Assembly: GCA_046290495.1 (NCBI GenBank)
Contig: JBKAGT010000006.1
Coordinates: forward strand, 50,056-114,055
Reading direction: 5' to 3'
From: Chlorobiota bacterium
GTDB taxonomy: Bacteria > Bacteroidota > Ignavibacteria > Kapaibacteriales > UBA2268
DNA: 64,000 bases
This document shows positions 1-64,000 of the stretch, piece by piece. Under the pieces are notes generated by a model that did no database searches, was not told the origin of the DNA, and saw nothing but the letters and a program-made list of their open reading frames with translations. How positions within the stretch are numbered: position 1 is the stretch's first letter; each line of letters opens with the position of its first letter. A program made the translations under genes and the position numbers.

Positions 1-1267
1 CGAATGCATCATCTAAGTTTATAAGAGCGTTGAAGTTGTGCCAAGTGATATCGACACCAGATTTAATTACATGGTCATCGTAAGCTAAGTATTCTGCATT
101 TCCTTTTACTACTACATCACGAATACGTGAACCAGTGTTAAAGTTTGCTTCATCATCACCAAAGTCAGCATTGAATACATAGTCAGTATAAACTAATGAG
201 AAATTAGTGAATAGCTCTGGGTTTACTATGTGCATCCATCTGATATTAGCAGTACTATTTCCCCAGTTTATTCCAGCGTTTTCGTCTGTTTCTTCATCTA
301 AGTCAAAGACATCGCGGGCGAAGTATCCACTTACATATACTACATCGTTTTCTGATAGTTTGTAGTTTGCCTTAGCGTTGAAATCGTAGAAATAGTAATC
401 CGGTGCATCATCTTCAATCATACTGAGTAATAAATCGAAATAGAATCTTCGTCCCGATATCATGAAAGAAGAATTTTCATCAATTGGCCCTTCCAGTGTC
501 AATTTGGAACTTATTAGTGATAGACCTGCCTTACCAGATAGTTCATCTTTCGTACCTTCTTTCATAGTCAGATCGACTACACTCGATAACCGTCCACCAT
601 ACTCAGCAGGAAATGCTCCTTTTATCATTCTTACATCTTTGATTGCGTCATTGTTAAAAGAGCTAATAAAGCCAGCCAGATGTGACGGATTGTAAACAGT
701 CACTCCATCGAGTAATATCAAATTTTGGTCTGGCGAACCACCTCTTACATACAGCCCACTAGATAGTTCCGAGGCTGATGAGATACCTGGCAAAAGCTGA
801 AGAGTACGAAATATATCCACCTCGCCACCAAACGCCGGCATTTTTGATATAAAAGAGGGGGTTATATTTACTGAGCTTATTTTACTTGTTGTGTTTGTCT
901 CCCTGTCAGCTGTTACTACTAATTCTTCTGTCTGTACAGATGAAGTCAGCAACTGTGAGTTTAGTCTAACATCAGCACCTTCTAAAGTAATTCTATAGAC
1001 ACCTTTTTTGTACCCGATAGAGGAAATGTACAGATAGTATTCACCGTTCTGAAGGTTTGTTAGTGAATAGAAGCCAAACTTATTACTATATGTACCTTTT
1101 ACTAATGTCTCTGTTGAGGGTATGCTGTCAGTATAGAGGGCAACAGATGCTGAGATTATTGCTTCCTTGCTCACTGAGTCACTAATAATACCACTGATTG
1201 AGTATTTCTCTTGGCTGCACAAGATTGCAGGGATTAATAAAAGGAATAGTATTAGGTTTCTTTTCAT
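1..1267 (-). CDS. TonB-dependent receptor, N-terminal part (partial; 3' end lies beyond window start)
   Basis: Minus-strand reading frame open from the window edge to an ATG at 1267. Translation begins MKRNLILFLLLIPAILCSQEKYSISGII, with a signal peptide, a CarboxypepD_reg-like N-domain, then a TonB plug-like stretch (DGVTVYNPSHLAGFISSFNNDAIKDVRMIKGAFPAEYGGRLSSVVDL). Absent from the ORF track because there is no stop in the window. Confidence 0.8.
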   Translation of the reverse strand, partial: MKRNLILFLLLIPAILCSQEKYSISGIISDSVSKEAIISASVALYTDSIPSTETLVKGTYSNKFGFYSLTNLQNGEYYLYISSIGYKKGVYRITLEGADVRLNSQLLTSSVQTEELVVTADRETNTTSKISSVNITPSFISKMPAFGGEVDIFRTLQLLPGISSASELSSGLYVRGGSPDQNLILLDGVTVYNPSHLAGFISSFNNDAIKDVRMIKGAFPAEYGGRLSSVVDLTMKEGTKDELSGKAGLSLISSKLTLEGPIDENSSFMISGRRFYFDLLLSMIEDDAPDYYFYDFNAKANYKLSENDVVYVSGYFARDVFDLDEETDENAGINWGNSTANIRWMHIVNPELFTNFSLVYTDYVFNADFGDDEANFNTGSRIRDVVVKGNAEYLAYDDHVIKSGVDITWHNFNALINLDDAF

Positions 1268-1339
1268 ATATCTGTTGAAATTATTTCGATGAAAATAAGT
1301 ATTTACTATAGATTTTCAAAGTCTTATATTAATAAAAAA

Positions 1340-1366
1340 CCTGCTCCCCCCGTAAAGAGAAGCAGG
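1340..1366 (-). terminator. putative rho-independent terminator downstream of the 1394..3469 gene
   Basis: CCTGCT/AGCAGG 6-bp stem with a long loop, followed on the minus strand by a T-run (plus-strand A-run 1333-1339). Confidence 0.35.
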
Positions 1367-1393
1367 CCATTTGGGCTTAATCAAATGATGGGG

Positions 1394-3469
1394 TTATTCT
1401 ATTATAATTCTTTGTAGAGCTTGTTCACCTAGGTCTGACTTTACCACAACATAGTACAAGCCAGGATTAATACCAGTCAGATCAATTGGTTTTACTAATT
1501 GCCCTTTTGCATATTGCGTAGGGTTACCAATTCGTTTTATTAACTTACCTGATAGATTGTATACTGCCATAGATAGACTTCTGTCTTCCTTCAACGACAG
1601 CTCAACTGATGATTGGTCAACTGCTGGGTTCGGGTATAGCTTCATACCTTGTATTGCACCCGAACAACCACTCCATACATCCATAACTGCATCATCTTTT
1701 TTCACTGGCTCGTTGTTACAGTGTTCCGCTTGATCGTCAGCAGCATTCAGCTCAGGATTGATTTTCTGTATCAATCTGCTCGGTAATTTTTCTAAGAACT
1801 CATCTGTTGCTTCGTACCAAACTATGAAATCTGTTTTGTCGCCACCTAAGCTCACCTCTATTGGTATCAGCTTGTTTATATCATGTTTGATTAAGGAGAA
1901 TGACATATTGGATAATCCATCGAGTTTATTGAGACTGTTTAATTCACTTAGCTTAGATAAATCTAACGCTGAACCATTTAATACTTTAGAATTAACATTT
2001 ACTGATTTTAGTTCTTTTATGTCAACATTATCTCCTGACCTCTGTAGCAAATCGCGTACATATACATCGTCGTCGAGTTGAGTATCATATACTGTATTTG
2101 CAGATACAGAATCGTAAAGTCTAATTAATTGCTCATCTGTAATCTCATTGCTATTATTGCTAACAATCTTAATTTTCTTTCCTTCTCTGAGACTCTTTAT
2201 AGGCATGTGTATAGTACTACCGTTGCTATTACTTGAACGAACATCAGCATCAGTTTCCACTAACACTATCCCGTCTCCATCAAGTGAGTCTAATGAAGTA
2301 ATCATTATTTTCTCTATGTCCTCATCACTTAAATCTTCAGATGTTAGGTTGACTTTTCTATCTATCTTCTTTTGAACATATCTAAACTCATTCCTAGTTC
2401 CATCTTCACTGTTTACATCCATTTCGACTTTCATGGTGATATCATCTTCTACTTCGCCTTCGAGTTCTTTTATCTTCATAAATTTCTCAATAGCATCAGG
2501 TGACATTTCTCCGCTTTTTAGCAAGTCTTTCAACTTGAAAGTCATTTCCTTGTCACCTATCTTCAGTTTGATATCTTCTAGACTCTCAATTCTATTAATC
2601 ACTTTTGCTGAGTCTTTGTGACCTGAAAGCATTGTTTTATAATCATCGAAGCTCATTTCACCGAATTTGAATTCTGGTAGATTCTCATCTATATCAAAGT
2701 CAACTTCAGATTTTATTTCAGTAGTCATTCTCAAAGACTGTGAATCACCATCTTCAGATTTCACTCGATCTACAATTGCTTCCAGTCCATCACTTTTGAA
2801 TAAGGTTAGTGTCTTAAAACCGCTTGCTGTTGTTACCATAGCCGGTGTAGGATATGCTTTTTCATCATTTTTATAAGGATTTCTTTCTTTGTTATTATCC
2901 TCATAGATAGTGAATGTGTATTTATCAAAAGCATTTACCTTAAAATTATCTTTATCAATGCTGATACCTAAGTTATCTAGTTCGTCAGCTGAGAGAGTAA
3001 GTGTATTAACTTGCTTTACATCTACCTCATCACTAGTCCAGATGTTATCTTTTGAATCCAGTTTAACCCTTTTAATTTTAGTTCTTCTAGCTAAACTGTC
3101 ATCATTTGGCTTAGGTGGATTCTTTTTCTCAAACTCTTTCTCTTTCTTGTGGTCGCGAGTTTTTGGCTCATTGTCATCGACTGGGATTATACCATCTTCG
3201 CCGTTGTCAGCTATTATTTCTATCTTATTTTTCGAATCGACTATATTTTCATTTGTTGGTTCAGTAAACTGAGAGAGCATAAGCACCCCAACAATTGCAG
3301 CCGAAGTAATTAAAGTCGTTATCATAGGATATGTCCGTATTTTGTTTAACAAATTAGTTGCAATGCCCCCATCACTCAATTTGCCTGCAAGAATCTTTCT
3401 CGTTTCTTCCTGACTTATGCCTGGTTCCACGTTTCTTGCTTTTTCAAAATATTTATCCAAATTATTCAT
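1394..3469 (-). CDS. putative anti-sigma-factor-like single-pass membrane protein with a long acidic extracytoplasmic region and a T9SS C-terminal sorting domain
   Basis: 691-aa ORF whose ATG overlaps the sigma factor stop (ATGA at 3466-3469). Short N-terminal cytoplasmic segment, one TM helix (ITTLITSAAIVGVLMLSQF), about 550 aa of D/E/K-rich low-complexity sequence, and a C-terminus (YPNPAVDQSSVELSL...VYNLSGKLIKRI...IDLTGINPGLYYVVVKSD..QRIIIE) matching the Por_Secre_tail/T9SS CTD pattern. Confidence 0.6.
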   Translation of the reverse strand: MNNLDKYFEKARNVEPGISQEETRKILAGKLSDGGIATNLLNKIRTYPMITTLITSAAIVGVLMLSQFTEPTNENIVDSKNKIEIIADNGEDGIIPVDDNEPKTRDHKKEKEFEKKNPPKPNDDSLARRTKIKRVKLDSKDNIWTSDEVDVKQVNTLTLSADELDNLGISIDKDNFKVNAFDKYTFTIYEDNNKERNPYKNDEKAYPTPAMVTTASGFKTLTLFKSDGLEAIVDRVKSEDGDSQSLRMTTEIKSEVDFDIDENLPEFKFGEMSFDDYKTMLSGHKDSAKVINRIESLEDIKLKIGDKEMTFKLKDLLKSGEMSPDAIEKFMKIKELEGEVEDDITMKVEMDVNSEDGTRNEFRYVQKKIDRKVNLTSEDLSDEDIEKIMITSLDSLDGDGIVLVETDADVRSSNSNGSTIHMPIKSLREGKKIKIVSNNSNEITDEQLIRLYDSVSANTVYDTQLDDDVYVRDLLQRSGDNVDIKELKSVNVNSKVLNGSALDLSKLSELNSLNKLDGLSNMSFSLIKHDINKLIPIEVSLGGDKTDFIVWYEATDEFLEKLPSRLIQKINPELNAADDQAEHCNNEPVKKDDAVMDVWSGCSGAIQGMKLYPNPAVDQSSVELSLKEDRSLSMAVYNLSGKLIKRIGNPTQYAKGQLVKPIDLTGINPGLYYVVVKSDLGEQALQRIIIE

Positions 3470-4014
3470 TTTGAGACCTTCTCACCGAAAGCTTTTACGT
3501 TATCGCTTTCATTAGTTAATGTTTTTTTTTCTACTAATATATTAGTTAGTTTTTCTCTGCCGCGTTTTAGTTGCGACTTCACTGCTGAGATCGAGCTGTC
3601 TTGCATTTTTGCAATTTCTGCTATCTTGAAGCCAGATATTTCGAATAATATTATGGCTTCCTTCTGATTGTCGGGTAGCTTGCCCAACGCCCAATATAGC
3701 CGCTCTACATCAGCGTCCAAATCCCCTCTATTTTCAGTAGTAAGATGATAATCATCAATGGAATCGCTGTACTCCATTCTACTTTCTTTGGCCTTCCTAG
3801 CGTTGTTTGTTCTTGTAGCTATAGTAAATAGATAACTTTTGAATGCAGAAGGTTTTTGTAGCTTGTCAAAACTTTGGTAAGCTGCCAAAATGGTTTCGCC
3901 AATCAAGTCATTACCCGCAAACCTGCTACCAGTCATAGCCATGCAGAAGCGTGACAAATCAGCTCTAACTGGTTCGAATAATTCTAAAAATTGTTTCTGT
4001 TTTCTTCTGCTCAT
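3466..4014 (-). CDS. RNA polymerase ECF-type sigma-70 factor
   Basis: 182 aa with sigma-70 region 2 and region 4 features (..LFTIATRTNNARK.., ..EAIILFEISGFKIAEIAKMQDSSISAVKSQLKRGREKL). Translationally coupled to the downstream membrane protein. Confidence 0.9.
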   Translation of the reverse strand: MSRRKQKQFLELFEPVRADLSRFCMAMTGSRFAGNDLIGETILAAYQSFDKLQKPSAFKSYLFTIATRTNNARKAKESRMEYSDSIDDYHLTTENRGDLDADVERLYWALGKLPDNQKEAIILFEISGFKIAEIAKMQDSSISAVKSQLKRGREKLTNILVEKKTLTNESDNVKAFGEKVSK

Positions 4015-4084
4015 TTTATCTATTTTTATTCGCTACATAATATAAGTGGGTTGAAATCTGAAAAAGTTGCAAAGGGGTATAAAA

Positions 4085-4117
4085 AAACCCAATCTTTTAT
4101 TCAATTCGACTGGGTTT
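4085..4117 (-). terminator. weak candidate terminator after the 4144..4455 gene
   Basis: AAACCCA...TGGGTTT inverted repeat with a long loop, followed on the minus strand by TTTTTTT. Confidence 0.3.
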
Positions 4118-4143
4118 AGGTGTGAAATCATTTTGTTCTATAC

Positions 4144-4455
4144 TTACTTGCCACCGAGTATTATCGCCATTATTGCTCCCCAAAACATAATCATAATTAA
4201 TATACCTAAAGCAGCAGCTATCAACATCCATAATAATGTTGCTTTGGCGTAGTTTGCTTTATTTTGGTTGGTGTCATTTCCAAAAGCCCAGATGAATAAC
4301 ATAACAAAACCAACAATTGGAATAGAAGTGATTAGAAATGTTACAATCCAATCACCAACTGACATAACACTATTGTCTACTGGCATCTGATATGGGTTGT
4401 AATGTCCACCTTGTTGGTTCGGTTGTTGGGGTTGTTGGGGGTTTTCTGTTTCCAT
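4144..4455 (-). CDS. small Pro/Gln-rich membrane protein (2 predicted TM helices), hypothetical
   Basis: 103-aa ORF with ATG start. N-terminal PQQPQQPNQQ region, then two hydrophobic helices. Confidence 0.55.
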   Translation of the reverse strand: METENPQQPQQPNQQGGHYNPYQMPVDNSVMSVGDWIVTFLITSIPIVGFVMLFIWAFGNDTNQNKANYAKATLLWMLIAAALGILIMIMFWGAIMAIILGGK

Positions 4456-4609
4456 TTCTAGGAACTCCTTGTAGATTAGTTGATTAAGATTTTAGTCAAA
4501 TTAAAAATTTTAGAAGATATTGTCAAATCAATTTTCATTTCAATTGTCATCTACACTAATTATGGTTATATTACTACTTTATACGAAAACTAACTTATAA
4601 TTTATTTAT

Positions 4610-5692
4610 ATGAGTAGAACGATATTAATAATTTCATTGTTATTCATTCTTTTCGGCTGCGAGAACCAAAATGAATACATTACCCCCGAAAAGGAAAATC
4701 TTACCGTTTCAGTATATGCTACTGTTCTGATAGAACCAAAAGATAAATACAATGTTTTCACTGTCACACCTGGTATAATTAGCGAAATCTTTGTCAACGA
4801 GGGTGATCAAGTAAGCGCAGGTGATTCTATTGCTCTTATCACATCGGACAAAGCTGGTATCGAACGAAATAATGCCCAATTGAATTACGAATTGGCTAAG
4901 AGTAAATACAAGAGCAGTTATTCGGATTTAGATAATCTTGAGAATGAAATAAAATCCAGTCAAGAAAAGCTCTCCCAAGATTCACTAGAATATATGAGAA
5001 GAATTAGATTGTTTAAGAAGAGTGTAGGCAGTAAGACTGCTGTTGAACAAGCAAAGTTGGCTTATGAACTTAGCAGAAATAATCATAATACTCTTCTGAA
5101 TAGAAAGAAGCAGCTCAAAACGGAATTAAAAACTAACTACAAGCTGTCGAAAAACAGATTGGAAAAATCAAAACTTGATTTAGATGACTTCGTCATAAGA
5201 GCTAAAATAGATGGAACTATTTACTCGCTAAACAAGGAAGCTGGTGAGATAATAACTACTCAGGAACCAATAGCTATGCTTGGCAAAACAGATGAGTATA
5301 TTATCACTATGGAAGTAGATGAAGTTGATATCTCTCAGGTTGAACTCGGTCAAATGGTGATAATCTCTTTAGACGCCTATAAAGGAGAAACTTTTGAAGG
5401 GGAAATATCGAAAATTTACCCACTGAAGAATCAGAAGACACTTTCATTTATGGTAGAAGCTCAGTTTACCGATATGCCAAGTAAGCTTTATGCTGGTCTA
5501 GCAGGGGAAGCTAATATAGTGATTGAGAAGATTAACGATGTAATGACCATTCCTGTTGAGTATTTGTCTGAGTCTAATAAAGTACAGACTAAAGACAGTG
5601 TAGTGAAAGTTAAAGTAGGTAAAAAAAATATGCAGAAAGTAGAAATATTGGAAGGCATAGATTACGACACTAAATTAGTTTTACCAGAGTAG
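4610..5692 (+). CDS. efflux transporter periplasmic adaptor subunit (HlyD/MacA family), lipoprotein
   Basis: 360 aa with a lipoprotein-type signal (LFILFGCEN), coiled-coil-rich middle and beta-barrel C-terminal region typical of membrane fusion proteins. First gene of an adaptor-permease-ATPase trio with adjacent or overlapping stop/start. Confidence 0.8.
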   Translation: MSRTILIISLLFILFGCENQNEYITPEKENLTVSVYATVLIEPKDKYNVFTVTPGIISEIFVNEGDQVSAGDSIALITSDKAGIERNNAQLNYELAKSKYKSSYSDLDNLENEIKSSQEKLSQDSLEYMRRIRLFKKSVGSKTAVEQAKLAYELSRNNHNTLLNRKKQLKTELKTNYKLSKNRLEKSKLDLDDFVIRAKIDGTIYSLNKEAGEIITTQEPIAMLGKTDEYIITMEVDEVDISQVELGQMVIISLDAYKGETFEGEISKIYPLKNQKTLSFMVEAQFTDMPSKLYAGLAGEANIVIEKINDVMTIPVEYLSESNKVQTKDSVVKVKVGKKNMQKVEILEGIDYDTKLVLPE

Positions 5693-6955
5693 ATGCGTAA
5701 CCTAAAGATAATATTAAGCATAACCAGAACACACTTGCTTTCCAGAATAAAGCAAACTTCAGTCGCAGCACTTGGAGTGATGTTTGGTATTAGTGCCTAT
5801 ATTATAATGATGGGTTTTATGACAGGTCTAAATGGTTTACTTGATGGATTAGTTCTGAACAGGACCCCACATATTCATATATTCAATGAGATTGAACCTA
5901 GTGACACGCAACCTATTGATCAGACAGAGATATTTGGTAATGACTTTAATGTTGTGCGTTCAATTAAACCAAAAGTGAGTTTAGAAAAAATACATGATGC
6001 CTTGCCACTAGTTGCAAACCTGAAAAAAGATAGCAGAGTAAAAGGAGTTACTGCACAAACAACTGCTATGGCGTTCTATGTGGCTGGCTCTATACAGCTA
6101 AATGGTTCGGTAATTGGAATCTCTCCTTCAGAAGAGGAGTCACTGTTTAATTTTGGTGATTATGTTGTTGGTAGTACACCAATGGAATTAGCGAAAAATA
6201 AAAATGGGATTTTATTAGGTGCTGGCGTAGCAAAAAAGATGTCACTGGATATAGGGGATAAGGTAACCATCCAATCATCAAGTGGCAACTCTATTCCACT
6301 CAAGATAGTTGGACTGTATCAGAGTGGACTTGCTGAAGTTGATAACATTCAAAGCTATGTCAATCTATCAACAGTACAAAAGCTATTGGGTAAAGGTAGG
6401 AGTTATATAACGGATTTGAACGTAAAGCTCTTTGATATGGAAAAGGCACCAAAAATGTCTAAGAACATTGAAAGTAATTACAATTTGAGTGCTGTAGATA
6501 TACAAACAGCAAACGCTCAATTTGATACAGGTAGTGAGATAAGAAATTTGATTACTTATGCTGTCTCAATAACGCTGCTAATTGTAGCCGGATTCGGTAT
6601 ATATAATATCCTTAATATGCTAATCTACGAGAAAATGAATGACATCGCTATACTCAAAGCAATTGGCTTTACTGGGGTAGATGTAAAACATATTTTTATA
6701 AGTCAAGCTCTTATTATCGGTTTTGTAGGAGGGATGTTAGGACTTCTTGTTGGCTACTTAGGTTCACTAGCTATTGACTACACTAGTTTCGAAACAGAGG
6801 CATTGCCCACTATAAAAACATATCCTATTAATTACGATATTATGAACTATGTTATAGCTGTAATATTTGCCTTGGTATCGACTTTTTTAGCTGGTTACTT
6901 ACCATCGAGAAAAGCTGAGAATATTGACCCAGTAGAAATAATAAGGGGGCAATAA
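5693..6955 (+). CDS. ABC transporter permease, FtsX/MacB-like
   Basis: 420 aa. N-terminal TM, large periplasmic domain, then three C-terminal TM helices (FtsX-like). TAG-ATG junction with the upstream gene. Confidence 0.85.
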   Translation: MRNLKIILSITRTHLLSRIKQTSVAALGVMFGISAYIIMMGFMTGLNGLLDGLVLNRTPHIHIFNEIEPSDTQPIDQTEIFGNDFNVVRSIKPKVSLEKIHDALPLVANLKKDSRVKGVTAQTTAMAFYVAGSIQLNGSVIGISPSEEESLFNFGDYVVGSTPMELAKNKNGILLGAGVAKKMSLDIGDKVTIQSSSGNSIPLKIVGLYQSGLAEVDNIQSYVNLSTVQKLLGKGRSYITDLNVKLFDMEKAPKMSKNIESNYNLSAVDIQTANAQFDTGSEIRNLITYAVSITLLIVAGFGIYNILNMLIYEKMNDIAILKAIGFTGVDVKHIFISQALIIGFVGGMLGLLVGYLGSLAIDYTSFETEALPTIKTYPINYDIMNYVIAVIFALVSTFLAGYLPSRKAENIDPVEIIRGQ

Positions 6956-7627
6956 ATGGCTGTACTCAAATCAGAAAAAGTCAATAAATATTTCCACAAG
7001 CCAGTAGAATTCCATGTTCTTCGAGATATATCACTTGAAATAGACCATGGTGAATTTGTTTCAATAATGGGCAAATCAGGATGTGGTAAATCAACTTTGC
7101 TGTACATACTGTCAACGATGGACACCGATTATACAGGTGAGTTGTATCTCTCTGGCGAGAGAATAACAGGCAAAAAACAAAGAGAATTAGCTACACTAAG
7201 AAGCAAACACATAGGATTTGTATTCCAGTTTCATTACTTATTGCCAGAGTTTACAGTGCTCGAGAATGTAATGCTCCCAGCTAAGAAATTAGCCCTGAAA
7301 AGCGACAAAGAGATAGAACGAGATGCCATGGAGAAGCTAGAGTTGCTAGGTATAGAGGGGCAAGCAAAAAAGAAAGCTAGCATGATATCTGGTGGACAAA
7401 AACAGAGAGTCTCTATTGCAAGGGCATTAATCAATGATCCAGATATAATAATGGGTGATGAACCAACAGGAAATTTGGATAGTAAAAACTCTGAGAATGT
7501 ATTCAATATATTTAAAGACCTTAGTCATGAAAAAAATATGTCTTTACTAGTTGTTACTCATGACAAGGATTTTGCTGATAAGACTGATAGGATTATCGAG
7601 ATGGAAGACGGGGTAATTATAAGTTGA
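6956..7627 (+). CDS. ABC transporter ATP-binding protein (LolD/MacB-type ATPase)
   Basis: Walker A GKSGCGKST, ABC signature LSGGQKQRVSIARAL, Walker B IIMGDEPTGNLD. Confidence 0.9.
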   Translation: MAVLKSEKVNKYFHKPVEFHVLRDISLEIDHGEFVSIMGKSGCGKSTLLYILSTMDTDYTGELYLSGERITGKKQRELATLRSKHIGFVFQFHYLLPEFTVLENVMLPAKKLALKSDKEIERDAMEKLELLGIEGQAKKKASMISGGQKQRVSIARALINDPDIIMGDEPTGNLDSKNSENVFNIFKDLSHEKNMSLLVVTHDKDFADKTDRIIEMEDGVIIS

Positions 7628-7719
7628 GTCTTTTATGATAATCTATTCATTTTAGTCCAATATTTCTTAAATTGGTAGTCAGCATTATATCAGAAAAAGA
7701 TTAAGTATTTAGCTAAATT

Positions 7720-9354
7720 ATGAGTGAAAAAAAAGAATTTTTAGTGACTGCGCGTAAGTGGCGACCACACCTATATTCAGATGTAGTAGGTCAAGAACAC
7801 ATTACTCGTACGCTAAAAAATTCAATTGAGCAAGATAGAATCCACCACTCATATTTGTTTAGTGGTCCTCGTGGCGTTGGTAAGACAACTACTGCACGTA
7901 TCCATGCCATTGCACTCAACGCTCATACCGATGATTTTGAACCTGATTTGGAATCAGAGATTGCTAAGCAACATGCACAAGGTAGAGCATTAGATATAAT
8001 TGAAATAGATGGTGCTTCTAATAATAGTGTTGATGATGTAAGGCGATTGCGAGAGAATGCAAAATACCCACCTGCTAACGGAAAGTACAAGGTTTACATT
8101 ATTGATGAGGTGCACATGCTCTCGGATTCAGCATTTAACGCATTGCTGAAGATAATAGAAGAGCCGCCTCCGCATTTGGTGTTTATATTTGCAACTACTG
8201 AGCCGCAGAAGATACCAGCAACTATCCTCAGTCGTTGCCAGAGATATAATTTCCGTAGGATGGAGATAGAGGAGATAGTGGAACAGCTATCAAAAATATC
8301 CGATGCCGAAGGTATAAAGATTGATGAAGAGTCGCTACAGATTATCGCTCGCAAAGGTGATGGTTCTATGCGTGATAGCCAGTCGATCTTTGACCAAGCT
8401 ATTGCTTTTTGTGGCAGAGATATAAAATATACTGAGCTTGCTAATGCGCTTAATCTGATAGATGAGATGTTCTATTTCCGTATCAGCGATGCAATTAATA
8501 ACAATGATATCAAGGATATTTTTGCTCTTAGTAATGAAATAGTAACTCAAGGATATGACGTTAAAGAGTGTATGGGTGGACTTCTGGAGCATTTCAGAAA
8601 TACACTAACGGTAATTAGCACAGGTGGTACAAACCTTATAAATACTTCAAAATCTTTTAAAGAGAAGTATATACAACTGGCTCACATTATGAGTCAAGCC
8701 GATTTGCTTAGACTTATGGATTTGGCTTCAAAAACTGAAAATGATTTGCGTTTTGCTAGCTCACCAAATGTTAAGTTTGAGACAGCTTTGGTTCAAATGG
8801 CTTCTATGGATAAAGCTAAGGATATTAAAACATTGCTACAAGAAGTTCAAAAGCTAAATACTATTGAGGTTAGTAGCGAAGAACCAGAAAAAAAAAAGAC
8901 TAAACGGGTAGTAGAAGAAAGTGAGATATACAAAGCTACACCCACTCAGCCAGTAGTCACAGAACCTGAACCAAATATTGAGCAAGAGCCAAACGCAATA
9001 AAAAGTACCGTAAGAGTAGAAAATAACAGAACTTTAGAAGAAAATTGGAAGCTATTCGTCAACTCAGAAAAAATAACAGGAACAGATATTTCTTTGGCAC
9101 GTGATGTAAGAACAGTACTTTACGAAGACAACTTACTTAAGCTAGTTATATCGGACCAATTCATATACGATAATTTGCTCAGCCACTTGAATCAGTTAAT
9201 ATCTGAGTTTCAATCAATTACTGGCAGTGGAGCAAAGATTGAGTTGATAAAAAAACAAAAAGTGAAAAAGGTAGAAGAGAAAAGAGAACTTCACCCGATT
9301 GAAAAAAAAATAGTAGAAGAATTCAAAGCTATTGAAGAAAAAACAAGAGATTAA
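7720..9354 (+). CDS. dnaX: DNA polymerase III subunit gamma/tau
   Basis: 544 aa. AAA+ clamp-loader motifs (GPRGVGKTT; YKVYIIDEVHMLS; SRC sensor). Confidence 0.9.
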   Translation: MSEKKEFLVTARKWRPHLYSDVVGQEHITRTLKNSIEQDRIHHSYLFSGPRGVGKTTTARIHAIALNAHTDDFEPDLESEIAKQHAQGRALDIIEIDGASNNSVDDVRRLRENAKYPPANGKYKVYIIDEVHMLSDSAFNALLKIIEEPPPHLVFIFATTEPQKIPATILSRCQRYNFRRMEIEEIVEQLSKISDAEGIKIDEESLQIIARKGDGSMRDSQSIFDQAIAFCGRDIKYTELANALNLIDEMFYFRISDAINNNDIKDIFALSNEIVTQGYDVKECMGGLLEHFRNTLTVISTGGTNLINTSKSFKEKYIQLAHIMSQADLLRLMDLASKTENDLRFASSPNVKFETALVQMASMDKAKDIKTLLQEVQKLNTIEVSSEEPEKKKTKRVVEESEIYKATPTQPVVTEPEPNIEQEPNAIKSTVRVENNRTLEENWKLFVNSEKITGTDISLARDVRTVLYEDNLLKLVISDQFIYDNLLSHLNQLISEFQSITGSGAKIELIKKQKVKKVEEKRELHPIEKKIVEEFKAIEEKTRD

Positions 9355-9357
9355 ATA

Positions 9358-9828
9358 ATGGCAATAGAAGTAGGAAACAAAGCACCGAATTTCAAAGCAA
9401 AAGCAAATGGTGATAAAGAGATAAAACTATCTGATTACAAAGGTCAATGGCTTGTTCTTTATTTTTATCCAAAGGACAACACTTCTGGTTGTACGAAAGA
9501 AGCTTGTGGTTTTAGCGAAAATATAAAAGCATTCGAAAAACTAGATGCCGCAATATTAGGTGTTAGCCCTGATTCTGTGAAATCTCACGATAATTTCATT
9601 GCAAAACACGACTTGAAATTTGATTTGCTTAGTGATCCCGAGAAAGAAATTGCAGCAGACTATGATGCTTACGGTGAGAAAAAAATGTATGGAAAGACAT
9701 ACATGGGTATTATCCGCTCCACTTTCATTATTGACCCTATGGGGAAAATAGCTGCTGCGTTCAAAAATGTGAGAGTAAAAGGGCACGTAGAAAAAGTCAT
9801 GGAAAAACTAGAAGAGCTAAAAGCATAA
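9358..9828 (+). CDS. bcp: thioredoxin-dependent peroxiredoxin Bcp (AhpC/TSA family)
   Basis: 156 aa. Peroxidatic Cys context FYPKDNTSGCTKEACGF. Typical Bcp length. Confidence 0.9.
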   Translation: MAIEVGNKAPNFKAKANGDKEIKLSDYKGQWLVLYFYPKDNTSGCTKEACGFSENIKAFEKLDAAILGVSPDSVKSHDNFIAKHDLKFDLLSDPEKEIAADYDAYGEKKMYGKTYMGIIRSTFIIDPMGKIAAAFKNVRVKGHVEKVMEKLEELKA

Positions 9829-9831
9829 TTG

Positions 9832-11277
9832 ATGATAGATACTCACGCACACATAGACACAGAGAGATTTGAAGAAGACTTTGATGAAGTGATCAACAGG
9901 GCAAAAGAATCTGGGGTTGAAAAAGTAATAATACCAGCTATCGAGCCAGCTGCATTTGATAGAATAGTAGAATTAGCAGAAAAGTATGACGAAATATACT
10001 TCGGTATTGGAGTACATCCACACAGTGCAGATAAATATGATGATGAGGTAGGTGCTAAAATATATGAAATAGCTTCCTCTCATCCGAAATGTGTAGCTGT
10101 CGGTGAAATCGGACTTGATTATTTCTATGATAATTTACCTGATAGAAGAGTGCAGCAACATGCTTTCAGAGAACAAATTAAAATAGCAAAGAAAGTTGGG
10201 AAGCCAATAATCGTTCACAATCGGGATTCAGATGAAGATCTTATTACATTGCTTTCTGATGAAAAAGATGAAAATTTGGATGCAGTATTGCACTGTTTCC
10301 CTGACTCAGTAGATTTACTAAAAAATGCCATGGATTTGGGGTTTTATGTATCATTTACTGGTAATATTACGTTTAAGAAGTCTGAACATAAAGAAGTTTT
10401 GGAACAAGTACCTATGGATAGGTTTATGATAGAAACTGATTCGCCATATATGGCACCTGTACCAAATAGAGGTAAAAGAAATGAACCAAGCTTCGTAACT
10501 GAAATAGCAAAAAAAATATCTGAGGTTAAAAATATGAAATATGAAACTATTGTAGAGCAAACAATTTCGAACACAAAGAAGTTCTTCGGAATTGCAACTC
10601 TTCTAATAGCTATGTTGGCTATGTCAACTACAGCTTATTCGCAAGATGAGGAATATTACTACGACGATGAGGAAGACGATTCACCTGTAGAAATTTACGA
10701 GGAAGCACCTTATCCAAAATTCATCGGAATTGGTGGGTTCGTTGGTACTAACACAATCGTGGAAAGCCAAACATTTATTGAAGATGAGAATAAAGAAAGT
10801 GAGAATATCTCTTACGAAGGTATCATTGCTTTTGGTGGAACAGTTACTTTTGGTGGTATAGCTGATTACTTGATTCTTCAAGCTGGGTACTCTTACTCAA
10901 AAAATGAAAAACCAGTAATTACTGCTGGTGCGTTAGAGCCGAATATACACCAAATTATTGAGCTTTCAAGTTTATGGATTCCTAATCCCCACAATAAAAT
11001 TAATGTATATGGTATATTAGGACCAAGTTTTATCATGAATTCAATCAATGGAAATGAAAACTCTCAACTTGGTATTAATACCGGAGTGGGTTTTATTCTT
11101 AATATTCCGTTAGGCAATATTGGTTTGCTAAACTTAGCTGCTGAGTGGAAATTGAATTTTGAATTGACTTCTGTAGAGAGAGAACTTTTAAAAGCTGATA
11201 ATGAATTTGAAACTATAGAGTCGAACAACTTCTACTCTATACCAAGACTGAATCTGATATTCTATCCGAATTTCTAG
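9832..11277 (+). CDS. TatD-family metal-dependent hydrolase fused in frame to a signal-peptide-bearing outer-membrane beta-barrel-like domain
   Basis: ORF-track start 9829 is TTG; the first ATG is 9832 (MIDTHAHID..). Residues about 1-255 are TatD-like and end ..NTKKFFG, where TatD proteins normally stop. The frame continues without any stop into IATLLIAMLAMSTTAYSQ (signal-peptide-like). It then runs through an acidic linker and about 200 aa with alternating-hydrophobic strands ending ..LIFYPNF (terminal Phe). Confidence 0.7.
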   Translation: MIDTHAHIDTERFEEDFDEVINRAKESGVEKVIIPAIEPAAFDRIVELAEKYDEIYFGIGVHPHSADKYDDEVGAKIYEIASSHPKCVAVGEIGLDYFYDNLPDRRVQQHAFREQIKIAKKVGKPIIVHNRDSDEDLITLLSDEKDENLDAVLHCFPDSVDLLKNAMDLGFYVSFTGNITFKKSEHKEVLEQVPMDRFMIETDSPYMAPVPNRGKRNEPSFVTEIAKKISEVKNMKYETIVEQTISNTKKFFGIATLLIAMLAMSTTAYSQDEEYYYDDEEDDSPVEIYEEAPYPKFIGIGGFVGTNTIVESQTFIEDENKESENISYEGIIAFGGTVTFGGIADYLILQAGYSYSKNEKPVITAGALEPNIHQIIELSSLWIPNPHNKINVYGILGPSFIMNSINGNENSQLGINTGVGFILNIPLGNIGLLNLAAEWKLNFELTSVERELLKADNEFETIESNNFYSIPRLNLIFYPNF

Positions 11278-11281
11278 AACA

Positions 11282-12544
11282 ATGCAGTTGTCAAGTGCAT
11301 TAAAATCGTTAGGTCCGGGGCTGCTCTTCGCTGGGGCAGCCGTTGGCGTATCTCACTTGGTACAATCTACTAGAGCAGGTGCTACTTATGGCTACGAATT
11401 AGTCTGGGCAGTTCTGCTAATCAATCTCCTCAAATACCCTTTCTTCGAAATTGGTCAAAGATACACCACAGTAATGGGCGAAAGTATCATTCGTGGATAT
11501 TCTAGGTTAGGTGACTGGGCTGTTAAGCTATATCTAGCACTTAACATTGTGCTATCTGTATTTACAGTGGCCGCAATTACATTCGTGGCCTCTGCTATGT
11601 TCAACTTTCTGTTTTTCAATTTCACAGGAAACACACTGTCAAACGAAGTTACGTCAGTAGTTTATCTTGGTATAGTTCTAGTTATTTTAAATGCTGGAAA
11701 GTATAATCTTTTCGAGAGCTTTGTGAAATACCTTACTCTTTCACTCAGTGTGTTGACCCTTATCTCTTTTATTATTGCTCTAACCATAGGTGGGCAACAC
11801 AGCACAGATTTCATTCCACCAGAAATATTGAACCAAGCAGGAATTGGATTCCTGTTAGCACTAATGGGTTGGATGCCGGCACCCTTAGAACTCTCTAGTT
11901 GGACTTCTATGTGGTCACTAGAAAATGATAAAGCAAACAAAAGCAAAAAATCATTGTCGGACTCTTTGTTTGACTTTAATGTAGGGTATATAGTCAGTGT
12001 CGTATTAGCAATATGTTTTTTGGGGCTTGGAGCTTCTGTAATGTATGGTAGTGGTGATACTATATCTGGCAAGGCTGTTGTTTTTGCATCTCAATTGCTA
12101 TCACTTTACACCGAAGTAATCGGTTCTTGGAGTAAGACTATAATTGCATTTATTATGTTTGCCACTATGCTCTCAACAGTTATTACTTGTGTAGACGCAT
12201 ATCCACGAGCATTGGCTGAATCACTTGGGATAATAAGAAATACTGACTCAGATAAATCGAAGAAAAAATATCTCCTAGTTTTTCAGCTATTTGTAGCCAT
12301 TGTTTCTTCGGTGCTAATAGTATTTTTTACCCAATCGCTCACTCTTTTCGTAGATTTGGTGACAATAATTTCGTTCATTTCATCTCCAATTGTAGCATTG
12401 CTCAATTTCATGATAGTGAGAAAATCTTTTTTCCCTGCTGAGTATCAGCCCTCCAAATGGCTCAATTATTTGAGCTATATTGGTATTGCATTCTTCTTCG
12501 GCTTTGTAGCTCTCTTTTTATACAGCAAATTATTTATGTCATAA
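11282..12544 (+). CDS. Nramp-related (MntH-like) polytopic membrane transporter
   Basis: 420 aa, 10-12 TM helices. N-terminus aligns with MntH (LGPGLLFAGAAVGVSHLVQSTRAGATYGYELVWAVLL vs [37 protein letters not shown]), but DPGN is replaced by GVSH. Confidence 0.55.
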   Translation: MQLSSALKSLGPGLLFAGAAVGVSHLVQSTRAGATYGYELVWAVLLINLLKYPFFEIGQRYTTVMGESIIRGYSRLGDWAVKLYLALNIVLSVFTVAAITFVASAMFNFLFFNFTGNTLSNEVTSVVYLGIVLVILNAGKYNLFESFVKYLTLSLSVLTLISFIIALTIGGQHSTDFIPPEILNQAGIGFLLALMGWMPAPLELSSWTSMWSLENDKANKSKKSLSDSLFDFNVGYIVSVVLAICFLGLGASVMYGSGDTISGKAVVFASQLLSLYTEVIGSWSKTIIAFIMFATMLSTVITCVDAYPRALAESLGIIRNTDSDKSKKKYLLVFQLFVAIVSSVLIVFFTQSLTLFVDLVTIISFISSPIVALLNFMIVRKSFFPAEYQPSKWLNYLSYIGIAFFFGFVALFLYSKLFMS

Positions 12545-13119
12545 TGAATTCTGTTTACGAAGATGAAGATCTGATATATATAGAGTCTGCAATAGATTCG
12601 GATTATTCCTACCAGTTAATGGATCAGTTGAAAAAGAGTATAGATTGGACTCAAGATGAGATTTTTATGTTTGGCAGGAAAGTAAAAATACCTCGCTTGA
12701 GCAGTTGGTACGGTGACCCGAATGCAAACTATAGCTATTCTGGTTTGCAGCTAACACCAAACAAATGGACGGAAGAACTAATTGAAATAAAGACAATAGC
12801 TGAGAATCAATCCAAACAGATTTATAACAGCGTATTACTAAACTTTTATCGCGATGGAAATGACTCTATGGGTTGGCACTCAGATGATGAGAAAGAGCTA
12901 GGAGTGAATCCTGCAATAGCATCGGTTTCGCTGGGAGGTGAGCGGAGATTTCTCATTAGAGAAAGAAAAGACCACAAGAATAAGAGAGAAATAACACTAA
13001 AAAATGGTAGTTTGTTGATTATGAAAAGTGGATTCCAAAGCAGATATCAACACTCAATACCGAAAACGAGGAAAAAAGTAGGGGAGAGAATTAACTTGAC
13101 ATTCAGGAGGATAGTATGA
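12544..13119 (+). CDS. alkB: alpha-ketoglutarate-dependent dioxygenase AlkB (DNA/RNA repair 2OG-Fe(II) oxygenase)
   Basis: Start ATG overlaps the upstream TAA (TAATG). The track's 12457 start lies inside the previous gene. Motifs ..LLNFYRDGNDSMGWHSDDE.. and ..IPKT.R.NLTFRR. Confidence 0.8.
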   Translation: MNSVYEDEDLIYIESAIDSDYSYQLMDQLKKSIDWTQDEIFMFGRKVKIPRLSSWYGDPNANYSYSGLQLTPNKWTEELIEIKTIAENQSKQIYNSVLLNFYRDGNDSMGWHSDDEKELGVNPAIASVSLGGERRFLIRERKDHKNKREITLKNGSLLIMKSGFQSRYQHSIPKTRKKVGERINLTFRRIV

Positions 13120-14243
13120 CTAAAGATTCTGAAATTTTTATAGGTGTGATGACTGGTACATCTATGGATGGAATAGATATAGCTGCTGCCAAGTTTAACA
13201 CGGACAATATTGAAATACTATCTATGGGAGAGTATAGCTTTAGTCCTGAACTGCAACAGTATCTGCTGAACCTAAAGGATAAGACCACCTTACAAGAAAT
13301 ATCGCAACTAAATGTAAGATTTGCTGATGAAGTGGCGAACGCAATAAATCTATTCTTGAAAGAGAATGGGATAAATAAAGAAGATGTTAATTCAATTGGT
13401 TTTCATGGTCAGACGGTATGGCATCAGCCAGATTCAATAGAATTTGTTGGCCAAAAAACGGCTTCCACTTACCAGATTGGTTCTGCTGCTCAGCTTGCAA
13501 TTAAGACAGGAATAAATGTAGTTTCAAATTTCAGAGAGGCCGACATAGCGCTCGAAGGTCAAGGGGCGCCACTTGTTCCAATATTCGACTATAGCTATTT
13601 GAAATTAGAATCTGAAGACACTATTGTTCTAAACATAGGTGGAATAGCTAACATAACATATCTGCCAAAAGGTGCTGGTAAAAGTGATGTGATTGCGTTT
13701 GATACTGGGCCAGGGAACTGCTTGATAGATATGATAGCGGCAAAATCATTTGGGAAGAGCTATGATGCAGGTGGAGAAATAGCAAAATCAGGAAAGCTTG
13801 ATGAATCTCTTCTCAGTAAATTGATGAATGAAGATTACATTTCCGCGAAATATCCTAAATCAACTGGCAAAGAGCTATTCAATAATGACTTTATTGACCG
13901 ATATAATACCCACGAACTGAAAGATGAAGATTTGCTATGCACTCTTACTCACTTTACAGCTAAGTCCATAGCACAAAATATAGGGCAAGTAACAAATAAT
14001 AATTATAGATTATTAGTTGCAGGAGGTGGAGCAAAAAATAATTTCCTTATAGAGCTAATAGAGAGCTACTCTAACCAAAAAACAGAAAGAATAGTGCTAG
14101 ACGGCAAAGATATAACAGGCAGCCGAGAGGCATTGCTGATGGCACAACTCGCATACTTGAGAGTGAATGAGTTGCCAGGCAATATTCCTTCAGTTACCGG
14201 TGCAAGAAGAGAAGTTGTTCTGGGTAGTGCTACTCTATCATGA
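13116..14243 (+). CDS. anmK: anhydro-N-acetylmuramic acid kinase
   Basis: 375 aa. N-terminus IGVMTGTSMDGIDIAAAKF. ATGA overlap with alkB. AGGAGG upstream. Confidence 0.9.
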   Translation: MTKDSEIFIGVMTGTSMDGIDIAAAKFNTDNIEILSMGEYSFSPELQQYLLNLKDKTTLQEISQLNVRFADEVANAINLFLKENGINKEDVNSIGFHGQTVWHQPDSIEFVGQKTASTYQIGSAAQLAIKTGINVVSNFREADIALEGQGAPLVPIFDYSYLKLESEDTIVLNIGGIANITYLPKGAGKSDVIAFDTGPGNCLIDMIAAKSFGKSYDAGGEIAKSGKLDESLLSKLMNEDYISAKYPKSTGKELFNNDFIDRYNTHELKDEDLLCTLTHFTAKSIAQNIGQVTNNNYRLLVAGGGAKNNFLIELIESYSNQKTERIVLDGKDITGSREALLMAQLAYLRVNELPGNIPSVTGARREVVLGSATLS

Positions 14244-14398
14244 ATTATAGGTGACAAATATATTCACTATTTTGATCTGCTATTACTCCTAGATTCTTCG
14301 GGTGCTACAACACCCTCTGAATAGACGACACTCCAATTCTGATGTATAGAAATTCTTGATATAACCATCATTTCAGATTATAGCTCAGCACTGACAAA

Positions 14399-15469
14399 TC
14401 ACTTCCCATTTATCCAATTAGCTATGTCTTCAAGCACTACTGGTGCTATTGTTTGCTCTATTGTCGAATATTCTTGAGGCATACCTGTTTCGCTTTCTTG
14501 CATTAGGTGGTTTAGCTTGTCATATTTCTTTATTGTTAATTGATTGTTTCCTGCCAGTTTTAGTCCTTTCTCTATTCCGGCTAAGTTCTCGTCAGGTAAT
14601 ACTTGTAGGTCATTCTTGCCATTCAGAGCTAATACTCTACAATCTATATTTTTCAAATAGTCAGCAGGGTCAATGCGTACATATTCAACAAACCAAGGAG
14701 CTGTTAGTTGATCAGTTATTGCCTTTAGCTGTGTTGCAGGTAATTGACCATTATACAACTTGTTGAAGTAGCTTGAAACTAATAATCTTAACTTCTTATT
14801 TGTTTTCTCAGTATTCTTGTTTATTATGTCATAAGCGCCTTCTATCTGTTTGCCACTTGCTTCTACTTGCATCTCTGTCATTCCCATTTTTCTCTCAATA
14901 GCTACTTTTTGAAGTAGCATAAGCTTGTCGCCTTTTATCCCTCCACTTGCCATCAGAACCATGAAGTCAATATCCTCTGAGTTACTAGTCATAATAGTTG
15001 CTATAGCGCCACCTAAGCTATGTCCCAAAACACCAACTTCGCTTATATTCAAGTCCTGAGATTTTACATAGTCTAATGCCGCCTGAGCATCTGCTACAAA
15101 ATCGAACAATGTCGCAGTGCCATACTCACCGCCAGTACCACCTACGCCCCTGTCATCCATTCTCAATGTAGCTATACCATTTCTAGAGAGGTGATCAGCT
15201 AATACCCAAAATGGCTTGTGTCCCAAAATTTCAGAGTCTCTGTTTTGAGCACCACTACCATTGAGTAGAATTATCAGCGGATAATCACCATCACCCTCAG
15301 GTATGGTGAGTGTGCCTGCAATATTGATATTGTCCTTTTCATTCTTAAACACTACCTCTTTTACCTCATACGGAAATGGTTCTTTGGGGTCTTGCGGCTT
15401 AGAAACTAGCACAGAACAAGAGAGAATTGTAAGTACAATCCCGGTTAACAAAGTATAAAACTTATTCAT
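14399..15469 (-). CDS. alpha/beta-hydrolase (S9/prolyl-oligopeptidase-like) lipoprotein
   Basis: 356 aa. Lipobox ILSC. Nucleophile elbow GHSLGG. ATGA-coupled to the upstream SdpI-like gene. Confidence 0.8.
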   Translation of the reverse strand: MNKFYTLLTGIVLTILSCSVLVSKPQDPKEPFPYEVKEVVFKNEKDNINIAGTLTIPEGDGDYPLIILLNGSGAQNRDSEILGHKPFWVLADHLSRNGIATLRMDDRGVGGTGGEYGTATLFDFVADAQAALDYVKSQDLNISEVGVLGHSLGGAIATIMTSNSEDIDFMVLMASGGIKGDKLMLLQKVAIERKMGMTEMQVEASGKQIEGAYDIINKNTEKTNKKLRLLVSSYFNKLYNGQLPATQLKAITDQLTAPWFVEYVRIDPADYLKNIDCRVLALNGKNDLQVLPDENLAGIEKGLKLAGNNQLTIKKYDKLNHLMQESETGMPQEYSTIEQTIAPVVLEDIANWINGK

Positions 15470-16113
15470 TTCTTTTCTCCTTTATAAATTAGATATGAGT
15501 GCACAATTGGTGCTAAAGTTATGATAATAGTTATTCCAATGAATACTATAAAATTAATTTCGATAGGTAAGAAAAAGCTCAATGCAATAATTACTAAGCC
15601 ACCAATAAACCAAAGCTTACTAGCAGATTTATGGGTTTTTCGCCATACATCTTCACTTTCTAATGTCCATGGAGTTCTGATTCCTATAAAGTAATTAGGC
15701 TTCAAAGTCTTTATGTAGTTCCCAAGAATTATAAAGAAAACTCCGAATATAATTGTAATAGTTGCTGAGCCAAAACTTTCTGCTGTTTTTGAAGCATACA
15801 ATATGTATAGAGCCATCGCTGACATAACTCCCGTAAGCAATAATTTCAAACTCTGGTATTTCCTGTTGTCAGCATCTAATCGTTTTTTAGGGTCTATCAT
15901 AGGAGCAAATAAGAAGACTATAAATGTTAGCATAGGCAATGCAAAAGGTATAGCAATAAGTATTCCTTTGCTGCCATAGTCATCTATCTCACCCTCTATG
16001 TTCCAATGAATAGGAACCGTATCTGGCAATTCACCCCATATAGTTGCTAAGTATATGAATGGAATTGCTATCAAAATAATTGCAATTATATCATAACGTA
16101 GATTAAGTCTCAT
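15466..16113 (-). CDS. SdpI/YhfL-family (DUF1648-like) membrane protein
   Basis: Multi-TM protein with a PIHWNIEGEIDDYGSKG motif. Start taken as ATG 16113, forming an ATGA overlap with the ArsR stop; the ORF-track start 16140 lies inside the ArsR gene. Confidence 0.7.
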   Translation of the reverse strand: MRLNLRYDIIAIILIAIPFIYLATIWGELPDTVPIHWNIEGEIDDYGSKGILIAIPFALPMLTFIVFLFAPMIDPKKRLDADNRKYQSLKLLLTGVMSAMALYILYASKTAESFGSATITIIFGVFFIILGNYIKTLKPNYFIGIRTPWTLESEDVWRKTHKSASKLWFIGGLVIIALSFFLPIEINFIVFIGITIIITLAPIVHSYLIYKGEKK

Positions 16114-16370
16114 TTCTTCTCCTTCAAGTTTACTACCCAATTGAACAAGTCGTCCAAAACACTGGTATTAAGTGAATAGACAAGGAACTGACCCTTCTTT
16201 TCTGAAGTAACTAAGTCAGCTCGTTTTAGTATTTCTAAGTGATGGGAAATGCTGGGTTTTGTCATTTCAAACTCGTCAGCGATTTCACCAGCACTCAAAT
16301 CTCCATTTTTTAATAGCTCAATGATTCGTCTTCTAGTCTTATCATTGAGCGCTTTGAATAAATTATTCAT
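16110..16370 (-). CDS. ArsR/SmtB (SdpR-like) family transcriptional regulator
   Basis: wHTH: FKALNDKTRRRIIELLKNGDLSAGEIADEFEMTKPSISHHLEILKRADLV. The ORF-track start 16394 is TTG; the first ATG (16370) gives 86 aa, typical for this family. Confidence 0.8.
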   Translation of the reverse strand: MNNLFKALNDKTRRRIIELLKNGDLSAGEIADEFEMTKPSISHHLEILKRADLVTSEKKGQFLVYSLNTSVLDDLFNWVVNLKEKK

Positions 16371-16378
16371 ATTGCCAT

Positions 16379-16402
16379 TTAGATATTTAGACAAATATCT
16401 AA
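16379..16402. promoter_or_regulatory. perfect 10-bp inverted repeat directly upstream of the ArsR-family gene (candidate autoregulatory operator)
   Basis: TTAGATATTT-agac-AAATATCTAA. It lies 9 nt 5' of the ATG at 16370 on the coding strand, with an AT-rich -10-like TATAAAAT just beyond. Confidence 0.45.
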
Positions 16403-16455
16403 ATACTTTTTATAAAATCAAAATTTCTCTAAGAAAATCTTTAAGAAATCTCGGA

Positions 16456-17295
16456 TTATCTTATTAAAAAACCACGGATATTATTGCCTATACGCAGGGC
16501 AGGGAGGGGAACTTTATATTTTTCTAATATATTTATTATTAACTGTAGATAGTAGCTGTCTTTGACAATATCGAATTGCTTGAAGTAATTCCAATTGACA
16601 TCGAGTCCGAGATAAAACTGATGATGTCCAGCTCCATCTCTATCTATTCCACTTACACTATGACCTAGTGCCAGACCGAATGCGTTGTACCAATCGGTGG
16701 TCAGTTCGTCAGACATTGACCAAACATCAAAGCTGAACCAATGATTTGTAGCATTGTAATCATTGAAGACTGTTCTGTACTCCTCAGAGGAATAAGGATA
16801 ATAACTAATCTTTGGGGTTATGTTATTTAAATAAGGGTAATAATATTGCCCAACACTATAAGAAGCACCGAGTATGTTCGCAACCATATCGCCACGACTA
16901 AATCCTAAATAAGGCCTTCCATCAGAATACCCGTCATATATTTCGACAGCTGTTTGATGTAGCATAGATATACCAAATCCTATCCATGTGCCTATTTCAC
17001 GGTCTAGTCCACTCCATTCGGTTACTTTACTGAATGAATTTGCAAGAGCATAGGAGAAGTAGAAATGCCCAAGCTTATCTGCCATTAGTGCGTCATCATA
17101 TTCTAATCTCCAGCTTACTAAGTGCCACTCTGCTGGGTCATCCCAATACTCATTGCTTTGGAAATTATAAGAAAGTGCTATACCGCCAATAGTGCCGGCA
17201 CCCAAAATAGCAGCCCTTGTGACAGACAATGAATCTTCCGCCCTAATGTTTGAAGAAGTGAATAGTAGTATGAGTATGATTAAAAGCTTTTTCAA
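16456..17295 (-). CDS. hypothetical secreted protein (Tyr/Trp-rich)
   Basis: 279 aa. TTG start giving MKKLLIILILLFTSSNIRA signal peptide, with no in-frame ATG alternative. Possibly DUF2279-like, but that name is from memory only. Confidence 0.5.
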   Translation of the reverse strand: MKKLLIILILLFTSSNIRAEDSLSVTRAAILGAGTIGGIALSYNFQSNEYWDDPAEWHLVSWRLEYDDALMADKLGHFYFSYALANSFSKVTEWSGLDREIGTWIGFGISMLHQTAVEIYDGYSDGRPYLGFSRGDMVANILGASYSVGQYYYPYLNNITPKISYYPYSSEEYRTVFNDYNATNHWFSFDVWSMSDELTTDWYNAFGLALGHSVSGIDRDGAGHHQFYLGLDVNWNYFKQFDIVKDSYYLQLIINILEKYKVPLPALRIGNNIRGFLIR

Positions 17296-17338
17296 ATAAG
17301 TGTTAGTAAATGAATTGAATTATTCAATATAAAGAAAA

Positions 17339-17364
17339 AGCTACCCATTCTGAAATGAGTAGCT
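17339..17364 (-). terminator. hairpin downstream of the SulP gene
   Basis: AGCTACCCATT-ctga-AATGAGTAGCT (11-bp stem, one mismatch), followed on the minus strand by a T-rich tract. Confidence 0.5.
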
Positions 17365-17393
17365 TTAAAAAACTAAAATTAAGTATATTAAAG

Positions 17394-18989
17394 TTAGACT
17401 TTTGCTACAGCATCATCAAAATCTTTCAATGGATTTTGTTTGATTTGACCACCATTCAGCCCAATAACTTCTACTGTTACATTTATTGTTTTAGCATGTT
17501 CCTTGTAATCTTCTATTATTTCTATCACATCAGGGTGAATAGATTTAGTCTTGCTTCCATCAATAGTAATAGAAGAATTCTCAGGAATTTGATCTAATGT
17601 TCTCATTATCCCTGCTTTATTTAGGAAACTTACTTCTTGTGCTAAGTTTAATATATATTTATTTTTAGCACCATCGGTATTACTACTTACTTCATAAGGA
17701 GTTTTGTAATTGTTCCAAAGAATATATACTATTGCAACTGCTAGACCAAGTGAAATACCGATTAATAAATCTGTAAAGACAATACCTAAGATAGTAACAA
17801 TAAATGGTAAAAATTCTGCCCATCCTTTTTTATACATTTCTTTGAATAAGATTGGCTTAGCTAATTTGTAACCAACTACGAATAATATAGCTGCCAAACT
17901 TGCCAAAGGAATCATATTCAGAATGTTAGGGATAGTGATAGCACTGATAAGTAGCAATATACCATGCACAATAGCAGATATTTTAGTTTGCCCACCTGAC
18001 TGTATGTTTGCAGAGCTACGTACAATAACTTGAGTGATAGGTAAACCACCTATCAGACCAGAAACCATATTACCAACACCTTGAGCTGTTAGCTCTCTGT
18101 TAGTTGGAGTTACTCTTTTTTGTGGGTCTAACTTGTCAGTTGCTTCCACACAAAGTAATGTTTCCAAACTTGCGACTATGGCAATGGTAAATGCGGTCAT
18201 ATAGACGGCTGGATTAGTTAAAGCACCAAAATCAGGAGTTGTAAACTGGCCGAAAAAACCAGACAATGAGTCAGACACGGGAATGCTAACCAACTGATCA
18301 GACATTAGAGCTAGGCTCGGATTGTCTTGGAATACTATTCCCAATACTATACCAACAATTACAGCTACCAAAGGGCCTTGTATTAATTTAAGAGCGCTAA
18401 TACGCTTCATAAATGGTCTTTCCCAAAGGATTAATATTGCTAACGATACTGCCGCAATGATAAGTGCACCTGGACTTATGAAATCAATCATATTAATCAG
18501 TTCACTGAATGTATTTTGACCGTCTGGTTGCATGAAAGCTAAATCACCTTCAGGATCTGCATCATATCCAAATGCATGTGGTATTTGTTTTAGGAATATA
18601 ATTATACCTATACCAGCTAACATACCTTTTATAACCGAAGAAGGGAAGTAATAACCAATTACACCAGCTCTTGCTATACCTAATAAAATCTGGAAAGCCC
18701 CAGCAAGTACAACAGCCATTAGGAATACTTCAAAGCTACCTAGGTCTTGGATTGCAACTAATACGATAACTGCTAGACCAGCTGCAGGTCCACTCACTCC
18801 TTGAGCTGATTTGCTAATAGAGCCAACGACAATACCGCCAACTATACCAGCTATAATCCCAGAGAATAAAGGCGCTCCAGAAGCCAACGCTATTCCCAAA
18901 CAAAGTGGAATAGCCACTAGAAGAACAACTATACTTGCAGGTATATCGCTCTTCAAATTATTTATAAAATTATCTTTATTCGAATTCAT
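17394..18989 (-). CDS. SulP-family anion (sulfate/bicarbonate) permease with C-terminal STAS domain
   Basis: 531 aa, about 11 TM helices, C-terminal STAS-like fold (..ITIDGSKTKSIHPDVIEIIEDYKEHAK..). Confidence 0.9.
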   Translation of the reverse strand: MNSNKDNFINNLKSDIPASIVVLLVAIPLCLGIALASGAPLFSGIIAGIVGGIVVGSISKSAQGVSGPAAGLAVIVLVAIQDLGSFEVFLMAVVLAGAFQILLGIARAGVIGYYFPSSVIKGMLAGIGIIIFLKQIPHAFGYDADPEGDLAFMQPDGQNTFSELINMIDFISPGALIIAAVSLAILILWERPFMKRISALKLIQGPLVAVIVGIVLGIVFQDNPSLALMSDQLVSIPVSDSLSGFFGQFTTPDFGALTNPAVYMTAFTIAIVASLETLLCVEATDKLDPQKRVTPTNRELTAQGVGNMVSGLIGGLPITQVIVRSSANIQSGGQTKISAIVHGILLLISAITIPNILNMIPLASLAAILFVVGYKLAKPILFKEMYKKGWAEFLPFIVTILGIVFTDLLIGISLGLAVAIVYILWNNYKTPYEVSSNTDGAKNKYILNLAQEVSFLNKAGIMRTLDQIPENSSITIDGSKTKSIHPDVIEIIEDYKEHAKTINVTVEVIGLNGGQIKQNPLKDFDDAVAKV

Positions 18990-19129
18990 TTTTGTTCACA
19001 CTTTTTTTGTCACCTGTTGTATAACATACGTGACATTTAAATTACTAATAACATAGTACCACCATATTGGCAGTCTATCTTTCTATTTATATAAATTAAT
19101 CAACATAACGAGTGTTTGAAATAACCGTG

Positions 19130-19450
19130 TTAGGCTTCGGGTGGAGGTGTGTGAACTTCTGGATAATGATCCGAGTGTTTTTTATTATAATATATTATTG
19201 ATTTTATGTTTGTCTCGTGCATAGATAGAAATTTTTGTAGGTCATCTATACAGAAAGAACCAATTTTGTTTTGATTCTTATGATTTGTTTCGTTCTCTTC
19301 CTCATTTATCTCGTTAATAGTTATATTTGCTTTTACTAGTAACTGATTGAAATAAGGGTAAGTAGAAGTTGATAGGAACAACATAATCCCAACCAAGAAA
19401 AGCGACCTAATCTTGGATGTCTTGAAAAAATATGTTCTTAAATACTTCAT
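19130..19450 (-). CDS. hypothetical small protein with N-terminal hydrophobic segment
   Basis: 106-aa ORF with ATG start. No recognisable family. Confidence 0.45.
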   Translation of the reverse strand: MKYLRTYFFKTSKIRSLFLVGIMLFLSTSTYPYFNQLLVKANITINEINEEENETNHKNQNKIGSFCIDDLQKFLSMHETNIKSIIYYNKKHSDHYPEVHTPPPEA

Positions 19451-19527
19451 AATGTCGAAAAAAAATCTTTCTAAATATATTTATAATTATATTGAAGTTC
19501 AAATATACAAAATATTAAACAAAAGAC

Positions 19528-20370
19528 TTGACAAATCAAAAACATACTATTTCTATTGCTACTGTTAACACATTTTTTGATGGTATTAGCACTAAAAATA
19601 TGTCTTTCGCCAAATGGATATGGGTGCATCTCTACACATTTCTTAGAATGAGATTCAAAATTAGGAGAGAACAGATAAAAAGGAAAGATGATCATCCTAT
19701 AGAGCACGTGATAAAGTATCACAACCCAACTATCATAAATGCAAATGAGGTGATAAATGCCAAATGGGGCAGCGATTCTTTTAATTTACTAAAAAATAGT
19801 GGCTATGAGCAGATGGTAGTTGGAGCGTCTCCAACACCAAAGAATAATCTGACTAGATTAAATTTGGTTGCTTGCCGCGCTCCTGGTAAAAGAATAAGAA
19901 TGGGAATTGAGAATGAAGACGGTGGTAGATTTTGTTGTTTTGAGTTGGAAAGGACTGGCACACAGATAATTGGTGTGTTGGCGTCTCCTTTTTACCCAAC
20001 TCCTAGAACTAAACAAATAAAAGGTGTAATAGAGTATGGTATAGAGCAGATGAATAATGGTAAAAGAGTAGTAATTATGGGAGATATGAACTGCGAGTTA
20101 GAGAATTTACCATTCTACGATAAAATTACTGAGCATTTCCAAATTGTAACAGACGGTACATTCCCAAATCCTGAGTTGATGGAGGCAATTAATAGAGTAT
20201 GGCAGCCATTCCGCTGGCTAGGGAAATATGTTCTATCTATAAATAAAGGATATCAGAAATTAGACTATATACTAATTCCAAAGTCAGTGAAAATATATGC
20301 TACACACACCGTAACTACGGTATCTGACCACAAGAGTATAGTTGTTGAAGTGGATCCTGATGAGCTGTAG
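19528..20370 (+). CDS. endonuclease/exonuclease/phosphatase (EEP) family protein
   Basis: ORF-track start is TTG; the first in-frame ATG is at 19600. N-terminal ISIATVNTFF resembles the first EEP beta-strand with a metal-binding Asn, which favours the upstream start. C-terminal GDMNCE and SDHKSIVVEV fit EEP catalytic motifs. Confidence 0.7.
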   Translation: MTNQKHTISIATVNTFFDGISTKNMSFAKWIWVHLYTFLRMRFKIRREQIKRKDDHPIEHVIKYHNPTIINANEVINAKWGSDSFNLLKNSGYEQMVVGASPTPKNNLTRLNLVACRAPGKRIRMGIENEDGGRFCCFELERTGTQIIGVLASPFYPTPRTKQIKGVIEYGIEQMNNGKRVVIMGDMNCELENLPFYDKITEHFQIVTDGTFPNPELMEAINRVWQPFRWLGKYVLSINKGYQKLDYILIPKSVKIYATHTVTTVSDHKSIVVEVDPDEL

Positions 20371-20380
20371 CGATTAGGGG

Positions 20381-20923
20381 CTAGTTCTTTATCTGAAAAC
20401 TATTCATAATTTGTTCACCCAATTGTTGGAAGTCATCGAATTCTTCTTGCCTACAAGTCAATGTCAGAACGTAAACTTTTGGTCCTCTCATTATGTAAAA
20501 TTGCTCAAACTTTAAGTCATAGACTCCTTGCTTACCTGTAAATATTAATTTCTGATATTGATTAGATTCCGTTGTTACCAAATCACTGAAAACAATTTTG
20601 CTATCGATAATCATAGTTTTAATTTGCTTCTCAGAAAGTTCAACATACTGATCAAAAGTTATGTTGTAGGCTGATACATCTTGAATTATGAGGTTAATAT
20701 TTGTATTGAAATTTTCATTCAGTTTATCGACTGGACTAAAAAGGATAAAGCTTGTTCCCATATTGCCACTTTCATCCAATTCCCAATCAGATGGGTATTC
20801 TATTTTAAATTTTTCATTCTCTAATACAGCAATTTCAACTTCTTTTTCTTTAGAAAAAGACACTGTAATAAGAGAAAAGATAAAAATTAAAAATGTAAAT
20901 TTTAATGAGTTTATTTTGTACAT
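20381..20923 (-). CDS. hypothetical secreted protein
   Basis: 180 aa. Signal peptide MYKINSLKFTFLIFIFSLITVSFS. Confidence 0.55.
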   Translation of the reverse strand: MYKINSLKFTFLIFIFSLITVSFSKEKEVEIAVLENEKFKIEYPSDWELDESGNMGTSFILFSPVDKLNENFNTNINLIIQDVSAYNITFDQYVELSEKQIKTMIIDSKIVFSDLVTTESNQYQKLIFTGKQGVYDLKFEQFYIMRGPKVYVLTLTCRQEEFDDFQQLGEQIMNSFQIKN

Positions 20924-20980
20924 TTTTTGCCCTTTTGAGTTTTTCGTATGACAAGCTAAGTATATTCATAATATAAAAAA

Positions 20981-21000
20981 AGCCGGCATCTCTGCCGACT
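20981..21000 (-). terminator. rho-independent terminator after the 21034..21570 gene
   Basis: CGGCA-tctc-TGCCG stem, followed on the minus strand by TTTTTTTT. Confidence 0.5.
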
Positions 21001-21033
21001 TAATCAAAGGTAATTATTCTTGAATCTTAGTTA

Positions 21034-21570
21034 TTAACCTCTATCAGAATCTTCGTCATTATCTTCATCTTCATCGTCATCGCCTTCATCATCTCTGTCA
21101 TCAGTATCCTTTCTGTCATCGTGTTTCTTATCAGAGCCAACTTTCTTCACATAGAAATGAGCAACTAATTGAGGAACATCACTTCTAGGGCTAACTATTC
21201 TTTCTACACCTTTCAAATGAATAACACAGCCGCCAACCATGAAGCTAGGGTTTTCTTTTGTAAGTGTGATAGACTGCATACCGTCTTCTGTTCTTACATT
21301 CACTATTACCACAGTATTACCAGCGTCATCTACACTAATAGATTCTACCATAAAAATGCCATCACAAGGAGTAGTAACTACATCACCTTGCATTCCTCTT
21401 AGCATTACTACGTCAGTACGTCCTCCACCTTTGCCGTCTCCTTTGCCATCACCGCGTCCATCTCCGCCACCAGTGCCACCACCTGGGTTCCAATCTGCTG
21501 GGTTGAAGTTACAAGCTGCCATAGCAAGCACTAACATCGTCATTAGCGATAGTTTGAATAAATTTTTCAT
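21034..21570 (-). CDS. lipoprotein with Gly-rich N-region and poly-acidic C-terminus, hypothetical
   Basis: Lipobox LAMAAC; GGGTGGGDGRGDGKGDGKGGGR; C-terminal DDRKDTDDRDDEGDDDEDEDNDEDSDRG. Confidence 0.6.
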   Translation of the reverse strand: MKNLFKLSLMTMLVLAMAACNFNPADWNPGGGTGGGDGRGDGKGDGKGGGRTDVVMLRGMQGDVVTTPCDGIFMVESISVDDAGNTVVIVNVRTEDGMQSITLTKENPSFMVGGCVIHLKGVERIVSPRSDVPQLVAHFYVKKVGSDKKHDDRKDTDDRDDEGDDDEDEDNDEDSDRG

Positions 21571-21683
21571 TTCTATACCTTAATATTTTGTTATGAATAA
21601 GTTTAATTTTCCTAGATTCTATTATACTAACACGTCACCATGAAAATGGTAACAAAAAAGTGAATATTTTTTTAAGATTACAA

Positions 21684-22163
21684 TTACAATGAATACCCAA
21701 ACTTGAAACTCACTGGATAAAATGGAATATTTTCCATAGAGTAAGTAGGGCAAATGGCACCACCAATAAACCAATCATCTCCTATTGTATGCCGGAATCC
21801 TAAAGTGAAACTAATTGAAGTTGCTGTATTGAAAAAATCACCTGGGTCATTAGTGTCATAATACTCTTGTACTATTGCTATTCCAATGTCTAGTTTCCTT
21901 TTTAATCCTGAAATGTAATGGAACCCAAGCAAGTAACTAGGCTGTGGCTTAAATAAAACCAAAGTCATTAAAGAAACTCCTAATCTAATTCTTATACTTT
22001 GTTCATTCACAGAGTCATTAGACATTTCAATAAATTTATACTCAAGATTTGGAGATATCAACCCTTTCTGAGGTCCTTGAAATTCATTGTATATGAAGAC
22101 ATTCTTATCATTCTTCGAAAATGAGACACTGTATAAAATCAATAGTAAAAGAAAATATTTCAA
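21684..22163 (-). CDS. small secreted beta-barrel-like protein, family B copy 1
   Basis: 159 aa, TTG start. Signal peptide. C-terminus ..AICPTYSMENIPFYPVSFKFGYSL is paralogous to 23656..24135. Confidence 0.6.
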   Translation of the reverse strand: MKYFLLLLILYSVSFSKNDKNVFIYNEFQGPQKGLISPNLEYKFIEMSNDSVNEQSIRIRLGVSLMTLVLFKPQPSYLLGFHYISGLKRKLDIGIAIVQEYYDTNDPGDFFNTATSISFTLGFRHTIGDDWFIGGAICPTYSMENIPFYPVSFKFGYSL

Positions 22164-22486
22164 AAGCTGTACCCCATACTTAAACCAATGTAATGTGTTA
22201 GGACTCCTTCTTCATATTCTGATTCAATAATAAATGAGGGTGTATATGTTATTCTATAAATAATATTATCAGAATATAATCTATACCCTATTTCAAAACC
22301 AATTGCATTGTAGTCATCTTTTGATGCCACACGCTCAGAACGTGGCAAACTTTTATTTAAAAAATCACGATGGTATCGTTCAAAATAATTTATCCCTAAA
22401 TCTATTCCCTCATCAGTACCTAAGTATTGTATAAAGCCTATAATTGGATAACTATACACTAAAACCACGTCATAAAAACCAAACAT
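22160..22486 (-). CDS. family A copy 1, N-terminally truncated paralog (no signal peptide; possible pseudogene)
   Basis: 108 aa. Aligns only to the C-terminal two thirds of 24123..24632 (DDYNAIGFEIGYRLYSDNIIYRITYTP.. vs DNYDALGFNVGLREYSDSFFFRINYTP..). An in-frame stop lies 39 nt upstream of the ATG, so there is no room for the missing N-terminus. Confidence 0.45.
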   Translation of the reverse strand: MFGFYDVVLVYSYPIIGFIQYLGTDEGIDLGINYFERYHRDFLNKSLPRSERVASKDDYNAIGFEIGYRLYSDNIIYRITYTPSFIIESEYEEGVLTHYIGLSMGYSF

Positions 22487-22565
22487 TGATGAACCGTATT
22501 TAATATGAAGATAATATGAAAATTGTCAAGATTATATATTTAGAAAAACTGTTCAACTATGAATT

Positions 22566-23618
22566 TTACTTTTTAATAAACTTAATGAATTCATCATCTA
22601 TATTGAGAACATAACAACCACTAACAAGGTTTTTTATATCTAACTTATAGTCAGAATTAGGGATATTACTTAATTCTTTAACCAAGTCTCCAGATAGGTT
22701 GTAAAGCTTTATGCTATAGGGTAATTTATTGCTATTAACAATTAAGTATTCTTCAGCTGGGTTTGGGTAAACAATAAAAGAAGCTGACTTAGTATTTTCT
22801 ACTGATGAAATAGGTTCTAATTTGGTTTTGGAAATAACACCAGTATTATACTCACTTACATACATATCATCACCATTTATAATAAATCTAGTAGGCCCAC
22901 TATATGAATCAGTAAAGAATTCTGGGTAAGGGTTTGAATCAGTTAAGTCTAATTTAAATATTAACCCACTATTTGTATTACAGACATATAAATAATTTTC
23001 TCTTATTCTGACCCCATAAACACCTCCTAAGTCAGTTGCTAAGTCTTCAATAATGGGATTTTCTATAGTAATGTCAATTTTCGATATTTTTTTTGCTCCA
23101 TATTCACAAATAAATAAATCATCACCATCTATTGCTAATCCCTCTGGTTCATCGAGACCATAGACAACATCTGATAATACTGGATTCTCTTCGGTAATAT
23201 TTATTTTAGAAATTTTTCCTGCCCTGAATTCACTAATAAATAAATAATTTCCACTATGTGCTAATCCTGAAGGCCCATTTAATCCAGAAACAACTTCAAT
23301 TGAAACAGGGTTATTTGCTGTAATGTCAACCTTAGAAATTCTACCAGCAAAAAATTCAGAAATATAAAGATAATTTCCAATTAGAATTATCCCGCTAGGT
23401 GAATTCAATTCAGAAACAACTTCAATTGGGGTAGGTTCAACCTCAGTAATTTCAATTTTTGATAACTTCTTAGCATCACTTTCAACAAAGTATAAAAAAT
23501 CACCATCGATAGCTAACCCATAGGGTCCCTTCAGAAATTTTAAGATATCTGTTGTTTGAGGTAAAATTACTGTAAAGCTACAGATAAAGATAACAGTAAA
23601 GATTATAAATTTTCTCAT
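22566..23618 (-). CDS. secreted six-bladed beta-propeller protein with T9SS C-terminal sorting domain
   Basis: 350 aa. Signal peptide. About 6 repeats of about 43 aa (..GLA.DGD.LY..E....KISKI.IT..NP..). C-terminus VYPNPAEEYLIV...LYNLSGDLVKEL...LDIKNLVSGCYVLNIDDEFIKFIKK. Confidence 0.8.
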   Translation of the reverse strand: MRKFIIFTVIFICSFTVILPQTTDILKFLKGPYGLAIDGDFLYFVESDAKKLSKIEITEVEPTPIEVVSELNSPSGIILIGNYLYISEFFAGRISKVDITANNPVSIEVVSGLNGPSGLAHSGNYLFISEFRAGKISKINITEENPVLSDVVYGLDEPEGLAIDGDDLFICEYGAKKISKIDITIENPIIEDLATDLGGVYGVRIRENYLYVCNTNSGLIFKLDLTDSNPYPEFFTDSYSGPTRFIINGDDMYVSEYNTGVISKTKLEPISSVENTKSASFIVYPNPAEEYLIVNSNKLPYSIKLYNLSGDLVKELSNIPNSDYKLDIKNLVSGCYVLNIDDEFIKFIKK

Positions 23619-23655
23619 TTCGAGTACCTAAAGATTTAAATGGAAAAAAAATTGC

Positions 23656-24135
23656 CTAGAATGAATAGCCAAATTTAAAACTCACAGGATAAAATGGCTT
23701 ATTTGTAATTCCATAAGTAGGGCATATTGCAAACCCTACAAAGTAATCATCATCAAGATCATGCCTATAGCCAACATTAAAAGATACTGATGTTCCTGTA
23801 TTCATCACATATTTCTCTTGTAAAACTTGATATAATATGTTTACTCCTAGATCTAACTTATGTTCATCACCTCCAATATAGTGAAATCCACCAAGAAAGC
23901 TTGGGTAAAAAGTAAATAATGATAAACCTGTAATCCTAACAGCCCCTCTTAATCTCAAATCACCTTCATTAAGTAGCATACTATCCATCGAAAGTAATTT
24001 CATTTCATAATTCACTGAAAAAAGTGATTCCTGGGGGCCGTAAAATTCTGTGTATAAAAACATATCACTTTCTTCACAAAACGTGATGGAATATGAGAGC
24101 AATATTAGTATAGTTAAGTATTTCAAAAGCCCCAT
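23656..24135 (-). CDS. small secreted beta-barrel-like protein, family B copy 2
   Basis: 159 aa, ATG start, signal peptide. C-terminus ..FAICPTYGITNKPFYPVSFKFGYSF. Alternating hydrophobic strands. Confidence 0.6.
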   Translation of the reverse strand: MGLLKYLTILILLSYSITFCEESDMFLYTEFYGPQESLFSVNYEMKLLSMDSMLLNEGDLRLRGAVRITGLSLFTFYPSFLGGFHYIGGDEHKLDLGVNILYQVLQEKYVMNTGTSVSFNVGYRHDLDDDYFVGFAICPTYGITNKPFYPVSFKFGYSF

Positions 24136-24632
24136 CCAAAACTAAAACTAACAATTCCTCTAAACTCTTTATCTGTCAAATTATATAAAGGGGTATAATT
24201 TATCCTAAAAAAGAATGAATCTGAATATTCTCTTAAACCTACATTAAACCCTAACGCATCATAATTGTCCAATTCATACATTGAGTTAACTTCTACAAAA
24301 TCTCCATAGAAATCACTTTTATACTGACGAAAGTAGCTAGCTCCAAATTCTACACCAAACTCATCACCTATAACATGGTTTATACCTACTATAGGTGAAG
24401 AATACGCTGTACGATATCCTAGTCCAAACATAGATGCACCAAGTGTAAGATATGTTGTCTGAAGTCCTCCAAATAGCTCGAAACTGTTTACATTGTATTC
24501 CAATGTAGGTTTGAGTAGCGGCGAGTAGCCTAATATTTCACAATAAATATTGATAGTCTTTTCTTCAGATTTTAATGATAATGAAGAAAGAATGAAAAAT
24601 ACTAAAACGATATACATTGAAAATCTGTTCAA
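24123..24632 (-). CDS. small secreted beta-barrel-like protein, family A copy 2 (full length)
   Basis: 169 aa, TTG start giving MNRFSMYIVLVFFILSSLSLKS signal peptide. C-terminus ..FRINYTPLYNLTDKEFRGIVSFSFGWGF. Confidence 0.6.
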   Translation of the reverse strand: MNRFSMYIVLVFFILSSLSLKSEEKTINIYCEILGYSPLLKPTLEYNVNSFELFGGLQTTYLTLGASMFGLGYRTAYSSPIVGINHVIGDEFGVEFGASYFRQYKSDFYGDFVEVNSMYELDNYDALGFNVGLREYSDSFFFRINYTPLYNLTDKEFRGIVSFSFGWGF

Positions 24633-24752
24633 GTGTGAGCTGTTTAAATAATTGAATTAAACTAAGTTAAAAAAAAACAACTATTTGCCAAACTTTAATG
24701 ATCAAAAAAAATAAATTTCGGTATTCAAAGTCTTTTATTATATTTGAATATT

Positions 24753-25073
24753 ATGAAAACGATAGCAATCATATTACTAATTCTTGTAAACACCTTTGTG
24801 GCGTTTCCTTGCACCGACGACCATTCGTCTGAACAGGAACACCAAAGTGAGTTAGTAGAAGTTGATTGTTCTGAATTACATACCGAATTCAACGAAAATG
24901 AGGCAGAAACCTGCACTCCTTTTTGTGTATGTAGCTGCTGCCACACTCAGATAGTAGAACTAAGTAAGCAAAACTGTTGCAAGCCAATCGTATACAAACC
25001 AGACTATACTGAAAGACATTTCAATACTTTAGATTATTACAAACAACCAGACCCCTCTCCTCCAAAGGTATAA
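24753..25073 (+). CDS. small Cys-rich secreted protein preceding the heavy-metal RND pump
   Basis: ORF-track start 24744 is TTG; the first ATG is 24753 (MKTIAIILLILVNTFVAFPC). The mature part contains CTPFCVCSCCHTQ and NCCKP clusters (9 Cys in about 85 aa). Confidence 0.6.
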   Translation: MKTIAIILLILVNTFVAFPCTDDHSSEQEHQSELVEVDCSELHTEFNENEAETCTPFCVCSCCHTQIVELSKQNCCKPIVYKPDYTERHFNTLDYYKQPDPSPPKV

Positions 25074-25144
25074 ACTACTACCCAAAATTCGATTAGATGT
25101 AGTTTATAAAATCAAAAAATATTAGAAAATAATAGGTTAGTTCT

Positions 25145-28100
25145 ATGATTAATAGAATAATCGATTTCTCTGTTGAGAATCGTGTAGCTATTGGTGCACT
25201 TACTGTGTTGCTAATAGTAGCTGGTATATGGAGTATGAACAAAGTACCCATAGATGCAGTGCCGGATATAACCAACAACCAAGTTCAGATTATCACCCAA
25301 GCTCCAAATTTAGCGACAGTGGATATAGAGCAATTCGTTACTTACCCCGTGGAGTTAGAAATGTCTAACCTGCCAGGTGTTACCGAAATTCGCTCAGTTT
25401 CCAGATTTGGACTGTCAGTTGTTACGGTTGTGTTCGAAGATGATATGGGTACATATTTGCCCCGTCAGTTAGTTCAAGAAAAATTAGAAAAAGTAAGAGA
25501 TAAGATTCCAGAGCAATTTGGCTCGCCAGATATGGGACCAATTAGTACGGGACTAGGGGAAATATACCAATATAGTTTAGAGGTTGATAGTTCCATGAAA
25601 GGCAAGTACTCGCTAGCTGACTTGAGGAGTTTCCAAGACTGGATAGTGAACAGACAAATGGCTATGGTACCAGGAGTTGTTGAGGTAAATAGTTTTGGAG
25701 GTAAGATAAAGCAATATGAGATTGCAATAGAGCCAGAGAAGCTAAAAGCTATGAATCTTACCATTTCCGATGTATTTGATGCACTAAAGAGGAATAATGA
25801 GAATACAGGTGGTGCTTACATTGTCAAAAACCATTTGGCTAATTATATCCGTGGCGAAGGACTTATCAGAAACACCAAAGATATTGAGCGTATAAAGGTA
25901 GCCACCAAGGAAGGAATTCCGATTATGGTCGGTGATATTGCCATTGTCCAAATAGGTAGTGCAGTTCGCTATGGTGCATTCACAAGAAATGGTGAAGGTG
26001 AAGCAGTTGGTGGTATGGTTATGCTTCTTAAGGGGGCAAACTCCAATGAAGTAATTACAGCCGTAAAAGAAAGAGTAGAACAAATTCAATCATCACTTCC
26101 GAAAGGTATTAGGATTGTTCCATTTTTAGATAGAAGTGAATTAATTAGTGATACTACTAGCACTGTAGCTACTAACTTGATAGAAGGTGGGCTAATAGTG
26201 ATTTTCGTTCTAGTTATCTTCTTGGGTAACTGGCGTGGTGGATTAATAGTAGCTTCTACTATCCTGTTATCGCTGCTTTTTGCATTCATTATGATGTATG
26301 CCTTTGATGTCTGGGCAAACTTAATGAGTTTAGGCGCTATTGACTTCGGTATCATTGTTGATGGTGCAGTGATAATCGTTGAAGGTACGGTATTCGGCAT
26401 TACTCAAAAATTGAAAAAATCAGGCGAGAATATTGGTAAAGATGATATTAAAAATATAGCTAAGAGTTCATCTAAAAAAATGATGAATTCGGCATTCTTT
26501 GGTCAGCTTATTATTCTGATTGTATTTATTCCAATTCTCACTCTAGAGGGTATAGAGGGAAAGATGTTCAAACCGATGGCATTAACATTTGGTTTTGCTA
26601 TGTTGGGTGCTATGTTGCTATGTCTGACTTATGTTCCTATGATGTCAGCGACATTTTTAAAGAGTACGAACAAGGTTAGCATTGGTGATAAGATAGTACA
26701 TTTCCTTGAAAGATTGTACACCAAAGCATTGAGTTTTGTGATTCGCTTCTCTAAAAGCTTTATCATAACTTTAGGTGCATTACTTGGGTTTACAATTTAT
26801 CTGTTCACTAATTTGGGTGGTGAGTTTATTCCTCAGCTTGATGAGGGGGACATTGCTTTTCATATTATGCTGAAGCCTGGCTCCTCGATAGAGGAGTCAG
26901 TTAAAGCCGCAACAGAAGTAGAGAAATTAATAATGACCGAATTCCCAGAAATTGAACAAGCAATGTCAAAATTTGGTGTTTCAGAAGTTCCTACAGACCC
27001 AATGCCAATGGACATTGGTGATTGTATAGTAAAGCTAAAACCTAAAGATGAATGGTCTTCAGCGAGTACTAAAGATGAGTTGATTGCTAAAATGAAGAAA
27101 GTTCTACAAACTATACCAGGTTTGAACTATGAATTTTCTCAGCCAATTGAAATGAGATTCAATGAACTTATATCAGGTGTAAGACAAGACATAGCAATCA
27201 AAATATTTGGCGAAGATTTGGATTTATTGGCAGAGAAAGCTGAAGAAGTGCAGTCACTTTTAGCTGGTATTCAAGGAATAGGTGATATGTCTGTAGAAGC
27301 AACTTCAGGTCTATCACAGATTACAGTTGATTACGATAGAGCTAAATTAGCTCAATACGATATTGATATTTCAGAAGCAAACGAATTACTCAAAACTGCT
27401 TTTGCAGGTGGCAAAGCAGGTGTTATATTCGAAGGGGAAAAACGCTTCGATATGGTAGTTCGGCTGAATAGCGATAATAGAAAAAGCATAGAAGATATAA
27501 AGTATTTATATATAAATACACCTGAAGGGACACAGTTGCCACTTAGTGAAGTTGCTAACGTGCAATATGTGGAAGGCCCTATGCAAATTGGCCGCGACAA
27601 CACTAACAGGAGGGTTTACGTTGGAATAAACGTAAGAGACAGGGACATAGAAACCCTGATGGAAGAGATAAAAGCTAAGCTTAGCTCTGAGTTAGAATTG
27701 CCTGCTGGTTATTACATTACTTATGGTGGTGCTTTCGAGAATTTGGAAAGGGCTATGAGCAAGCTAACTGTTGTTATACCTCTTGTACTATTGCTTATAT
27801 TTATATTGATATACTTTGCATTGAAGTCATTCAAATATACTTCGCTTATCTTTTTAGCAATACCGTTTGCTACTATTGGAGGAGTGTTGTCGCTATGGTT
27901 GAGGGGCTTACCATTTAGTATATCAGCGGGGGTTGGTTTTATAGTGCTTTTTGGTGTTGCCGTTCTCAACGGATTAGTTCTACTTAATGGACTGGAAGAA
28001 CTAAAAGAAGAGCTACCAAATGCAGATATGGATGAGAGAATAAAAAAAGGAACTGTAAGAAGAGTTCGACCGATATTACTAACTGCTCTTACTGATGTTC

Positions 28101-29485
28101 TCGGATTTTTCCCTATGGCAATTAGTATGTCCGCTGGTGCAGAAGTACAAAGACCCTTAGCCACAGTTGTTATCGGTGGACTTTTTACATCTACTTTACT
28201 TACACTTTTCTTATTACCAATACTATACAGATGGCTGGAGACTTATAAGATGAAAAGAATTCCTAATGTTGCTACGGCTATAATAGCTATTTTCATTGTA
28301 CTGATTGGTTCTAATGATAAAGCATTATCACAAGATAAAATAGAGTTAGAGCAGTATGAGCAGATAACATTGCAAGAAGCAACTGAGATAGCTAAGAAAA
28401 ATTACCCTCTGATGAAAATAAGTGATTTGAAGGTAGAAAAGGCTAATAAGCAGAAGAAAAAAGCGATAAACTTTGGAACTACGCAGATATTCACTGGAGC
28501 AGAGGAGAGAGGAAATGGGCTCGATGGAGTAGAGAGTGTTATTGGGGTTAGTCAGAACAACATAGATTTATTCGGTTCTTTTGCTCGAGGAGATTATTAC
28601 TCAAAGAATAGTGAATTAGCTGAAGCAAGCAGAGCATTGACTGAACTAGAGCTTGAGAAGTTAGTAGCTAAAAGATGGGTAAATTTAAACTATGCTAAGA
28701 GCAGATACTATTTCTTCTATTCTCTTGATTCGTTGTTGAGTGGAGTAAATAAATATAATAATTCAAGGTATGAAGCAGAGGCAATATCTGGATTGGAGTA
28801 TTCTGTAACTAAATCAAATTATATAGAAATAAGGAATAAGCTATCCCAATCAAAGGCAGATGTGTTGAGTGCTACTCATTTATTTAATCAACTATTATCC
28901 GATGAACAAACCTACACTACAACAGGGGATAAATTTGAATTAGAGGAGATGACCTCTAATATTAGCTTGGAGCAGCATCCAATGTTGCAGTATCAGCAAA
29001 AACAAGTTGAACTTAGTGAGTCGAATTTAGATATAAATTACAGCAAGCTATACCCAAAGATAAATGGTCAATATAGAGTGCAAAATATACAAGGTCAGTC
29101 AGGATTCTATGCATATCAATTTGGGATTTCTGTACCACTAATATTCAATTCTGTATCTGGAGATATAGGAGCAGCTGAACAAGAAGTTATGATAAGAAAA
29201 GAAATGTATGAAATGCAACGATTGGAGCTGGAAGCCAATTACAAAGCTCAACTCGCTGAGTATGAGAAGTGGCGTGATTCCTATGTGTTCTACCGCTCAG
29301 AGGTTATACCATTGGCAAAAGAAATAAAAGACAAGTCATACTTACGCTACAAAAGTGGCGAGATTGACTATATGGACTTTGTTCAAAGTATAGAGAAAGT
29401 AGTAAAAATGGAAGAAGAGTATTTGAAATCGATGAGCAAATACTTTGAAGCTTATGTCAATATGAAATATTATAATAGCAAATAA
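25145..29485 (+). CDS. CusA/CzcA-family heavy-metal efflux RND permease fused in frame to a TolC-like outer membrane factor domain
   Basis: 1446 aa. Residues about 1-1035 are CzcA-like (12 TM helices, two large periplasmic loops, ending ..LLPILYRWLE). The frame continues with no stop into MKRIPNVATAIIAIFIVLIGSNDKALSQ (signal-peptide-like), then about 400 aa with OMF character (..ITLQEATEIAKKNYPLMK.. and coiled-coil-rich repeats). Confidence 0.85.
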   Translation: MINRIIDFSVENRVAIGALTVLLIVAGIWSMNKVPIDAVPDITNNQVQIITQAPNLATVDIEQFVTYPVELEMSNLPGVTEIRSVSRFGLSVVTVVFEDDMGTYLPRQLVQEKLEKVRDKIPEQFGSPDMGPISTGLGEIYQYSLEVDSSMKGKYSLADLRSFQDWIVNRQMAMVPGVVEVNSFGGKIKQYEIAIEPEKLKAMNLTISDVFDALKRNNENTGGAYIVKNHLANYIRGEGLIRNTKDIERIKVATKEGIPIMVGDIAIVQIGSAVRYGAFTRNGEGEAVGGMVMLLKGANSNEVITAVKERVEQIQSSLPKGIRIVPFLDRSELISDTTSTVATNLIEGGLIVIFVLVIFLGNWRGGLIVASTILLSLLFAFIMMYAFDVWANLMSLGAIDFGIIVDGAVIIVEGTVFGITQKLKKSGENIGKDDIKNIAKSSSKKMMNSAFFGQLIILIVFIPILTLEGIEGKMFKPMALTFGFAMLGAMLLCLTYVPMMSATFLKSTNKVSIGDKIVHFLERLYTKALSFVIRFSKSFIITLGALLGFTIYLFTNLGGEFIPQLDEGDIAFHIMLKPGSSIEESVKAATEVEKLIMTEFPEIEQAMSKFGVSEVPTDPMPMDIGDCIVKLKPKDEWSSASTKDELIAKMKKVLQTIPGLNYEFSQPIEMRFNELISGVRQDIAIKIFGEDLDLLAEKAEEVQSLLAGIQGIGDMSVEATSGLSQITVDYDRAKLAQYDIDISEANELLKTAFAGGKAGVIFEGEKRFDMVVRLNSDNRKSIEDIKYLYINTPEGTQLPLSEVANVQYVEGPMQIGRDNTNRRVYVGINVRDRDIETLMEEIKAKLSSELELPAGYYITYGGAFENLERAMSKLTVVIPLVLLLIFILIYFALKSFKYTSLIFLAIPFATIGGVLSLWLRGLPFSISAGVGFIVLFGVAVLNGLVLLNGLEELKEELPNADMDERIKKGTVRRVRPILLTALTDVLGFFPMAISMSAGAEVQRPLATVVIGGLFTSTLLTLFLLPILYRWLETYKMKRIPNVATAIIAIFIVLIGSNDKALSQDKIELEQYEQITLQEATEIAKKNYPLMKISDLKVEKANKQKKKAINFGTTQIFTGAEERGNGLDGVESVIGVSQNNIDLFGSFARGDYYSKNSELAEASRALTELELEKLVAKRWVNLNYAKSRYYFFYSLDSLLSGVNKYNNSRYEAEAISGLEYSVTKSNYIEIRNKLSQSKADVLSATHLFNQLLSDEQTYTTTGDKFELEEMTSNISLEQHPMLQYQQKQVELSESNLDINYSKLYPKINGQYRVQNIQGQSGFYAYQFGISVPLIFNSVSGDIGAAEQEVMIRKEMYEMQRLELEANYKAQLAEYEKWRDSYVFYRSEVIPLAKEIKDKSYLRYKSGEIDYMDFVQSIEKVVKMEEEYLKSMSKYFEAYVNMKYYNSK

Positions 29486-30729
29486 TGAGAATAGAAATGA
29501 AATTAATAATAACAATACTAATATCGATATTTATGATTGCCTGTGGTAATGATGCAGGTCATAATCATGAAGAAGAGCATGGACATGATGAACATAATGC
29601 TCATGAAAGTGAAAGTGGTCATGATGACCATGGTGAGCATGAAGACCACGATGAGCATGGTGAAGAAGGAGTGGTAGAAATAAATACAGATGTATATAAA
29701 ACTATGGGAATAGTTTTGGATAGCTTAGCTACCAGGAATATGAGTGAAGCTGTCTATGCAACTGGTCACTTGAAAGTACCACCAAACAACGAAGCTACAG
29801 TAACGGCTATGGTAGGTGCTAATATCAAGTCAATTAGAGTGATAGAAGGCGATAAGGTTCGCAAAGGCCAAACATTACTTACTATGGAGCATCCTAACTT
29901 AATTGAAATGCAAACTGAATATGTAGAATTGTCAAGCCAATTAGAATATCTAAAAAATGAATACGAAAGAGAGGAGAAGCTCTATAATTCTGATGCTAGT
30001 TCTGGAAAATCATTTCAGAAAGCTAAATCGGAATATCTTACAACAAAGGCAAGATACTACGGACAATTGAAAAAGTTGAGAATGCTAAATATAGATACCG
30101 ATAAGGTATTGGATGGTGAGTTTTCCGATGTTATTTCTATCCGAAGTCCTATCGGTGGGTTCGTTAATAAAATATTAGCTAAGACTGGACAGTATATAAA
30201 TCCCAATGATGAGATAATACATATAGTAGATAACCATCATGTGCATGTTCATTTTATGGTGTTTGAAAAAGATGCTATAAAGATAAAGAAAGGGCAACAA
30301 GTAAGATTCACTACAGATTATGTGGAGGGCAAAGAGTTTGAGGCAGAAGTATATTCTGTGGGAAAAAGCTTTGAAGAAGATCCAAAAGCAGTGCATATTC
30401 ATGCAGAAATGTCAGACAATAAGTATGATTTGATTCCAGGTCTTTATGTAAAAGGTCAAATCTTAATTGATGAGCATAATGTAAAGGCACTACCAGAATC
30501 AGCTATAGTGAGTGACAAGGGTAAAGACTATATCTTTGTTTACTCAGGTAGTGATGAGGAGCATACTAAGTTTGAGTTGGTAGAAATTAAGACTGGGTTG
30601 AGAAAGGATGACTGGGTAGAAGTTAAGGCAATTCTGAGCGATGAAGACATAGATAAAATAGTATATAACAAAGCATACACTTTACAATCCGAAAAAGATA
30701 AAGGAGCTGGTGGTCACCATCACCACTAA
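29485..30729 (+). CDS. RND efflux periplasmic adaptor (CzcB/CusB-like) with His-rich metal-binding termini
   Basis: TAATG overlap with the upstream gene. Lipobox MIAC. N-terminal HNHEEEHGHDEHNAHESESGHDDHGEHEDHDEHGEEG, C-terminal GAGGHHHH. Beta-barrel and lipoyl-like adaptor core. Confidence 0.85.
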   Translation: MRIEMKLIITILISIFMIACGNDAGHNHEEEHGHDEHNAHESESGHDDHGEHEDHDEHGEEGVVEINTDVYKTMGIVLDSLATRNMSEAVYATGHLKVPPNNEATVTAMVGANIKSIRVIEGDKVRKGQTLLTMEHPNLIEMQTEYVELSSQLEYLKNEYEREEKLYNSDASSGKSFQKAKSEYLTTKARYYGQLKKLRMLNIDTDKVLDGEFSDVISIRSPIGGFVNKILAKTGQYINPNDEIIHIVDNHHVHVHFMVFEKDAIKIKKGQQVRFTTDYVEGKEFEAEVYSVGKSFEEDPKAVHIHAEMSDNKYDLIPGLYVKGQILIDEHNVKALPESAIVSDKGKDYIFVYSGSDEEHTKFELVEIKTGLRKDDWVEVKAILSDEDIDKIVYNKAYTLQSEKDKGAGGHHHH

Positions 30730-30741
30730 TTAAAAAATAGA

Positions 30742-30773
30742 ACACCCCACCTGACATAGTCAAAGTGGGGTGT
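30742..30773. terminator. bidirectional terminator between the convergent czcB and histidine kinase genes
   Basis: ACACCCCAC...GTGGGGTGT 9-bp perfect stem with an inner TGAC/GTCA extension, T-rich on both sides. Confidence 0.6.
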
Positions 30774-30797
30774 CCTTTATGTTATTTATCTCAGTTT

Positions 30798-32321
30798 TTA
30801 TTCTGTGTTTTCTTCAGCTTCAGTAGTTACTAACTTTGATTGTACTTTGTTGTTAACTGGTATAGAGAATGCGAATGTAGAACCTTCATTCTTTTTGCTC
30901 TTTACCCAGACATACCCGTCATGAGCTTCTACCATTTTCTTTACAATCCAAAGTCCCAAACCAGTTGCAGACTCACCGCCAGTTGGCTTGCTACTCAGAG
31001 TTGCACCTTTTTGGAATGTACGCTTAATATCCTCTTCTGAAAGGCCTTGACCCGTATCGCTAACACTGAATATCACATGTTTTTTATCTTTATCATAGTC
31101 AGTTTCTACTAACACTGAACCACCCTTTTCAGTGTATTTGATAGCATTTGAAATTAGGTTATCCATTACTTCATCTATTCTCAGGACATCTAAGTTTATT
31201 TCTGGCAAATCTTCGCCTAGTACTGATTCGTAAGTAAGTTTCTTGTTTCTAGCATTGAAAGTATTTCTCATGAATACGTCTTGTGCTATATCATTCATAT
31301 CTACTAAGTCATATTCCAAATTGAGCCCAGTGCCTTCTAGAGCCATAATTTTACTTATTTCAGAAGAAAGCTTCAGTATTCTGCTAGAGCTTTCTGCAAT
31401 ATCTTTCATTATATCATCGAAGTCATTGGCAGTACTGTCATAGTTGGTTAGTAGGTCAACTAACCCTTTAATTACTGATGCTGGATTTTTAATGTCATGT
31501 ACTATAACTGAGAATAACTCTTCTTTTTGTTTTTGAAGGTCTTCTAGTTCTTTCTTTGATTTATCAGTTTTATTCACTGTTTCTTGTAGTTCTTTGTTCT
31601 GAACCATTAGCTTTCTACTTTGCGATTGCATTTTATCTATCTGCAGTCTCAGAGCTTTTATTTCTTTTCGCAGGTCAGCATTTTCCTGCTCTATTGTTTT
31701 TTCTTCAGCACTCATGTTGCCCTCTGTTTGCTTACTTTTTAATTTATTTTTATTTCTTGGTCTGTTTTTTAAATAGATTAAAACGAAAATTGCGATAAGT
31801 GATATCAACACTATTAAAGCAATGTCAGCTAAATAAGAGACAAAGCCATTTTCATTTTCTAATTCATCTAACTTCTTCTGTAAATCTTGATTTAAAGATT
31901 CTTGATTTTCTATTTTAGTTATTAGTTTAGCTAACTCATTATCTACTATGAAACTAATCTCATCATCTTTTGCTACCCATGTGCCATCTTCACTTAGTGC
32001 ACTTATTTTAAATGTGTACTCTGCTTCCGGTAGATTAGCGTATCTAACTACTAAATTATCTACTAAATTGACAGAAGTATCTTGATTCATTATCAACATA
32101 GTTCTGTATCTGACAGTCTTTGTTTCTACTTTTGGTGATACAGTATATTCGAACACAATAGAATCTGAATCAGATATTACTATCTTATCCTTGAAAGTAA
32201 TCTGTGCAGGTTCGCCATTTACTTGCGCGTAATCAATTGTAGCTTTATAATCTTGAGCAAGCAATGCATTGCTACCAAAAATCAAAAACAATACGATGAA
32301 TAAATTAATTATTCTATTCAT
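30798..32321 (-). CDS. sensor histidine kinase (periplasmic Y_Y_Y-like domain, single TM, HisKA+HATPase_c); no response regulator nearby
   Basis: H-box FSVIVHDIKNPASVI; N, G1 and G2 boxes (NLISNAIKYTEKGG; DTGQGLSEED; GLGLWIVKKM). Start taken at the internal ATG (MNRIINLFIVLF.. signal peptide). The ORF-track start 32381 would overlap the upstream gene by 68 nt. Confidence 0.8.
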   Translation of the reverse strand: MNRIINLFIVLFLIFGSNALLAQDYKATIDYAQVNGEPAQITFKDKIVISDSDSIVFEYTVSPKVETKTVRYRTMLIMNQDTSVNLVDNLVVRYANLPEAEYTFKISALSEDGTWVAKDDEISFIVDNELAKLITKIENQESLNQDLQKKLDELENENGFVSYLADIALIVLISLIAIFVLIYLKNRPRNKNKLKSKQTEGNMSAEEKTIEQENADLRKEIKALRLQIDKMQSQSRKLMVQNKELQETVNKTDKSKKELEDLQKQKEELFSVIVHDIKNPASVIKGLVDLLTNYDSTANDFDDIMKDIAESSSRILKLSSEISKIMALEGTGLNLEYDLVDMNDIAQDVFMRNTFNARNKKLTYESVLGEDLPEINLDVLRIDEVMDNLISNAIKYTEKGGSVLVETDYDKDKKHVIFSVSDTGQGLSEEDIKRTFQKGATLSSKPTGGESATGLGLWIVKKMVEAHDGYVWVKSKKNEGSTFAFSIPVNNKVQSKLVTTEAEENTE

Positions 32322-33033
32322 ATTTGTAGGCATTTTTAGCATTGACTGTTGCTCTATTTCTTTTTTTAAATGAGTTTTCATTTATCTTCTTTTCTAATAT
32401 TCTCTTTACATCGAAAAAAGTTTTAAAATTATAATGTGGTAAACTATTCTCGTTGCAATGTGTAGCTAAGTACTTCTTAGCAAAAATTATATCGCAATGT
32501 TCGGCGGCACAAAAATCAGAATATCCATCTCCAATATATATTTTGAGAGAACTCTCTGTACTTGTGTTTAGAACAAAATTTCTTTTGCAATTGGCCGAAT
32601 AGCAATTGCATGATTCTGATGCAAAAGTATATTCGGGCTGCAAATGACTTTCTTTTTCAATTAACTTATTACTGACAACAGGTAGATCCAGTCCATTTTG
32701 TTCTAGAATCTGATTAATGTAAAAGTCGAAACCGTCACTTACTACATATAAATCCAATTTGTTGTCTTTGCAGTACTCAACAAAGCTTACAAAATACGGG
32801 TCAATATCAAATGCTTTTGCCTGTTCTCGTAAGTCACTTAGAGTAGTGCTATTAGGTAAACTCTTACAAAGTTTGTGCCAATATTTATATATGCTTAGTT
32901 TGCCTTCACGAAACTCTTGGTTTAGCTCTTCAAAGTGTCCTACTCTTTCGAACAACTTGTTCCCAACATCTTTGAGAGTTATTGTGCCATCGAAATCACA
33001 AAATACCTTAACATCTGTATATTTAATAGACAT
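32314..33033 (-). CDS. HAD-family phosphatase, MtnX-like (2-hydroxy-3-keto-5-methylthiopentenyl-1-phosphate phosphatase family)
   Basis: 239 aa. FCDFDGTIT, DGFDFYINQILE, Cys cluster SCNCYSANCKRN, IYIGDGYSDFCAAEHCDIIFAKKYL. These align along the full length with B. subtilis MtnX as recalled from memory. Confidence 0.65.
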   Translation of the reverse strand: MSIKYTDVKVFCDFDGTITLKDVGNKLFERVGHFEELNQEFREGKLSIYKYWHKLCKSLPNSTTLSDLREQAKAFDIDPYFVSFVEYCKDNKLDLYVVSDGFDFYINQILEQNGLDLPVVSNKLIEKESHLQPEYTFASESCNCYSANCKRNFVLNTSTESSLKIYIGDGYSDFCAAEHCDIIFAKKYLATHCNENSLPHYNFKTFFDVKRILEKKINENSFKKRNRATVNAKNAYKYE

Positions 33034-33069
33034 TTTTTGTTATATTTTCATTTTAATTTTCGGTAAATT

Positions 33070-33909
33070 ATGAAAGAGTTAGGAAAAAGAGTACTTACTG
33101 CTGCAATTGGTATCCCTGTCGCTTTATTTTTATTTATTTATGGAGGGCACCCATTTGCTGTTGCTTTGCTTATAATAGCTGGTTATGGAATGCATGAGTT
33201 CTATAATATGGCGAAAACAAAGGGGTTCAATCCAATTGCAAATATCTCAATAGTACTTACTATGATTCTAGGGGGCTATTTTTATTTAGCTTTTACTGGC
33301 TCTGTTTCTCTTCCTCATGAATCTATGTTCATGCTTTTACCAACTCTAATCGGCACAGTACTATTACTAGCGGGATTATTTAAAGATAAATTTTCAGCTA
33401 TTCCTGATATTTCAATTAGCATAGGTGGGATGTTATATATAGCTTTGCCACTTTTTTCGCTTATTGCAATCCGAGAGTTCAACGAAATGATTGATACATC
33501 TATGGAAATGGGATATTTTGTGCTTTCTATGTTTGTAGCAATATGGGTCTGTGATAGTGCGGCTTATTTTATAGGTAAGGCTATAGGTAAGAATAAACTA
33601 TTTCCTAAGCATAGTCCTAAAAAAACTTGGGAAGGTGCAATAGCTGGTTTTATCTTCGGTGCTGTCGCTTTTGTTGGATTTAACCTATGGTTGAATCCAA
33701 GTTCGAGTCTACTTACTAGTGCGGTTATAGGCTCGGTTATCAGTATATTTTGTCAAGTTGGTGATTTGATTGAATCTCATTTCAAACGTGACGCTGGAGT
33801 GAAGGATAGTTCTAATTTCTTTCCTGGTCATGGAGGTTTTTTGGATAGGTTTGATGGAGTTATTTATGTTTCACCGATAGTGCTTGCAATACTAATTATT
33901 ATGGCTTAA
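33070..33909 (+). CDS. cdsA: phosphatidate cytidylyltransferase (CDP-diglyceride synthase)
   Basis: 279 aa polytopic protein. C-terminal signature FKRDAGVKDSSNFFPGHGGFLDRFDG. Confidence 0.9.
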   Translation: MKELGKRVLTAAIGIPVALFLFIYGGHPFAVALLIIAGYGMHEFYNMAKTKGFNPIANISIVLTMILGGYFYLAFTGSVSLPHESMFMLLPTLIGTVLLLAGLFKDKFSAIPDISISIGGMLYIALPLFSLIAIREFNEMIDTSMEMGYFVLSMFVAIWVCDSAAYFIGKAIGKNKLFPKHSPKKTWEGAIAGFIFGAVAFVGFNLWLNPSSSLLTSAVIGSVISIFCQVGDLIESHFKRDAGVKDSSNFFPGHGGFLDRFDGVIYVSPIVLAILIIMA

Positions 33910-33993
33910 TTCTTAGAGTTACAAGAATTAGTATTATATATCGTTTCAGTATAGACACACAAGAATAGAAAATCAGAATTTAAATTATAGAAT

Positions 33994-34233
33994 ATGAGTA
34001 AGATATTATTTTTCCTGGCGTTGCTTTTAGCTTTAGTTTTCTTCTTCTTTAAGGGGGCAACAAATTTTATATTAGCGCTAACAGGACTAAAAAAGACAAA
34101 GAATAAGCAAGCTAAAGAGCCCACAACCCAATCATACCAAAGAAATTCTAATGATGAAGTGATATTCGAAAAGGAAGGAACTAAAGTTTTCAAAGGGGAT
34201 GCTGGGAAGAAAAAATCACAGGAAAACCAATGA
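33994..34233 (+). CDS. small membrane protein, hypothetical
   Basis: 79 aa. N-terminal TM (ILFFLALLLALVFFFF) and Lys-rich tail. Stop overlaps the ppx start (ATGA). Confidence 0.45.
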   Translation: MSKILFFLALLLALVFFFFKGATNFILALTGLKKTKNKQAKEPTTQSYQRNSNDEVIFEKEGTKVFKGDAGKKKSQENQ

Positions 34234-35768
34234 GCTCACCCATAATATCTGCTATAGATGTAGGCACCAATTCATTCCACATGGTCACTGCTTCAGTTGA
34301 TGACAATGGAATGCTGAATATAATATCACGAGACAAAGAAATAGTAAGATTGGGCTCTAGCAGTGGTGATATGAGGTTTTTGCAGCGCGATGCTGTCAAA
34401 AGAGCAGTCAATTCTCTGAAAGCATTCTCAAAACTTGCTGCCCACGAAGGGGCATTGGTTCGAGCAGTTGCTACTTCAGCTGTGAGAGAGGCGAAGAACA
34501 GCGATGAGCTAATAGATAGGGTCAAGAGAGAAACTGGCATCGAAATAGAAGTTGTATCTGGAGTAGAAGAAGCTAGGCTGATCTCTGTTGGAGTGAACCA
34601 CGCACTACCTATACTAAATGATAAGAGCTTAATAATAGATATTGGAGGTGGTAGCACAGAGACTATTATCACTCACAACAATGAGACACCACACTTACAA
34701 AGTAATAAATTAGGTGCTATTAGACTTACAAAGAAGTATTTTGATGGTGTTAACTCCACACCTGAGTTAATAGAGAAATGTAAGAACTTTATCCGAGGGG
34801 AATGGGCACAAACATTAGATAAAATAGAATCAATTGGCTTTACTAAGTGTGTCGGTACCTCAGGAACTATGACTACACTAATTGGTATGGCCTACCTTAG
34901 ACGAAACAAGGAGTTACCCAATATACTAAATGGTATAAGTGTAAGTTCAAAAGATGTATTAAAAGTAATAAATAAAATAAAGAAAGCTTCCTCACCTAAG
35001 AAGATTGCAAAAATCAAGGGTATGGATATTTCTAGAGCTGATATAATAACTGCAGGTGCTTTAATAGTTGAGGTTGCAATAGAGGAACTGGGAATAGAAG
35101 AATTTGTAGTTTCAACCTATGCTCTTCGAGAAGGTGTTCTATTTGATACTATTGCCAAGTCAGAAAGTCTATCACAAAAGAACAAACTATCCAACCTTAG
35201 ATTTAAAACTGTAATAGCATTGTCAGAAAAATATGGTGCAGATATAAAACACTCTGAGCATATCTCGAAACTTAGCACCAAACTATTCGATGAGCTACAA
35301 CCACTACACAATGGCTCGCATTATGAAAGAGAAATATTAGAAGCAGCTAGCTATTTACATGATGTTGGTTTTCATATATCACACGACAAACATCATAAGC
35401 ATAGTTTCTATCTAATAAAAAATAGTGTTATGACTGGTTTCACTAATACTGAAGCCGAGCTAATAGCAAATGTAGCCAGATACCATAGAAAAAGTCACCC
35501 AAAGAAGACACACAAAAGCTATAGTATGCTTAGTAGCGACAAACAAAAAACAGTTTGGTTGCTAGGAGGAATACTGAGAATAGCAGAGGGGTTAGACCGA
35601 AGACAAATCCAAAATGTAGATGATATCGACATCACCTACAATGAAGAACAAATTAAAATTACGTTATTAAGTAACGACAATGAATCACCCGATATTGAAA
35701 AATGGGGTGCAGACCGAAGAAAAAACATGCTAGAAGAGGCATTAGCCAAAGAAATCATAATAAATTAA
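34230..35768 (+). CDS. Ppx/GppA-family exopolyphosphatase / guanosine pentaphosphate phosphohydrolase with C-terminal HD domain
   Basis: 512 aa. N-terminus AIDVGTNSFHMV (ASKHA-fold phosphatase) and C-terminal HD-domain His cluster (HDVGFHISHDKHHKHSFYLI). Confidence 0.85.
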   Translation: MSSPIISAIDVGTNSFHMVTASVDDNGMLNIISRDKEIVRLGSSSGDMRFLQRDAVKRAVNSLKAFSKLAAHEGALVRAVATSAVREAKNSDELIDRVKRETGIEIEVVSGVEEARLISVGVNHALPILNDKSLIIDIGGGSTETIITHNNETPHLQSNKLGAIRLTKKYFDGVNSTPELIEKCKNFIRGEWAQTLDKIESIGFTKCVGTSGTMTTLIGMAYLRRNKELPNILNGISVSSKDVLKVINKIKKASSPKKIAKIKGMDISRADIITAGALIVEVAIEELGIEEFVVSTYALREGVLFDTIAKSESLSQKNKLSNLRFKTVIALSEKYGADIKHSEHISKLSTKLFDELQPLHNGSHYEREILEAASYLHDVGFHISHDKHHKHSFYLIKNSVMTGFTNTEAELIANVARYHRKSHPKKTHKSYSMLSSDKQKTVWLLGGILRIAEGLDRRQIQNVDDIDITYNEEQIKITLLSNDNESPDIEKWGADRRKNMLEEALAKEIIIN

Positions 35769-35925
35769 AAAAAATATTTACTTTTTTGTTACAAAACCTC
35801 AATTGCTTTGTTGTTATTTAATACAAAGTATATCGAAATTTATGTTGTTATAATTATTTTTTGTAAATTTAGCAACTTAGACAGAATATAAAATTATATA
35901 AGTTATTAATTAATAGAGGCGTATT

Positions 35926-38900
35926 ATGAAACAATCGTTTACTAAATTGGCATTTATGCTACTTTTAGCTTTAACTATGGCACTTCCAAGCACTTTGTTT
36001 AGTGGTGTAGATGAAGCTGAAATGACTGAAAAGCTACCTGCTTTACTTGGTCAAGACAATATGGGGCGTGAATTTTGGTTCGCGATTCCACCAGTATATG
36101 AAGAAGTAGCTGGTGATAACTTCGTTAGAGTCTTAGTGACAAGTGATGTAGAGACAGATGTTGTCATTCAAGTAGAAGGTAAAGGGGTTTATAAGAAAAA
36201 AACTACAATCCCAAATAGTGTAATTGACTTTGAATTGAATCCTGCACAAGCACAACCGATTCCACATAGATTGGGTACTCATATTTCACCACCAGCAAAA
36301 ATATATAAAGGTGCAGGTGTACAAGTATCAGCAGACCAACCAATCGTTGTTTATGTAGTAATCAAATACAAATATACTTCAGATGGTTTCCTAGCTCTTC
36401 CTGTTTCTGGATTAGGTGATAGATACATCAATATGGTTTACCAAGATCCAGCTTTGGGTGGTGCTAATAGCCACGCACCAGCATTCACTTGTGTTACGGG
36501 TGTTTATGACAATACTCAAGTCAATATGACTATGGGTGGTGGCCCTATGGGTAGTGATAAAATGAAGTTAGATGGTGGTAGAGAATTAGCAACTGGTGAC
36601 CAAACATCATTCTTCTTAGATAGAGGTGATGTATGGATGGGTGCTTCTAGTGGCCATTTTCAAGATATTTCTGGTTCATTGTTCGAAGGTACGAAGCCAT
36701 TCGCAATAGTTTCTGGTATGCACTGTGCTAACTTCCCGGTTGGGAATGCTTGGTGTGATTATACAGTAGAAATGGAATTACCAACTTATGCTTGGGGTAA
36801 ACAATACTATATTACTCCTATGGAAGGTAGAACTTATAATGGTATAATCAGAATTTATGCCGCAGAAGACAATACTACAATTTATAGAAATGGTCAAGTA
36901 ATGGGTTTACTTACTCATGGTGGTGGTAATACGATAGGTAAAGCTTATATGGAGATGAGAGTCTGGCCAAAACTTGATGACTTCGGCCAAGCAATAAGAC
37001 CAAAAATTGCTACTATCCATGCTGACAAACCAATTGCAGTGATGTATTATAATACTGGTACACAAGAAGATGTTGGTACTGCAGATAGTGATCCATTCCA
37101 ATTATTCTTTACTCCTATTGAGCAATTCCAAACGGAAATATTATTCCCTTCACCTAATGCATTAGGTGGGACAGATTTTTATACTAAGAATTATGTGAAC
37201 ATTGTTTATGAAATGCACGAGGATTTCATACCTCAAGATTTAATGTTTGCTAAAATGGAAGTTGGAAGAGATCCGGACTGGAAACCAGTTTCTCAAGTAG
37301 TGGCTGGTGCTCCTAGAGTATTTACTGAAAAATACCAAGGAAAGGAATTTGGTACTTCTACTCTATCCTTACCTACAGAAGGTGTGTTTTCACTAAGGTC
37401 AGACTCAACTAAATTTGTTGCGTATTCTTATGGGTTTGCTTCATACGAGTCTTACGGTTTCCCTACTTCTGCTGCACTTCGTGATTTATCTTCACCTGAC
37501 ACGAACGCTCCAGTTCCTAATTACGTTCAAGAATGTAATGGTGATGTACTAAAAGACATGGGTACAGTAACTGATATGCCAGAAGATGATGAAGTAAGAT
37601 CAAATATGGCAGATTTATACCTAATAGAAAACTTAAATGATAATTATGTACTAGACTATAGAATACCGGGAACTAACAATAAAGATTTCATTCCTGGTGA
37701 GCAAAGAACATTATCATGGTGGTTAACTGTAGTTGACAAAACTCAGCCTGCAAGAGCTACTATAGCTTTCTTAGATAGAGCTGGTAATGACACTACTATT
37801 ACGATTAGCTACGATCCACCTGAGTTTGAAGTAGTAAGCGGTAATGCATTTGGTGTTATGGCTGCTTCTGATGCTCCTGTGGTAATGCAAGATACAATAA
37901 GAAACTTATCTACTACAGTACCTCAGTATATAACTAAGGTTGAGTTGCAAGATGGTGGTCAAGGATTTAGTATAGCTAGTTTTGAACCTGCTGGTTGGAC
38001 GCCGCCAATGGAAATTGGTCCAGGTGAAGAAGTTATTGTAAATATAGAGTTTGATCCAGCGGCTGCTGCTGCTAGTGGAGAAAAAGCAATTTACATAGAC
38101 TCGCTTGGTGTAGGTTATGGAGATGAGGATTTCAATGAGTGTGGATTTGCTTACTTCACTGAACAATCTGGTTCTCTGGGAGTTCCAGTAATCGAAGTAA
38201 CTGATTGGGACTTCGGCACAAGAAATATAAACGAAGTAACTCCTGACACTAGAATTATGACTATAACCAACACTGGTGATGAGATGCTAAGAATTACAGG
38301 TATCTCACAAGATTTACCTGCTGGTTCTATGTTCACTCATAACTTCATGACTTTATTCCCTGATGTATCTGTTGATACACCTTTAGAAATTGCACCAGGT
38401 GACTTAGTAGAGTTTCAAGTAGGATTTATGCCTACAGCTGTTGGAACTTATGCTGAAAACATTGTATTTGATAATAATACTAAAGATGGTAATACTACAG
38501 ATCATATCTGTGAATTGAAAGGTGTTGGTACTGATGCCCCTGTTTCTGCTGATGGTTATGTATGGCAAGGTGTTTTAATTAATAGACCTGCTACATTCCC
38601 TGCTGGACCTTATGATGTTGATGTAGATAGTCAACATGATGGATTCATAGTAAAGAATCTTGGTGATGCTGATGGAGACATAGCGCAAGTTGTTTCTATA
38701 AATATTGTTAGCGAAACTCCAAATGCAAGAGAATACTTCAGAACGAAGAACGGTGACGAAAATATCGTTGACTTCTTAAATAATAGTATTAGAGGACTAA
38801 ACTTAGCTGGAGATGTTACTAGAGAAGAAGCTATAGTCTTTAATCCTACTGAAAAAGGTCTTCACAGAATTGAGTTTGAATTAGTATTCAATGAAGAAAC

Positions 38901-40521
38901 TGGTAATGCAACATTACCTGTAGTTTATGAAGGTATTGGTGAAGCACCAAATGTCGAGGTAACAAATGTAACATTTGCACCTATGTTAGTTAACGATGAA
39001 GCTAATGCTCAAACTACTGGTGTGATGACAATTACTAATACTGATGATGAATATGGTCATCCTCTGAATATAACTGGAATTTCATTCGATAATGCTATTG
39101 TTAGCGATGATATTGCTGATTTCCAAGGACTAACATTCAGATATGATGGTAATTTATATCAAGACTTAGTAGATGGTAATATTATTCTGAATAAAGGTCA
39201 AAGTTTAAACATCCCAGTACATTTCGTAGCAAGACAAGTAGGAAATAATTCTGTAGTTGCAACGATTGAGTCGAATGCATACGTAGATGGTCCTGATTAC
39301 GATAATGATTCTGATTGGAATGGTGTAGGTACAGATCTAATTGTAAATATTAGTTCTCCTTATACTCTATTATGTCTAAATGAAACTGAATTTATTAATA
39401 TTACATTATCAAATCCTGGAACTGATAACCCAGTAACCATAAATGAGTTATCATTATCTGATTATGATTTAGACGGAGACGGTGTTGATGACTTATTCAT
39501 TACTTCTCCAACAACTAACGTAACAGTACCAGTGAATGGTGATGTCAATGTAGTTGTAGAATACACTCCTACTGGTTTAATCAACAGACAGTTTGTAGAG
39601 CTTATTATCGATCATGATTATGGTAATAATTTGGCAATCAATGGTGCAGATGAAGCATTAGAAGTTGAATCAGAATTCTTCGTTGGTAATACTCAGACAA
39701 ATGTAACTGGTGCTAGCAGTAGTAATCCTACAAATCCTGATTATGATACAGAGTATATGGTGTCAATTGGCGATGAATTCGAATATCAAATTGGATTAAC
39801 TGGTAACGCATCAGGAACTGATGCACAGACAATTACTGTAAATATTAATTATAATAGTTTGTTTACATCACCTTTGATTGAAGAAGGTAACAATATGCCT
39901 AATATTACTAGTGAAGCTAGTGCAGAAGTACAACCGGGATCTTATTCCGTAGCTCCTGATGCGAACGGCCCTAAAGGTAGTATGGTTATGACATTTACTC
40001 TACAAAGCACAGATGGTAGTTCTATATTTGCTAACAATAATATAATTGCTAGTGTTCCATTCAGAGTTGTACTTCCTGCAGTAAATGAGGAAGGTGCTCT
40101 AGGTGAAATTGGACAAGATGACGATTCTTATGGAAGATTCGATATGAGTCATACTCTAACTGATTTACCAACTTGTTATGCACACACTGAAGACGATGTG
40201 TTATTAGCAATCGAAGAGATTTGTGTTGGTGATTACAGAGCACTTTATGTTAGTGACTTTAACTTCGGTGAACCAAATGTAACTCCTAACCCTGCAAGTT
40301 CTGCAGCGACTATAGAGTACACGGTGCCTTATGATATGCCTGGTGAGATTATATTGTATAACTCAGCTATGCAACAAGTTAAGACACTTTACAGTGGTGA
40401 GATGAAAGAAGGTGTTAGAACAGCTGATGTTCCTGTTAGTGAACTTTCAAATGGTACTTACTTCTTCACTGTTAAGATTGGTGAAAAACAACAAATGGGT
40501 AGAATAGTTATTGAGAAATAA
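35926..40521 (+). CDS. giant secreted surface/adhesin-like protein with IgGFc-binding-N-terminal-like domain and T9SS C-terminal sorting domain
   Basis: 1531 aa. Signal peptide. N-terminal region (..GREFWFAIPPVYEE..VLVTSDVETDVVIQV..) paralogous to the N-terminus of 56254..58617. Long beta-rich middle. C-terminus VTPNPASSAATIEYTVPYDMPGEIILYNSAMQQVKTLYSGEM...GTYFFTVKIGEKQQMGRIVIEK. Confidence 0.8.
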   Translation: MKQSFTKLAFMLLLALTMALPSTLFSGVDEAEMTEKLPALLGQDNMGREFWFAIPPVYEEVAGDNFVRVLVTSDVETDVVIQVEGKGVYKKKTTIPNSVIDFELNPAQAQPIPHRLGTHISPPAKIYKGAGVQVSADQPIVVYVVIKYKYTSDGFLALPVSGLGDRYINMVYQDPALGGANSHAPAFTCVTGVYDNTQVNMTMGGGPMGSDKMKLDGGRELATGDQTSFFLDRGDVWMGASSGHFQDISGSLFEGTKPFAIVSGMHCANFPVGNAWCDYTVEMELPTYAWGKQYYITPMEGRTYNGIIRIYAAEDNTTIYRNGQVMGLLTHGGGNTIGKAYMEMRVWPKLDDFGQAIRPKIATIHADKPIAVMYYNTGTQEDVGTADSDPFQLFFTPIEQFQTEILFPSPNALGGTDFYTKNYVNIVYEMHEDFIPQDLMFAKMEVGRDPDWKPVSQVVAGAPRVFTEKYQGKEFGTSTLSLPTEGVFSLRSDSTKFVAYSYGFASYESYGFPTSAALRDLSSPDTNAPVPNYVQECNGDVLKDMGTVTDMPEDDEVRSNMADLYLIENLNDNYVLDYRIPGTNNKDFIPGEQRTLSWWLTVVDKTQPARATIAFLDRAGNDTTITISYDPPEFEVVSGNAFGVMAASDAPVVMQDTIRNLSTTVPQYITKVELQDGGQGFSIASFEPAGWTPPMEIGPGEEVIVNIEFDPAAAAASGEKAIYIDSLGVGYGDEDFNECGFAYFTEQSGSLGVPVIEVTDWDFGTRNINEVTPDTRIMTITNTGDEMLRITGISQDLPAGSMFTHNFMTLFPDVSVDTPLEIAPGDLVEFQVGFMPTAVGTYAENIVFDNNTKDGNTTDHICELKGVGTDAPVSADGYVWQGVLINRPATFPAGPYDVDVDSQHDGFIVKNLGDADGDIAQVVSINIVSETPNAREYFRTKNGDENIVDFLNNSIRGLNLAGDVTREEAIVFNPTEKGLHRIEFELVFNEETGNATLPVVYEGIGEAPNVEVTNVTFAPMLVNDEANAQTTGVMTITNTDDEYGHPLNITGISFDNAIVSDDIADFQGLTFRYDGNLYQDLVDGNIILNKGQSLNIPVHFVARQVGNNSVVATIESNAYVDGPDYDNDSDWNGVGTDLIVNISSPYTLLCLNETEFINITLSNPGTDNPVTINELSLSDYDLDGDGVDDLFITSPTTNVTVPVNGDVNVVVEYTPTGLINRQFVELIIDHDYGNNLAINGADEALEVESEFFVGNTQTNVTGASSSNPTNPDYDTEYMVSIGDEFEYQIGLTGNASGTDAQTITVNINYNSLFTSPLIEEGNNMPNITSEASAEVQPGSYSVAPDANGPKGSMVMTFTLQSTDGSSIFANNNIIASVPFRVVLPAVNEEGALGEIGQDDDSYGRFDMSHTLTDLPTCYAHTEDDVLLAIEEICVGDYRALYVSDFNFGEPNVTPNPASSAATIEYTVPYDMPGEIILYNSAMQQVKTLYSGEMKEGVRTADVPVSELSNGTYFFTVKIGEKQQMGRIVIEK

Positions 40522-40550
40522 TAGCTAGCACTCAATATTAGAATTAACAA

Positions 40551-40579
40551 AGGTAGTCAGAAATGGCTACCTTTTTTTT
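40551..40579 (+). terminator. rho-independent terminator after the 1531-aa gene
   Basis: AGGTAG-N10-CTACCT followed by TTTTTTTT. Confidence 0.6.
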
Positions 40580-40848
40580 GTCTTATGATTAAGGTTTCCG
40601 AACTGCAGTGTAAGTCTATTAAGTATATCTACTTAGGAAATCATATCCACAGTGTGGCATCAGTTTCACAAATAGAAAAAAATTAAAATTTGTAGTGAAT
40701 AAAATGCGATCTTGTAAGTTGTTGTTGTGTAGTTATTTAAGCAGAATACCGATTTGTCATTGGTTCTCTGGCATTAAATTTCTATGTAACTAAATAAATA
40801 GAATAATGTATATAGAAGTAATATTAACAACTAACACAAGGAGATAGC

Positions 40849-41238
40849 ATGAAAAAATTAGCAATAGTTGCTATGGTAATAGCTCTCGGTATGATATCGA
40901 GTGTAAACAAGACTGAAGCTCAGTTCATTAACGTGGTGCTATCAATTACTGGAAATGTAGTTGATAAAGTTACAAATAACCCAATCGAAATGCGTGTAGA
41001 AGCATTCGATGATAATGGGAATAGAGTTTACTATGGCAGAACAAAATCAGAAAACGATGGATACTATTTTATAACTGGACTAAAGCCAGGTAAAGACTAT
41101 AAATTGAAATTAAGTGACAATAAAGATTATGAAGATTATGAGGAAGTGGTATCATTGCCTGATGTAGATAGCTATATGGAAATAGAAAAGAATATAGAAG
41201 TGGCTAGTGCTAATGAAACCGCTTCACCAGGAAAGTAA
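40849..41238 (+). CDS. small secreted protein with CarboxypepD_reg-like (transthyretin-fold) domain
   Basis: 129 aa. AGGAG RBS 7 nt upstream. Signal peptide. ..ITGNVVDKVTNNPIEMRVEAFDDNGNRVYYGRTKSENDGYYFITGLKPGKDYKLK. Confidence 0.6.
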   Translation: MKKLAIVAMVIALGMISSVNKTEAQFINVVLSITGNVVDKVTNNPIEMRVEAFDDNGNRVYYGRTKSENDGYYFITGLKPGKDYKLKLSDNKDYEDYEEVVSLPDVDSYMEIEKNIEVASANETASPGK

Positions 41239-41262
41239 GTTAGATAAATATAATACTAATAG

Positions 41263-41293
41263 AAAAGGGTCATTTATTATGACCCTTTTTTTT
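41263..41293 (+). terminator. strong rho-independent terminator
   Basis: AAAAGGGTCA-tttatta-TGACCCTTTT followed by TTTTTTTT. Confidence 0.75.
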
Positions 41294-41369
41294 ATTGTAA
41301 TATTCGTAACAATCTGCATTTTTAATAGTTTATAGGTAAACAAAAGCCATTTAAATTCTACTTAATACA

Positions 41370-43691
41370 ATGAAACAGTTAATAAAAGTCTTATTTCTAC
41401 TCTTTTCTGTTAGTTTCCTTTATTCTCAACCGGATAATTTTACCTCAAATTATGACAAGTATAATTGCTTTGCATTCGATGACGACAACTACTATGTGGG
41501 TCTAGTCAATGGCTTTGTAGTGCAAGATAGGGAAACGGGGGAATATAAATATTACTCTACACTCAACTCGGATATGAAAGGTAATAATGTGAGTGATATT
41601 GATGTGTATAAAGGTAAGGTGTATTTTACTTCTAATAGGGGTGTCTATAGTTACAGTAATAGCATTGTAGAAAGTCTGGGTTATGATTCTTTATTTTTTT
41701 CAGGCATACAAAAAGATGAAGAAGGTTACCTCTGGTTTTACAGTAATGATTTAATATTTGGTTTTGATGGCAGTTATTTCAAGTATTTCGACCTCTCATT
41801 ACATACGTCTAGGTATGCTGAATTAAATAAAATATATACTCATGAAGAGTATTTGTGGCTTTCTTTTAAAACTTATAATAATAAGTATTCTTATGTCTTG
41901 ATAAATGTAAATGAAGATACTCTAAAAGCATTTGAACCAGTGGAGATTGGATTTGAAGATAATTATACGAAACTTATTGCTTTTTCAAATGGAAAAGCTT
42001 GGCTCAAATCTACAAGCAACGAAGTTTTTAATTATACTTTTTCCTCAAGTGAATGGAGCGAAGAAAATACTAAGTTTATCACTCCTTATGGCTATCAAAT
42101 AGTACCATATATAATTACAAACCAAAAGGGGAAGATGTGGTTTATAATGTTCGATAAAGTTGGTGAAGGAGTACGGAAAGTAGCCACTTTTGAGAATGAT
42201 CAATATGTCGTTGAAACAAAATTTGAGGAGTTAGCTGCTAATAATGGCAAAACCTGGAATAGGTTATACAAATTTGATGACGAATTAATACTATCAACTG
42301 TATCGGGTGAGTATTACAGAATAGAAGATGAAATTCTTGAGTTAATTGCTGAAGCAGATACAAATGCTAAATTAACACAAGAAACTAATTTTTATAAAAA
42401 TGAGGATGAATTATTTAGATTAGCTAGAGTAACTAGAAACGAGACTTCTGCATTTGAAATTATTGATATAGAAAACAATAAAATAGACGAATTTAGAATT
42501 ACAAATAAGACTTATTTTCCATACCTTACATTAGGTAGTTACTATAAGATAGATGGAATGGAGTTTATTTCAAGGTATTATAACAATATATCCCGTGTCA
42601 ATAAAGATGGCATTTGGAATGGGGTTTCAACAATAGGTGTTGTAAATGATGATGGGGTCGTTGTTAAGAAAGATGTAAAGGGGGACTACTATTTTTACGA
42701 TGATTATCTATACAAATACAAAAATGGCAATGCTGAAAAGCTTTTCCGTTTTTCTCCTGAATATTTAAGAGGTATAGAAATTCATAATAACAACTCTTAT
42801 TTTTATTATTCCTATAAAATAGGTAATCATTATGTTGAGTTTAATCTAAATAGGAAGTTCGGAGTTAGGGTTGGGGCGTATGATCCAAAAGGAGAAAAGA
42901 TAAATGAAATATCTGATGAGGATGATTGCATAAACAATTGGTATGAGTATGGGAAATACTCAACATATTATTATGGGTCAGTACCTTCAGATATTAAAAT
43001 AGACAATAATAGTAATATATGGCTTTTAACATGGACTTCTCTCTATTATTTGGAAGAAAATAGCAACTGTACTTATTTTAAGTTTGAAAGTGATGAAGAT
43101 GATGAAGCAATAAAGCCAAACCAAATTGCTTATTCGAGATATCAAGGAAAGATGTATGGTAAAAGAGACAATTTGGTTTATAGCTTTAATGAAAGTGACT
43201 TTAAGACTGCTGACTCTAAAGATATGGTTGACGGGGAACTAAACTTTATCGGTGAATGTAACGATGGTTTGGTTTATGTAGCTACAACTGATGGTCGTCT
43301 GTTTAGACTAAATACTATAGATAGTTGGGAGAAAATACCCTTGGTAGAAGGGAAAGAAAGCATTCACGCTAATATTCGTAATGTATTTAGAAGTGAAGAT
43401 ACCCTGTATGTATCTACAGAAATTGGTTTAATCAAAGTTCATCAGAAGATTACATCGTTTGCAGAAGGAACGACTAAAGTTGACGATATTAATGTATATC
43501 CAAACCCTGTTGGAAGTGAGCTAACTGTAGTTGGCTATGAAGGCAAGGCCACGATTTTTAATTCTTATGGTACTGAAATTAAAAACATTGAGATTGATAA
43601 TAGCAATATTGACGTAAGTGGTTTAGTGCCTGGAATATATTTCATTTCAGATATTTATGGGAAGCAAATAGCTAAATTTGTTAAGGAATAG
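41370..43691 (+). CDS. secreted beta-propeller-repeat protein with T9SS C-terminal sorting domain
   Basis: 773 aa. Signal peptide. Reg_prop/Y_Y_Y-like repeats in the N-terminal region. C-terminus INVYPNPVGSELTVVGYEGKATIFNSYGTEIKNIEI...GLVPGIYFISDIYGKQIAKFVKE. Confidence 0.75.
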   Translation: MKQLIKVLFLLFSVSFLYSQPDNFTSNYDKYNCFAFDDDNYYVGLVNGFVVQDRETGEYKYYSTLNSDMKGNNVSDIDVYKGKVYFTSNRGVYSYSNSIVESLGYDSLFFSGIQKDEEGYLWFYSNDLIFGFDGSYFKYFDLSLHTSRYAELNKIYTHEEYLWLSFKTYNNKYSYVLINVNEDTLKAFEPVEIGFEDNYTKLIAFSNGKAWLKSTSNEVFNYTFSSSEWSEENTKFITPYGYQIVPYIITNQKGKMWFIMFDKVGEGVRKVATFENDQYVVETKFEELAANNGKTWNRLYKFDDELILSTVSGEYYRIEDEILELIAEADTNAKLTQETNFYKNEDELFRLARVTRNETSAFEIIDIENNKIDEFRITNKTYFPYLTLGSYYKIDGMEFISRYYNNISRVNKDGIWNGVSTIGVVNDDGVVVKKDVKGDYYFYDDYLYKYKNGNAEKLFRFSPEYLRGIEIHNNNSYFYYSYKIGNHYVEFNLNRKFGVRVGAYDPKGEKINEISDEDDCINNWYEYGKYSTYYYGSVPSDIKIDNNSNIWLLTWTSLYYLEENSNCTYFKFESDEDDEAIKPNQIAYSRYQGKMYGKRDNLVYSFNESDFKTADSKDMVDGELNFIGECNDGLVYVATTDGRLFRLNTIDSWEKIPLVEGKESIHANIRNVFRSEDTLYVSTEIGLIKVHQKITSFAEGTTKVDDINVYPNPVGSELTVVGYEGKATIFNSYGTEIKNIEIDNSNIDVSGLVPGIYFISDIYGKQIAKFVKE

Positions 43692-43707
43692 TACATTTTT
43701 AATAAAA

Positions 43708-46038
43708 CTACATCGACTTCAATCTTAGTCCTAAATATGTAGTACGTGGGAGTCCTGGACCATAAATGAAGTTGCTATCGCGATTTTTACTTATGTCAAA
43801 GTTCTCTTGGTAAGAGTTTAGAATGTTTTTCATACCTCCAAATATCTCCAGTCCAGTGCTAGTTTCATCCAGCTCGATAGTATAACCTACTCGCAAACCA
43901 ATATCATAAAACTCTGGACTAGTGAAGTATTGATCAAATTTTTGACCTGTGCCTTCTCCACCGAAGTGAGCGATTAGCATCGGACCAGTATAAGTTATAT
44001 TCGTACTCATTGTTAACATCTTACTTGGTGTGTAGCTCAATGTAGCATAACCATAATTGTTTGGTGTTCTGAGAAATTCTCTCCTCTTTTCAAGACCCTC
44101 TATTGTCTCTCTAGCATCATTGAACATACTACTCTGAATTGTAAAACCTGCTTCCATTTCAAACAGATAATCATAATTAGCTCTTCCTTCTACAGTAATT
44201 CCTTGAACAACTGCACCACTACCATTGCGTTTTTCAAACCTTTCTCCAAACTCATCTTCACCTAAAGGGAATAGAAAGAATGCATTACTTAGCTCAGTGT
44301 GAAATCCTTCGATTGTAAAGCCAGCTATATAATGTTCAGTGGCTTTATCATAGTTGATAGAAGCAGTGTAGCTATTCGAACGTTCTTCTTTCAGATTTTC
44401 ACTTAGTGAAATACGTGAAACTCCGCCACCTGCAAATGCAATATGCAGATCTGTATCGAACGCTTGAGGAGCTCTGAATCCAGTTCCCCAACCCAAACGG
44501 AATTGTGTGTTTTCCATCGGTTTGTATAGTAATGAAAGACGTGGACTAAAAATTGGATCCTCAACTAAGTTGTGCTTATCTAACCTAATACCTGCTAATA
44601 GATTTAGTTCAGAATATATATCCCAATCATGCTGAACGAATGCACCTAGGTCCGTAGTTGTCTGATCTATCAGATAATTGAAGGGTTCAATCTCATCATA
44701 AACATCATCGTAAACATATTCACTTCCGAATGTTAGCGTGGCATCACCACCAAAGAAATTCTCGAATCTGTTATTAAATTGAAATCCACCTTGGTGTGTT
44801 ATCACATCTGATATACCATAAGGTGGAGCTGCCAAGAAATTGTTTAATTCATTTTCATTATCTGGAATAATACCAGTATAGTGTGTTCTGTCTGTTTTTT
44901 GTCCACCATAGTAGATGGATAATGAATTCCTTTCTTCATTGAAATTGATTTGATAGTCCAATGAACCCATCAGTACATTGTGTGTTCGCTCTTCTGATTG
45001 CTGTGCTAAGTGTGCAGGACCATCTACTAGCTCACCTCCATATCTGTATTCGTATATGCTACTAAGACTAAATGATAGTTTTTGGTTATCACTTGGTAGG
45101 TAGAATAAGTTAGTACCAAATGAATTATCTCTTAATTCTGGTAACTCTGAAAAATTATCATCATTAATATCGTAAGCTTCTCTGTTCCTATTGTTTAAGA
45201 AAAATGATGCTCCTGCATTTCCAGTTTCGTTTATGAAAGAAGCATTCGCGGAAAGTATATTATCTGTTGCAGCTCCATATATAGACTGAAAAGTATTAGT
45301 CACGTTGTAGCTGTTCTCACTAGGTAGCTTTGTAATTATATTCACTGTTCCACCTATAGCACTAGATCCGTATAATGCTGAGACTCCACCCCTTACTACC
45401 TCTATTCTATCAATCATATTAGTAGGTATTTGCTCCAGTCCATAAAGCCCAGTAAGTGGGCTGAAAATTGGTCTGCTATTTACCAATATCTGTGAGTAAC
45501 CACCTTCCAAACCATTCATTCTTAGCTGTGTGTAGTTACATGTTTGGCAATTATTTTCGACTCTTAATCCAGACTGGAAATTTAGTCCCTCGCACAGATT
45601 AACTGCATTTACTTGCTCTAAGTGCTTGCTATCTATTATATCAACTATGACAGGAGAATCTGTTTTTCTTTTTGCCGTTCTGGTTCCAGTTACAACAACT
45701 TCATCAAAATTAATGTTCTCTTGGTTAAGGGTTATTGATATGTCAATCCCTATTTCTTTTTTTAAATCTAAGGTAAAAGTAGTATCGTTATATCCAACCG
45801 AGCTAATTCTAAGCTGATACTCACCTAATTCTAAGTTATCTATAACAAACAACCCTTTGTTGTTAGTATAAGTGCCTTTCTTGGTGTCTACAAGTGAAAC
45901 AGTAGCAGATATAACGGGTTCGCCATTGCTGTTAGAGACCTTACCTTTAATACTAGACGAACTAGCAGTAGAAACACTAAATATAAATATTAAAAGTAGT
46001 ATGTTTAGTTTTGTTAACATTTTATCGAGTTTTGTCAA
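43708..46038 (-). CDS. TonB-dependent receptor with N-terminal CarboxypepD_reg domain
   Basis: 776 aa. TTG start at 46038, with an alternative ATG at 46020. Plug and 22-strand barrel features. Terminal ..LGLRLKSM. No SusD-like partner downstream. Confidence 0.85.
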   Translation of the reverse strand: MTKLDKMLTKLNILLLIFIFSVSTASSSSIKGKVSNSNGEPVISATVSLVDTKKGTYTNNKGLFVIDNLELGEYQLRISSVGYNDTTFTLDLKKEIGIDISITLNQENINFDEVVVTGTRTAKRKTDSPVIVDIIDSKHLEQVNAVNLCEGLNFQSGLRVENNCQTCNYTQLRMNGLEGGYSQILVNSRPIFSPLTGLYGLEQIPTNMIDRIEVVRGGVSALYGSSAIGGTVNIITKLPSENSYNVTNTFQSIYGAATDNILSANASFINETGNAGASFFLNNRNREAYDINDDNFSELPELRDNSFGTNLFYLPSDNQKLSFSLSSIYEYRYGGELVDGPAHLAQQSEERTHNVLMGSLDYQINFNEERNSLSIYYGGQKTDRTHYTGIIPDNENELNNFLAAPPYGISDVITHQGGFQFNNRFENFFGGDATLTFGSEYVYDDVYDEIEPFNYLIDQTTTDLGAFVQHDWDIYSELNLLAGIRLDKHNLVEDPIFSPRLSLLYKPMENTQFRLGWGTGFRAPQAFDTDLHIAFAGGGVSRISLSENLKEERSNSYTASINYDKATEHYIAGFTIEGFHTELSNAFFLFPLGEDEFGERFEKRNGSGAVVQGITVEGRANYDYLFEMEAGFTIQSSMFNDARETIEGLEKRREFLRTPNNYGYATLSYTPSKMLTMSTNITYTGPMLIAHFGGEGTGQKFDQYFTSPEFYDIGLRVGYTIELDETSTGLEIFGGMKNILNSYQENFDISKNRDSNFIYGPGLPRTTYLGLRLKSM

Positions 46039-46122
46039 TTGTTATTATATGCAAACTATAATAATTATTAGAATCTAACAAAAAAAGTTAGTTATGGCTA
46101 ACAAGAATTTGAACATAAAAAA

Positions 46123-46150
46123 AGAGCAACTTTTTTGAAAGCTGCTCTCT
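46123..46150 (-). terminator. terminator after the alpha-oxoamine synthase gene
   Basis: AGAGCA...TGCTCT hairpin flanked by A/T runs on both sides. Confidence 0.5.
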
Positions 46151-46170
46151 AAAAAAAATTCTAATTTAGA

Positions 46171-47364
46171 CTATTTTATTAGACCAAACTCATGTCCCAC
46201 TTCACCAAATACTTGAAGTATTTTGTCTAAGTGTTCTTTTTCGTGAGTAGCCATATAGCTAGTTCTCATCATACTCATTGTAGGTGGTACACCAGGAGGT
46301 ATAAATGCATTCACAAATACTCCAGCATCGTATAAGCGTCTCCACATCATAAGTGCTTTTTCTACATCTCCAACAATAACCGGAACAATTGCCGTTAAGC
46401 TATCAAGTACTTCGAATCCTAATTCATTGAATCCTTTACGCATGTAGTCAGCATTATCTTTAAGCTGAGTAACTCTCTCAGGTTCTCTTTCCAATACATT
46501 CAGCGCTGCCAAAGTAGCTGCACATGATGAAGGAGTCGGACTAGCAGAGAATATAAGAGCAGGAGAAGTGTGTTTTACAAAATCAATTACTTTACTAGGA
46601 CCAGCAACAAAGCCACCAAGTGAAGCAAAAGTTTTTGAAAAAGTTCCCATAATCATATCAGTTTCAGATGTTTTACCATAGTGACTAGCAGTACCTCTAC
46701 CACCTTCACCAACAACACCAGTAGCGTGAGCATCATCAATCAAAACTCTTGCATTGTATTTTCTTGCAATTTCAATAAGCTCAGGAAGATGTACTAACTC
46801 ACCAGTTACAGAAAACACACCATCAGAAACGATAAGCTTACCTGCATCCATTGGTAAAGAGCTCAGCACTCTTTCCAAATCATTCATATCATTATGTTTG
46901 TATCTTTTGAAATCTACGAAAGCGCCTTTAGCCATCATAGCACCATTAATCAAACATGCATGATTCTCTTTGTCCATTATTATGTATTCACCCTTGGTAG
47001 GTAAAGCTGATATAGTACCAATACCAGTCTGGTAACCTGTACTAAATAACAATACTTCTTCAAATCCAAGGTATTTTGCCAATCTTTCTTCAAGTTCGAT
47101 GTGCAGGTCCAAAGTACCAGTTAGATATCTGGATCCCGAACAACCCGTTCCATATTTTTCTATTGCTTTTATTCCTGCTTCGCGTACTTCTGGGTGAGCT
47201 GTTAGACCTAAGTAGTTGTTGGATCCAGCCATAATGACTTTTCTTCCTTCCATACTAACTACAGGGCCTTCATTCTCTTCTACAGCACGGAAATAAGGGT
47301 ATATACCTTTTTCCTTTGCTTCGTCAGCCACATGAAAATGATACGCTTTTTCGAATAAATCCAC
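46171..47364 (-). CDS. PLP-dependent alpha-oxoamine synthase family acyltransferase (serine palmitoyltransferase / Kbl / BioF-like)
   Basis: 397 aa. GTG start, which aligns with the Kbl N-terminus. GSNNYLGL, DDAHATGVVG, GTFSKTFASLGG (PLP-Lys motif closest to SPT-type). Confidence 0.8.
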   Translation of the reverse strand: MDLFEKAYHFHVADEAKEKGIYPYFRAVEENEGPVVSMEGRKVIMAGSNNYLGLTAHPEVREAGIKAIEKYGTGCSGSRYLTGTLDLHIELEERLAKYLGFEEVLLFSTGYQTGIGTISALPTKGEYIIMDKENHACLINGAMMAKGAFVDFKRYKHNDMNDLERVLSSLPMDAGKLIVSDGVFSVTGELVHLPELIEIARKYNARVLIDDAHATGVVGEGGRGTASHYGKTSETDMIMGTFSKTFASLGGFVAGPSKVIDFVKHTSPALIFSASPTPSSCAATLAALNVLEREPERVTQLKDNADYMRKGFNELGFEVLDSLTAIVPVIVGDVEKALMMWRRLYDAGVFVNAFIPPGVPPTMSMMRTSYMATHEKEHLDKILQVFGEVGHEFGLIK

Positions 47365-47465
47365 ATTAACCTCTTTTACATATCTTATGTTCTATTTTTA
47401 AAAAACAAATATACTGAATATTCCCTTAACTCAAAAAACATAAATTACTAACTCAAGTGGATAAA

Positions 47466-47780
47466 CTAGTCTAATTCTTTTGGTATCCATCTGTGAGTTT
47501 TCATATCAACTGAATCACCAACAAAAGCTACACCCTCAGCTTCCAACAGATCTCTCATAAATGTAGGAGTAGGGAAGTGCATACGTCCTGTTAGTTCGCC
47601 ATTTCTATTCACAACTCGGTGTGCAGGAACTTTCATATCTCCTTTGCCAGAGTTGAGAACCCACCCAACATAACGAGCAGAAGAACGCATACCAATAGCT
47701 TTGGCTATGTCGCCATAAGTGGTTACTTTACCAACTGGTATTGATGCCACTATTTTATTTATTTTTTCGTTTACAGTCAT
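47466..47780 (-). CDS. MGMT-family alkyltransferase-like protein (DNA-binding domain; active-site Cys replaced, PAHRVV)
   Basis: Start taken at ATG 47780 (MTVNEKINKIVASIPVGKVTTYGDIAKAIG..). The track's 47852 start is TTG. PAHRVV replaces PCHRVV, as in ATL/YbaZ-type proteins. Confidence 0.65.
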   Translation of the reverse strand: MTVNEKINKIVASIPVGKVTTYGDIAKAIGMRSSARYVGWVLNSGKGDMKVPAHRVVNRNGELTGRMHFPTPTFMRDLLEAEGVAFVGDSVDMKTHRWIPKELD

Positions 47781-47865
47781 AGTTATGAGTAATAATAATA
47801 TATTTTTTGATTTCTTACATGAGCGTATGTCTGGTGATTTGCCAGGTGCCAAAGCTCATATTAAA

Positions 47866-48423
47866 ATGGCTCCATTTGGTGATTTGGAAAGGTTGGAAAA
47901 TAACAAACCTAGGCCTAATTCCAAAAGGAGTGCAGTATTGCTATTACTTACGGAAAATAAGGATGTTTTGTTCACTTTAAGAAGTAGCAAGTTAAGAAAA
48001 CATAGTGGCCAAATTTCATTCCCTGGTGGAAGACAAGACCCAAATGAAACTGACGAAGAGACTGCACTTAGAGAGACGGAGGAAGAAGTAGGAATACCAC
48101 CAAGTAACATAGATGTAATGGGTACATTATCTCACTTATATGTACCACCTTCTGATAGTGTAATTCAACCTGTTGTAGCAAGATTAAACAAGCCATCACC
48201 TATTAAAGTAAATCCTGATGAAGTTGACGAGGCATTTTTTGTTAATCTCAACAAATTTGAGGGAGAAGAGAAATTAAAAGTTAAGAGCACAGAATATAAA
48301 GGTAAGCCTTTTTCATTTCCATATTGGGATGTCCATCACAAAGTGCCACTTTGGGGTGCAACCGCTATAATTATGAGTGAATTTATGCATTTAGTAGATG
48401 AATTTACTCATAAAAATTCTTAA
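47866..48423 (+). CDS. NUDIX hydrolase, CoA pyrophosphatase (NudL-like)
   Basis: Nudix box GGRQDPNETDEETALRETEEEVGI, preceded by ..RSAVLLLLTENKDVLFTLRSSKLRKHSGQISFPGG aligning with NudL. The track's GTG start at 47719 overlaps the divergent MGMT-like gene; ATG 47827 is an alternative start. Confidence 0.7.
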   Translation: MAPFGDLERLENNKPRPNSKRSAVLLLLTENKDVLFTLRSSKLRKHSGQISFPGGRQDPNETDEETALRETEEEVGIPPSNIDVMGTLSHLYVPPSDSVIQPVVARLNKPSPIKVNPDEVDEAFFVNLNKFEGEEKLKVKSTEYKGKPFSFPYWDVHHKVPLWGATAIIMSEFMHLVDEFTHKNS

Positions 48424-48435
48424 TTTGCCTAGACT

Positions 48436-49830
48436 ATGAATGACAAAAATGATAATAAAGTAAATTGGTCTATTCCGCCAATAAGTGAAGATATTCCTTT
48501 GTTTGAAGCACCAAAAATTAAGAGAATTCCTCTTGATAAAGATGCAGAGTTGATGCATTATCACAATGACTCTCATCCTCTGGTTTCTTTCAAGATTATA
48601 TTTCACAAAGGAACTGCACAAGAAGAGTATCCTGGTATTTCTAAAGTGATGTTTGAGTTACTCTCTTCTGGAACACAAAAAAGAACTGCTTTCGAATTCG
48701 CATCAGAATTGGACTACCTCGGAGCTTCTATCAACTTCAATGAAAGTAAGGATTATGCTGTGGCGAGATTAAATACGTTATCAGAAGTCTTCGAATCCTC
48801 TTTCGAGCTTTTTTTGGAATCACTATTAGAACCCAAATTTGACGAGAAGGAAGTTGAAAAAACAATCCGAAAATTAATTTCTGCTAAACAACAGGAAGAA
48901 TCTGATTCGAGCTATTTATCCTCAACAGCTATGATGACTGCACTGTTTCGTGAGCACCCATATGGCTCACCCGAATACGGTTATGCTGATCAGATAGATA
49001 ATATCAACAGAAAAAATATAAAGAATAATTGGGAATCTTATGTTAACGAATCAAAGATTTCGATTGTAGCAACTGGCGCTATTAGTGAATCGGATGCTGT
49101 TCGGTATTCCCAACAAATAGTTGATAAAATGTGTTCCGATGTAATAGACAAAGAAATTGAAGAGATTCCTAAAAGGGAGCAAAACAAATTAGTACTAGTT
49201 GATTATGATTCGGAGAACCAATCGCTAATTAGGGTTGGCAAACCAACTATAAATATCTTAGATGAAAACTATGCTGCTCTTAGTTTGCTAAATGTTATTT
49301 ATGGTGGCTACTTTATGTCTCGTTTGAATAACTTAATAAGAGAGCAAAAGGGACTAAGCTATGGGGTACATTCATCTTTGAGTTCTGCAAAGTGTACTGG
49401 TCTTCTTGGTGTAGGTACTTCTGTAAAAGCAGCCAACACTCAGGAAGTAGTTAATGATATAATAGAAGAAATGTCGCTTCTATCAAATGAAATGCTTGAA
49501 GAAAAAGAGCTAAAAAGAGCTAAGAATTATTTTTTAGGAAGTTTCCTAAGAAGTGCAGAGAGTTATAAGCAGATATCAAAAATGCTTGTTACCATGACTA
49601 TAAATGGATTAGCTGTTAATTATTATGATGAGTTTTATAACAAGATTAGAAGAATCAGAAGTGATGATTTGTTCAGCGCACAAATAGATTTACTGAAACC
49701 AGAAGGGTTGGTAATAGCAATAGCTGGTAAAGTGGATAATATTGCTCCACAGTTTGACCAATTTATAGATAAATATGATCTACTCGATGCAGAAGGAAAA
49801 ATACTAAATAGAACTGAAAACAATAGTTAG
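48436..49830 (+). CDS. M16 (pitrilysin) family peptidase-like protein without the HxxEH zinc motif (probably non-catalytic)
   Basis: 464 aa. M16 fold-like halves. No HxxEH or inverted zinc-binding motif found. Confidence 0.65.
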   Translation: MNDKNDNKVNWSIPPISEDIPLFEAPKIKRIPLDKDAELMHYHNDSHPLVSFKIIFHKGTAQEEYPGISKVMFELLSSGTQKRTAFEFASELDYLGASINFNESKDYAVARLNTLSEVFESSFELFLESLLEPKFDEKEVEKTIRKLISAKQQEESDSSYLSSTAMMTALFREHPYGSPEYGYADQIDNINRKNIKNNWESYVNESKISIVATGAISESDAVRYSQQIVDKMCSDVIDKEIEEIPKREQNKLVLVDYDSENQSLIRVGKPTINILDENYAALSLLNVIYGGYFMSRLNNLIREQKGLSYGVHSSLSSAKCTGLLGVGTSVKAANTQEVVNDIIEEMSLLSNEMLEEKELKRAKNYFLGSFLRSAESYKQISKMLVTMTINGLAVNYYDEFYNKIRRIRSDDLFSAQIDLLKPEGLVIAIAGKVDNIAPQFDQFIDKYDLLDAEGKILNRTENNS

Positions 49831-49889
49831 TTCTTTTCGTATTGTTTTGGTGATAGGAATAAATAAAAAGAAAATAAACAAGAGAAAGA

Positions 49890-50861
49890 ATGGGAAAAGA
49901 TATAGAGCTGCTAAAAGAGTTAGCCGACTCAATCGGAAAAGTAAAATCAGAGGTATCGAAAGTAATAATTGGTCAACAAACTGTAGTTGAGGAGTTGTTG
50001 ATTTCTTTGTTTGCTAAAGGTAACTGTTTACTTGTTGGTGTACCAGGATTAGCAAAAACATTACTTATCAAATCACTTTCCGAATCACTACACCTAGATT
50101 TCTCTCGTATTCAATTTACTCCAGATCTGATGCCGGGTGATATAACTGGTACAGAAGTAATAGAGGACGACCGCACTACTGGTGGTAAGGTGTTTAGATT
50201 TGTAAAAGGCCCAATATTCTCGAATATAGTCTTGGCAGATGAGATAAATAGAACTCCTCCTAAAACCCAAGCTGCTCTTCTAGAAGCCATGCAGGAGCAT
50301 GAAGTAACAGCTGCTGGTCAGACACTTAAGTTAGATGAACCATTCTTTGTGTTGGCTACTCAAAACCCAATAGAACAAGAGGGGACATACCCATTGCCCG
50401 AAGCGCAATTGGATAGATTTATGTTTAACATTAATCTGGATTACCCATCTCAACAAGAAGAAATGGAAATAGTAAAATCCACTACAATCGAAAGAACCGA
50501 ACAGATAAATCAAGTCTTAGCCGCTGATAAGATTATTGAATTTCAAAACCTAATAAGAAGAATACCAGTTGCAGACAATGTGATTGAGTATGCCGTAAAT
50601 CTAGTCCGTAACACTAGACCAAAGCATACTGAAAACGAGATGGTTAAGAAATATATCAGCTATGGTGCTGGCCCAAGAGCAAGTCAATACCTTATATTGG
50701 GAGCAAAATCAAGAGCTGGTATTCGTGGTAATGCTACACCTGAGATTGATGACGTAAATGCAGTAGCAAACTCAGTGCTTCGCCACCGTATAGTTACTAA
50801 CTTCAACGCAGAAGCAGAAGGGATAGATACAGTAGATATTATAGCTAACTTGATTAAGTAG
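49890..50861 (+). CDS. MoxR-like AAA+ ATPase
   Basis: 323 aa. Walker A GVPGLAKT, Walker B LADEINR. Typical MoxR length and C-terminal lid. Confidence 0.9.
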   Translation: MGKDIELLKELADSIGKVKSEVSKVIIGQQTVVEELLISLFAKGNCLLVGVPGLAKTLLIKSLSESLHLDFSRIQFTPDLMPGDITGTEVIEDDRTTGGKVFRFVKGPIFSNIVLADEINRTPPKTQAALLEAMQEHEVTAAGQTLKLDEPFFVLATQNPIEQEGTYPLPEAQLDRFMFNINLDYPSQQEEMEIVKSTTIERTEQINQVLAADKIIEFQNLIRRIPVADNVIEYAVNLVRNTRPKHTENEMVKKYISYGAGPRASQYLILGAKSRAGIRGNATPEIDDVNAVANSVLRHRIVTNFNAEAEGIDTVDIIANLIK

Positions 50862-50895
50862 AACGATAGATAGAAAATAGAAAAGCAAATTAAAA

Positions 50896-50924
50896 AGCCA
50901 CTCAGAACGTAATTCTAAGTGGCT
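50896..50924. terminator. bidirectional terminator between convergent MoxR and TonB receptor genes
   Basis: AGCCACTCAGAA-cgtaa-TTCTAAGTGGCT (12-bp stem, 11 pairs). Confidence 0.6.
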
Positions 50925-50949
50925 TAATAGTTTTAATACTTCTATTTCT

Positions 50950-53418
50950 TTAGAAGTTATAACTCACCCTCATAGTAGTAAGTCTAGGAATTGGAGTACC
51001 ACCAAATACCTGATAGTGGAACTGGTTGAAAACATTATAGATGTTCAATCCTAATTCCATATTTGGTAATATATGGTAGCCTGCACTTAGATTTAGCAAA
51101 GTATATGAAGGAATTTGTCCTACGTTTATACCTGCTAACCAGTCATATCCTTCTACGTGATTTACCTGTAAACTAACGTCAAATTCCTCTGGTACATCGT
51201 ATGTTATTGATGCGTTTACTCTGTGAGGTGATGCATTTGGTAACAACTCTGGGTCATCTTCATCTAAATTGATAATGGCATCATAGTAAGTATAATTTAG
51301 TGTTAGTTTTAGTTCATCAGTGAAGTAATAATTAGCTCCTAATTCCAATCCGTATTGCTCTACGCTACCGATGTTACCATTCGACAATGCATGCAATGGA
51401 GTTCCATCAAGCTGAACAAGAGGTGCATTGTTCGCATAGTTTTCTAAAGCTTCATAGACCATATCAGTAGCGAGCTGGTTGTACTGTGCGAAATCACCAC
51501 TCAAAGAAGCTCCCCATTTCTCAAGATCTTCGTTCGCATTTGGGACAAAAACTGTAACGAAATCACGTATTTGATTGTAATAAACATCGGCAGTGATATA
51601 TAACTTTTCACTGATAATACCTTTGTAGCCAAACTCATATCCTAAGTTTTTCTCCAATTCTAATTCCTCATTACCTAATGCACGTGAAATAGGTTGCGGC
51701 AAATTGTTTGCGAATTGTGGATTTCTAGGGTCGTTAGTTATTAGGTTTAAGCTCTCACCTGAGGCATCTTGTCCTGAGAGAGTGGAAATAGAATCCAAAA
51801 TATCGGCTTGAAGTTCATTATAGTTAAATAGTCCATTTGTTGAGTATTTTTCTCCTGTTGCAAAAGCTGGAGCTATAGGTGACCATCTGAAATACTCATT
51901 ATAAGTGGGTCTTTGGAAACTTCTACTAACACTTAACCTTAGTGTGTGGTTTTCATCAGCATCGTAAACTAATGCAGCACGAGGAGAGAAGAAGCTGTCA
52001 TGAATGTTTGATTGGTCCATTCTAGCAGATGCTACAAATTTGAAATCATCAGTCATTTCCCAAGACATTTGTCCATAAAGACCATAGAAATCAGCATCTA
52101 CATCACGAGACAATGTTCTGTTTTGAGCTAAGAGTTGTTTGTCATAGCTTGCTCCAAAAATTAAGTGAATATCTTCATCTTCATCAGCATAGAAATTATA
52201 CTGAGCATCAATTAGCATATCGTGCTCATCATTTTGCGTGAAAAAGTCAGCGTGTAAGAACCAAATAGAATCTCTACTATATCTGTTCGTGTAGTGAGTG
52301 TGCAAATTGAAGTTCTCTGAATTGTACTCTAGTCTAGCATATGGCTTGTAAAGGTCTTTCACAAGTACTCTTCCTAGGTTGAATGAATATGTATCATTAC
52401 CAGAATTAGACATACCTACTTCAGCTACAACTCTTTTGTCAACGTCAAAATCATAGTCCATTCTAAATGTACCATAAGTCGCAAATGTCTCTCTCTCATC
52501 TGGTGTCAATGCTCTTCTTTCAAGTTGTAATCCATCGTATTCTAATTGAGATTCTTCAACTCGACTTCTGGAAAGGTTCAAACTTTGACTACGACCTAAA
52601 GTTAATTTATAGCTTAAATTATCATTGATTAAACCAGCATGTCGCAAATCTAATCTACCTGTTTGATAATCTCCGCCAGTAAGAGTTACTTTCGTTCCTA
52701 ATACATCTCTTGGAGAAAAACTCTTCATATTGATAACACCGTTGAAGGCATTTGCACCATATAATGCAGCGTTAGGACCACGGACGAATTCAATTGTTTC
52801 AAATTCATCTGCTGGTAATTGGAATGAATTCCACTCTTGTGCAGATAATAACATCAAGTGGTTCTCTCTACCGTCTTGAAGAACTAAAACACGTTTGTTC
52901 ATTGTGTTCGCAAATCCACGAGTGTTTACAGTGTAGTCTGTTGTACCACTTCTGAGTACTTCTACACCAGTCATTCCTTCGAACGCAGCCCCGAGCTGGT
53001 TCATACGAGCTTTCTCTTGTATCTGCTCAGCGTACATTACGTCAATAGAGCCAGGTGATTCTGTCACCTTTTCTAGCTTTTTAGAGCTGGCAGTAACCTC
53101 CAGATCATCGAATTTATATGTTTGGTAATCTAACTCTACTAGGACGTCTGCGCCATTATCTGCATCTACAGTTCTGGTGTATTTTTGAAAACCATTTTCT
53201 TTTATGAAAATAGTTTTCTCACCAGAGTACTCTTCATAGAATGAAAATATGCCGTATTCATCAGTAACAGCTATGTCACCAGTTTCAACTATCTTAACAA
53301 CTACTTTTTTCATAGCTTTTCCAGTGTTTGCGTTTACTACTTTACCAGTTATGTTAGCAAACAGACTAGAAATGGTTATGAAATAGACAATAGCAGTAAG
53401 TAATATTAGCTTTTTCAT
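50950..53418 (-). CDS. TonB-dependent receptor with N-terminal CarboxypepD_reg domain
   Basis: 822 aa. Signal peptide. Plug. C-terminal ..RVSYNF (terminal Phe). Start overlaps the MFS stop (TAATG). Confidence 0.85.
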   Translation of the reverse strand: MKKLILLTAIVYFITISSLFANITGKVVNANTGKAMKKVVVKIVETGDIAVTDEYGIFSFYEEYSGEKTIFIKENGFQKYTRTVDADNGADVLVELDYQTYKFDDLEVTASSKKLEKVTESPGSIDVMYAEQIQEKARMNQLGAAFEGMTGVEVLRSGTTDYTVNTRGFANTMNKRVLVLQDGRENHLMLLSAQEWNSFQLPADEFETIEFVRGPNAALYGANAFNGVINMKSFSPRDVLGTKVTLTGGDYQTGRLDLRHAGLINDNLSYKLTLGRSQSLNLSRSRVEESQLEYDGLQLERRALTPDERETFATYGTFRMDYDFDVDKRVVAEVGMSNSGNDTYSFNLGRVLVKDLYKPYARLEYNSENFNLHTHYTNRYSRDSIWFLHADFFTQNDEHDMLIDAQYNFYADEDEDIHLIFGASYDKQLLAQNRTLSRDVDADFYGLYGQMSWEMTDDFKFVASARMDQSNIHDSFFSPRAALVYDADENHTLRLSVSRSFQRPTYNEYFRWSPIAPAFATGEKYSTNGLFNYNELQADILDSISTLSGQDASGESLNLITNDPRNPQFANNLPQPISRALGNEELELEKNLGYEFGYKGIISEKLYITADVYYNQIRDFVTVFVPNANEDLEKWGASLSGDFAQYNQLATDMVYEALENYANNAPLVQLDGTPLHALSNGNIGSVEQYGLELGANYYFTDELKLTLNYTYYDAIINLDEDDPELLPNASPHRVNASITYDVPEEFDVSLQVNHVEGYDWLAGINVGQIPSYTLLNLSAGYHILPNMELGLNIYNVFNQFHYQVFGGTPIPRLTTMRVSYNF

Positions 53419-54593
53419 TATGCTAAATCCTTATTTTTGTATGTGAATGTAAAAATTAAAAATATTGTTATCGAAAATAATATTGCTGTATAGTAAACAC
53501 CGTTTATACCTATACTATCTGAGTATAGTGTGAAAATTATACCAGCTAGCACTGGGCCTAAAGCTTGACCTACTTGTGATATCATTCTGTTGAACGACAT
53601 AAGTAAAGCACGGTTATTTTCAGTGCTGAATTTTATTATCATTGATTGCGAGTTTGGTAGTACAAATGAATGTGCAACTCCAAAAATTGCTGTAGATACA
53701 AACAGCATGTACCAATCTGAATAGAATGGTATCAGCCCAAGAGCTAAACCATAACCAAGTAATCCAATTTGAAGTAAAGATTTGTGTCTATATCTTTTAA
53801 GTATCTTACCGAGAAAATATGCTGTGAAAGAAGTACAAAGGGACATACTAGCAAGTATAATGCCTATGGTTGACGGTTCTAGAGAAAACCGTTCTTTGGC
53901 TACAAATGGGACATAAGTCAAAAATGGCCCCATAAGAATAATGAATAGCGATACGCTTACTAAGAGCAAGACTACTAAGTTCTTATCTTTCAGCACACTT
54001 GTGAAGCTTTTAAAATATAAGCCAAATTGACTTCGTTTGGTTTTAATATTAATATCTAGAAAAAGTGCTATATAAATAGCAATTGGTATAGCTGCCAGTG
54101 GCATATAGAATACATATCGATAAGATATGTCAGAAAGTAATCCACCAATAATAGGAAAAGCTCCAGTGCCTAAGCTGAGTATACTATGATTGAAACCCAT
54201 TATTTTTGGCCTTGACTCTGGAGGGAAAATATCTCCAATTAACGCTACATTAAGAGCACCTAGTGATGCTGCTCCCACACCTTGTAAAAATCTGAATGAC
54301 AATAGTAAATTAAAAGTATCTGCTACGGAACATAAGAATCCAGCAATACCAAACAAAAGTAAAGCAGGAACAACTACTATTTTTCTTCCGAATTTGTCAG
54401 ATAGAAACCCGAAGACTGGTGTTAATAATATACCTGGAATCGCAAATACTGCTATTATTAATCCATAATCCTTATCTGCTACGTTGAATTCCGATGCAAT
54501 ATCTGGTAGCGCAGGCGATACGGATGCGATACCCAGAACAGCCATCAATGTGATAGAGAATATGATTATGAAGTATCGTAGCTTAAAGTCCAA
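53418..54593 (-). CDS. MFS transporter
   Basis: 391 aa, 12 TM helices. TTG start preserves TM1. Overlaps the menA 3' end by 11 nt. Confidence 0.8.
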   Translation of the reverse strand: MDFKLRYFIIIFSITLMAVLGIASVSPALPDIASEFNVADKDYGLIIAVFAIPGILLTPVFGFLSDKFGRKIVVVPALLLFGIAGFLCSVADTFNLLLSFRFLQGVGAASLGALNVALIGDIFPPESRPKIMGFNHSILSLGTGAFPIIGGLLSDISYRYVFYMPLAAIPIAIYIALFLDINIKTKRSQFGLYFKSFTSVLKDKNLVVLLLVSVSLFIILMGPFLTYVPFVAKERFSLEPSTIGIILASMSLCTSFTAYFLGKILKRYRHKSLLQIGLLGYGLALGLIPFYSDWYMLFVSTAIFGVAHSFVLPNSQSMIIKFSTENNRALLMSFNRMISQVGQALGPVLAGIIFTLYSDSIGINGVYYTAILFSITIFLIFTFTYKNKDLA

Positions 54594-55461
54594 TTAATAT
54601 TCCTACGGTTAGTAAAGTAGAGTTCAAAATCATAAGAAGTGCAGTAAGTGCCAATACTTTGTTGTATTCTCTACCTTCTGCTAAGATTAGTTTTTTGACC
54701 ACTATGGCAGCCAAGGGAATAGTAATCAAAGGCAAAAGCAGTAAGTAATCAGTCTTTATTATTGCGAGGTAGCACTCTATTACAAAAACTAAAAACGTTA
54801 AAATTACATAAAGAGCGATGGACTTCTTTGGTCCAATTTTTACTGCCAATGTGTTTTTATTCACAGCTTTGTCAGTTTCTATGTCTCTAATATTATTCAC
54901 GGATAATATATTCATAGACAGTATACCTGGCACAAATGAGCTAGCTAAAATGAAATTATCAATATATCCAGCATAAACATAGAAAGTACCACAAACAGCA
55001 ACTAGACCAAAAAACAATAGAACAAATACATCACCTAGACCATTGTAAGCAAGTGGATAAGGACCACCAGTGTAAGCCCAGCTAAATATTAGTGACAATA
55101 TGCCAATTATAAGAATTGAATAATCTGAGATGGAAACAAGGTAGAGACCAGCTATAAATGTAATTATTATTAATAACGCAGAGACGATCTTCATCGTCTT
55201 AGAACTTATAGCACCAATTGAAACAGAACGAACTGAACCTAATCTATTTTCGTTGTCTGCACCTTTTTTAAAATCATAAATTTCATTGATGAAATTTGTT
55301 ACTATTTGGATAGACATTGCGCAAAAAAGAATCACAATGAATGGCAACCATCTAAACTCACCTATGCTATGAGCATAAGCCGAACCTATAATCACAGGTG
55401 AAACACTAGCTGATAAAGTCTTCAAACGTAAGGCTGTTAGCCAGTCGGAAGCAGTAGCCAT
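54583..55461 (-). CDS. menA: 1,4-dihydroxy-2-naphthoate polyprenyltransferase (UbiA superfamily, MenA-like)
   Basis: 292 aa. NFINEIYDFKKGADNE (Asp-rich motif 1) and NNIRDIETDKAVNKNTLAVKIG, aligning with E. coli MenA NNLRDINSDRENGKNTLVVRLG. Confidence 0.8.
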   Translation of the reverse strand: MATASDWLTALRLKTLSASVSPVIIGSAYAHSIGEFRWLPFIVILFCAMSIQIVTNFINEIYDFKKGADNENRLGSVRSVSIGAISSKTMKIVSALLIIITFIAGLYLVSISDYSILIIGILSLIFSWAYTGGPYPLAYNGLGDVFVLLFFGLVAVCGTFYVYAGYIDNFILASSFVPGILSMNILSVNNIRDIETDKAVNKNTLAVKIGPKKSIALYVILTFLVFVIECYLAIIKTDYLLLLPLITIPLAAIVVKKLILAEGREYNKVLALTALLMILNSTLLTVGILIGL

Positions 55462-55572
55462 TTTTACTTTTGATATTAGTTAATAAGACAACTCACAAAA
55501 CTAAATAATATTAACTAATTATTTGAATGAAACTTATATGAATTGAATTTATTGATTGTAGTATTGTTAAAA

Positions 55573-56244
55573 TTAATCTTTGTAAATGAAATCAAAAAGC
55601 AAATACGAAGCAGTAGCAATTGCTCCCCCGTAAGCAATTATCTGATTAACATCAGCATATATTCTATCAAAGGATGCACCTACGATGCTTAGAATAGTTG
55701 CATCTATAGCTAAAAGTAGTATGGGTAGCAATAGTGGAAATGCTAGTACTGGGAACAATGCACCCTTGGATGATGATTTAGCAATTAATGCAGATATGAT
55801 TGTAGAAGATGCTGATATACCAAAACTACCTACTAATATGCAGAGCCAAAATAAATCCAGATGCATGATTTCGAAATTGGAGTTGAACAATATAAGTAAG
55901 AATACTCCTAGTGAGTTTGCTATCAGTCCAAATAATATATTATATAATATTTTACCAAAGAAAATACTTGTAGAATCAGAGTTTATTTTAAGAAATAACC
56001 ATGTATCTCTTTCTTCTTCATTAACAAAAATTCTCGATTGCCCTATCATAGAAGTGAAGAAAATTAGTACCCAAGTTATACCTGCGAACAGTTCGTCAGA
56101 TATATGCTTGGCAGATATAGCATAGCTAATAATAATAACAGAAGTTAGAACAAAAAGAAAAACAGCAGATGCAGAAGACAGATTTTTAATTTCAGTCTTA
56201 AGCTCTTTTTGAAGAACTCCATTTATTCTTTTTAGTGCTTCCAT
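55573..56244 (-). CDS. CcmB-like (heme exporter protein B / ABC-2-type) membrane protein
   Basis: 223 aa, 6 TM helices. Weak but collinear similarity to E. coli CcmB (..ALFPVLAFPLLLPILLLAIDATI.. vs ..SILVLPLTIPLLIFATAAMDAAS..). No ccmA or ccmC adjacent. Confidence 0.5.
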   Translation of the reverse strand: MEALKRINGVLQKELKTEIKNLSSASAVFLFVLTSVIIISYAISAKHISDELFAGITWVLIFFTSMIGQSRIFVNEEERDTWLFLKINSDSTSIFFGKILYNILFGLIANSLGVFLLILFNSNFEIMHLDLFWLCILVGSFGISASSTIISALIAKSSSKGALFPVLAFPLLLPILLLAIDATILSIVGASFDRIYADVNQIIAYGGAIATASYLLFDFIYKD

Positions 56245-56253
56245 GTTCTTACA

Positions 56254-58617
56254 TTATAGTGGGAATCTGAAACCAGCTCTGACACCAAATGTTGACACAC
56301 TCCAATCTGCATCATCAACCATATTAGTAAGTCTGTTTGAATAGGTAGCTTCAAAGAAAGTCTGAGTGCTATTATAGACATTAATCCTAAATCCAATACC
56401 TATATTTGCTGCGATACCAATAGTATTTAAAGACGAAAGCTCAGTTTGAGGTAAATCTAAAGTATTAGTCTGATTCTCAAAAACATAGTCCTCTGGTATT
56501 ATTATCTCTTTCTCAGCTTCTATCGTACTACTGAGTGGAATATCGAATTGCAAACCACCATGTAAGTAAATATTGTTTGTCATTAGGTATTCAAGCCCAA
56601 TAACAACATTTGTAAACAGTCCTGTCAATTCAAAATTTACAGATTCTTTATAGTCGTCTAACTCACCTGTGTTGGGATTTCTTGTTGAGCTCGTTGTTGA
56701 ATCCGGTGCTTTTAGCTTACCGTCATAATTCATGAAATTCAAGCGTCCAATTAGATTGAGTTTCTCGTCTACTCTATACGCAGCCAATGCTCCAAACTCC
56801 ATAGAAGTGGATGCAATATCACTAAAAGTACCTTTAGATGTAATATTACCTGTATTACTGAAATCAGCGCTATGGTTCACATAGTTATAACCAATTGAAA
56901 CACCTATTTCCCACGGTATAGTTTCAGCACAGCTTACTTCGTGTCCTTCTTGTAGCTGATACTGATATCTATTGGCTACCTGATTGAATGTATAGCAGAG
57001 TGTATATTTTGATTTATTGCCAGCCATGTCAGTAGCTATTAATTTCACTGATTGGTTTTTCGAATATTTATTACTTCCAAAGTTACTTATTACCAATGGT
57101 GTACCTGGTTCATATTCTAAAGTCTCGAAATCAAAACCCGTGTTGTCCGTGAACTCGACATTTGCAACACCGCGGTCATTATTTCTATCATCTCTAATCA
57201 ATAGTTTGAACCCATCTGCACCGTTATCATAGTCAACTAGAGGAGCTTCTGTATCTGGTGCTTCTATGTATTCCATAAATGACTGGCCACCCAGTGAGCC
57301 ATAAGCATCATACCTATCATCACCAAAACCAAAGCCGTAACTTGTCATACCGAATGGTTCGCTACACTCTATTACGTGTGTTCCGTAATTTACACCAACT
57401 TGTGCAAATGAATAACGGCTATTGCCTAATTTCCTGAAGCTATTGACGTCAAGTCTAATTCCATTTAATCTAATTGATTCTAATGCATTAGTTGGTGCCA
57501 CTACATTCACGAAGTGCTCCCATGAGCCATCTACAGGGGTGGCGAATCTATACTTTTTCAAAAACTGCTGGGTAGGACTAATAAGCAACATCATTGGGTC
57601 ACCAATTCTATCACCATTGTCAAACCCTTGTGAAAATTGTGCCACAAGTACTGGGTTAGTTGCCGTTATTTGAACAGATTTTTTAGTTTCTCTTTCTAAG
57701 TGTTGACCAGCATTCAGCGTTCCAATAAGCTTGTTATTCTCAAAAACTTTTGTGCCATCTTCGTTTGCCAATACTCTATAATTGTAAAAACTTCTCTTTT
57801 TGAAAGCTCCTATGTAGAAGTGCTTACCCCAAGAATTCAATGGTGGTACTTGCTCAACCAAGTGATTACAAGCAATTACATCTGTTGGAACATAAGCACA
57901 CTGGTGCCCACTAAATACAGCTATTTTTTTGTTTGATTCAACAAGTGAGCCAGTCAAATCACAGTCATCAATACATTTTTCATAATTAGCTGCTGCAACT
58001 TGGTAAACATCACCTTTATTAAGTACCACTTTAAATGGTACACCTCTTTTGTGTCCACCATCAGTATCAACAGTTGGAGTTATAGTTACTTCTGTTTTGT
58101 CTTCAGTTGCTACTATTGCAAACTCTGCCATTAGTTTTATTGAAACATCATAACACATAACTCTATAGGTTTGCCCTAATACATTAACAGGAAATCCCAT
58201 AAATGTATCAGTAGTCAATTTCCTTCTGTTCAGACCATATACAGATATAGGAACATCTGAAGTAACGTGTATTCCTCTTCCACTCTCTATTATTTCTGAA
58301 CTAGTAACTTGTGCGAGATTAGATATTTGTATTGCTTTTACAGTGCCACCTTTAACAAAAATGTCCTCACTGAAACCAATGCTTTTAATTCTAATCTTTA
58401 CATTTGCATCCTTGTCAGAAGTTAGGAAAAGCTTAAGGTCTAATGGTGTTACATTCGGGTTGTCGCGCGTTGCATTATTATGATTTCGCATAAAACACAG
58501 CCAAAATTCTGTCCCTTCTGGGCTTTTTTCAGTTAATATTTTATCTCTATCAACTTGAGCGAAAGCAAAAAAAGAAGTAGCTATGATTAGTATTATTATT
58601 ATGGCAATCTTTCTCAT
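56254..58617 (-). CDS. secreted protein with IgGFc-binding-N-terminal-like domain and C-terminal outer-membrane beta-barrel-like domain (autotransporter-like architecture)
   Basis: 787 aa. Signal peptide. The N-terminal half is paralogous to the 35926 gene N-terminus (EFWLCFMRNHN.. / ..GDVYQVAAA). The C-terminal about 230 aa has alternating amphipathic strands ending ..STFGVRAGFRFPL. Confidence 0.75.
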   Translation of the reverse strand: MRKIAIIIILIIATSFFAFAQVDRDKILTEKSPEGTEFWLCFMRNHNNATRDNPNVTPLDLKLFLTSDKDANVKIRIKSIGFSEDIFVKGGTVKAIQISNLAQVTSSEIIESGRGIHVTSDVPISVYGLNRRKLTTDTFMGFPVNVLGQTYRVMCYDVSIKLMAEFAIVATEDKTEVTITPTVDTDGGHKRGVPFKVVLNKGDVYQVAAANYEKCIDDCDLTGSLVESNKKIAVFSGHQCAYVPTDVIACNHLVEQVPPLNSWGKHFYIGAFKKRSFYNYRVLANEDGTKVFENNKLIGTLNAGQHLERETKKSVQITATNPVLVAQFSQGFDNGDRIGDPMMLLISPTQQFLKKYRFATPVDGSWEHFVNVVAPTNALESIRLNGIRLDVNSFRKLGNSRYSFAQVGVNYGTHVIECSEPFGMTSYGFGFGDDRYDAYGSLGGQSFMEYIEAPDTEAPLVDYDNGADGFKLLIRDDRNNDRGVANVEFTDNTGFDFETLEYEPGTPLVISNFGSNKYSKNQSVKLIATDMAGNKSKYTLCYTFNQVANRYQYQLQEGHEVSCAETIPWEIGVSIGYNYVNHSADFSNTGNITSKGTFSDIASTSMEFGALAAYRVDEKLNLIGRLNFMNYDGKLKAPDSTTSSTRNPNTGELDDYKESVNFELTGLFTNVVIGLEYLMTNNIYLHGGLQFDIPLSSTIEAEKEIIIPEDYVFENQTNTLDLPQTELSSLNTIGIAANIGIGFRINVYNSTQTFFEATYSNRLTNMVDDADWSVSTFGVRAGFRFPL

Positions 58618-59300
58618 TTCATCACCATAAATCTTTGTTTCAATACTTTGAAATCTGTCTGAATAACTAGTAAATAAGCTCCAGCAGCAAGCGCATAGCT
58701 GTCATTTCTTAGCTCTAGTGTGTATTCTCCAGGCATTAGTAACTCTGTGCCATCGTATGTATTGCCTTCACTGTCAATGAGCTTGAAGTGCCTTTCTAAG
58801 CAATCTTCATAACAGAAATTACTTAGCATATTAGAACCACCAATATTATAAGTGGCTATCTGGATTCTAGTTGGTTTAGTTAGCTCTATTTTAGCTTGTG
58901 AAAACACATTAAACGGATTCGGATAGAAGTCAGAAATGTAAGATTTGTCGACTTCTTGTACTGGTTCAGGGATTGTAATAACACCTGAGTCAAAGTTTGT
59001 ATTTGCATTGCTCTGATTTAATGTAAAGCTAACTAGATTTACTTTGCTGTTTCATCTGTATGTAATATTTCGAATTGAATATAAAGTATACCTTCATCAG
59101 AGGTGAAAGCCATATTCAAAATTTATCTAAACTAGATGCTGAAATTTTCATTTTAACTGATTTACAAATGTTACACCTTGATTTCAGTACATTCCATGAC
59201 ATAGACTTCATTTCCAACATAAGCATTGTACTCTAACTCCAAATTGAAAGAGTTATCAGTATCTAAATAGATATAATCATCTATATCATTGATATAACAG
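58614..59300 (-). pseudogene. decayed T9SS-cargo gene remnant (orphan T9SS C-terminal domain preceded by frameshifted fragments)
   Basis: The 58614..58907 ORF begins with GTG and encodes only ..FYPNPFNVFSQAKIEL...LIDSEGNTYDGTELLMPGEYTLELRNDSYALAAGAYLLVIQTDFKVLKQRFMVMK (a T9SS CTD). That frame is open upstream to a TGA with no start. Further upstream, coding-like fragments (MAFTSDEGILYIQFEILHTDETAK; ..DDYIYLDTDNSFNLELEYNAYVGNEVYVMECTEIKV) sit in other frames. Confidence 0.5.
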
Positions 59301-60091
59301 TATGTTTATAATCTCTTTGGGTGGTATGTATGATGGAAAATGTTGTAGCAAGCCAAGATAACTAATTGAAAAATAAAATTGTATAAATGAGCTTCATATA
59401 TAACTTTTGTCGTTTTATTGTTCCTTTTATCTACAAAAATATAATATTTTGTATTTTTTATTTCTGTTTTTTCTTCTTTGCAGCCTGACAAAATATTATT
59501 AAGAATTAGTTGTAACCAGGAAATTTTTGTGCAAGTAAATCAGTTGGAGGTCACCAATGCCATGTCTATAATCTTCATGGTTTACCTATAAAATTATGGA
59601 CTGAATTACATGAATATCGGACTTCATTTGTTTCTCTTCAGCTAATATTGTAACTGATTTCTTAATCTTCTCTTTAGCAAATGTTGTTGTCCCAAATCAT
59701 GCACAATACCCGTGCATTGAGTTAGCAGTGGGAACAGGGTCATATTTTGCAGAAAATCCGAACAGAGTAAAGTAATCACTCTCAGGATTGTCAATGTATA
59801 ACGACATCAATGTCAGAATATTCATTTCGGCTGGGTTCATTCTTAGATTAAAATCCTTGAAAGAAATGTACTAGTTAATCAAGCTTACTCTGAGCATCTG
59901 GGTTTGGCATCGCCATCCATCATCGAAGCAAATTCTATCATTTCAGCCAGCGCAAGGCAATATCGTAAGAATCAGCAGAGCACAGCGAATAGAAATCACC
60001 ACGGCTACATATTCTTTGATTGTCTTGCTACGAAGCTTCATTGTGAAACTTAGAATACCGTTCGAGCATGTTTTCGTTGAGCTACTTGTTG

Positions 60092-60637
60092 TTACCAAGG
60101 GTAATTTCTATAATTCGCCCAGAACTTACCAACTGACCTGTGAAATCTCGTGTGCAAATGAAGCCAATCATAATCTTTTAGCTTTCCTTTTAGAACATCT
60201 TCGTCCCACACCATGTCATACTCCACCTCAGCATATTCCAAAGCCATACGGACGGCATCGTCCCACGGTTGTGTCCCTTTTGGTACATACACTGCTATTT
60301 TCGGTGTTTTTTCTAATTTCACTACGTCTTGGTTTACATTGTCCGCTTGCACTTGTGAGTATATTTCACTCGCATTTCCGTCAGATACTTGCTCAAAAGA
60401 CACACCTCTGATTCTACATTCCAGAACGATTTTTTCATTCATGTCCATCATAAATGAGCCATCGCGGTAGTTGAGTAACCAATCTACTGGCTGTCCATTT
60501 TTAATTACCCAAAAGGCAATCCCATATGCTTTCAGGTGGTTTGTTTGTGCCAAGTCCATTGGTATCAATAGTTTTTCAGCGCGAACAGCTCCAAGCGATA
60601 AGATTCCTATTAATAAATATAGTAATGTTTTTTTCAT
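60092..60637 (-). CDS. hypothetical secreted protein, probably a C-terminally truncated gene
   Basis: 181 aa. Signal peptide MKKTLLYLLIGILSLGAVRA. Downstream (59550..60091), further minus-strand coding-like fragments in shifted frames suggest the original gene was about twice as long. Confidence 0.5.
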   Translation of the reverse strand: MKKTLLYLLIGILSLGAVRAEKLLIPMDLAQTNHLKAYGIAFWVIKNGQPVDWLLNYRDGSFMMDMNEKIVLECRIRGVSFEQVSDGNASEIYSQVQADNVNQDVVKLEKTPKIAVYVPKGTQPWDDAVRMALEYAEVEYDMVWDEDVLKGKLKDYDWLHLHTRFHRSVGKFWANYRNYPW

Positions 60638-60735
60638 TTTATATGTTGTATTATTCTCGTTTTGACTTTGTACATGAATGAAACGATTATGTAATGAAAA
60701 TGTTAGGTTAGTAGGGAAGTTGTATTATCCTTTTA

Positions 60736-61629
60736 TTAGGACTTACTCTCAAAGTTTTTCACTACTGTCTGTACTTTTCGTAATTTCTTTATTTTGAATA
60801 ATTGGTAGAGAATGACAAGCAGCAAAATAAAAACAGCTACCGAAAGGTAAGAAATTATGTTTCCTCCTTGTTTATATGATTCTATCTTTGTTTGAGCAAT
60901 ATCTTCTTTGTGCTTTTCTTTTAGTTTTTTAATGTCTTCTCTATGCTCTTCTTCTAATTTTTCTATTTCCTCTCGATGCTCTTTATGTAATGAACTTCTG
61001 TTACTCCAAAGATATTCCTTATGATACTTCAATGCAGTCTTATAGTCACCAATTTCTATGTATGCTTCATGTAAAAATTTATCACTTAGTCCCATATAAT
61101 AAGGCATATCCAACTCAGAAAAAATATCTTTAGCTTTTAGAAGATTAGAAACTATATCTTCTAAAACATCATCATCACTTGACTTTAAAATCTCTAAGTT
61201 GTAGATTCCCATAACAGCATGACTTCTACCAAACTGAATTGAATCTTTTGAATCGATGCTAAGTTTCAAGGCTATTTTGCAAATTTCAATAGCTTTATAA
61301 TGATCTTCATAATAATTAGAATAGCAAGCTGCTAATGCAAAATAGCTATCTATTTCACCTCTAGACCAATTAATATTATTTGATAAATCAATTCCTTTTT
61401 GAGCATATTCGATACTTTTTTCAGGAATGGTGTCTTTTAATAATCTACTAAGCTCTATATAAACTTTAACTTTATTAGAATCAATAGTTATTGTATCTAG
61501 TTTGCTTTCCAGTAAACTATACGTTCTTTCAAAACTTGGAGGGTCCAAAGACAAAGCAGATAAATGATAGCTCTTGTCACTGCAATTAAAAAGGGTAATA
61601 AATAATATGGTAATTGCTATATATTTCAT
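60736..61629 (-). CDS. TPR-repeat lipoprotein with C-terminal coiled coil and TM anchor, hypothetical
   Basis: 297 aa. Lipobox LFNC. TPR-like repeats (YFALAACYSNYYEDHYKAIEICKIALKL..). EHREEIEKLEEEHREDIKKLKEKHKEDI, then a hydrophobic helix. Confidence 0.65.
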   Translation of the reverse strand: MKYIAITILFITLFNCSDKSYHLSALSLDPPSFERTYSLLESKLDTITIDSNKVKVYIELSRLLKDTIPEKSIEYAQKGIDLSNNINWSRGEIDSYFALAACYSNYYEDHYKAIEICKIALKLSIDSKDSIQFGRSHAVMGIYNLEILKSSDDDVLEDIVSNLLKAKDIFSELDMPYYMGLSDKFLHEAYIEIGDYKTALKYHKEYLWSNRSSLHKEHREEIEKLEEEHREDIKKLKEKHKEDIAQTKIESYKQGGNIISYLSVAVFILLLVILYQLFKIKKLRKVQTVVKNFESKS

Positions 61630-61758
61630 AATTCAAAGTTTCCTGTCATTGTCATATTATTGTTGACAAATAAGTTGAAAATAAGTTACAGATAGAGTAA
61701 TATACACATACTTTCATATATTTGCTGAAAGAAAATTATAAAACCATCGATTAATTTA

Positions 61759-62367
61759 ATGTTAGATTTATCACAGATTTTAGACTTAAAACGAAAAGTT
61801 GTTCTCGCTTCTGCTTCTCCGAGAAGAAAGAAGTTATTGGAGCAAGTAGGCCTGCAATTCGATATTATACCTGCTAATATAGATGAAGACGACATTGAAA
61901 TAAGCTCTCCTGAACAATTTGTCATTGAACTGGCTCGACGTAAGGCACTGCATATTGCGAAAAATCAAGCTACTCAGAACATAGTCATCGGTTCTGACAC
62001 AACTGTTTATCTTGGCGATGAGTTGCTAAATAAACCTGCTACGGAAAAAGAAGCGTATGATATGCTCACTAAGCTGAGTGGCAATACTCATCAGGTATAT
62101 ACTGGTGTGTCGTTTGTGGTCGATGAATTAGGGAAGGAAAGCACTTTCTACGTTAAGACAGAAGTTACTTTCAGGGAGTTGGGCGAGAAGGAAAAGATAG
62201 CATACATTGCTACTGGCTCGCCTATGGATAAAGCAGGAAGCTATGGAATACAAGATGACTTCGGTTCGGTGTTCGTAAGTAATATCTCTGGGTGCTATTA
62301 TAATATTGTGGGATTCCCACTTTCACGATTCTTCGAAGAAATAAAGAAATTTAATGCTGAATTATAG
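61759..62367 (+). CDS. maf: Maf-like nucleoside triphosphate pyrophosphatase (septum formation protein Maf)
   Basis: 202 aa. VVLASASPRRKKLLEQVGL. Confidence 0.85.
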   Translation: MLDLSQILDLKRKVVLASASPRRKKLLEQVGLQFDIIPANIDEDDIEISSPEQFVIELARRKALHIAKNQATQNIVIGSDTTVYLGDELLNKPATEKEAYDMLTKLSGNTHQVYTGVSFVVDELGKESTFYVKTEVTFRELGEKEKIAYIATGSPMDKAGSYGIQDDFGSVFVSNISGCYYNIVGFPLSRFFEEIKKFNAEL

Positions 62368-63235
62368 GAATAAGGAACGGCTCAATATAATGATATTGCT
62401 ATTACCGTGGTTGCTCACGTTTTTAGTATTTTGGGCGTACCCTATTGTCTATTCCTTTATTCTCAGCTTATCCGAATACAAAACGCTTACGAATGAGCTT
62501 ACATTCATCGGATTGGATAACTACACCTCGCTTTTCAGTGATGAGGTATTCCTCAAGGCACTCGGCAATACTCTGCTCTTTGTAGTAATTACTGTGCCGA
62601 TAACTACTACTTTGGCTACTTTGCTAGCAGTGGCTGTTGATCAAACCAATGGAAAGATAAAAGAGCTATTCAAAGCGGCTTATTTCCTACCTTCAGTGAC
62701 TTCGCTAGTTGTAGTGGCTTTGATTTTCAAGAATCTATACAGCAAAGATGGCTATATTAATACGCTAATGCAAATGGTTGGTGCAGAGGGGCAACCTCAA
62801 GGTTGGCTGCAATCTGTAGAGACAGCATTGCCCTCAATTATGGCAATGGATATATGGATAGCAACTGGCTACTATATGATTATTATCTTAGCGGGATTGC
62901 AGACCATTCCCAAAGATTTGTACGAAGCTGCTGAAATATCAGGTGCAACGGCTTGGCAAAAGTTTAAGAGTATTACTGTGCCTATGCTTCGTCCAACATT
63001 GCTGTTTATTTTGGTGGTAAATACTATCAAGTCATTCCAAATATTCATAGAGATATACGTAATGACTAAGGGCGGCCCACTGAACGAAACAGTGACAATG
63101 GTATATCTTGTTTACCGTGATGCATTCGAGAAAGCTGACTCTATGGGCTATGCTTCTGCAGTGGCTTATGTGTTATTTTTTATTATTTTGATAATCTCCG
63201 TAGTACAAATGAAATTATTAAAGGAAAAATATTAG
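62354..63235 (+). CDS. carbohydrate ABC transporter permease (MalF/UgpA-like)
   Basis: 293 aa, 6 TM helices. EAA-like loop (..EAAEISGATAWQKFKSITVPMLRP..). Alternative start ATG at 62390. Solute-binding protein and ATPase are not in the window. Confidence 0.8.
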   Translation: MLNYRNKERLNIMILLLPWLLTFLVFWAYPIVYSFILSLSEYKTLTNELTFIGLDNYTSLFSDEVFLKALGNTLLFVVITVPITTTLATLLAVAVDQTNGKIKELFKAAYFLPSVTSLVVVALIFKNLYSKDGYINTLMQMVGAEGQPQGWLQSVETALPSIMAMDIWIATGYYMIIILAGLQTIPKDLYEAAEISGATAWQKFKSITVPMLRPTLLFILVVNTIKSFQIFIEIYVMTKGGPLNETVTMVYLVYRDAFEKADSMGYASAVAYVLFFIILIISVVQMKLLKEKY

Positions 63236-63874
63236 ATGGAAGGATTTATATCAGCTGTTATTGGCTATCTGCTTGGCTCTATTGCTTTCTCCAAAATAAT
63301 AGTGAAGCAAGCAACTGGACTTGACTTATCGGTAGAGGGTAGCAAAAACACAGGGGCAATGAATAGCTTTGAAACTACTGGCAAAAAATGGATTGGAGTT
63401 GTTGTTTTTATACTCGATGCTCTGAAGGGTTATGCCGCTTGTATGATTGTTTACCATCTGTTTCCAGATGCGGAGAATATGATGACTCTGCTGTCCTACG
63501 CCGGTGTATTCGCTGTTATCGGTCACAACTTTAACCTATGGCTAAGAATGAAAGGTGGTCGAGGATTAGCAACTAGTGTTGGAGTATTGTTGTTTATTAA
63601 TCCATTGGCTATTCCACTATGGGGAATATGTTGGTTGATTTCATATTATGGAGTAAGAAAGCACGTTCACGTAGCAAATGCATTAGCTACAGTTGCGACT
63701 CCAATTATGGTATTAGTTACACCAGATTTGATGATAGAAATTACTACTTTAGTAGCTTTCGATGAAGCTGCTAGGTATTTCCAACTGGTATCTATTTTAT
63801 GTATTGTTATTTTCATGAAGCATATAGAACCGATACAAGAGTTATTAAAAGCAAAAAAATTATTCAACGAATAA
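63236..63874 (+). CDS. plsY: glycerol-3-phosphate acyltransferase PlsY
   Basis: 212 aa. GSKNTGAMNSFE and LDALKGYAA match PlsY signatures. Confidence 0.85.
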   Translation: MEGFISAVIGYLLGSIAFSKIIVKQATGLDLSVEGSKNTGAMNSFETTGKKWIGVVVFILDALKGYAACMIVYHLFPDAENMMTLLSYAGVFAVIGHNFNLWLRMKGGRGLATSVGVLLFINPLAIPLWGICWLISYYGVRKHVHVANALATVATPIMVLVTPDLMIEITTLVAFDEAARYFQLVSILCIVIFMKHIEPIQELLKAKKLFNE

Positions 63875-63892
63875 GAACACAGGATTTATATT

Positions 63893-64000
63893 ATGTCTAG
63901 ATTTTTTATGATTGATGGAATGTCTCTAGTTTTCAGAGCTTACCACGCTATGTTTCGCTCAGGTTTGTCCAATTCGGAAGGTGAGCCAACTGGTGCTGTG
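63893..64000 (+). CDS. polA: DNA polymerase I, N-terminal 5'-3' exonuclease domain (partial; continues beyond window)
   Basis: MSRFFMIDGMSLVFRAYHAMFRSGLSNSEGEPTGAV matches the PolA/FEN N-terminus (LIDGSSYLYRAYHA...GEPTGAV). Confidence 0.8.
   Translation, partial: MSRFFMIDGMSLVFRAYHAMFRSGLSNSEGEPTGAV

Follow-up and report, generated by a model that had tools for sequence, protein, structure and literature searches.

The locus

The sequence analysed here, called the window throughout, is a stretch of 64,000 nucleotides from a contig of a Chlorobiota bacterium. It contains, on the minus strand, a gene for an ECF sigma factor followed by a partner gene whose product is a putative anti-sigma factor ending in a type IX secretion system (T9SS) sorting domain (CTD). 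In the order in which they are transcribed, the elements of the locus are:

4081..4117, minus strand: hairpin and T-run (AACCCAgTC...GAtTGGGTTTTTTT), read directly from the sequence
4043..4071, minus strand: putative promoter, ECF-type and autoregulated, TGCAACTTTT-N15-CTTA; its end lies 28 nt ahead of the sigma ATG
3466..4014, minus strand: ECF (group 4) sigma-70 factor, 182 aa, assigned by Pfam and NCBIfam models
1394..3469, minus strand: partner gene, putative anti-sigma factor with a T9SS CTD, 691 aa, its ATG overlapping the sigma stop codon
1338..1368, minus strand: intrinsic terminator-like hairpin and T-run, 26 nt past the partner stop codon

The ATGA junction that a sequence-only reading had pointed out between the two genes can be read directly at 3466-3469. 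The partner protein is already in the NCBI database (100% identity) as 'T9SS type A sorting domain-containing protein [Chlorobiota bacterium]'. Terminators bound the operon on both sides. The distal one, a 14-pair stem followed by TTTTATT, is the end of the two-gene operon; the proximal hairpin at 4081..4117 closes an upstream gene for a small membrane protein and sets it apart from the sigma promoter. (The terminator scan did not flag this proximal hairpin; a cleaner one lies at the equivalent position in two related loci, L004 and L005.) The whole is probably a self-contained, autoregulated ECF sigma/anti-sigma operon of two genes. Directly after it in the window comes the gene of a TonB-dependent receptor, with CarboxypepD_reg and Plug domains in its visible part.

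The sigma factor and its promoter

The sigma protein consists of sigma-2 and sigma-4 domains only, which makes it a group 4 (ECF) factor; it scores 34.3 bits with PF04542 (Sigma70_r2; cutoff 24), 47.5 bits with PF08281 (r4_2; cutoff 25.7) and 70.6 bits with TIGR02937 (cutoff 42.9). It reaches the cutoff of no specific NCBIfam subfamily (sigma_PG0214, for example, gives 67 against a required 130). When the profile of its family is compared with solved structures, 5uxx_A comes first (6e-26), followed by SigH, SigW and RpoE.

In the putative promoter the -35 element contains AAC and is a fixed distance from a conserved -10 element; a promoter of this kind would let an ECF factor transcribe its own gene. 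Its consensus across loci is TGnAACTTTT-N15-CTTA, the variable position taking the form TG[CTA]AACTTTT. The motif is invariant in five close loci whose flanks have diverged, and it lies, with the same spacing, 5' of the sigma gene in at least 16 distant loci of the clade. Within the 64-kb window the exact motif is confined to the sigma gene's own site, a search for a regulon there finding no second copy. A site with one mismatch (505..533, plus strand) is inside a gene on the opposite strand, at chance level, and was rejected.

The amino-terminus and membrane segment of the partner

Alignment, hydropathy, profile searches and an AF2 model divide the partner into seven parts:

3332..3469, minus strand: aa 1-46, conserved N-terminal domain, predicted cytoplasmic and proposed to bind sigma
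3266..3331, minus strand: aa 47-68, predicted single transmembrane segment (signal anchor, N-in), from hydropathy and AF2
3029..3265, minus strand: aa 69-147, juxtamembrane linker, charged and poorly conserved, probably disordered, from the alignment and AF2
2765..3028, minus strand: aa 148-235, conserved, beta-rich ectodomain A, from the alignment and AF2
1883..2764, minus strand: aa 236-529, variable, modular acidic middle, from the alignment
1649..1882, minus strand: aa 530-607, conserved ectodomain B, directly before the CTD, from the alignment
1397..1648, minus strand: aa 608-691, T9SS type A C-terminal sorting domain, from PF18962 and TIGR04183

A short cytoplasmic amino-terminus followed by one membrane helix had been proposed for this protein, and that is the layout that its sequence predicts: 46 hydrophilic residues precede the only hydrophobic segment (aa 47-68; Kyte-Doolittle peak 1.84), which AF2 models as a helix. 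In all 18 CTD-type partners the segment begins at about residue 50. The uncharged stretch in this class has a mean length of 25 aa and a minimum of 19; the K/R residues flanking it average 3.17 N-terminally and 1.50 C-terminally, with D/E distributed the other way (0.89 and 2.67). By these heuristics (hydropathy, positive-inside charge bias and the placing of the cysteines in the ectodomain) the partner would have the N-in single-pass topology of an anti-sigma factor.

To judge from sequence, the first 46 residues are a functional domain and not the n-region of a signal peptide. They carry the motif LDKYFEKARNVEP...KLSDGGIATNL..KI, with 22 residues invariant in the alignment of 18 family members, and their identity to distant members is 68%, compared with 47% for the transmembrane segment and 20% for the linker. 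The AF2 model has three short helices in them, at low confidence. An HMM built from 40 partners that lack a CTD (FGE-sulfatase, DUF2807 and other types) recognises the amino-terminus of the window protein with 24.9 bits (E=3.4e-7); scored against 473 window ORFs and 2000 shuffles, the same HMM gives the runner-up ORF 2.7 bits and the shuffles at most 4.6 bits. The amino-terminus thus belongs to an unannotated motif that is common to the downstream partners of the whole sigma clade.

It is a motif without a counterpart among known models. The comparison with anti-sigma domains that the sequence-only reading had suggested came up empty: the amino-terminus contains no class I ASD, zf-HC2, RskA, FecR or RsgI_N domain and no His/Cys zinc motif. 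The isolated 80-aa amino-terminus has no match in Pfam at E<=10, nor does the amino-terminus find one in NCBIfam or in a PDB profile search. A phmmer search with the N-terminal 75 aa through 1.84 billion representative proteins returned the close family alone, together with one spurious repeat protein (P0031), and a profile of 10 diverse amino-termini, used in a word-indexed search, yielded two fragments of the same family.

That reading had also named, as one of two findings that would overturn it, a hydrophobic segment that is a cleaved signal peptide. The segment does not look like an ordinary cleavable Sec signal peptide: it starts at residue 47, is of membrane length and follows a conserved domain. 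An internal start at Met49, which would leave a plain signal peptide, is unlikely because that residue, Met in the window protein, is Ile in the homologue P0005; the ATGA overlap is also conserved, and this start was rejected.

The ectodomain and its sorting domain

What follows the membrane segment is a mosaic of conserved and variable parts. The linker (20% identity and 23% gaps across the family; pLDDT 24-45) leads into domain A, which is 61% identical across the family, has the invariant motif PTPAM.TT..GFKTLTL.K, is modelled with beta strands (pLDDT 57-72) and is also present in distant CTD partners (L011, L012, L025, L039 and L044). The variable middle (26% identity, 39% gaps) has gained and lost modules among homologues that range from 573 to 1018 aa. 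Domain B (69% identity) holds the only two cysteines of the partner, C584 and C602, both invariant, and it accompanies the CTD closely: 16 of 18 CTD-type partners have it, and 0 of 40 others. Pfam and NCBIfam scans returned no meaningful match to domain A or domain B. The AF2 model of the full partner, computed from an 18-sequence alignment, has a mean pLDDT of 42 and was used for secondary structure and for the CTD only.

The middle of the protein had been described as extremely acidic and of low complexity. Acidic it is, the 540-residue region having 21% D+E, 14% K+R and a pI of 4.6, but not of low complexity: its entropy in 40-aa windows is 3.0-3.9 bits, and it comprises domains A and B and the variable modules.

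The C-terminus, recognised as a Por_Secre_tail by eye, matches the corresponding models above their cutoffs; the other finding named as fatal to the sequence-only reading, a C-terminus with no significant hit to T9SS CTD models, is thus not borne out. PF18962 (HMM positions 1-75 of 75) aligns with aa 611-690 of 691 at 39.1 bits (cutoff 27; E=9.3e-10), and TIGR04183 scores 38.3 bits (cutoff 23). In the AF2 model this domain is a beta-sandwich with weak Foldseek matches in the PDB to the CTDs of mirolase (8qb1_A) and RemA (8gl6_D) and to PorU. In 18 diverged partners the CTD sits at the very C-terminus.

At least three other CTD proteins are encoded in the window, three of them with ordinary signal peptides that start at residue 1, so T9SS cargo is common in this organism; more CTD proteins adjoin homologues of the partner in other loci. 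Genes of the T9SS machinery were not seen among ten further window ORFs that were scanned.

Relatives of the pair

The conservation of the pair among relatives, which had been put forward as a check, is found in locus after locus. Sigma gene and partner gene occur together in dozens of loci with unrelated flanks, usually with an overlap of 4, 8 or 14 nt; the order, sigma and then partner, is that of L001-L005, L011, L012, L016 and most of 80 metagenomic loci. The pairing recurs across many uncultured relatives and is far beyond chance.

Nearly every gene 3' of 80 related sigma genes encodes the N-terminal motif and one transmembrane segment. The ectodomains differ: Por_Secre_tail (17), FGE-sulfatase (17), DUF2807 (8), DUF4097 (3), WG_beta_rep (2), PD40 (1) and TPR (1). 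The sample of complete partners numbers 58, and the CTD stands at the end of 17-18 of them. The sigma factors whose partners end in a CTD form one subclade. In one lineage (L005/L017) both sigma and partner carry disabling mutations, consistent with loss of the two as a unit. A weak match to CHU_C, a type B CTD, among the 58 partners was not located in the candidate groups and was set aside.

A proposed mechanism and its alternatives

The partner gene lies directly 3' of an ECF sigma gene, is coupled to it and keeps that place in relatives. Its amino-terminus is homologous across sigma-coupled single-pass partners whose ectodomains differ, a pattern that is the usual genomic hallmark of anti-sigma factors. 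On balance we lean towards a sigma/anti-sigma module in which an anti-sigma factor anchored in the inner membrane presents a T9SS signal, is engaged by the T9SS and is released by proteolysis. The foundation of this reading (gene architecture, CTD, membrane-length N-in segment, homology of the amino-termini, co-evolution of sigma factor and CTD partner, conserved promoter) is directly supported; from it we infer sigma binding, an uncleaved anchor, recognition and export by the T9SS, an envelope-spanning topology and a proteolytic release coupled to these events.

The sequence of events might be as follows. The 691-aa partner would be a single-pass protein of the inner membrane, its 46-aa amino-terminus holding sigma in the cytoplasm. 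Its ectodomain of ~620 aa would be exported by Sec without release from the membrane, presenting the two-cysteine domain B and the CTD at its C-terminal end, and this end would be recognised by the T9SS (PorV/SprA). The anti-sigma factor would then be physically engaged by the outer-membrane secretion machinery, or be partly displayed on the surface while its long linker keeps it tethered. If that engagement changed, possibly through a surface cue, pulling, cleavage of the CTD by PorU or failed export, the membrane-proximal part would be exposed to regulated proteolysis. Sigma, once freed, would transcribe from its own promoter and from other targets.

Several observations speak against this favoured reading. 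The amino-terminus matches no known anti-sigma model and has neither a zinc motif nor a PDB relative, phmmer connects it with its close family only, the AF2 model is poor, the ten further window ORFs scanned include no T9SS machinery gene, and the window has no second copy of the promoter. By accepted knowledge, every T9SS substrate loses a Sec signal peptide by cleavage and folds in the periplasm prior to its transport (PMC10202324); a membrane-tethered substrate is without precedent, and its transport might simply fail.

The most far-reaching form of this proposal has one polypeptide crossing the whole envelope, with its amino-terminus on sigma and its C-terminal sensor threaded through the outer membrane by the T9SS. 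We regard that as rather doubtful. Were the envelope-spanning arrangement true, surface events, or type IX secretion itself as it proceeds or fails, would be relayed directly to transcription; this would be a one-component pathway of cell-surface signalling and the first T9SS substrate to stay anchored in the inner membrane.

A genuine sigma/anti-sigma pair need not involve export at all. The CTD-like beta-sandwich might never leave, the whole ectodomain remaining periplasmic and tethered to the inner membrane, with domain B and the CTD acting as an ordinary periplasmic sensor or interaction domain that might bind a T9SS shuttle or some other ligand. The clade's remaining partner types (FGE-sulfatase, DUF2807, DUF4097, WG repeats) resemble ordinary periplasmic sensors, and T9SS substrates are described as being set free in the periplasm, once the signal peptide is cleaved, before they are transported (PMC10202324). 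We nonetheless consider it unlikely: the match to T9SS sorting-domain models is full-length and above curated cutoffs, the CTD of those 18 diverged partners is always where secretion signals require it to be, and that terminal position is kept across a deep sigma subclade.

Alternatively, the protein may be processed into two parts. Signal peptidase, autoproteolysis or a site-1 protease would sever the ectodomain from its anchor, and it would leave as ordinary T9SS cargo; the N-terminal stub and transmembrane segment would stay behind as a short-lived anti-sigma factor, so that sigma activity reports export flux, in the manner of a FlgM-like checkpoint, and not a surface signal. A CTD would then no longer conflict with the principle that T9SS cargo is free in the periplasm (PMC10202324). 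A small-residue motif after the membrane segment of some members (..LSISS|P..) could serve signal peptidase, and the juxtamembrane linker, unconserved and probably disordered, should be accessible to proteases. The corresponding sequence in the window protein, LMLSQF-TEP, is however a poor -3/-1 site, the putative site is not conserved, and no autoproteolytic motif was identified. Such processing, more a variant of the tethered, T9SS-engaged anti-sigma factor than a contradiction of it, seems to us distinctly unlikely.

There remains the reading that the protein is ordinary T9SS cargo whose 'extended' signal peptide is unusually long, merely co-transcribed with sigma and perhaps a target of it, with no anti-sigma role. 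Type V secretion offers examples of signal peptides that are extended and conserved (ESPR), the CTD is present and no known anti-sigma domain was detected. Against this stand the restriction of the N-terminal motif to genes beside sigma genes of the clade, including partners without any secretion tag; an amino-terminus conserved as well as any part of the partner; the conserved start/stop overlaps with the sigma gene; the short signal peptides of the window's normal cargo; and the joint decay of sigma and partner in the L005/L017 lineage. We judge this highly improbable. A FecIRA-like system, considered because a TonB-dependent receptor follows the operon, was rejected, the partner having no FecR, DUF4880 or DUF4974 domain the visible part of the receptor no STN signalling domain, and the adjacency not being conserved.

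Comparison with known systems

The anti-sigma factor with a T9SS signal that we favour is close in organization to RpoE-RseA, SigW-RsiW and SigV-RsiV, in which the gene after the sigma gene is likewise coupled to it in translation and encodes an N-in single-pass partner, an AAC-type promoter is autoregulated, and the structures of SigW, SigH and RpoE are matched by the sigma profile reported here. The classical single-pass ECF anti-sigma factors (RseA, RsiW, RsiV) undergo regulated intramembrane proteolysis. The window partner differs from them in its amino-terminus, which matches no anti-sigma model and has no zinc motif, and in the T9SS signal at the end of its ectodomain, which they lack. 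With the type A cargo of the FCB group (gingipains, RemA, mirolase) it shares the full-length terminal Por_Secre_tail/TIGR04183 domain, the beta-sandwich and the weak structural matches. By published description that cargo always has a cleaved N-terminal Sec signal peptide (PMC10202324), in contrast to the membrane-length segment found here from residue 47 on, after a conserved sigma-associated domain.

In the PorA-PorXY-SigP system of Porphyromonas gingivalis, too, a CTD protein and ECF sigma activity are linked, and a relay from surface to cytoplasm has been proposed (PMC7712824). PorA is, however, a separate, surface-located protein that acts through the PorY/PorX two-component system and unknown intermediates, whereas the window locus combines CTD and putative sigma-binding domain on one polypeptide encoded beside the sigma gene. 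Trans-envelope control of an ECF factor is also the business of FecI-FecR-FecA and of the ECF/anti-sigma/SusC systems of Bacteroides PULs, and the TonB-dependent receptor gene after the window operon brings these to mind; they rely on a separate outer-membrane sensor protein, and here the adjacency of the receptor is not conserved.

Two more distant systems are alike in design. RsgI of Clostridium thermocellum is a single-pass anti-sigma-I factor with a variable, modular sensor ectodomain that reaches the cell exterior, and the window partner's family has the same single-pass layout and variability. The host of RsgI is Gram-positive and has no outer membrane, its sigma factor is of another family and its N-terminal domain is different (a Pfam scan found no RsgI_N match in the partner). 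FlgM, a soluble protein that the flagellar T3SS carries whole out of the cytoplasm, is a secretion checkpoint on sigma-28. The logic of an anti-sigma factor that carries a secretion signal, with secretion competence controlling sigma, would be common to both; there is no homology, and only the periplasmic end of the window partner could be open to an outer-membrane system. The searchable literature combining anti-sigma factors with T9SS, CTD or Por_Secre_tail yielded no description of this architecture, and the ECF reclassification paper is silent on it in its main text.

Implications

The anti-sigma factors of diderm ECF systems are regarded as sensors of the periplasm or as dependent on a separate transducer in the outer membrane. 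The family described here is conserved and diversified, and in about one third of the 58 complete partners sampled it is the putative anti-sigma factor itself that carries a T9SS sorting signal. An unannotated, anti-sigma-like N-terminal motif, recognised by sequence comparison, is common to partners with FGE-sulfatase, DUF2807/DUF4097, WG-repeat and CTD ectodomains. The pair makes the sensing of T9SS load or activity directly testable, because the locus supplies a defined sigma factor, a promoter motif for reporters and a CTD that can be deleted or swapped. An anti-sigma factor with a T9SS signal would either widen the rules for T9SS substrates or reveal a monitor of T9SS function, and the pairing suggests that these bacteria have wired secretion or cell-surface events to gene expression.

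The gene pair and its putative promoter

A 182-aa ECF sigma factor and its 691-aa partner are encoded on the minus strand by genes that overlap in an ATGA junction. That junction, proposed in a sequence-only reading, is borne out by direct reading of the sequence, which places the partner ATG on the sigma TGA. The elements of the locus are:

1338..1368, strong terminator-like hairpin, 3' of the partner gene
1394..3469, minus strand, partner gene, 691 aa
3466..4014, minus strand, sigma gene, 182 aa
4043..4071, minus strand, putative ECF promoter (window copy), 28 nt before the sigma ATG

Sigma70_r2 and r4_2 are the domains found in the sigma factor, which scores 70.6 bits against the ECF superfamily model TIGR02937 (cutoff 42.9); against the specific subfamily models it reaches no cutoff. 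Since one hairpin lies 3' of the partner gene and another, followed by a T-run, can be read directly from the sequence between the preceding small gene and the sigma promoter, the pair is taken to be a two-gene operon. The partner is 100% identical to a protein from a 'Chlorobiota bacterium' MAG, and its relatives are found in Kapaibacterium and Ignavibacteriae MAGs, that is, in the FCB group.

The block upstream of the sigma gene is unchanged in five loci despite otherwise diverged flanks and, with its clade-wide consensus TG[CTA]AACTTTT-N15-CTTA[CT], looks like a typical autoregulated ECF promoter. Scanning the 64-kb window for the motif yielded no convincing second copy; a site with one mismatch at 505..533 (+) (TGGAACTTATTAGTGATAGACCTGCCTTA) lies within the opposite-strand TonB receptor gene and is probably a chance occurrence, because the expected chance count is 0.35.

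That receptor gene (2..1315, minus strand; CarboxypepD_reg and Plug) lies directly beyond the operon terminator and extends past the window edge, with no STN signalling domain visible in the part within the window. Just upstream of the sigma promoter, 4144..4455 (minus strand) encodes a 103-aa protein, Gln/Pro-rich at its N-terminus and with two hydrophobic segments, for which no family match was found. Neither gene is kept beside the module in L001 or L003, two related loci.

A probable anti-sigma family found through its sigma factors

The partner's N-terminus matches neither known anti-sigma models nor PDB sequences, and a phmmer search of 1.84 billion proteins returned only the close family. 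The decisive approach to the anti-sigma question is to search from the sigma side. Sigma relatives at 40-50% identity were collected from genomes and metagenomes, and the best 80 loci of more than 402 relatives were analyzed. In nearly all of these 80 the following gene begins no more than a few bases from the sigma stop codon, usually with an overlap of 4, 8 or 14 nt, and at nearly every locus it opens with [LI][DN]xx[FL]xxA[KR]......S..E followed by one hydrophobic segment. What comes after differs: the ectodomains of 58 complete partners include Por_Secre_tail (17), FGE-sulfatase (17), DUF2807 (8), DUF4097 (3), WG_beta_rep (2), PD40 (1) and TPR (1), and several have no Pfam match. The motif is also joined to ectodomains of ~600 aa without known domains.

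An HMM built from the first 48 residues of only the 40 partners that lack a T9SS type A C-terminal sorting domain (CTD) nevertheless ranks the window partner's N-terminus first of 473 window ORFs, with 24.9 bits (E=3.4e-7) against 2.7 bits for the runner-up ORF; the N-terminus alone scores 26.8 bits, compared with at most 4.6 bits in 2000 shuffles. A conserved cytoplasmic module at the N-terminus, encoded next to sigma and joined through one TM to exchangeable ectodomains, defines an anti-sigma family on genomic grounds. As it appears in L006, L013, L014, L015 and ~40 of the loci L017-L096, the motif plus TM looks like an unannotated anti-sigma N-domain family, one that has no Pfam or NCBIfam model. 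The anti-sigma layout that had been ascribed to the partner thus stands as architecture, with an N-terminus shared among sigma-coupled partners, and fails as a match to known anti-sigma models. That the pair is a sigma/anti-sigma module is very likely.

Probable membrane anchor and ectodomain

Regional conservation, as identity to distant members in an alignment of 18 family members, is as follows.

Regions of the partner protein
aa 1-46, N-terminal domain, 68% identity
aa 47-68, TM, 47% identity
aa 69-147, linker, 20% identity
aa 148-235, domain A, 61% identity
aa 236-529, variable modular middle, 26% identity, 39% gaps
aa 530-607, domain B, 69% identity
aa 608-691, CTD, 59% identity

Hydropathy agrees with the short N-terminus and one TM originally noted: 46 hydrophilic residues come before the only hydrophobic segment, at about aa 47-68. 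Those 46 residues are as conserved as any region of the partner, with 22 invariant positions, and Met49, the only alternative start that would give a plain signal peptide, is Ile in the homologue P0005. In 18 CTD-type partners (sigma-coupled proteins ending in a CTD) the segment starts between residues 42 and 71, and the mean length of the uncharged stretch is 25 aa, with a minimum of 19. On average, the 15 residues before it hold 3.17 K/R and 0.89 D/E, and the 15 after it 1.50 K/R and 2.67 D/E; the K/R count on the N side equals or exceeds that on the C side in every one of the 18. Three other CTD proteins in the window (22566..23618, 35926..40521 and 41370..43691) have ordinary signal peptides from residue 1. 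Conservation, Met49, segment length and charge, and the comparison with cargo all favour a membrane anchor preceded by a working cytoplasmic domain, and make cleavage after the segment unlikely.

At L016:4120-5574 the source gene call begins at an internal Met, and what follows resembles a signal peptide (MMRSITSRLTAASAALISAATVTTSAQ). The reading frame actually stays open from a start farther upstream, and this extension encodes the N-terminal motif and a TM, so that automatic annotation can mask the architecture and let CTD partners pass for ordinary cargo.

The middle of the protein is acidic, as first described (540 residues; D+E 21%, K+R 14%, pI 4.6), and not of low complexity, its entropy being 3.0-3.9 bits in 40-aa windows. 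Gain or loss of modules in this region accounts for the family's size range of 573-1018 aa. Homologues P0003 (1018 aa) and P0006 (963 aa) carry additional modules of ~300 aa relative to window 1883..2764, and short motifs such as RDLLQRS.D.V reappear at differing positions, which suggests ectodomain module shuffling among close homologues. Only two cysteines occur in the partner, C584 and C602; both are invariant and lie in domain B, as would suit a disulfide outside the cytoplasm.

The sorting domain and its inheritance

The proposal that the C-terminus is a T9SS sorting domain is upheld by whole-model matches in the last 80 residues to PF18962 (E=9.3e-10, 39.1 bits; cutoff 27) and by TIGR04183 (38.3 bits; cutoff 23). 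The AF2 model of the partner is poor overall (mean pLDDT 42) and renders the CTD as a beta-sandwich. Among the weak Foldseek hits are T9SS CTDs of known structure, namely mirolase (8qb1_A, TMt 0.64), RemA-CTD (8gl6_D, TMt 0.58) and PorU. We judge it probable that the CTD is functionally recognised by the T9SS.

The pair recurs in relatives: L011 (a 4.49-Mb genome), L012 and L016 have the same layout with sigmas just 44-50% identical to the window's. With an iterated CTD HMM, 17 complete partners show the domain and L017 a truncated form of it, in every case at the very C-terminal end; TIGR04183 confirms it in L096 and L087, the two most divergent checked. Domain B directly precedes the CTD in 16/18 CTD-type partners and is missing from all 40 others, and domain A is common to the window family and L011, L012, L025, L039 and L044. 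Neighbour-joining places the sigmas of CTD-type partners together in one large subclade, which also contains three sigmas with non-CTD partners and misses one CTD-type locus. Sigma and CTD-bearing partner have therefore long co-diversified.

Two further Por_Secre_tail proteins, with ordinary signal peptides, are encoded at 22566..23618 (-) and 41370..43691 (+). Two large IgGFc_binding-domain proteins, at 35926..40521 (+) and 56254..58617 (-), also have ordinary signal peptides, the former with Ig-like and cohesin-like matches and a borderline CTD. A cluster at 21684..24632 comprises several small paralogous ORFs, likewise with signal peptides.

In one lineage (L005:5001-7260 and L017:4001-6260) the sigma is 88% identical to the window's and both genes are damaged: the sigma by W108 TGG->TGA and a frameshift near its 3' end, the partner by an in-frame TAA inside the CTD that yields the 571-aa P0005. 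Because two independent assemblies show exactly the same lesions, sigma and partner seem to be decaying jointly, as a unit; alternatively, the stop codons may reflect stop-codon reassignment.

A possible mechanism and its precedents

The operon looks autoregulated, and the partner consists of a conserved cytoplasmic N-terminus, an N-in membrane-length segment and an extracytoplasmic ectodomain that closes with a 2-Cys domain and a genuine T9SS type A CTD. The N-terminus would sequester the sigma factor. The T9SS, through PorV/SprA, would recognise the CTD, so that the outer-membrane machinery might engage the still-tethered anti-sigma or draw part of it through; no member has fewer than ~160 residues between TM and domain B, and disorder is probable in the linker. 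Altered T9SS engagement would then lead to proteolytic release of the sigma factor. This composite, an anti-sigma with its N-terminus on sigma, its CTD engaged by the T9SS and proteolytic release, is the best explanation, and we hold it with modest conviction. The earlier interpretation is sustained as architecture; its envelope-spanning or secretion-coupled mechanism is still hypothetical.

Several variants of this scheme are conceivable. The partner could be a surface-exposed sensor with RsgI-like logic in a diderm, or could monitor T9SS activity or load with FlgM-like logic. It could also be processed, its ectodomain exiting as cargo, or stay wholly periplasmic as a sensor, its CTD never being exported. 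That it is ordinary T9SS cargo is disfavoured: the anchor evidence and the anti-sigma-type N-terminus speak against it.

The nearest precedent for a CTD protein connected to an ECF sigma factor is PorA-PorXY-SigP of P. gingivalis, where that protein, PorA, is separate and works via a two-component system (PMC7712824). Full-text literature searches, of incomplete coverage, combining anti-sigma with T9SS, CTD or Por_Secre_tail found no description of the architecture, nor does the ECF reclassification paper mention it in its main text. The union of an anti-sigma with a T9SS sorting signal is probably a new combination. ECF sigma/anti-sigma modules are already known; the T9SS sorting signal on the anti-sigma is the added element, and what was a single gene pair is now one case of a conserved family, to which a sigma subclade and a promoter motif correspond.

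Follow-up and report, generated by a model that had tools for sequence, protein, structure and literature searches.

Five genes on the minus strand

The locus lies in a 64,000-nucleotide stretch of DNA (the window) from a MAG labelled 'Chlorobiota bacterium' at NCBI; its relatives are labelled Ignavibacteriota. An initial annotation had placed four small open reading frames (ORFs) and a middle gene here, and an ORF check of the window recovers all five, each on the minus strand. Along that strand the features are:

24123..24632, minus strand: A2, type-2 A subunit, a 169-aa precursor predicted to form an 8-stranded outer-membrane barrel; it begins with a signal peptide and ends in ...FGWGF
23656..24135, minus strand: B2, 156-159-aa precursor of a predicted 8-stranded outer-membrane barrel, type-2 B subunit
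22566..23618, minus strand: propeller gene, encoding a 350-aa secreted repeat protein, beta-propeller-like, with a T9SS type A C-terminal sorting domain (CTD) at residues 283-350
22500..22556, minus strand: A1 signal-peptide remnant, TTG... LNSFSKYIILTIFILSSY and then TAA, read directly and out of frame with the A1 ORF
22160..22486, minus strand: A1 remnant, a 108-aa ORF without a signal peptide, its frame still open
21684..22163, minus strand: B1, 159-aa precursor, type-1 B subunit, intact and with a signal peptide

In both pairs the A stop overlaps the B start, within the tetranucleotide TTGA or by 13 nt if an ATG is used. B2 may start at ATG 24135 or TTG 24126, overlapping the A2 stop, and the TTG start of B1 overlaps the A1 stop (TTGA). 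The overlapping stops and starts first described for the whole cassette are confined to these A-to-B junctions; B2 and the propeller gene are 37 nt apart, and 79 nt separate the propeller stop from the A1 ATG. A scan for sigma-70 promoters and terminators gave counts at or below shuffled expectation, with Bacteroidota-type promoters falling outside the models of the scan.

The assignment of the small proteins to two paralogous families, A and B, is supported by similarity far past chance. B2 and B1 are 47% identical over the full 159 aa (E=2e-49), and A2 matches A1 with 33% identity over A2 residues 76-166 (BLASTP, E=1e-16). The proposed distant relationship between the families is also seen, with 30% identity between A2 and B2 over ~100 aa (E=1e-8). 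Neighbour-joining trees of A and of B contain the same two deep clades, each with several genomes. B1 places in the type-1 clade, and is closer to the B1 proteins of related loci L019 (66%) and L006 (57%) than to its own neighbour B2 (47%). On these sequence grounds, type 2 (A2-B2) and type 1 (A1-B1) are anciently diverged copies of one bicistronic module. A recent local duplication is ruled out by the trees and pairwise identities, and the idea of a cassette duplicated around its cargo gene is given up, as each pair falls into its own deep clade, represented in many genomes.

The A1 ORF begins at the position matching A2 residue 67; in an intact type-1 A subunit its counterpart is the segment of residues ~67-176 (68-176 of L019 A1 and 72-180 of L006 A1). 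In pairwise alignment with the intact L019 A1, 56 nt align before a net 131-nt deletion just past the signal-peptide codons. Because the deletion shifts the frame, A1 lacks a signal peptide; such a peptide had been ascribed to every small protein, which is correct for A2, B2, and B1, with only the remnant at 22556-22500, in another frame, left upstream of A1. A1 is probably a pseudogene, and the type-1 pair is decaying in the source genome through the loss of these 131 nt straight after the signal peptide.

Pairing, distribution, and predicted fold of A and B

Related loci were collected with an alignment of B only. In all 22 loci where both genes are visible (L001-L022), A immediately precedes B and its stop overlaps the B start, and the A-B bicistron is therefore a conserved unit, as the initial annotation had supposed in treating A and B as a two-gene module. 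An exhaustive profile search of 1.84e9 representatives returns 9 clusters at E<1e-10 and 44 at E<1e-3, of which those with names are Ignavibacteria hypothetical proteins. The A-B module is restricted to Ignavibacteria-type bacteria.

The genomic surroundings of A and B vary. The genes are found between Mor-like/MarR/TonB-receptor and XRE+S24 genes, after glyA, and beside radical SAM or housekeeping genes. In six other loci a Cys-rich protein of 584-595 aa is encoded ahead of the type-1 pair, and an NlpC/P60 gene is repeatedly found downstream of type-1 pairs, which makes this neighbourhood envelope-related. The Cys-rich 584-aa and 206-aa proteins upstream of type-1 pairs have no Pfam match, and no homologue of either is found in the window by tblastn.

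AF2 monomer models of A and B, of moderate confidence (pLDDT 76-78) and built on shallow alignments of 19-21 sequences, give a closed 8-stranded antiparallel barrel of ~140-150 mature residues with short predicted loops. Their closest structural matches are 8-stranded barrels, and they can be superposed on solved members of that class. The N-termini of A2, B2, and B1 have, by inspection, a K/R-containing n-region and a hydrophobic h-region, and form a helix in the AF2 models. At the C-terminus, A2, B2, and A1 end in Phe and B1 in Leu, so the terminal aromatic residue described for each protein holds for all but B1. As modelled, the genes encode Sec-exported minimal 8-stranded outer-membrane beta-barrels with an OprF-N/OmpA-TM/OmpX-like fold. 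The early description of small outer-membrane-barrel-like proteins is thus borne out by prediction, with barrels rather than non-barrel folds. Two variants were rejected. A and B are not halves of one 16-stranded barrel, as each models alone as a closed 8-stranded barrel and has its own signal peptide; and B2 is not a lipoprotein through the Cys in ...ITFC, as this Cys is absent as a conserved residue from orthologues and B1.

Sequence models do not recognise the proteins. In hmmscan against Pfam-A at E<=1, A2, B2, and A1 match zero families and B1 has two unrelated weak matches only; the comparisons with PF11751, PF13505, and OmpW models that had been suggested leave the window proteins unmatched at this threshold. 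A and B have no match in NCBIfam, and a profile search of PDB sequences gives 0 matches at E<=10. PF13505 is weakly matched by 2 of 42 distant relatives (best E=3.5e-4). With no significant sequence match in Pfam, NCBIfam, or the PDB, A and B constitute a new family within the 8-stranded barrel fold class.

B is the more conserved subunit. At least 90% conservation is found at 39 positions, including buried-type Glu, Arg, His, Lys, and Asp, and the invariant polar residues are H85, H125, S79, S116, S152, D95, K93, K154, E30, and E44, together with an N-x-P-x-Y-P loop. A is more variable, carries a long acidic, low-confidence loop, and has no conserved His. The unusually high density of invariant polar residues in B, along with the Cys-rich and NlpC/P60 neighbours of type-1 pairs, would suit a functional small-barrel device, either an outer-membrane enzyme that modifies lipids (PagL/PagP-like) or a conduit (OmpW/AlkL/CarO-like) through which small or hydrophobic molecules pass, with B in the catalytic or gating role. 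Judging from conservation, the invariant His, Ser, Asp, and Lys of B could then be an active or binding site instead of structural elements. Such a device is rather unlikely, though, given that PagL, PagP, and OmpW models in Pfam and NCBIfam are unmatched and that no substrate-related neighbour is conserved across contexts. A also lacks a conserved His, which would confine any catalytic site to B. For PagL, whose catalytic arrangement is His-Ser-Glu, the relevant invariant residues of B are H85, H125, S116, and E30/E44.

The propeller gene and type IX secretion

The middle gene bears a T9SS CTD, as first noticed: residues 283-350 match the type A models PF18962 (E=5e-12, 46.3 bits, cut-off 27) and TIGR04183 (E=1e-8, 34.9 bits, cut-off 23). 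The N-terminus, MRKFIIFTVIFICSF, is hydrophobic, and the repeats show weak NHL/LVIVD/DUF6923 matches and an internal period of ~42 aa. Its secretion would follow the general type A route, through PorV and the attachment complex.

It had been proposed that A and B are a dedicated two-subunit partner, a functional PorP/SprF analogue that receives or anchors the adjacent propeller and is duplicated around this cargo. The five genes do lie close together on a single strand, and no terminator-like site is found among them; the same propeller orthologue lies beside A-B in three loci, namely the window, L016 (62% identity; A2-B2-propeller, with other flanks), and L019 (78%; propeller-A1-B1). T9SS cargo genes are also two genes off in L012 and L015. 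However, these are the only propeller orthologues, and the three loci belong to one subclade, amounting to about one evolutionary event among about ten independent contexts. Adjacency by chance is expected for ~14% of pairs (4 CTD genes among ~55 window genes, the latter count being estimated). Adjacent cargo is absent from L001/2, L006, L007/8/13, L009/10/11/14/21/22, L015/18, L017, and L020. Among these, L006 has all four barrel genes, with B2-A1-B1 contiguous and no propeller, and the closest syntenic relatives of the window (L001/L002, L015/L018) keep A2-B2 without it. Of the pair that follows the propeller in the window, only B1 is intact, and the other three of the 4 T9SS cargo genes in the 64-kb window, all type A, have no A/B neighbour. 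Homologues of the propeller elsewhere (at most 41% identity, mostly Flavobacteriia) are in unrelated contexts with no A/B. A/B homologues thus occupy contexts unrelated to T9SS cargo, and a dedicated partnership is improbable. The propeller is a dispensable, lineage-specific local passenger between the pairs, not a conserved partner. Some functional linkage is possible in the subclade of the window and L016, since the A2-B2-propeller order recurs in two flanking contexts.

The fate of the intervening genes can be traced in close relatives. L001, L002, L015, and L018 are syntenic with the window (RND-DUF6660-A2-B2-lipoprotein) and lack propeller-A1-B1, and their B2-to-lipoprotein spacer is homologous to the B1-to-lipoprotein spacer of the window. 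These relatives would have lost propeller-A1-B1 wholly, apparently through recombination between the 3' ends of B2 and B1.

In a broader form of the partner idea, A-B heterodimers would be a new PorP-independent outer-membrane docking module of Ignavibacteria that anchors or helps export whatever its neighbour encodes, with A giving cargo specificity and B the core. The neighbours meant are the type A CTD propeller in one subclade and the Cys-rich 584-595-aa protein in six other loci. This proposal is as doubtful as the dedicated partnership. That the locus is an assembly or annotation artefact, or that the small ORFs are not genuine genes, is very improbable: the source being a MAG, the A1 deletion might reflect variation within the population or a mis-assembly, and public annotations disagree on starts, with B2 called at 115 or 135 aa in several sources, but orthologues with 56-88% identity and conserved length, order, and overlap occur on over 20 independent contigs of varied source, identical proteins are encoded on a 957-kb NCBI contig, and the AF2 folds are coherent. 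Since the probable true start lies across the preceding stop, public gene models would often cut the signal peptide short.

Proposed role and comparison with known systems

The reading that best accounts for the locus, to which we assign a probability of about 0.68, is that A and B form an ancient two-copy module of paired 8-stranded outer-membrane proteins, probably with a structural or envelope role, next to which the propeller is a local feature and the type-1 pair is decaying. Overlaps of 4-13 nt between the genes suggest that A and B are translationally coupled and made in a ~1:1 ratio. The two closed barrels may then associate and function jointly as a hetero-oligomer, in which B would be the strongly conserved core and A the more variable partner. 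By analogy with the OmpA/OmpX class and with Pgm6/Pgm7, a structural or envelope component of the outer membrane is the most likely role for A-B, over a dedicated secretion accessory; this preference comes from the fold and the absence of a conserved neighbour.

If this is right, A-B represents a family of minimal outer-membrane barrels that is lineage-specific, unannotated, and without a Pfam or NCBIfam model, and a clean case of an obligately paired, probably hetero-oligomeric, 8-stranded outer-membrane protein (OMP). Describing the family would improve the annotation of Ignavibacteria and Chlorobiota MAGs. The locus may also serve as an example of paralogue pairs mediating the loss of genes between them. 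For T9SS biology it brings no fundamental advance, since what looks like a cargo-partner arrangement is a decaying gene order of local extent.

Among known systems, PorP/SprF (PF11751) resembles A-B in that barrel genes adjoin a T9SS cargo gene, which for A-B is so in one subclade. The analogy does not extend further. PorP-like partners are 14-stranded FadL-family barrels that bind cognate cargo with a type B CTD, while PorV and A-LPS attachment serve cargo of type A (PMC9143113). PorP-like proteins have ~300 aa, whereas A and B have 8 strands in 140-150 mature residues and no PF11751 match, their linkage to cargo is not conserved across lineages, and the cargo beside them carries a CTD of type A. 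PagL, OmpW, and CarO differ in that their sequence models are unmatched, the conserved polar set of B is not shared by A, and A-B has no conserved lipid- or transport-related neighbour.

OprF-N, OmpA-TM, OmpX, Ail, and NspA (clan MBB) share with A and B a Sec signal peptide, an 8-stranded antiparallel barrel of ~140-150 residues, and a hydrophobic or aromatic C-terminal residue. A and B differ from this class in being unmatched in sequence, in their very short predicted loops, and in lacking a periplasmic OmpA_C domain: the peptidoglycan-binding OmpA domain PF00691 has no match in A or B, whose chains end at the last barrel strand. They are, in addition, always an overlapping-gene heteropair and occur only in Ignavibacteria-type lineages. 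Pgm6 and Pgm7 of Porphyromonas gingivalis are paralogous OmpA-class outer-membrane proteins; they function as a hetero-oligomer, stabilising the outer membrane (PMC6112661). They are trimers with a C-terminal peptidoglycan-binding OmpA domain, where A and B are bare barrels, and they provide a precedent from the FCB group for the joint action of paired paralogous OMPs, an association that for A and B is inferred.

The five-gene locus and the A1 remnant

Five tightly packed ORFs occupy the minus strand of the window at 21684-24632.

Genes of the locus (window positions)
24123-24632, minus, A2, 169 aa
23656-24135, minus, B2, 159 aa
22566-23618, minus, propeller (secreted repeat protein), 350 aa
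22160-22486, minus, A1, 108 aa
21684-22163, minus, B1, 159 aa

The initial annotation described two distantly related families of small proteins, A and B, around a T9SS cargo protein. This core observation stands because pairwise BLASTP recovers the families (B2 and B1, 47% identity over full length, E=2e-49; A2 and A1, 33%, E=1e-16) and their kinship (A2 and B2, 30%, E=1e-8), the propeller C-terminus is a T9SS type A sorting domain (PF18962, E=5e-12; TIGR04183, E=1e-8), and the stops and starts described as overlapping do so at the A-to-B junctions of both pairs. The propeller also has weak matches to NHL/LVIVD/DUF6923 repeats.

The signal peptide ascribed to each small protein is absent from A1, whose ORF opens at the position matching A2 residue 67. 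Upstream and in another frame, 22556-22500 reads TTG-AAC-AGT... and encodes LNSFSKYIILTIFILSSY followed by a stop, which is clearly the former A1 signal peptide. The reference for alignment was the intact A1 orthologue of metagenomic contig L019, which is syntenic with the window (gene order propeller-A1-B1-lipoprotein); 56 nt align, a net 131-nt deletion intervenes in the window, and the match restarts at GGTTCATCAATGTTTGG. Because it lacks an in-frame signal peptide and carries this deletion, A1 of the window is, judged by alignment, a frameshifted remnant. Its 108-codon frame (22160-22486, minus; ~30% GC DNA) is still open despite loss of the start and signal peptide; the deletion may be recent, or the frame may be kept, for example for B1 translation through the TTGA overlap.

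The A-B pair as a conserved unit

Related loci (n=23) were gathered from Ignavibacteriota MAGs. At every locus with both sides visible, A lies directly upstream of B with stop and start overlapping; the order is strict, and it is the A-B pair that is conserved as a unit. Neighbor-joining trees of A and B, built separately, contain the same two deep clades, each with several genomes: type 2 (A 165-173 aa, B 159-160 aa) and type 1 (A 172-180 aa, B 156 aa). B1 of the window shares 57-66% identity with the type-1 B proteins found in other genomes, versus 47% with its own B2. Given the shared clades and these identities, co-duplication of the pair is ancient, and the proposal of a cassette duplicated locally around its cargo gene is not borne out.

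Distant A/B relatives occur amid housekeeping genes in other Ignavibacteria, such as GWB2_35_12-type genomes, as a non-overlapping tandem pair (L028 3382-4504; 166 and 167 aa, 43% identical to each other) and as a singleton (L027 4001-4513). Tandem pairs may recur across the wider family.

Predicted barrels and their proposed role

A2, B2, and A1 have no Pfam or NCBIfam match at E<=1, B1 has just two weak, unrelated Pfam matches, and the family profile matches no PDB sequence. Structural matches of A2 are OprF-N (16.4), NspA (14.3), OmpA (14.2), and PagL (14.0), in agreement with Foldseek. The models show A and B as two Sec-exported, minimal 8-stranded barrels; predicted loops are short, the exception being an acidic A2 loop of 16 residues modeled with low confidence. 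Family membership is very limited: when 1.84 billion representatives were searched exhaustively by HMM, 9 clusters passed E<1e-10 and 44 passed E<1e-3, the named ones being Ignavibacteria hypothetical proteins, and just 2/42 relatives match PF13505, weakly. The A/B family is genuine, unannotated, and lineage-restricted, and its paired members are predicted 8-stranded outer-membrane proteins.

In public databases, B (window 23656-24135 and homologues P0004-P0008) is often called without its N-terminus: the NCBI MAG record gives 115 aa, and several JGI/ENA records give 135 aa. Calls of this kind open at an ATG inside the gene and leave out the signal peptide; the complete ORF begins with TTG, GTG, or ATG overlapping the A stop.

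Translational coupling of A to B would yield approximately 1:1 synthesis, and the two proteins may assemble into an outer-membrane hetero-oligomer in which B is the conserved core and A the variable partner. By alignment, B is far more conserved, with 39 positions at >=90% conservation versus 23 in A. The role of such an assembly would be structural or envelope-related. An enzymatic or conduit role, resembling PagL or OmpW, is possible, mainly because of the invariant polar residues of B, which include E, R, H, K, D, and S.

Genomic contexts and comparison with known systems

The contexts of A-B pairs vary widely. Type-2 pairs of L007, L008, and L013 are flanked by Mor-like/MarR/TonB-receptor genes and XRE+S24 genes, and in L020 the corresponding position holds a type-1 pair. 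L006 has contiguous B2-A1-B1 without the propeller, the type-1 pair of L012 is downstream of glyA, and L017 adjoins a radical SAM gene. The only recurrent neighbors are the propeller and the gene set of a Cys-rich 584-595-aa protein, downstream of which type-1 pairs lie in six loci.

Loci with the 206-aa and Cys-rich proteins
L009 5078-7486
L010 5109-7484
L011
L014 215-928
L021 2109-4484
L022 348-905

Here the pair is directly 3' of, and nearly overlaps, the genes for a 206-aa protein and the Cys-rich protein, and a convergent NlpC/P60 gene then follows. Neither protein has a Pfam match; the Cys-rich one contains a hydrophobic stretch together with motifs such as ECCFNHDIGLWC, which may resemble the phospholipase A2 CCxxHD motif.

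The closest syntenic relatives (L001/L002, L015/L018) carry the RND pump, DUF6660, A2, B2, and Gly-rich lipoprotein genes and lack the propeller and type-1 pair. In these loci, the spacer between B2 and the lipoprotein gene is homologous to the one between B1 and the lipoprotein gene in the window, as would be expected if the 3' ends of B2 and B1, which are similar, had recombined and deleted the DNA between them.

Other genes around the barrel genes
21034-21570, minus, lipoprotein-like protein (also L001 6522-7136, L015 6582-7184, L019 1620-2022)
24744-25073, small Cys/His-rich DUF6660 protein (PF20365, E=5e-7), preceding the RND fusion
25145-29485, plus, 1446-aa RND transporter (ACR_tran) fused C-terminally to a TolC-like outer-membrane efflux protein (OEP) domain

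The lipoprotein-like protein (MKN[LI]FKLS...AACNFNP; 178-204 aa), the conserved downstream neighbor of the barrel genes in this subclade, is Gly-rich in its N-terminal region and ends in a poly-Asp/Glu tail of varying length; a conserved TTTTTTGTTACC motif lies in the spacer ahead of its gene. The OEP domain spans the last 406 aa of the RND fusion (PF02321, E=6e-30), which is kept in L001 and L015 with a length of 1444-1446 aa and is followed by a membrane-fusion-protein gene.

A propeller orthologue adjoins A-B only in the window, L016 (A2-B2-propeller; 62% identical, flanks differing from the window), and L019 (78% identical), which form one subclade. The 64-kb window is rich in T9SS type A cargo genes, with four; the other three have no A/B neighbor.

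Remaining cargo genes with a T9SS type A CTD (PF18962)
1394-3469, minus
35926-40521, plus
41370-43691, plus

One of these encodes 1531 aa with IgGFc_binding, Ig-like, and cohesin-like domains. Wider propeller homologues, none above 41% identity and most of them annotated in Flavobacteriia as 'T9SS type A sorting domain-containing protein', lie in unrelated contexts with no A/B nearby. A-B has no conserved partnership with the propeller; a local functional tie may exist within the one subclade, but the data are explained without it.

The suggestion that A/B are T9SS partners of the propeller, of the PorP/SprF type, is not supported. None of the four features compared (sequence, strands, CTD type, linkage) places them with PorP/SprF. 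The PorP-like barrels belong to the FadL family, have 14 strands, and bind cognate cargo with a type B CTD, whereas PorV handles cargo with a type A CTD, which is attached to A-LPS (PMC9143113). In contrast, A/B are predicted to have 8 strands, have no PF11751 match, adjoin type A CTD cargo, and do not conserve that linkage. A precedent for the hetero-oligomer that A and B may form is Pgm6/Pgm7 of P. gingivalis, which are OmpA-like and hetero-oligomeric (PMC6112661).

Follow-up and report, generated by a model that had tools for sequence, protein, structure and literature searches.

A DUF6660 peptide encoded ahead of czcA as a candidate CutF-like metal sensor in Bacteroidota

How does a Bacteroidota czc-type efflux operon respond to metal when no regulator gene stands beside it? 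Operons of this type usually lack an adjoining regulator gene in the phylum, which makes their metal response hard to explain. We examined a window of 64,000 nucleotides (the whole stretch of DNA that was analysed) in which a czcA gene is preceded by a short Cys-rich ORF. A first-pass annotation had read this ORF as a secreted protein placed like a periplasmic metal chaperone or a metal-sensing accessory, and perhaps a novel thiol-based partner of the pump. By analogy, we consider it most likely to be the Bacteroidota form of the CutF-like class of peptides, which would set the translation level of the CzcA(-OMF)/CzcB pump.

A conserved small gene at the head of a czc operon

The ORF runs from an ATG at 24753 to a stop codon at 25071-25073 and encodes 106 aa with nine cysteines (C20, C39, C54, C58, C60, C62, C63, C75 and C76), exactly as first described; against the 0.5% Cys background of the window's long ORFs, the binomial probability of at least nine Cys in 106 aa is ~4.5e-9. 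The family, by contrast with the first reading, is not new. A profile search placed residues 1-72 above the cut-off of Pfam PF20365 (DUF6660; 30.8 bits, cut-off 27, E 4.3e-7), and an NCBI entry named 'DUF6660 family protein' is 100% identical to the product. We found 309 family representatives at the 50% identity level and at least 564 matches in species-representative genomes, essentially all of them Bacteroidota. The ORF is a genuine gene that evolves under purifying selection, with a dN/dS of 0.08 to its nearest relative; across the family the median is 0.18. DUF6660 members of 130-170 aa were considered as fused forms with extra domains and rejected, their upstream starts being mis-called. 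A literature search found no paper naming DUF6660 or PF20365.

Table 1. Features of the DUF6660-czc locus, in window coordinates.
Feature	Position	Strand	Basis
Bacteroidota-type -7 promoter box (presumed), TATATTTG (TAnnTTTG)	24739..24746	+	exact motif, family counts
DUF6660 ORF, putative CutF-like small Cys-rich peptide (predicted export)	24753..25073	+	PF20365 match, NCBI identity, purifying selection
Residues 1-18, M-K then 16-residue hydrophobic export signal or signal anchor (predicted)	24753..24806	+	AlphaFold helix, family hydropathy
Residues 19-22, P-C-T-D, invariant P-C-x-D at outer end of signal helix	24807..24818	+	family alignment
Residues 23-51, variable linker rich in acidic residues and His	24819..24905	+	family composition
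Residues 52-63, E-T-C-T-P-F-C-V-C-S-C-C, invariant motif with CXXXC and CxCC	24906..24941	+	family alignment
Residues 64-102, spacer of variable sequence and nearly fixed length; contains non-conserved NCCKP	24942..25058	+	family alignment, pLDDT
Residues 99-106, P-D-P-S-P-P-K-V, Pro-rich C-terminus, candidate ribosome-stalling motif	25047..25070	+	family alignment, CutF parallel
RNA hairpin (predicted), 10-bp stem TATAAACTAC / GTAGTTTATA, 20-nt loop; DUF6660 stop codon in 5' arm	25069..25108	+	predicted folding
Small hairpin (predicted), 7-bp stem, encloses czcA AUG (25145-25147)	25140..25158	+	minimum-free-energy structure of 25060-25160
CzcA-type heavy-metal RND permease fused to TolC-like outer-membrane factor, 1446 aa; proposed regulated target	25145..29485	+	TIGR00914, OEP domain
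CzcB-type periplasmic adaptor; His/Asp/Glu-rich N-terminal stretch, C-terminal HHHH	29485..30729	+	profile matches, sequence

The order and strand reported for the ORF and czcA stand, with a gap from stop codon to czcA ATG (25145) of 71 nt rather than 70. Conservation of this arrangement, proposed as a check, is borne out: DUF6660 lies directly upstream of czcA on the same strand in 74 of 77 informative Bacteroidota loci, at a median gap of 98 nt, and in the exceptions the next gene is that of an HMA protein together with a P-type ATPase, or that of a TonB-dependent receptor (locus L049). The order is also retained in locus L001, where the upstream context differs. The downstream pump is of the HME-RND CzcA type (divalent cations) by its TIGR00914 match (CusA/CzcA family, 1166 bits; ACR_tran at residues 5-1031, OEP at 1273-1443) and by its TM4 motif. 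Pumps of this type have DFGX3DGAX3VEN in TM4; at residue 400 the window protein reads DFGIIVDGAVIIVEG, and DFG...DGA...VE[ASGT], the last residue not being N, is found in 65 of the 67 related loci. No conserved regulator gene adjoins the DUF6660-czc operon across the related loci. A histidine kinase gene at 30798-32381 on the minus strand was considered as part of the system and set aside, being kept in the closest relatives only and not family-wide.

The element TATATTTG ends 6 nt upstream of the DUF6660 ATG, and we take TAnnTTTG to be a -7 promoter box on the model of Bacteroides promoters. The exact motif starts between -20 and -11 from the DUF6660 start codon in 45 of 79 loci and is found in the spacer ahead of czcA in just 3 of the 79. 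A promoter box this close to the ATG implies that the mRNA is leaderless or nearly so.

Three short motifs and a fixed length

We next consider what the family conserves within the peptide. AlphaFold2, run with a 116-sequence alignment, returned a mean pLDDT of 66 for the window protein, with helix 2-17 (pLDDT 84-93) as the only confident part and no fold predicted beyond it, so that matches from a fold search would be meaningless; a PDB sequence search with the family profile gave nothing below E 0.04. The uncharged N-terminal run is exactly 16 residues long in 97 of 153 members, with a median 15-residue hydropathy of 2.55, and it is preceded by K/R and followed by D/E, a charge pattern that indicates an N-in, C-out orientation. 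These properties make export of the peptide likely from its sequence, in keeping with the original description of it as secreted; no clear cleavage site is visible after the hydrophobic helix of the window protein, and neither a canonical signal-peptidase I nor a canonical signal-peptidase II site is seen there. In a lipobox, the position just ahead of the Cys (-1) is taken by G, A or S, all of them small. The lipoprotein reading was rejected because Pro stands at -1 before C20 in the window protein and in 97% of DUF6660 members. A second transmembrane segment after the Cys cluster was likewise rejected, a hydropathy of 1.6 being reached there in just 2.6% of members.

All the invariants of DUF6660 are present in the window protein, namely P-C-x-D, [DE]-x-C-[ST]-P-F-C-x-C-x-C-C and the C-terminal P-P. 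In the first motif the conservation is 97% for P19, 100% for C20 and 99% for D22; in the second it is 100% for C54, C58, C60 and C63, 99% for C62 and 93% for D/E52. Six cysteines are thus family-invariant (C20 and C54-x3-C58-x-C60-x-C62-C63), the lineage-specific ones being C39 and the pair in NCC(K)P. The two dense clusters singled out in the first-pass annotation, CTPFCVCSCCHTQ (residues 54-66) and NCCKP (residues 74-78), are both present, but the NCCKP pair is not conserved in the family. The linker between the motifs is 22-34 residues long across the family and consists of 13.5% D, 11.9% H and 11.3% E, with K and R together at ~4%. Past the cluster, column conservation in the spacer falls mostly to 10-25% in the family, with a pLDDT of ~57-61 in the window protein, while the last Cys and the first Pro of the PP are separated by a nearly constant distance (median 41, IQR 41-42, range 39-47, n=150; 40 in the window). 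The PP itself is 98-99% conserved and is followed by 2-4 residues and the stop codon in 140 of 150 members; in the window protein P103-P104 stand two codons ahead of the stop and are followed by K-V. The I-W that usually precedes Q-P-P in the family is absent from the window protein, which has D-P-S-P-P instead.

Even totals of Cys are not preferred among family members (six in 44 members, seven in 50, eight in 34 and nine in 19), which favours thiolates over structural disulfides. An AcrZ-like structural membrane subunit of the pump, with its Cys in disulfides and no part in metal sensing, would be in keeping with one confident helix at the N-terminus, six invariant core Cys (an even number) and constant co-occurrence with an RND gene. 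It nevertheless seems very improbable: odd totals are as common as even ones, invariant Asp residues flank the Cys, the linker is D/H/E-rich, the helix sequence is poorly conserved save for its hydrophobicity, and some DUF6660 genes stand ahead of a P-type ATPase or a TonB receptor where there is no RND gene.

Thiolates would also serve a trans-acting accessory, in which the mature peptide, anchored in the inner membrane or lying beside it, would bind Zn, Cd, Co or Cu through the Cys cluster and the His/Asp/Glu linker, pass the metal to CzcA or CzcB or buffer it, and dock through its C-terminal W-Q-P-P-K. The six invariant Cys with D22 and D/E52, the D/H/E-rich linker, the tight operon linkage to czcA and purifying selection across the whole ORF are consistent with this, as are the exported HMA-domain proteins with CxxC at 18 of the same loci, which indicate that periplasmic thiol chemistry is used in these organisms. 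There are precedents as well: CusF, the Cu/Ag chaperone of CusCBA, and CopG are small periplasmic proteins tied genetically to metal RND pumps, and CopG, a periplasmic CxCC protein with a tetranuclear Cu cluster, shows that such a motif, which is contained in the CxCxCC of DUF6660, is able to hold a metal cluster. CusF is an OB-like barrel and CopG has a thioredoxin-like fold, whereas the window protein has no Pfam match to either and no predicted fold; the observation that it is free of CusF signatures agrees with our finding of no HMM match to CusF (PF11604) at E<=1 and no beta-barrel in the AlphaFold model. We rate the accessory as unlikely, because AlphaFold predicts no fold, because the 40 residues past the cluster keep their length and not their sequence, an unusual pattern for a domain that folds or docks, and because a chaperone model leaves unexplained both a PP exactly 2-4 codons from the stop and a stem at the stop codon that covaries with the czcA leader. 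The chaperone role once proposed for CutF was itself overturned in favour of action in cis and degradation. What the family conserves, three short motifs and a length, is what a CutF-type sensor conserves; the chaperone suggestion is not supported, and the alternative of a metal-sensing accessory comes close to our preferred reading.

Like the gene for CutF in Rhodobacter capsulatus and those of the wider CutF-like class (DUF2946-like; Ozturk et al. 2021, 2023, 2025), DUF6660 is the small first gene of a metal-resistance operon. In both, a central Cys motif containing CXXXC stands ~41-45 residues ahead of a C-terminal Pro-rich motif beside the stop, a short spacer can form a stem-loop (predicted for DUF6660), no fold is seen and little is conserved beyond the motifs; the N-terminal Sec-type signal of CutF has a likely counterpart in the hydrophobic helix of DUF6660. 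The CutF-like rule set asks for fewer than 150 aa, an N-terminal signal, a Cys motif and PP within the last 15 residues, with a metal gene downstream on the same strand after a short spacer (Ozturk et al. 2023); the window has 106 aa, a putative signal in its hydrophobic N-terminus, C54xxxC58, P103-P104 near the end and 71 nt to czcA. In CutF the ~45 residues from Cys motif to Pro motif were noted as possibly critical, and among CutF-like proteins 19-40% were reported from Bacteroidota, with ACR_tran among the frequent downstream neighbours. The differences are that CutF belongs to Pfam family DUF2946 and the window protein to DUF6660; that DUF6660 has six invariant Cys (C20 and CxxxCxCxCC) against two in CutF; that its putative signal, unlike that of CutF, is closed by an invariant P-C-x-D with no obvious signal-peptidase site; and that its proposed target is a divalent-type Czc RND pump rather than a Tat-exported multicopper oxidase. 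We found no match of the window protein to DUF2946 (PF11162) at E<=1 and weak matches in 5 of 116 relatives (best E 0.051), and UniRef labels two DUF6660 members 'DUF2946 domain-containing'. On these grounds we do not file it as a DUF2946 member, and its proposed kinship with CutF rests on architecture, not on demonstrated homology.

RNA structure between the stop codon and czcA

The predicted hairpin at the DUF6660 stop codon belongs to the minimum-free-energy structure, with its stem alone worth -8.5 kcal/mol. Across the family, 48 of 51 loci have the 5' arm of the corresponding stem beginning between -2 and 0 relative to the stop codon. The 3' arm extends, at the median, to -11 from the czcA ATG and in most loci overlaps positions -20 to -3. 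The two arms covary: complementarity is 7.6 nt within a locus and 5.2 nt between loci (P = 4.6e-12), and it persists in loci without the common TAATGA arm (P = 1.9e-6). The spacers as a whole fold with a median z-score of -3.6, and many contain two or three further internal hairpins. When a ribosome positioned at the PP is simulated as a mask, the predicted accessibility of the czcA start rises across the family from 0.47 to 0.58 (P = 8e-9), a modest gain. The window departs from this pattern, as its 3' arm ends 36 nt upstream of the czcA ATG, which is atypical for the family, and the same mask moves the predicted accessibility from 0.42 to 0.44, essentially flat, with its nearest relative (L002) behaving alike. 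In this window, any coupling to czcA would have to differ from the family norm or be weaker. A long-range stem pairing 25073-25082 with the czcA leader at 25135-25142, as in L001, can be drawn, but we make no claim for it: at -1.1 kcal/mol it falls far short of the local hairpin (-8.5 kcal/mol). Searches against Rfam gave no credible match, either for the window spacer (E<=10) or for seven loci of relatives (gathering threshold).

The placement of the hairpin in the window and in L002, where it holds the stop codon without touching the czcA start, would suit a read-out of the CruR/TnaC type, in which metal-dependent pausing at PP governs termination in the spacer or mRNA stability rather than access to the start codon, so that opening of the hairpin would alter Rho or RNase access or read-through into czcA. 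The extra internal hairpins fit such a read-out; CruR, itself a CutF-like peptide, acts by Rho-dependent termination, and the cutF-cutO stem-loop also influences mRNA stability. We nevertheless judge it improbable, given that a sigma-70-type/terminator consensus scan of 24300-25400 found no terminator-like site (G+C-rich stem and T run) and that a 3' arm over czcA -20 to -3 in most members fits translational control better.

A proposed route from metal to pump translation

On balance, we favour the reading that DUF6660 encodes an arrest peptide that is exported during its synthesis, senses metal and governs the translation of czcA in cis. Its export, its binding of metal, the stalling of the ribosome and the coupling to czcA we infer from sequence and analogy, as follows. 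From an almost leaderless mRNA, made from the promoter that adjoins the ATG, translation would yield a strongly hydrophobic N-terminus that routes the nascent chain to the Sec translocon. The P-C-x-D end, the acidic and His-rich linker and the CXXXCxCxCC cluster would then emerge into the periplasm in that order. With the ribosome at the Pro-Pro, two codons from the stop, the cluster would lie ~41 residues behind the peptidyl-transferase centre, a distance that would place it at the outer mouth of the translocon. Binding of a thiophilic or borderline divalent metal there (Zn, Cd or Co, in view of the pump type) might abolish the translocation pull and prolong the pause at Pro-Pro. The paused ribosome would cover the stop-codon region and melt the RNA stem that starts there, which in most family members would free the czcA initiation region. 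Bacteroidota do not use Shine-Dalgarno sequences, so the notion of a stem 'shielding the ribosome-binding site' needs a looser reading; the DUF6660 locus differs from CutF both in this and in that the window stem leaves the downstream start uncovered.

A stable metal-binding protein could likewise account for purifying selection over the whole ORF and for six invariant Cys, against two in CutF. Additionally, the fixed length could mirror a fold that AlphaFold misses without metal.

We tentatively extend the arrest reading to the family, and with some reserve, as follows: DUF6660 peptides may be divalent-metal (Zn, Cd or Co) arrest sensors, in which the signal-anchor Cys/Asp and the five-Cys cluster form a composite site, a 41-residue ruler reaches to the translocon exit, and a stop-codon stem relays the pause to RND translation with neither a Shine-Dalgarno sequence nor an adjacent transcription factor, and they may be the main metal-induction switch of czc operons across Bacteroidota. 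If a CutF-type sensor is indeed at work, one 100-codon gene would account for czc induction in several hundred species-level genomes, the CutF principle would come to cover divalent metals and efflux pumps besides copper and oxidases, and 'transmembrane' ribosome stalling could be studied in a second, independent setting, with another metal class, another target and a phylum without Shine-Dalgarno sequences. It would be unwise to annotate the ORF as a metal chaperone, or to express it as one, before the existence of a stable protein is checked.

Several known systems resemble the proposed one in part. Two other CutF-like peptides encoded upstream of a metal gene, CruR (Bordetella pertussis) and CopL (Xanthomonas), contain Cys, end in Pro and control that gene post-transcriptionally and only in cis, and the DUF6660 gene of L049 likewise precedes a TonB-dependent receptor; CruR, likened to DUF6660 by description, represses through Rho-dependent termination, independently of a signal and over a 162-nt spacer. 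CzcI of Cupriavidus metallidurans, also compared by description, lacks a C-terminal proline motif. SecM, MifM and VemP are nascent chains undergoing export that arrest at their C-terminus; the arrest opens a stem-loop downstream and is relieved by translocation pull. They sense the secretion machinery, however, and not metal. Finally, the consensus C-terminus of DUF6660, [FY]..x.I-W-Q-P-P, resembles the synthetic arrest motif FXXYXIWPP(P), from which the D-P-S-P-P of the window protein departs.

The DUF6660 gene and its operon

We found that the Cys-rich ORF reported by the first-pass annotation upstream of a heavy-metal RND gene is present as described and on the same strand, with a gap to the czcA start of 71 nt rather than 70. 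Its product carries 9 Cys in 106 residues (P ~4.5e-9 against the Cys fraction of 0.5% in the long ORFs of the window). The absence of CusF signatures was confirmed, as a family profile search returned no CusF-like match. The protein does belong to a family: it matches PF20365 (DUF6660) at 30.8 bits against a gathering threshold of 27 bits, and the identical sequence at NCBI is named 'DUF6660 family protein [Chlorobiota bacterium]'. An exhaustive HMM search gave 309 cluster representatives of the family at the 50% identity level, and a genome scan found at least 564 loci in species-representative genomes, essentially all in Bacteroidota in the broad sense. A literature search by the names DUF6660 and PF20365 found neither in the papers it covered, and the family is not known to have been studied under its own name. 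The dN/dS between the small ORF and a 79%-identical relative is 0.084, the median over 267 DUF6660 pairs being 0.18; the small ORF is a real gene, the first of the czc operon.

Features of the czc region in the window
Feature	Position	Strand	Details
-7 promoter box TAnnTTTG (Bacteroidota)	24739-24746		before the small ORF
DUF6660 ORF	24753-25073	+	106 aa, MKTIAIILLILVNTFVAFPCTDDHSSEQEHQSELVEVDCSELHTEFNENEAETCTPFCVCSCCHTQIVELSKQNCCKPIVYKPDYTERHFNTLDYYKQPDPSPPKV; ATG 24753, stop 25071-25073
Spacer hairpin	25069-25078 paired with 25099-25108		10 bp, -8.5 kcal/mol; stop codon in 5' arm
Separate small hairpin	25140-25158		holds the czcA AUG
CusA/CzcA-family RND permease fused to TolC-like OEP domain (czcA)	25145-29485	+	1446 aa; TIGR00914, 1166 bits
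CzcB-type adaptor	29485-30729		follows the RND gene; His/Asp/Glu-rich N-terminal stretch

Conservation upstream of czcA homologues, which the annotation had proposed to check, is borne out: of the 77 loci whose contigs reach far enough downstream, 74 have a CzcA-type RND gene directly 3' of DUF6660 on the same strand (median gap 98 nt), and in the related locus L001 this order is preserved despite different upstream genes. One exception, L027, has just ~700 nt of contig after the DUF6660 gene. The two resolved exceptions are still metal-related contexts, the gene preceding an exported HMA protein and a His-rich P-type ATPase in L021 (10001-12918) and a TonB-dependent receptor in L049 (1626-4174) instead of an RND pump, and these contexts mirror the neighbour range reported for CutF-like genes in Proteobacteria. 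The pump and the outer-membrane factor form one fused ORF in ~48 of 66 related Bacteroidota loci and separate genes in 18, with the adaptor next. The TM4 motif DFGX3DGAX3VE[ASGT], present in 65 of 67 loci (DFGIIVDGAVIIVEG in the window), agrees in all but the last residue with the DFG-DGA-VEN signature of divalent-cation HME1/HME2 pumps. The adaptor of the window has an unusually dense His/Asp/Glu tract at residues ~22-62 (GNDAGHNHEEEHGHDEHNAHESESGHDDHGEHEDHDEHGEEG) and a C-terminal HHHH; only ~12% of adaptors from related loci have at least six His in the N-terminal tract region.

The TAnnTTTG box starts 11-20 nt before the DUF6660 start codon in 45 of 79 loci and occurs between DUF6660 and czcA in only three, indicating that the small ORF comes first on the transcript and that any leader is short. 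The 45 nt preceding the ATG, which hold the box and, 19 nt upstream of the box, a TTTC, are nearly identical between the window (24700-24752) and its 79%-identical relative L002 (7950-8000), whereas the sequence further upstream diverges; this similarity fits a conserved promoter that would produce a leaderless transcript.

Exported HMA proteins (18 loci), Fur-family regulators (9) and DUF3703 (7) recur as neighbours, and the survey across the family found no regulator consistently adjoining the loci. A histidine kinase with a Y_Y_Y domain (30798-32381, minus strand) converges on the end of the operon; it is retained in the closest relatives (L002-L004) and is not a neighbour across the family. 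On the other side, 21684-24632 of the minus strand holds a two-gene module of small proteins occurring twice (identity is 48% between ORFs 23656-24135 and 21684-22163 and 33% between 24123-24632 and 22160-22486). All four lack Pfam matches, their products end in aromatic C-termini (…FKFGYSF/L, …SFGWGF), and a protein with a type IX secretion sorting domain (22566-23618) lies between the copies.

Conserved protein features and likeness to CutF

Across the family the protein starts with M-K and 16 uncharged hydrophobic residues, followed by P19-C20-x-D22, whose three named residues show conservation of 97%, 100% and 99%. The linker that comes next, 22-34 residues long and nearly devoid of K or R, has high shares of D (13.5%), H (11.9%) and E (11.3%) and leads to the motif [DE]52-x-C54-[ST]-P-F-C58-x-C60-x-C62-C63, whose Cys are kept at 99-100%. 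Of the two Cys clusters singled out by the annotation, this one is familial; the NCCKP pair, like C39, is lineage-specific, and both are missing from a 52%-identical relative. A low-conservation stretch then separates the Cys motif from the C-terminus, where [IV]-W-[QHR]-P-P-[KQR] is found. Apparently longer members owe their extra length to mis-called starts, and with Pro at position -1 the sequence has no canonical lipobox.

K/R precede the N-terminal helix and ~3.6 D/E fall in the 15 residues after it, so the C-terminal part is predicted to be exported; no second membrane segment was found in DUF6660 members. Odd Cys counts are as frequent as even ones, which favours free thiolates and thus metal ligation over a disulfide scaffold. 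AlphaFold2, run on a 116-sequence alignment, gave a confident helix for residues 2-17 only (pLDDT ~57-65 for the remainder), and a PDB search with the family profile found no relative; on these results the protein does not look like a folded chaperone. A chaperone or buffer acting in trans, for which metal-binding thiolates would also serve, is unlikely, and a structural subunit, despite the close linkage to the pump gene, highly improbable.

Papers on the CxCC motif pointed to published work on cutFOG of Rhodobacter capsulatus. CutF (118 aa) is encoded by the first gene and has a Sec signal and a central CXXXC motif. In the published mechanism it is exported co-translationally; copper bound at the exposed motif prolongs ribosome stalling at prolines, and the stalled ribosome melts a stem-loop shielding the start of downstream cutO. 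Its action is confined to cis, and once exported CutF is degraded. The CutF-like rule set of Ozturk et al. (<150 aa, signal peptide, PP in the last 15 residues, same-strand downstream gene) recovered 5,334 proteins, 19-40% of them from Bacteroidota, with ACR_tran (CusA/CzcA) among the frequent downstream neighbours. In the window protein we observe the length, the PP and the downstream gene, and by sequence M-K with a 16-residue hydrophobic segment at the N-terminus. Its C54-T-P-F-C58 is a CXXXC like that of CutF, and its C-terminus K-Q-P-D-P-S-P-P-K-V, Pro-rich with charged neighbours and without the familial I-W, resembles PEPEGPPPRL of CutF; at this end the family has [FY]..x.I-W-Q-P-P, which is similar to the FXXYXIWPP(P) arrest peptide. 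DUF2946 matches are weak and confined to 5 of 116 relatives, and two members are named 'DUF2946 domain-containing protein' in UniRef.

The first Pro of PP comes 39-47 residues after the last cluster Cys (median 41, IQR 41-42, n = 150 family members; 40 in the window), while the columns between are mostly just 10-25% conserved. This matches a ruler set by ribosome tunnel plus translocon, which predicts constant length without constant sequence. In 140 of the 150, 2-4 residues separate PP from the stop, so that a ribosome pausing at PP would cover the stop codon. The best-supported explanation, which we favour with moderate confidence, is that DUF6660 is a CutF-like arrest peptide that senses metal, acts in cis and is exported during its own translation. 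Family membership, linkage to czcA, the motifs, the ruler and the covarying stem are direct observations, whereas export, metal binding, stalling and coupling to the pump are inferred. Of the novel metal-binding pump partner first proposed, the metal link, the thiol basis and the conservation hold; its novelty and its mode of action were probably misjudged. The arrest-peptide reading would carry the principle known from CutF over to RND pumps for divalent metals in Bacteroidota.

RNA structure of the DUF6660-czcA spacer

The spacers are unusually structured (median z-score -3.6; 70% below -2). In their closing stem the stop-codon region is base-paired with a stretch that stops a median of 11 nt short of the czcA ATG. 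For 48 of 51 loci, the 5' arm has its first nucleotide at position -2 to 0 relative to the stop codon. Arm sequences vary by lineage yet remain complementary (5' arms such as TAATGA, TAATCGT, TAACCTT and TAATTCAGTT): the longest perfect complement is 7.6 nt within a locus and 5.2 nt with the leaders of other loci (P = 4.6e-12), a difference that persists once loci with the common TAATGA arm are set aside (P = 1.9e-6). When the nucleotides under a ribosome at PP were masked, predicted accessibility of czcA -18 to +6 rose from 0.47 to 0.58 (P = 8e-9), and 60% of loci gained 0.1 or more.

Unlike the family at large, the window has a hairpin whose 3' arm stops 36 nt before the czcA ATG, and a modelled stalled ribosome left predicted accessibility of the start region unchanged (0.42 to 0.44). 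The nearest relative L002 behaves likewise, while the long-range stem typical of the family is present in the more distant L001. In the window lineage, pausing could be linked to the pump via mRNA stability or termination, as for CruR of Bordetella pertussis, a CutF-like upstream peptide acting via Rho-dependent termination. A sensor peptide of this kind that is read out through transcription or mRNA stability is a rather improbable account of DUF6660.

Flavobacterium spacers have two to three extra hairpins inside the closing stem, with compensatory changes, and end in a conserved ATTTCTCAyGTCATTATA box (spacers at ~10320-10430 in L010, L017-L023, L026, L039-L043, L047, L051, L053-L055, L062, L066, L071, L073, L083 and L084). 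They match no Rfam family, and their structure may go beyond a plain shielding stem.
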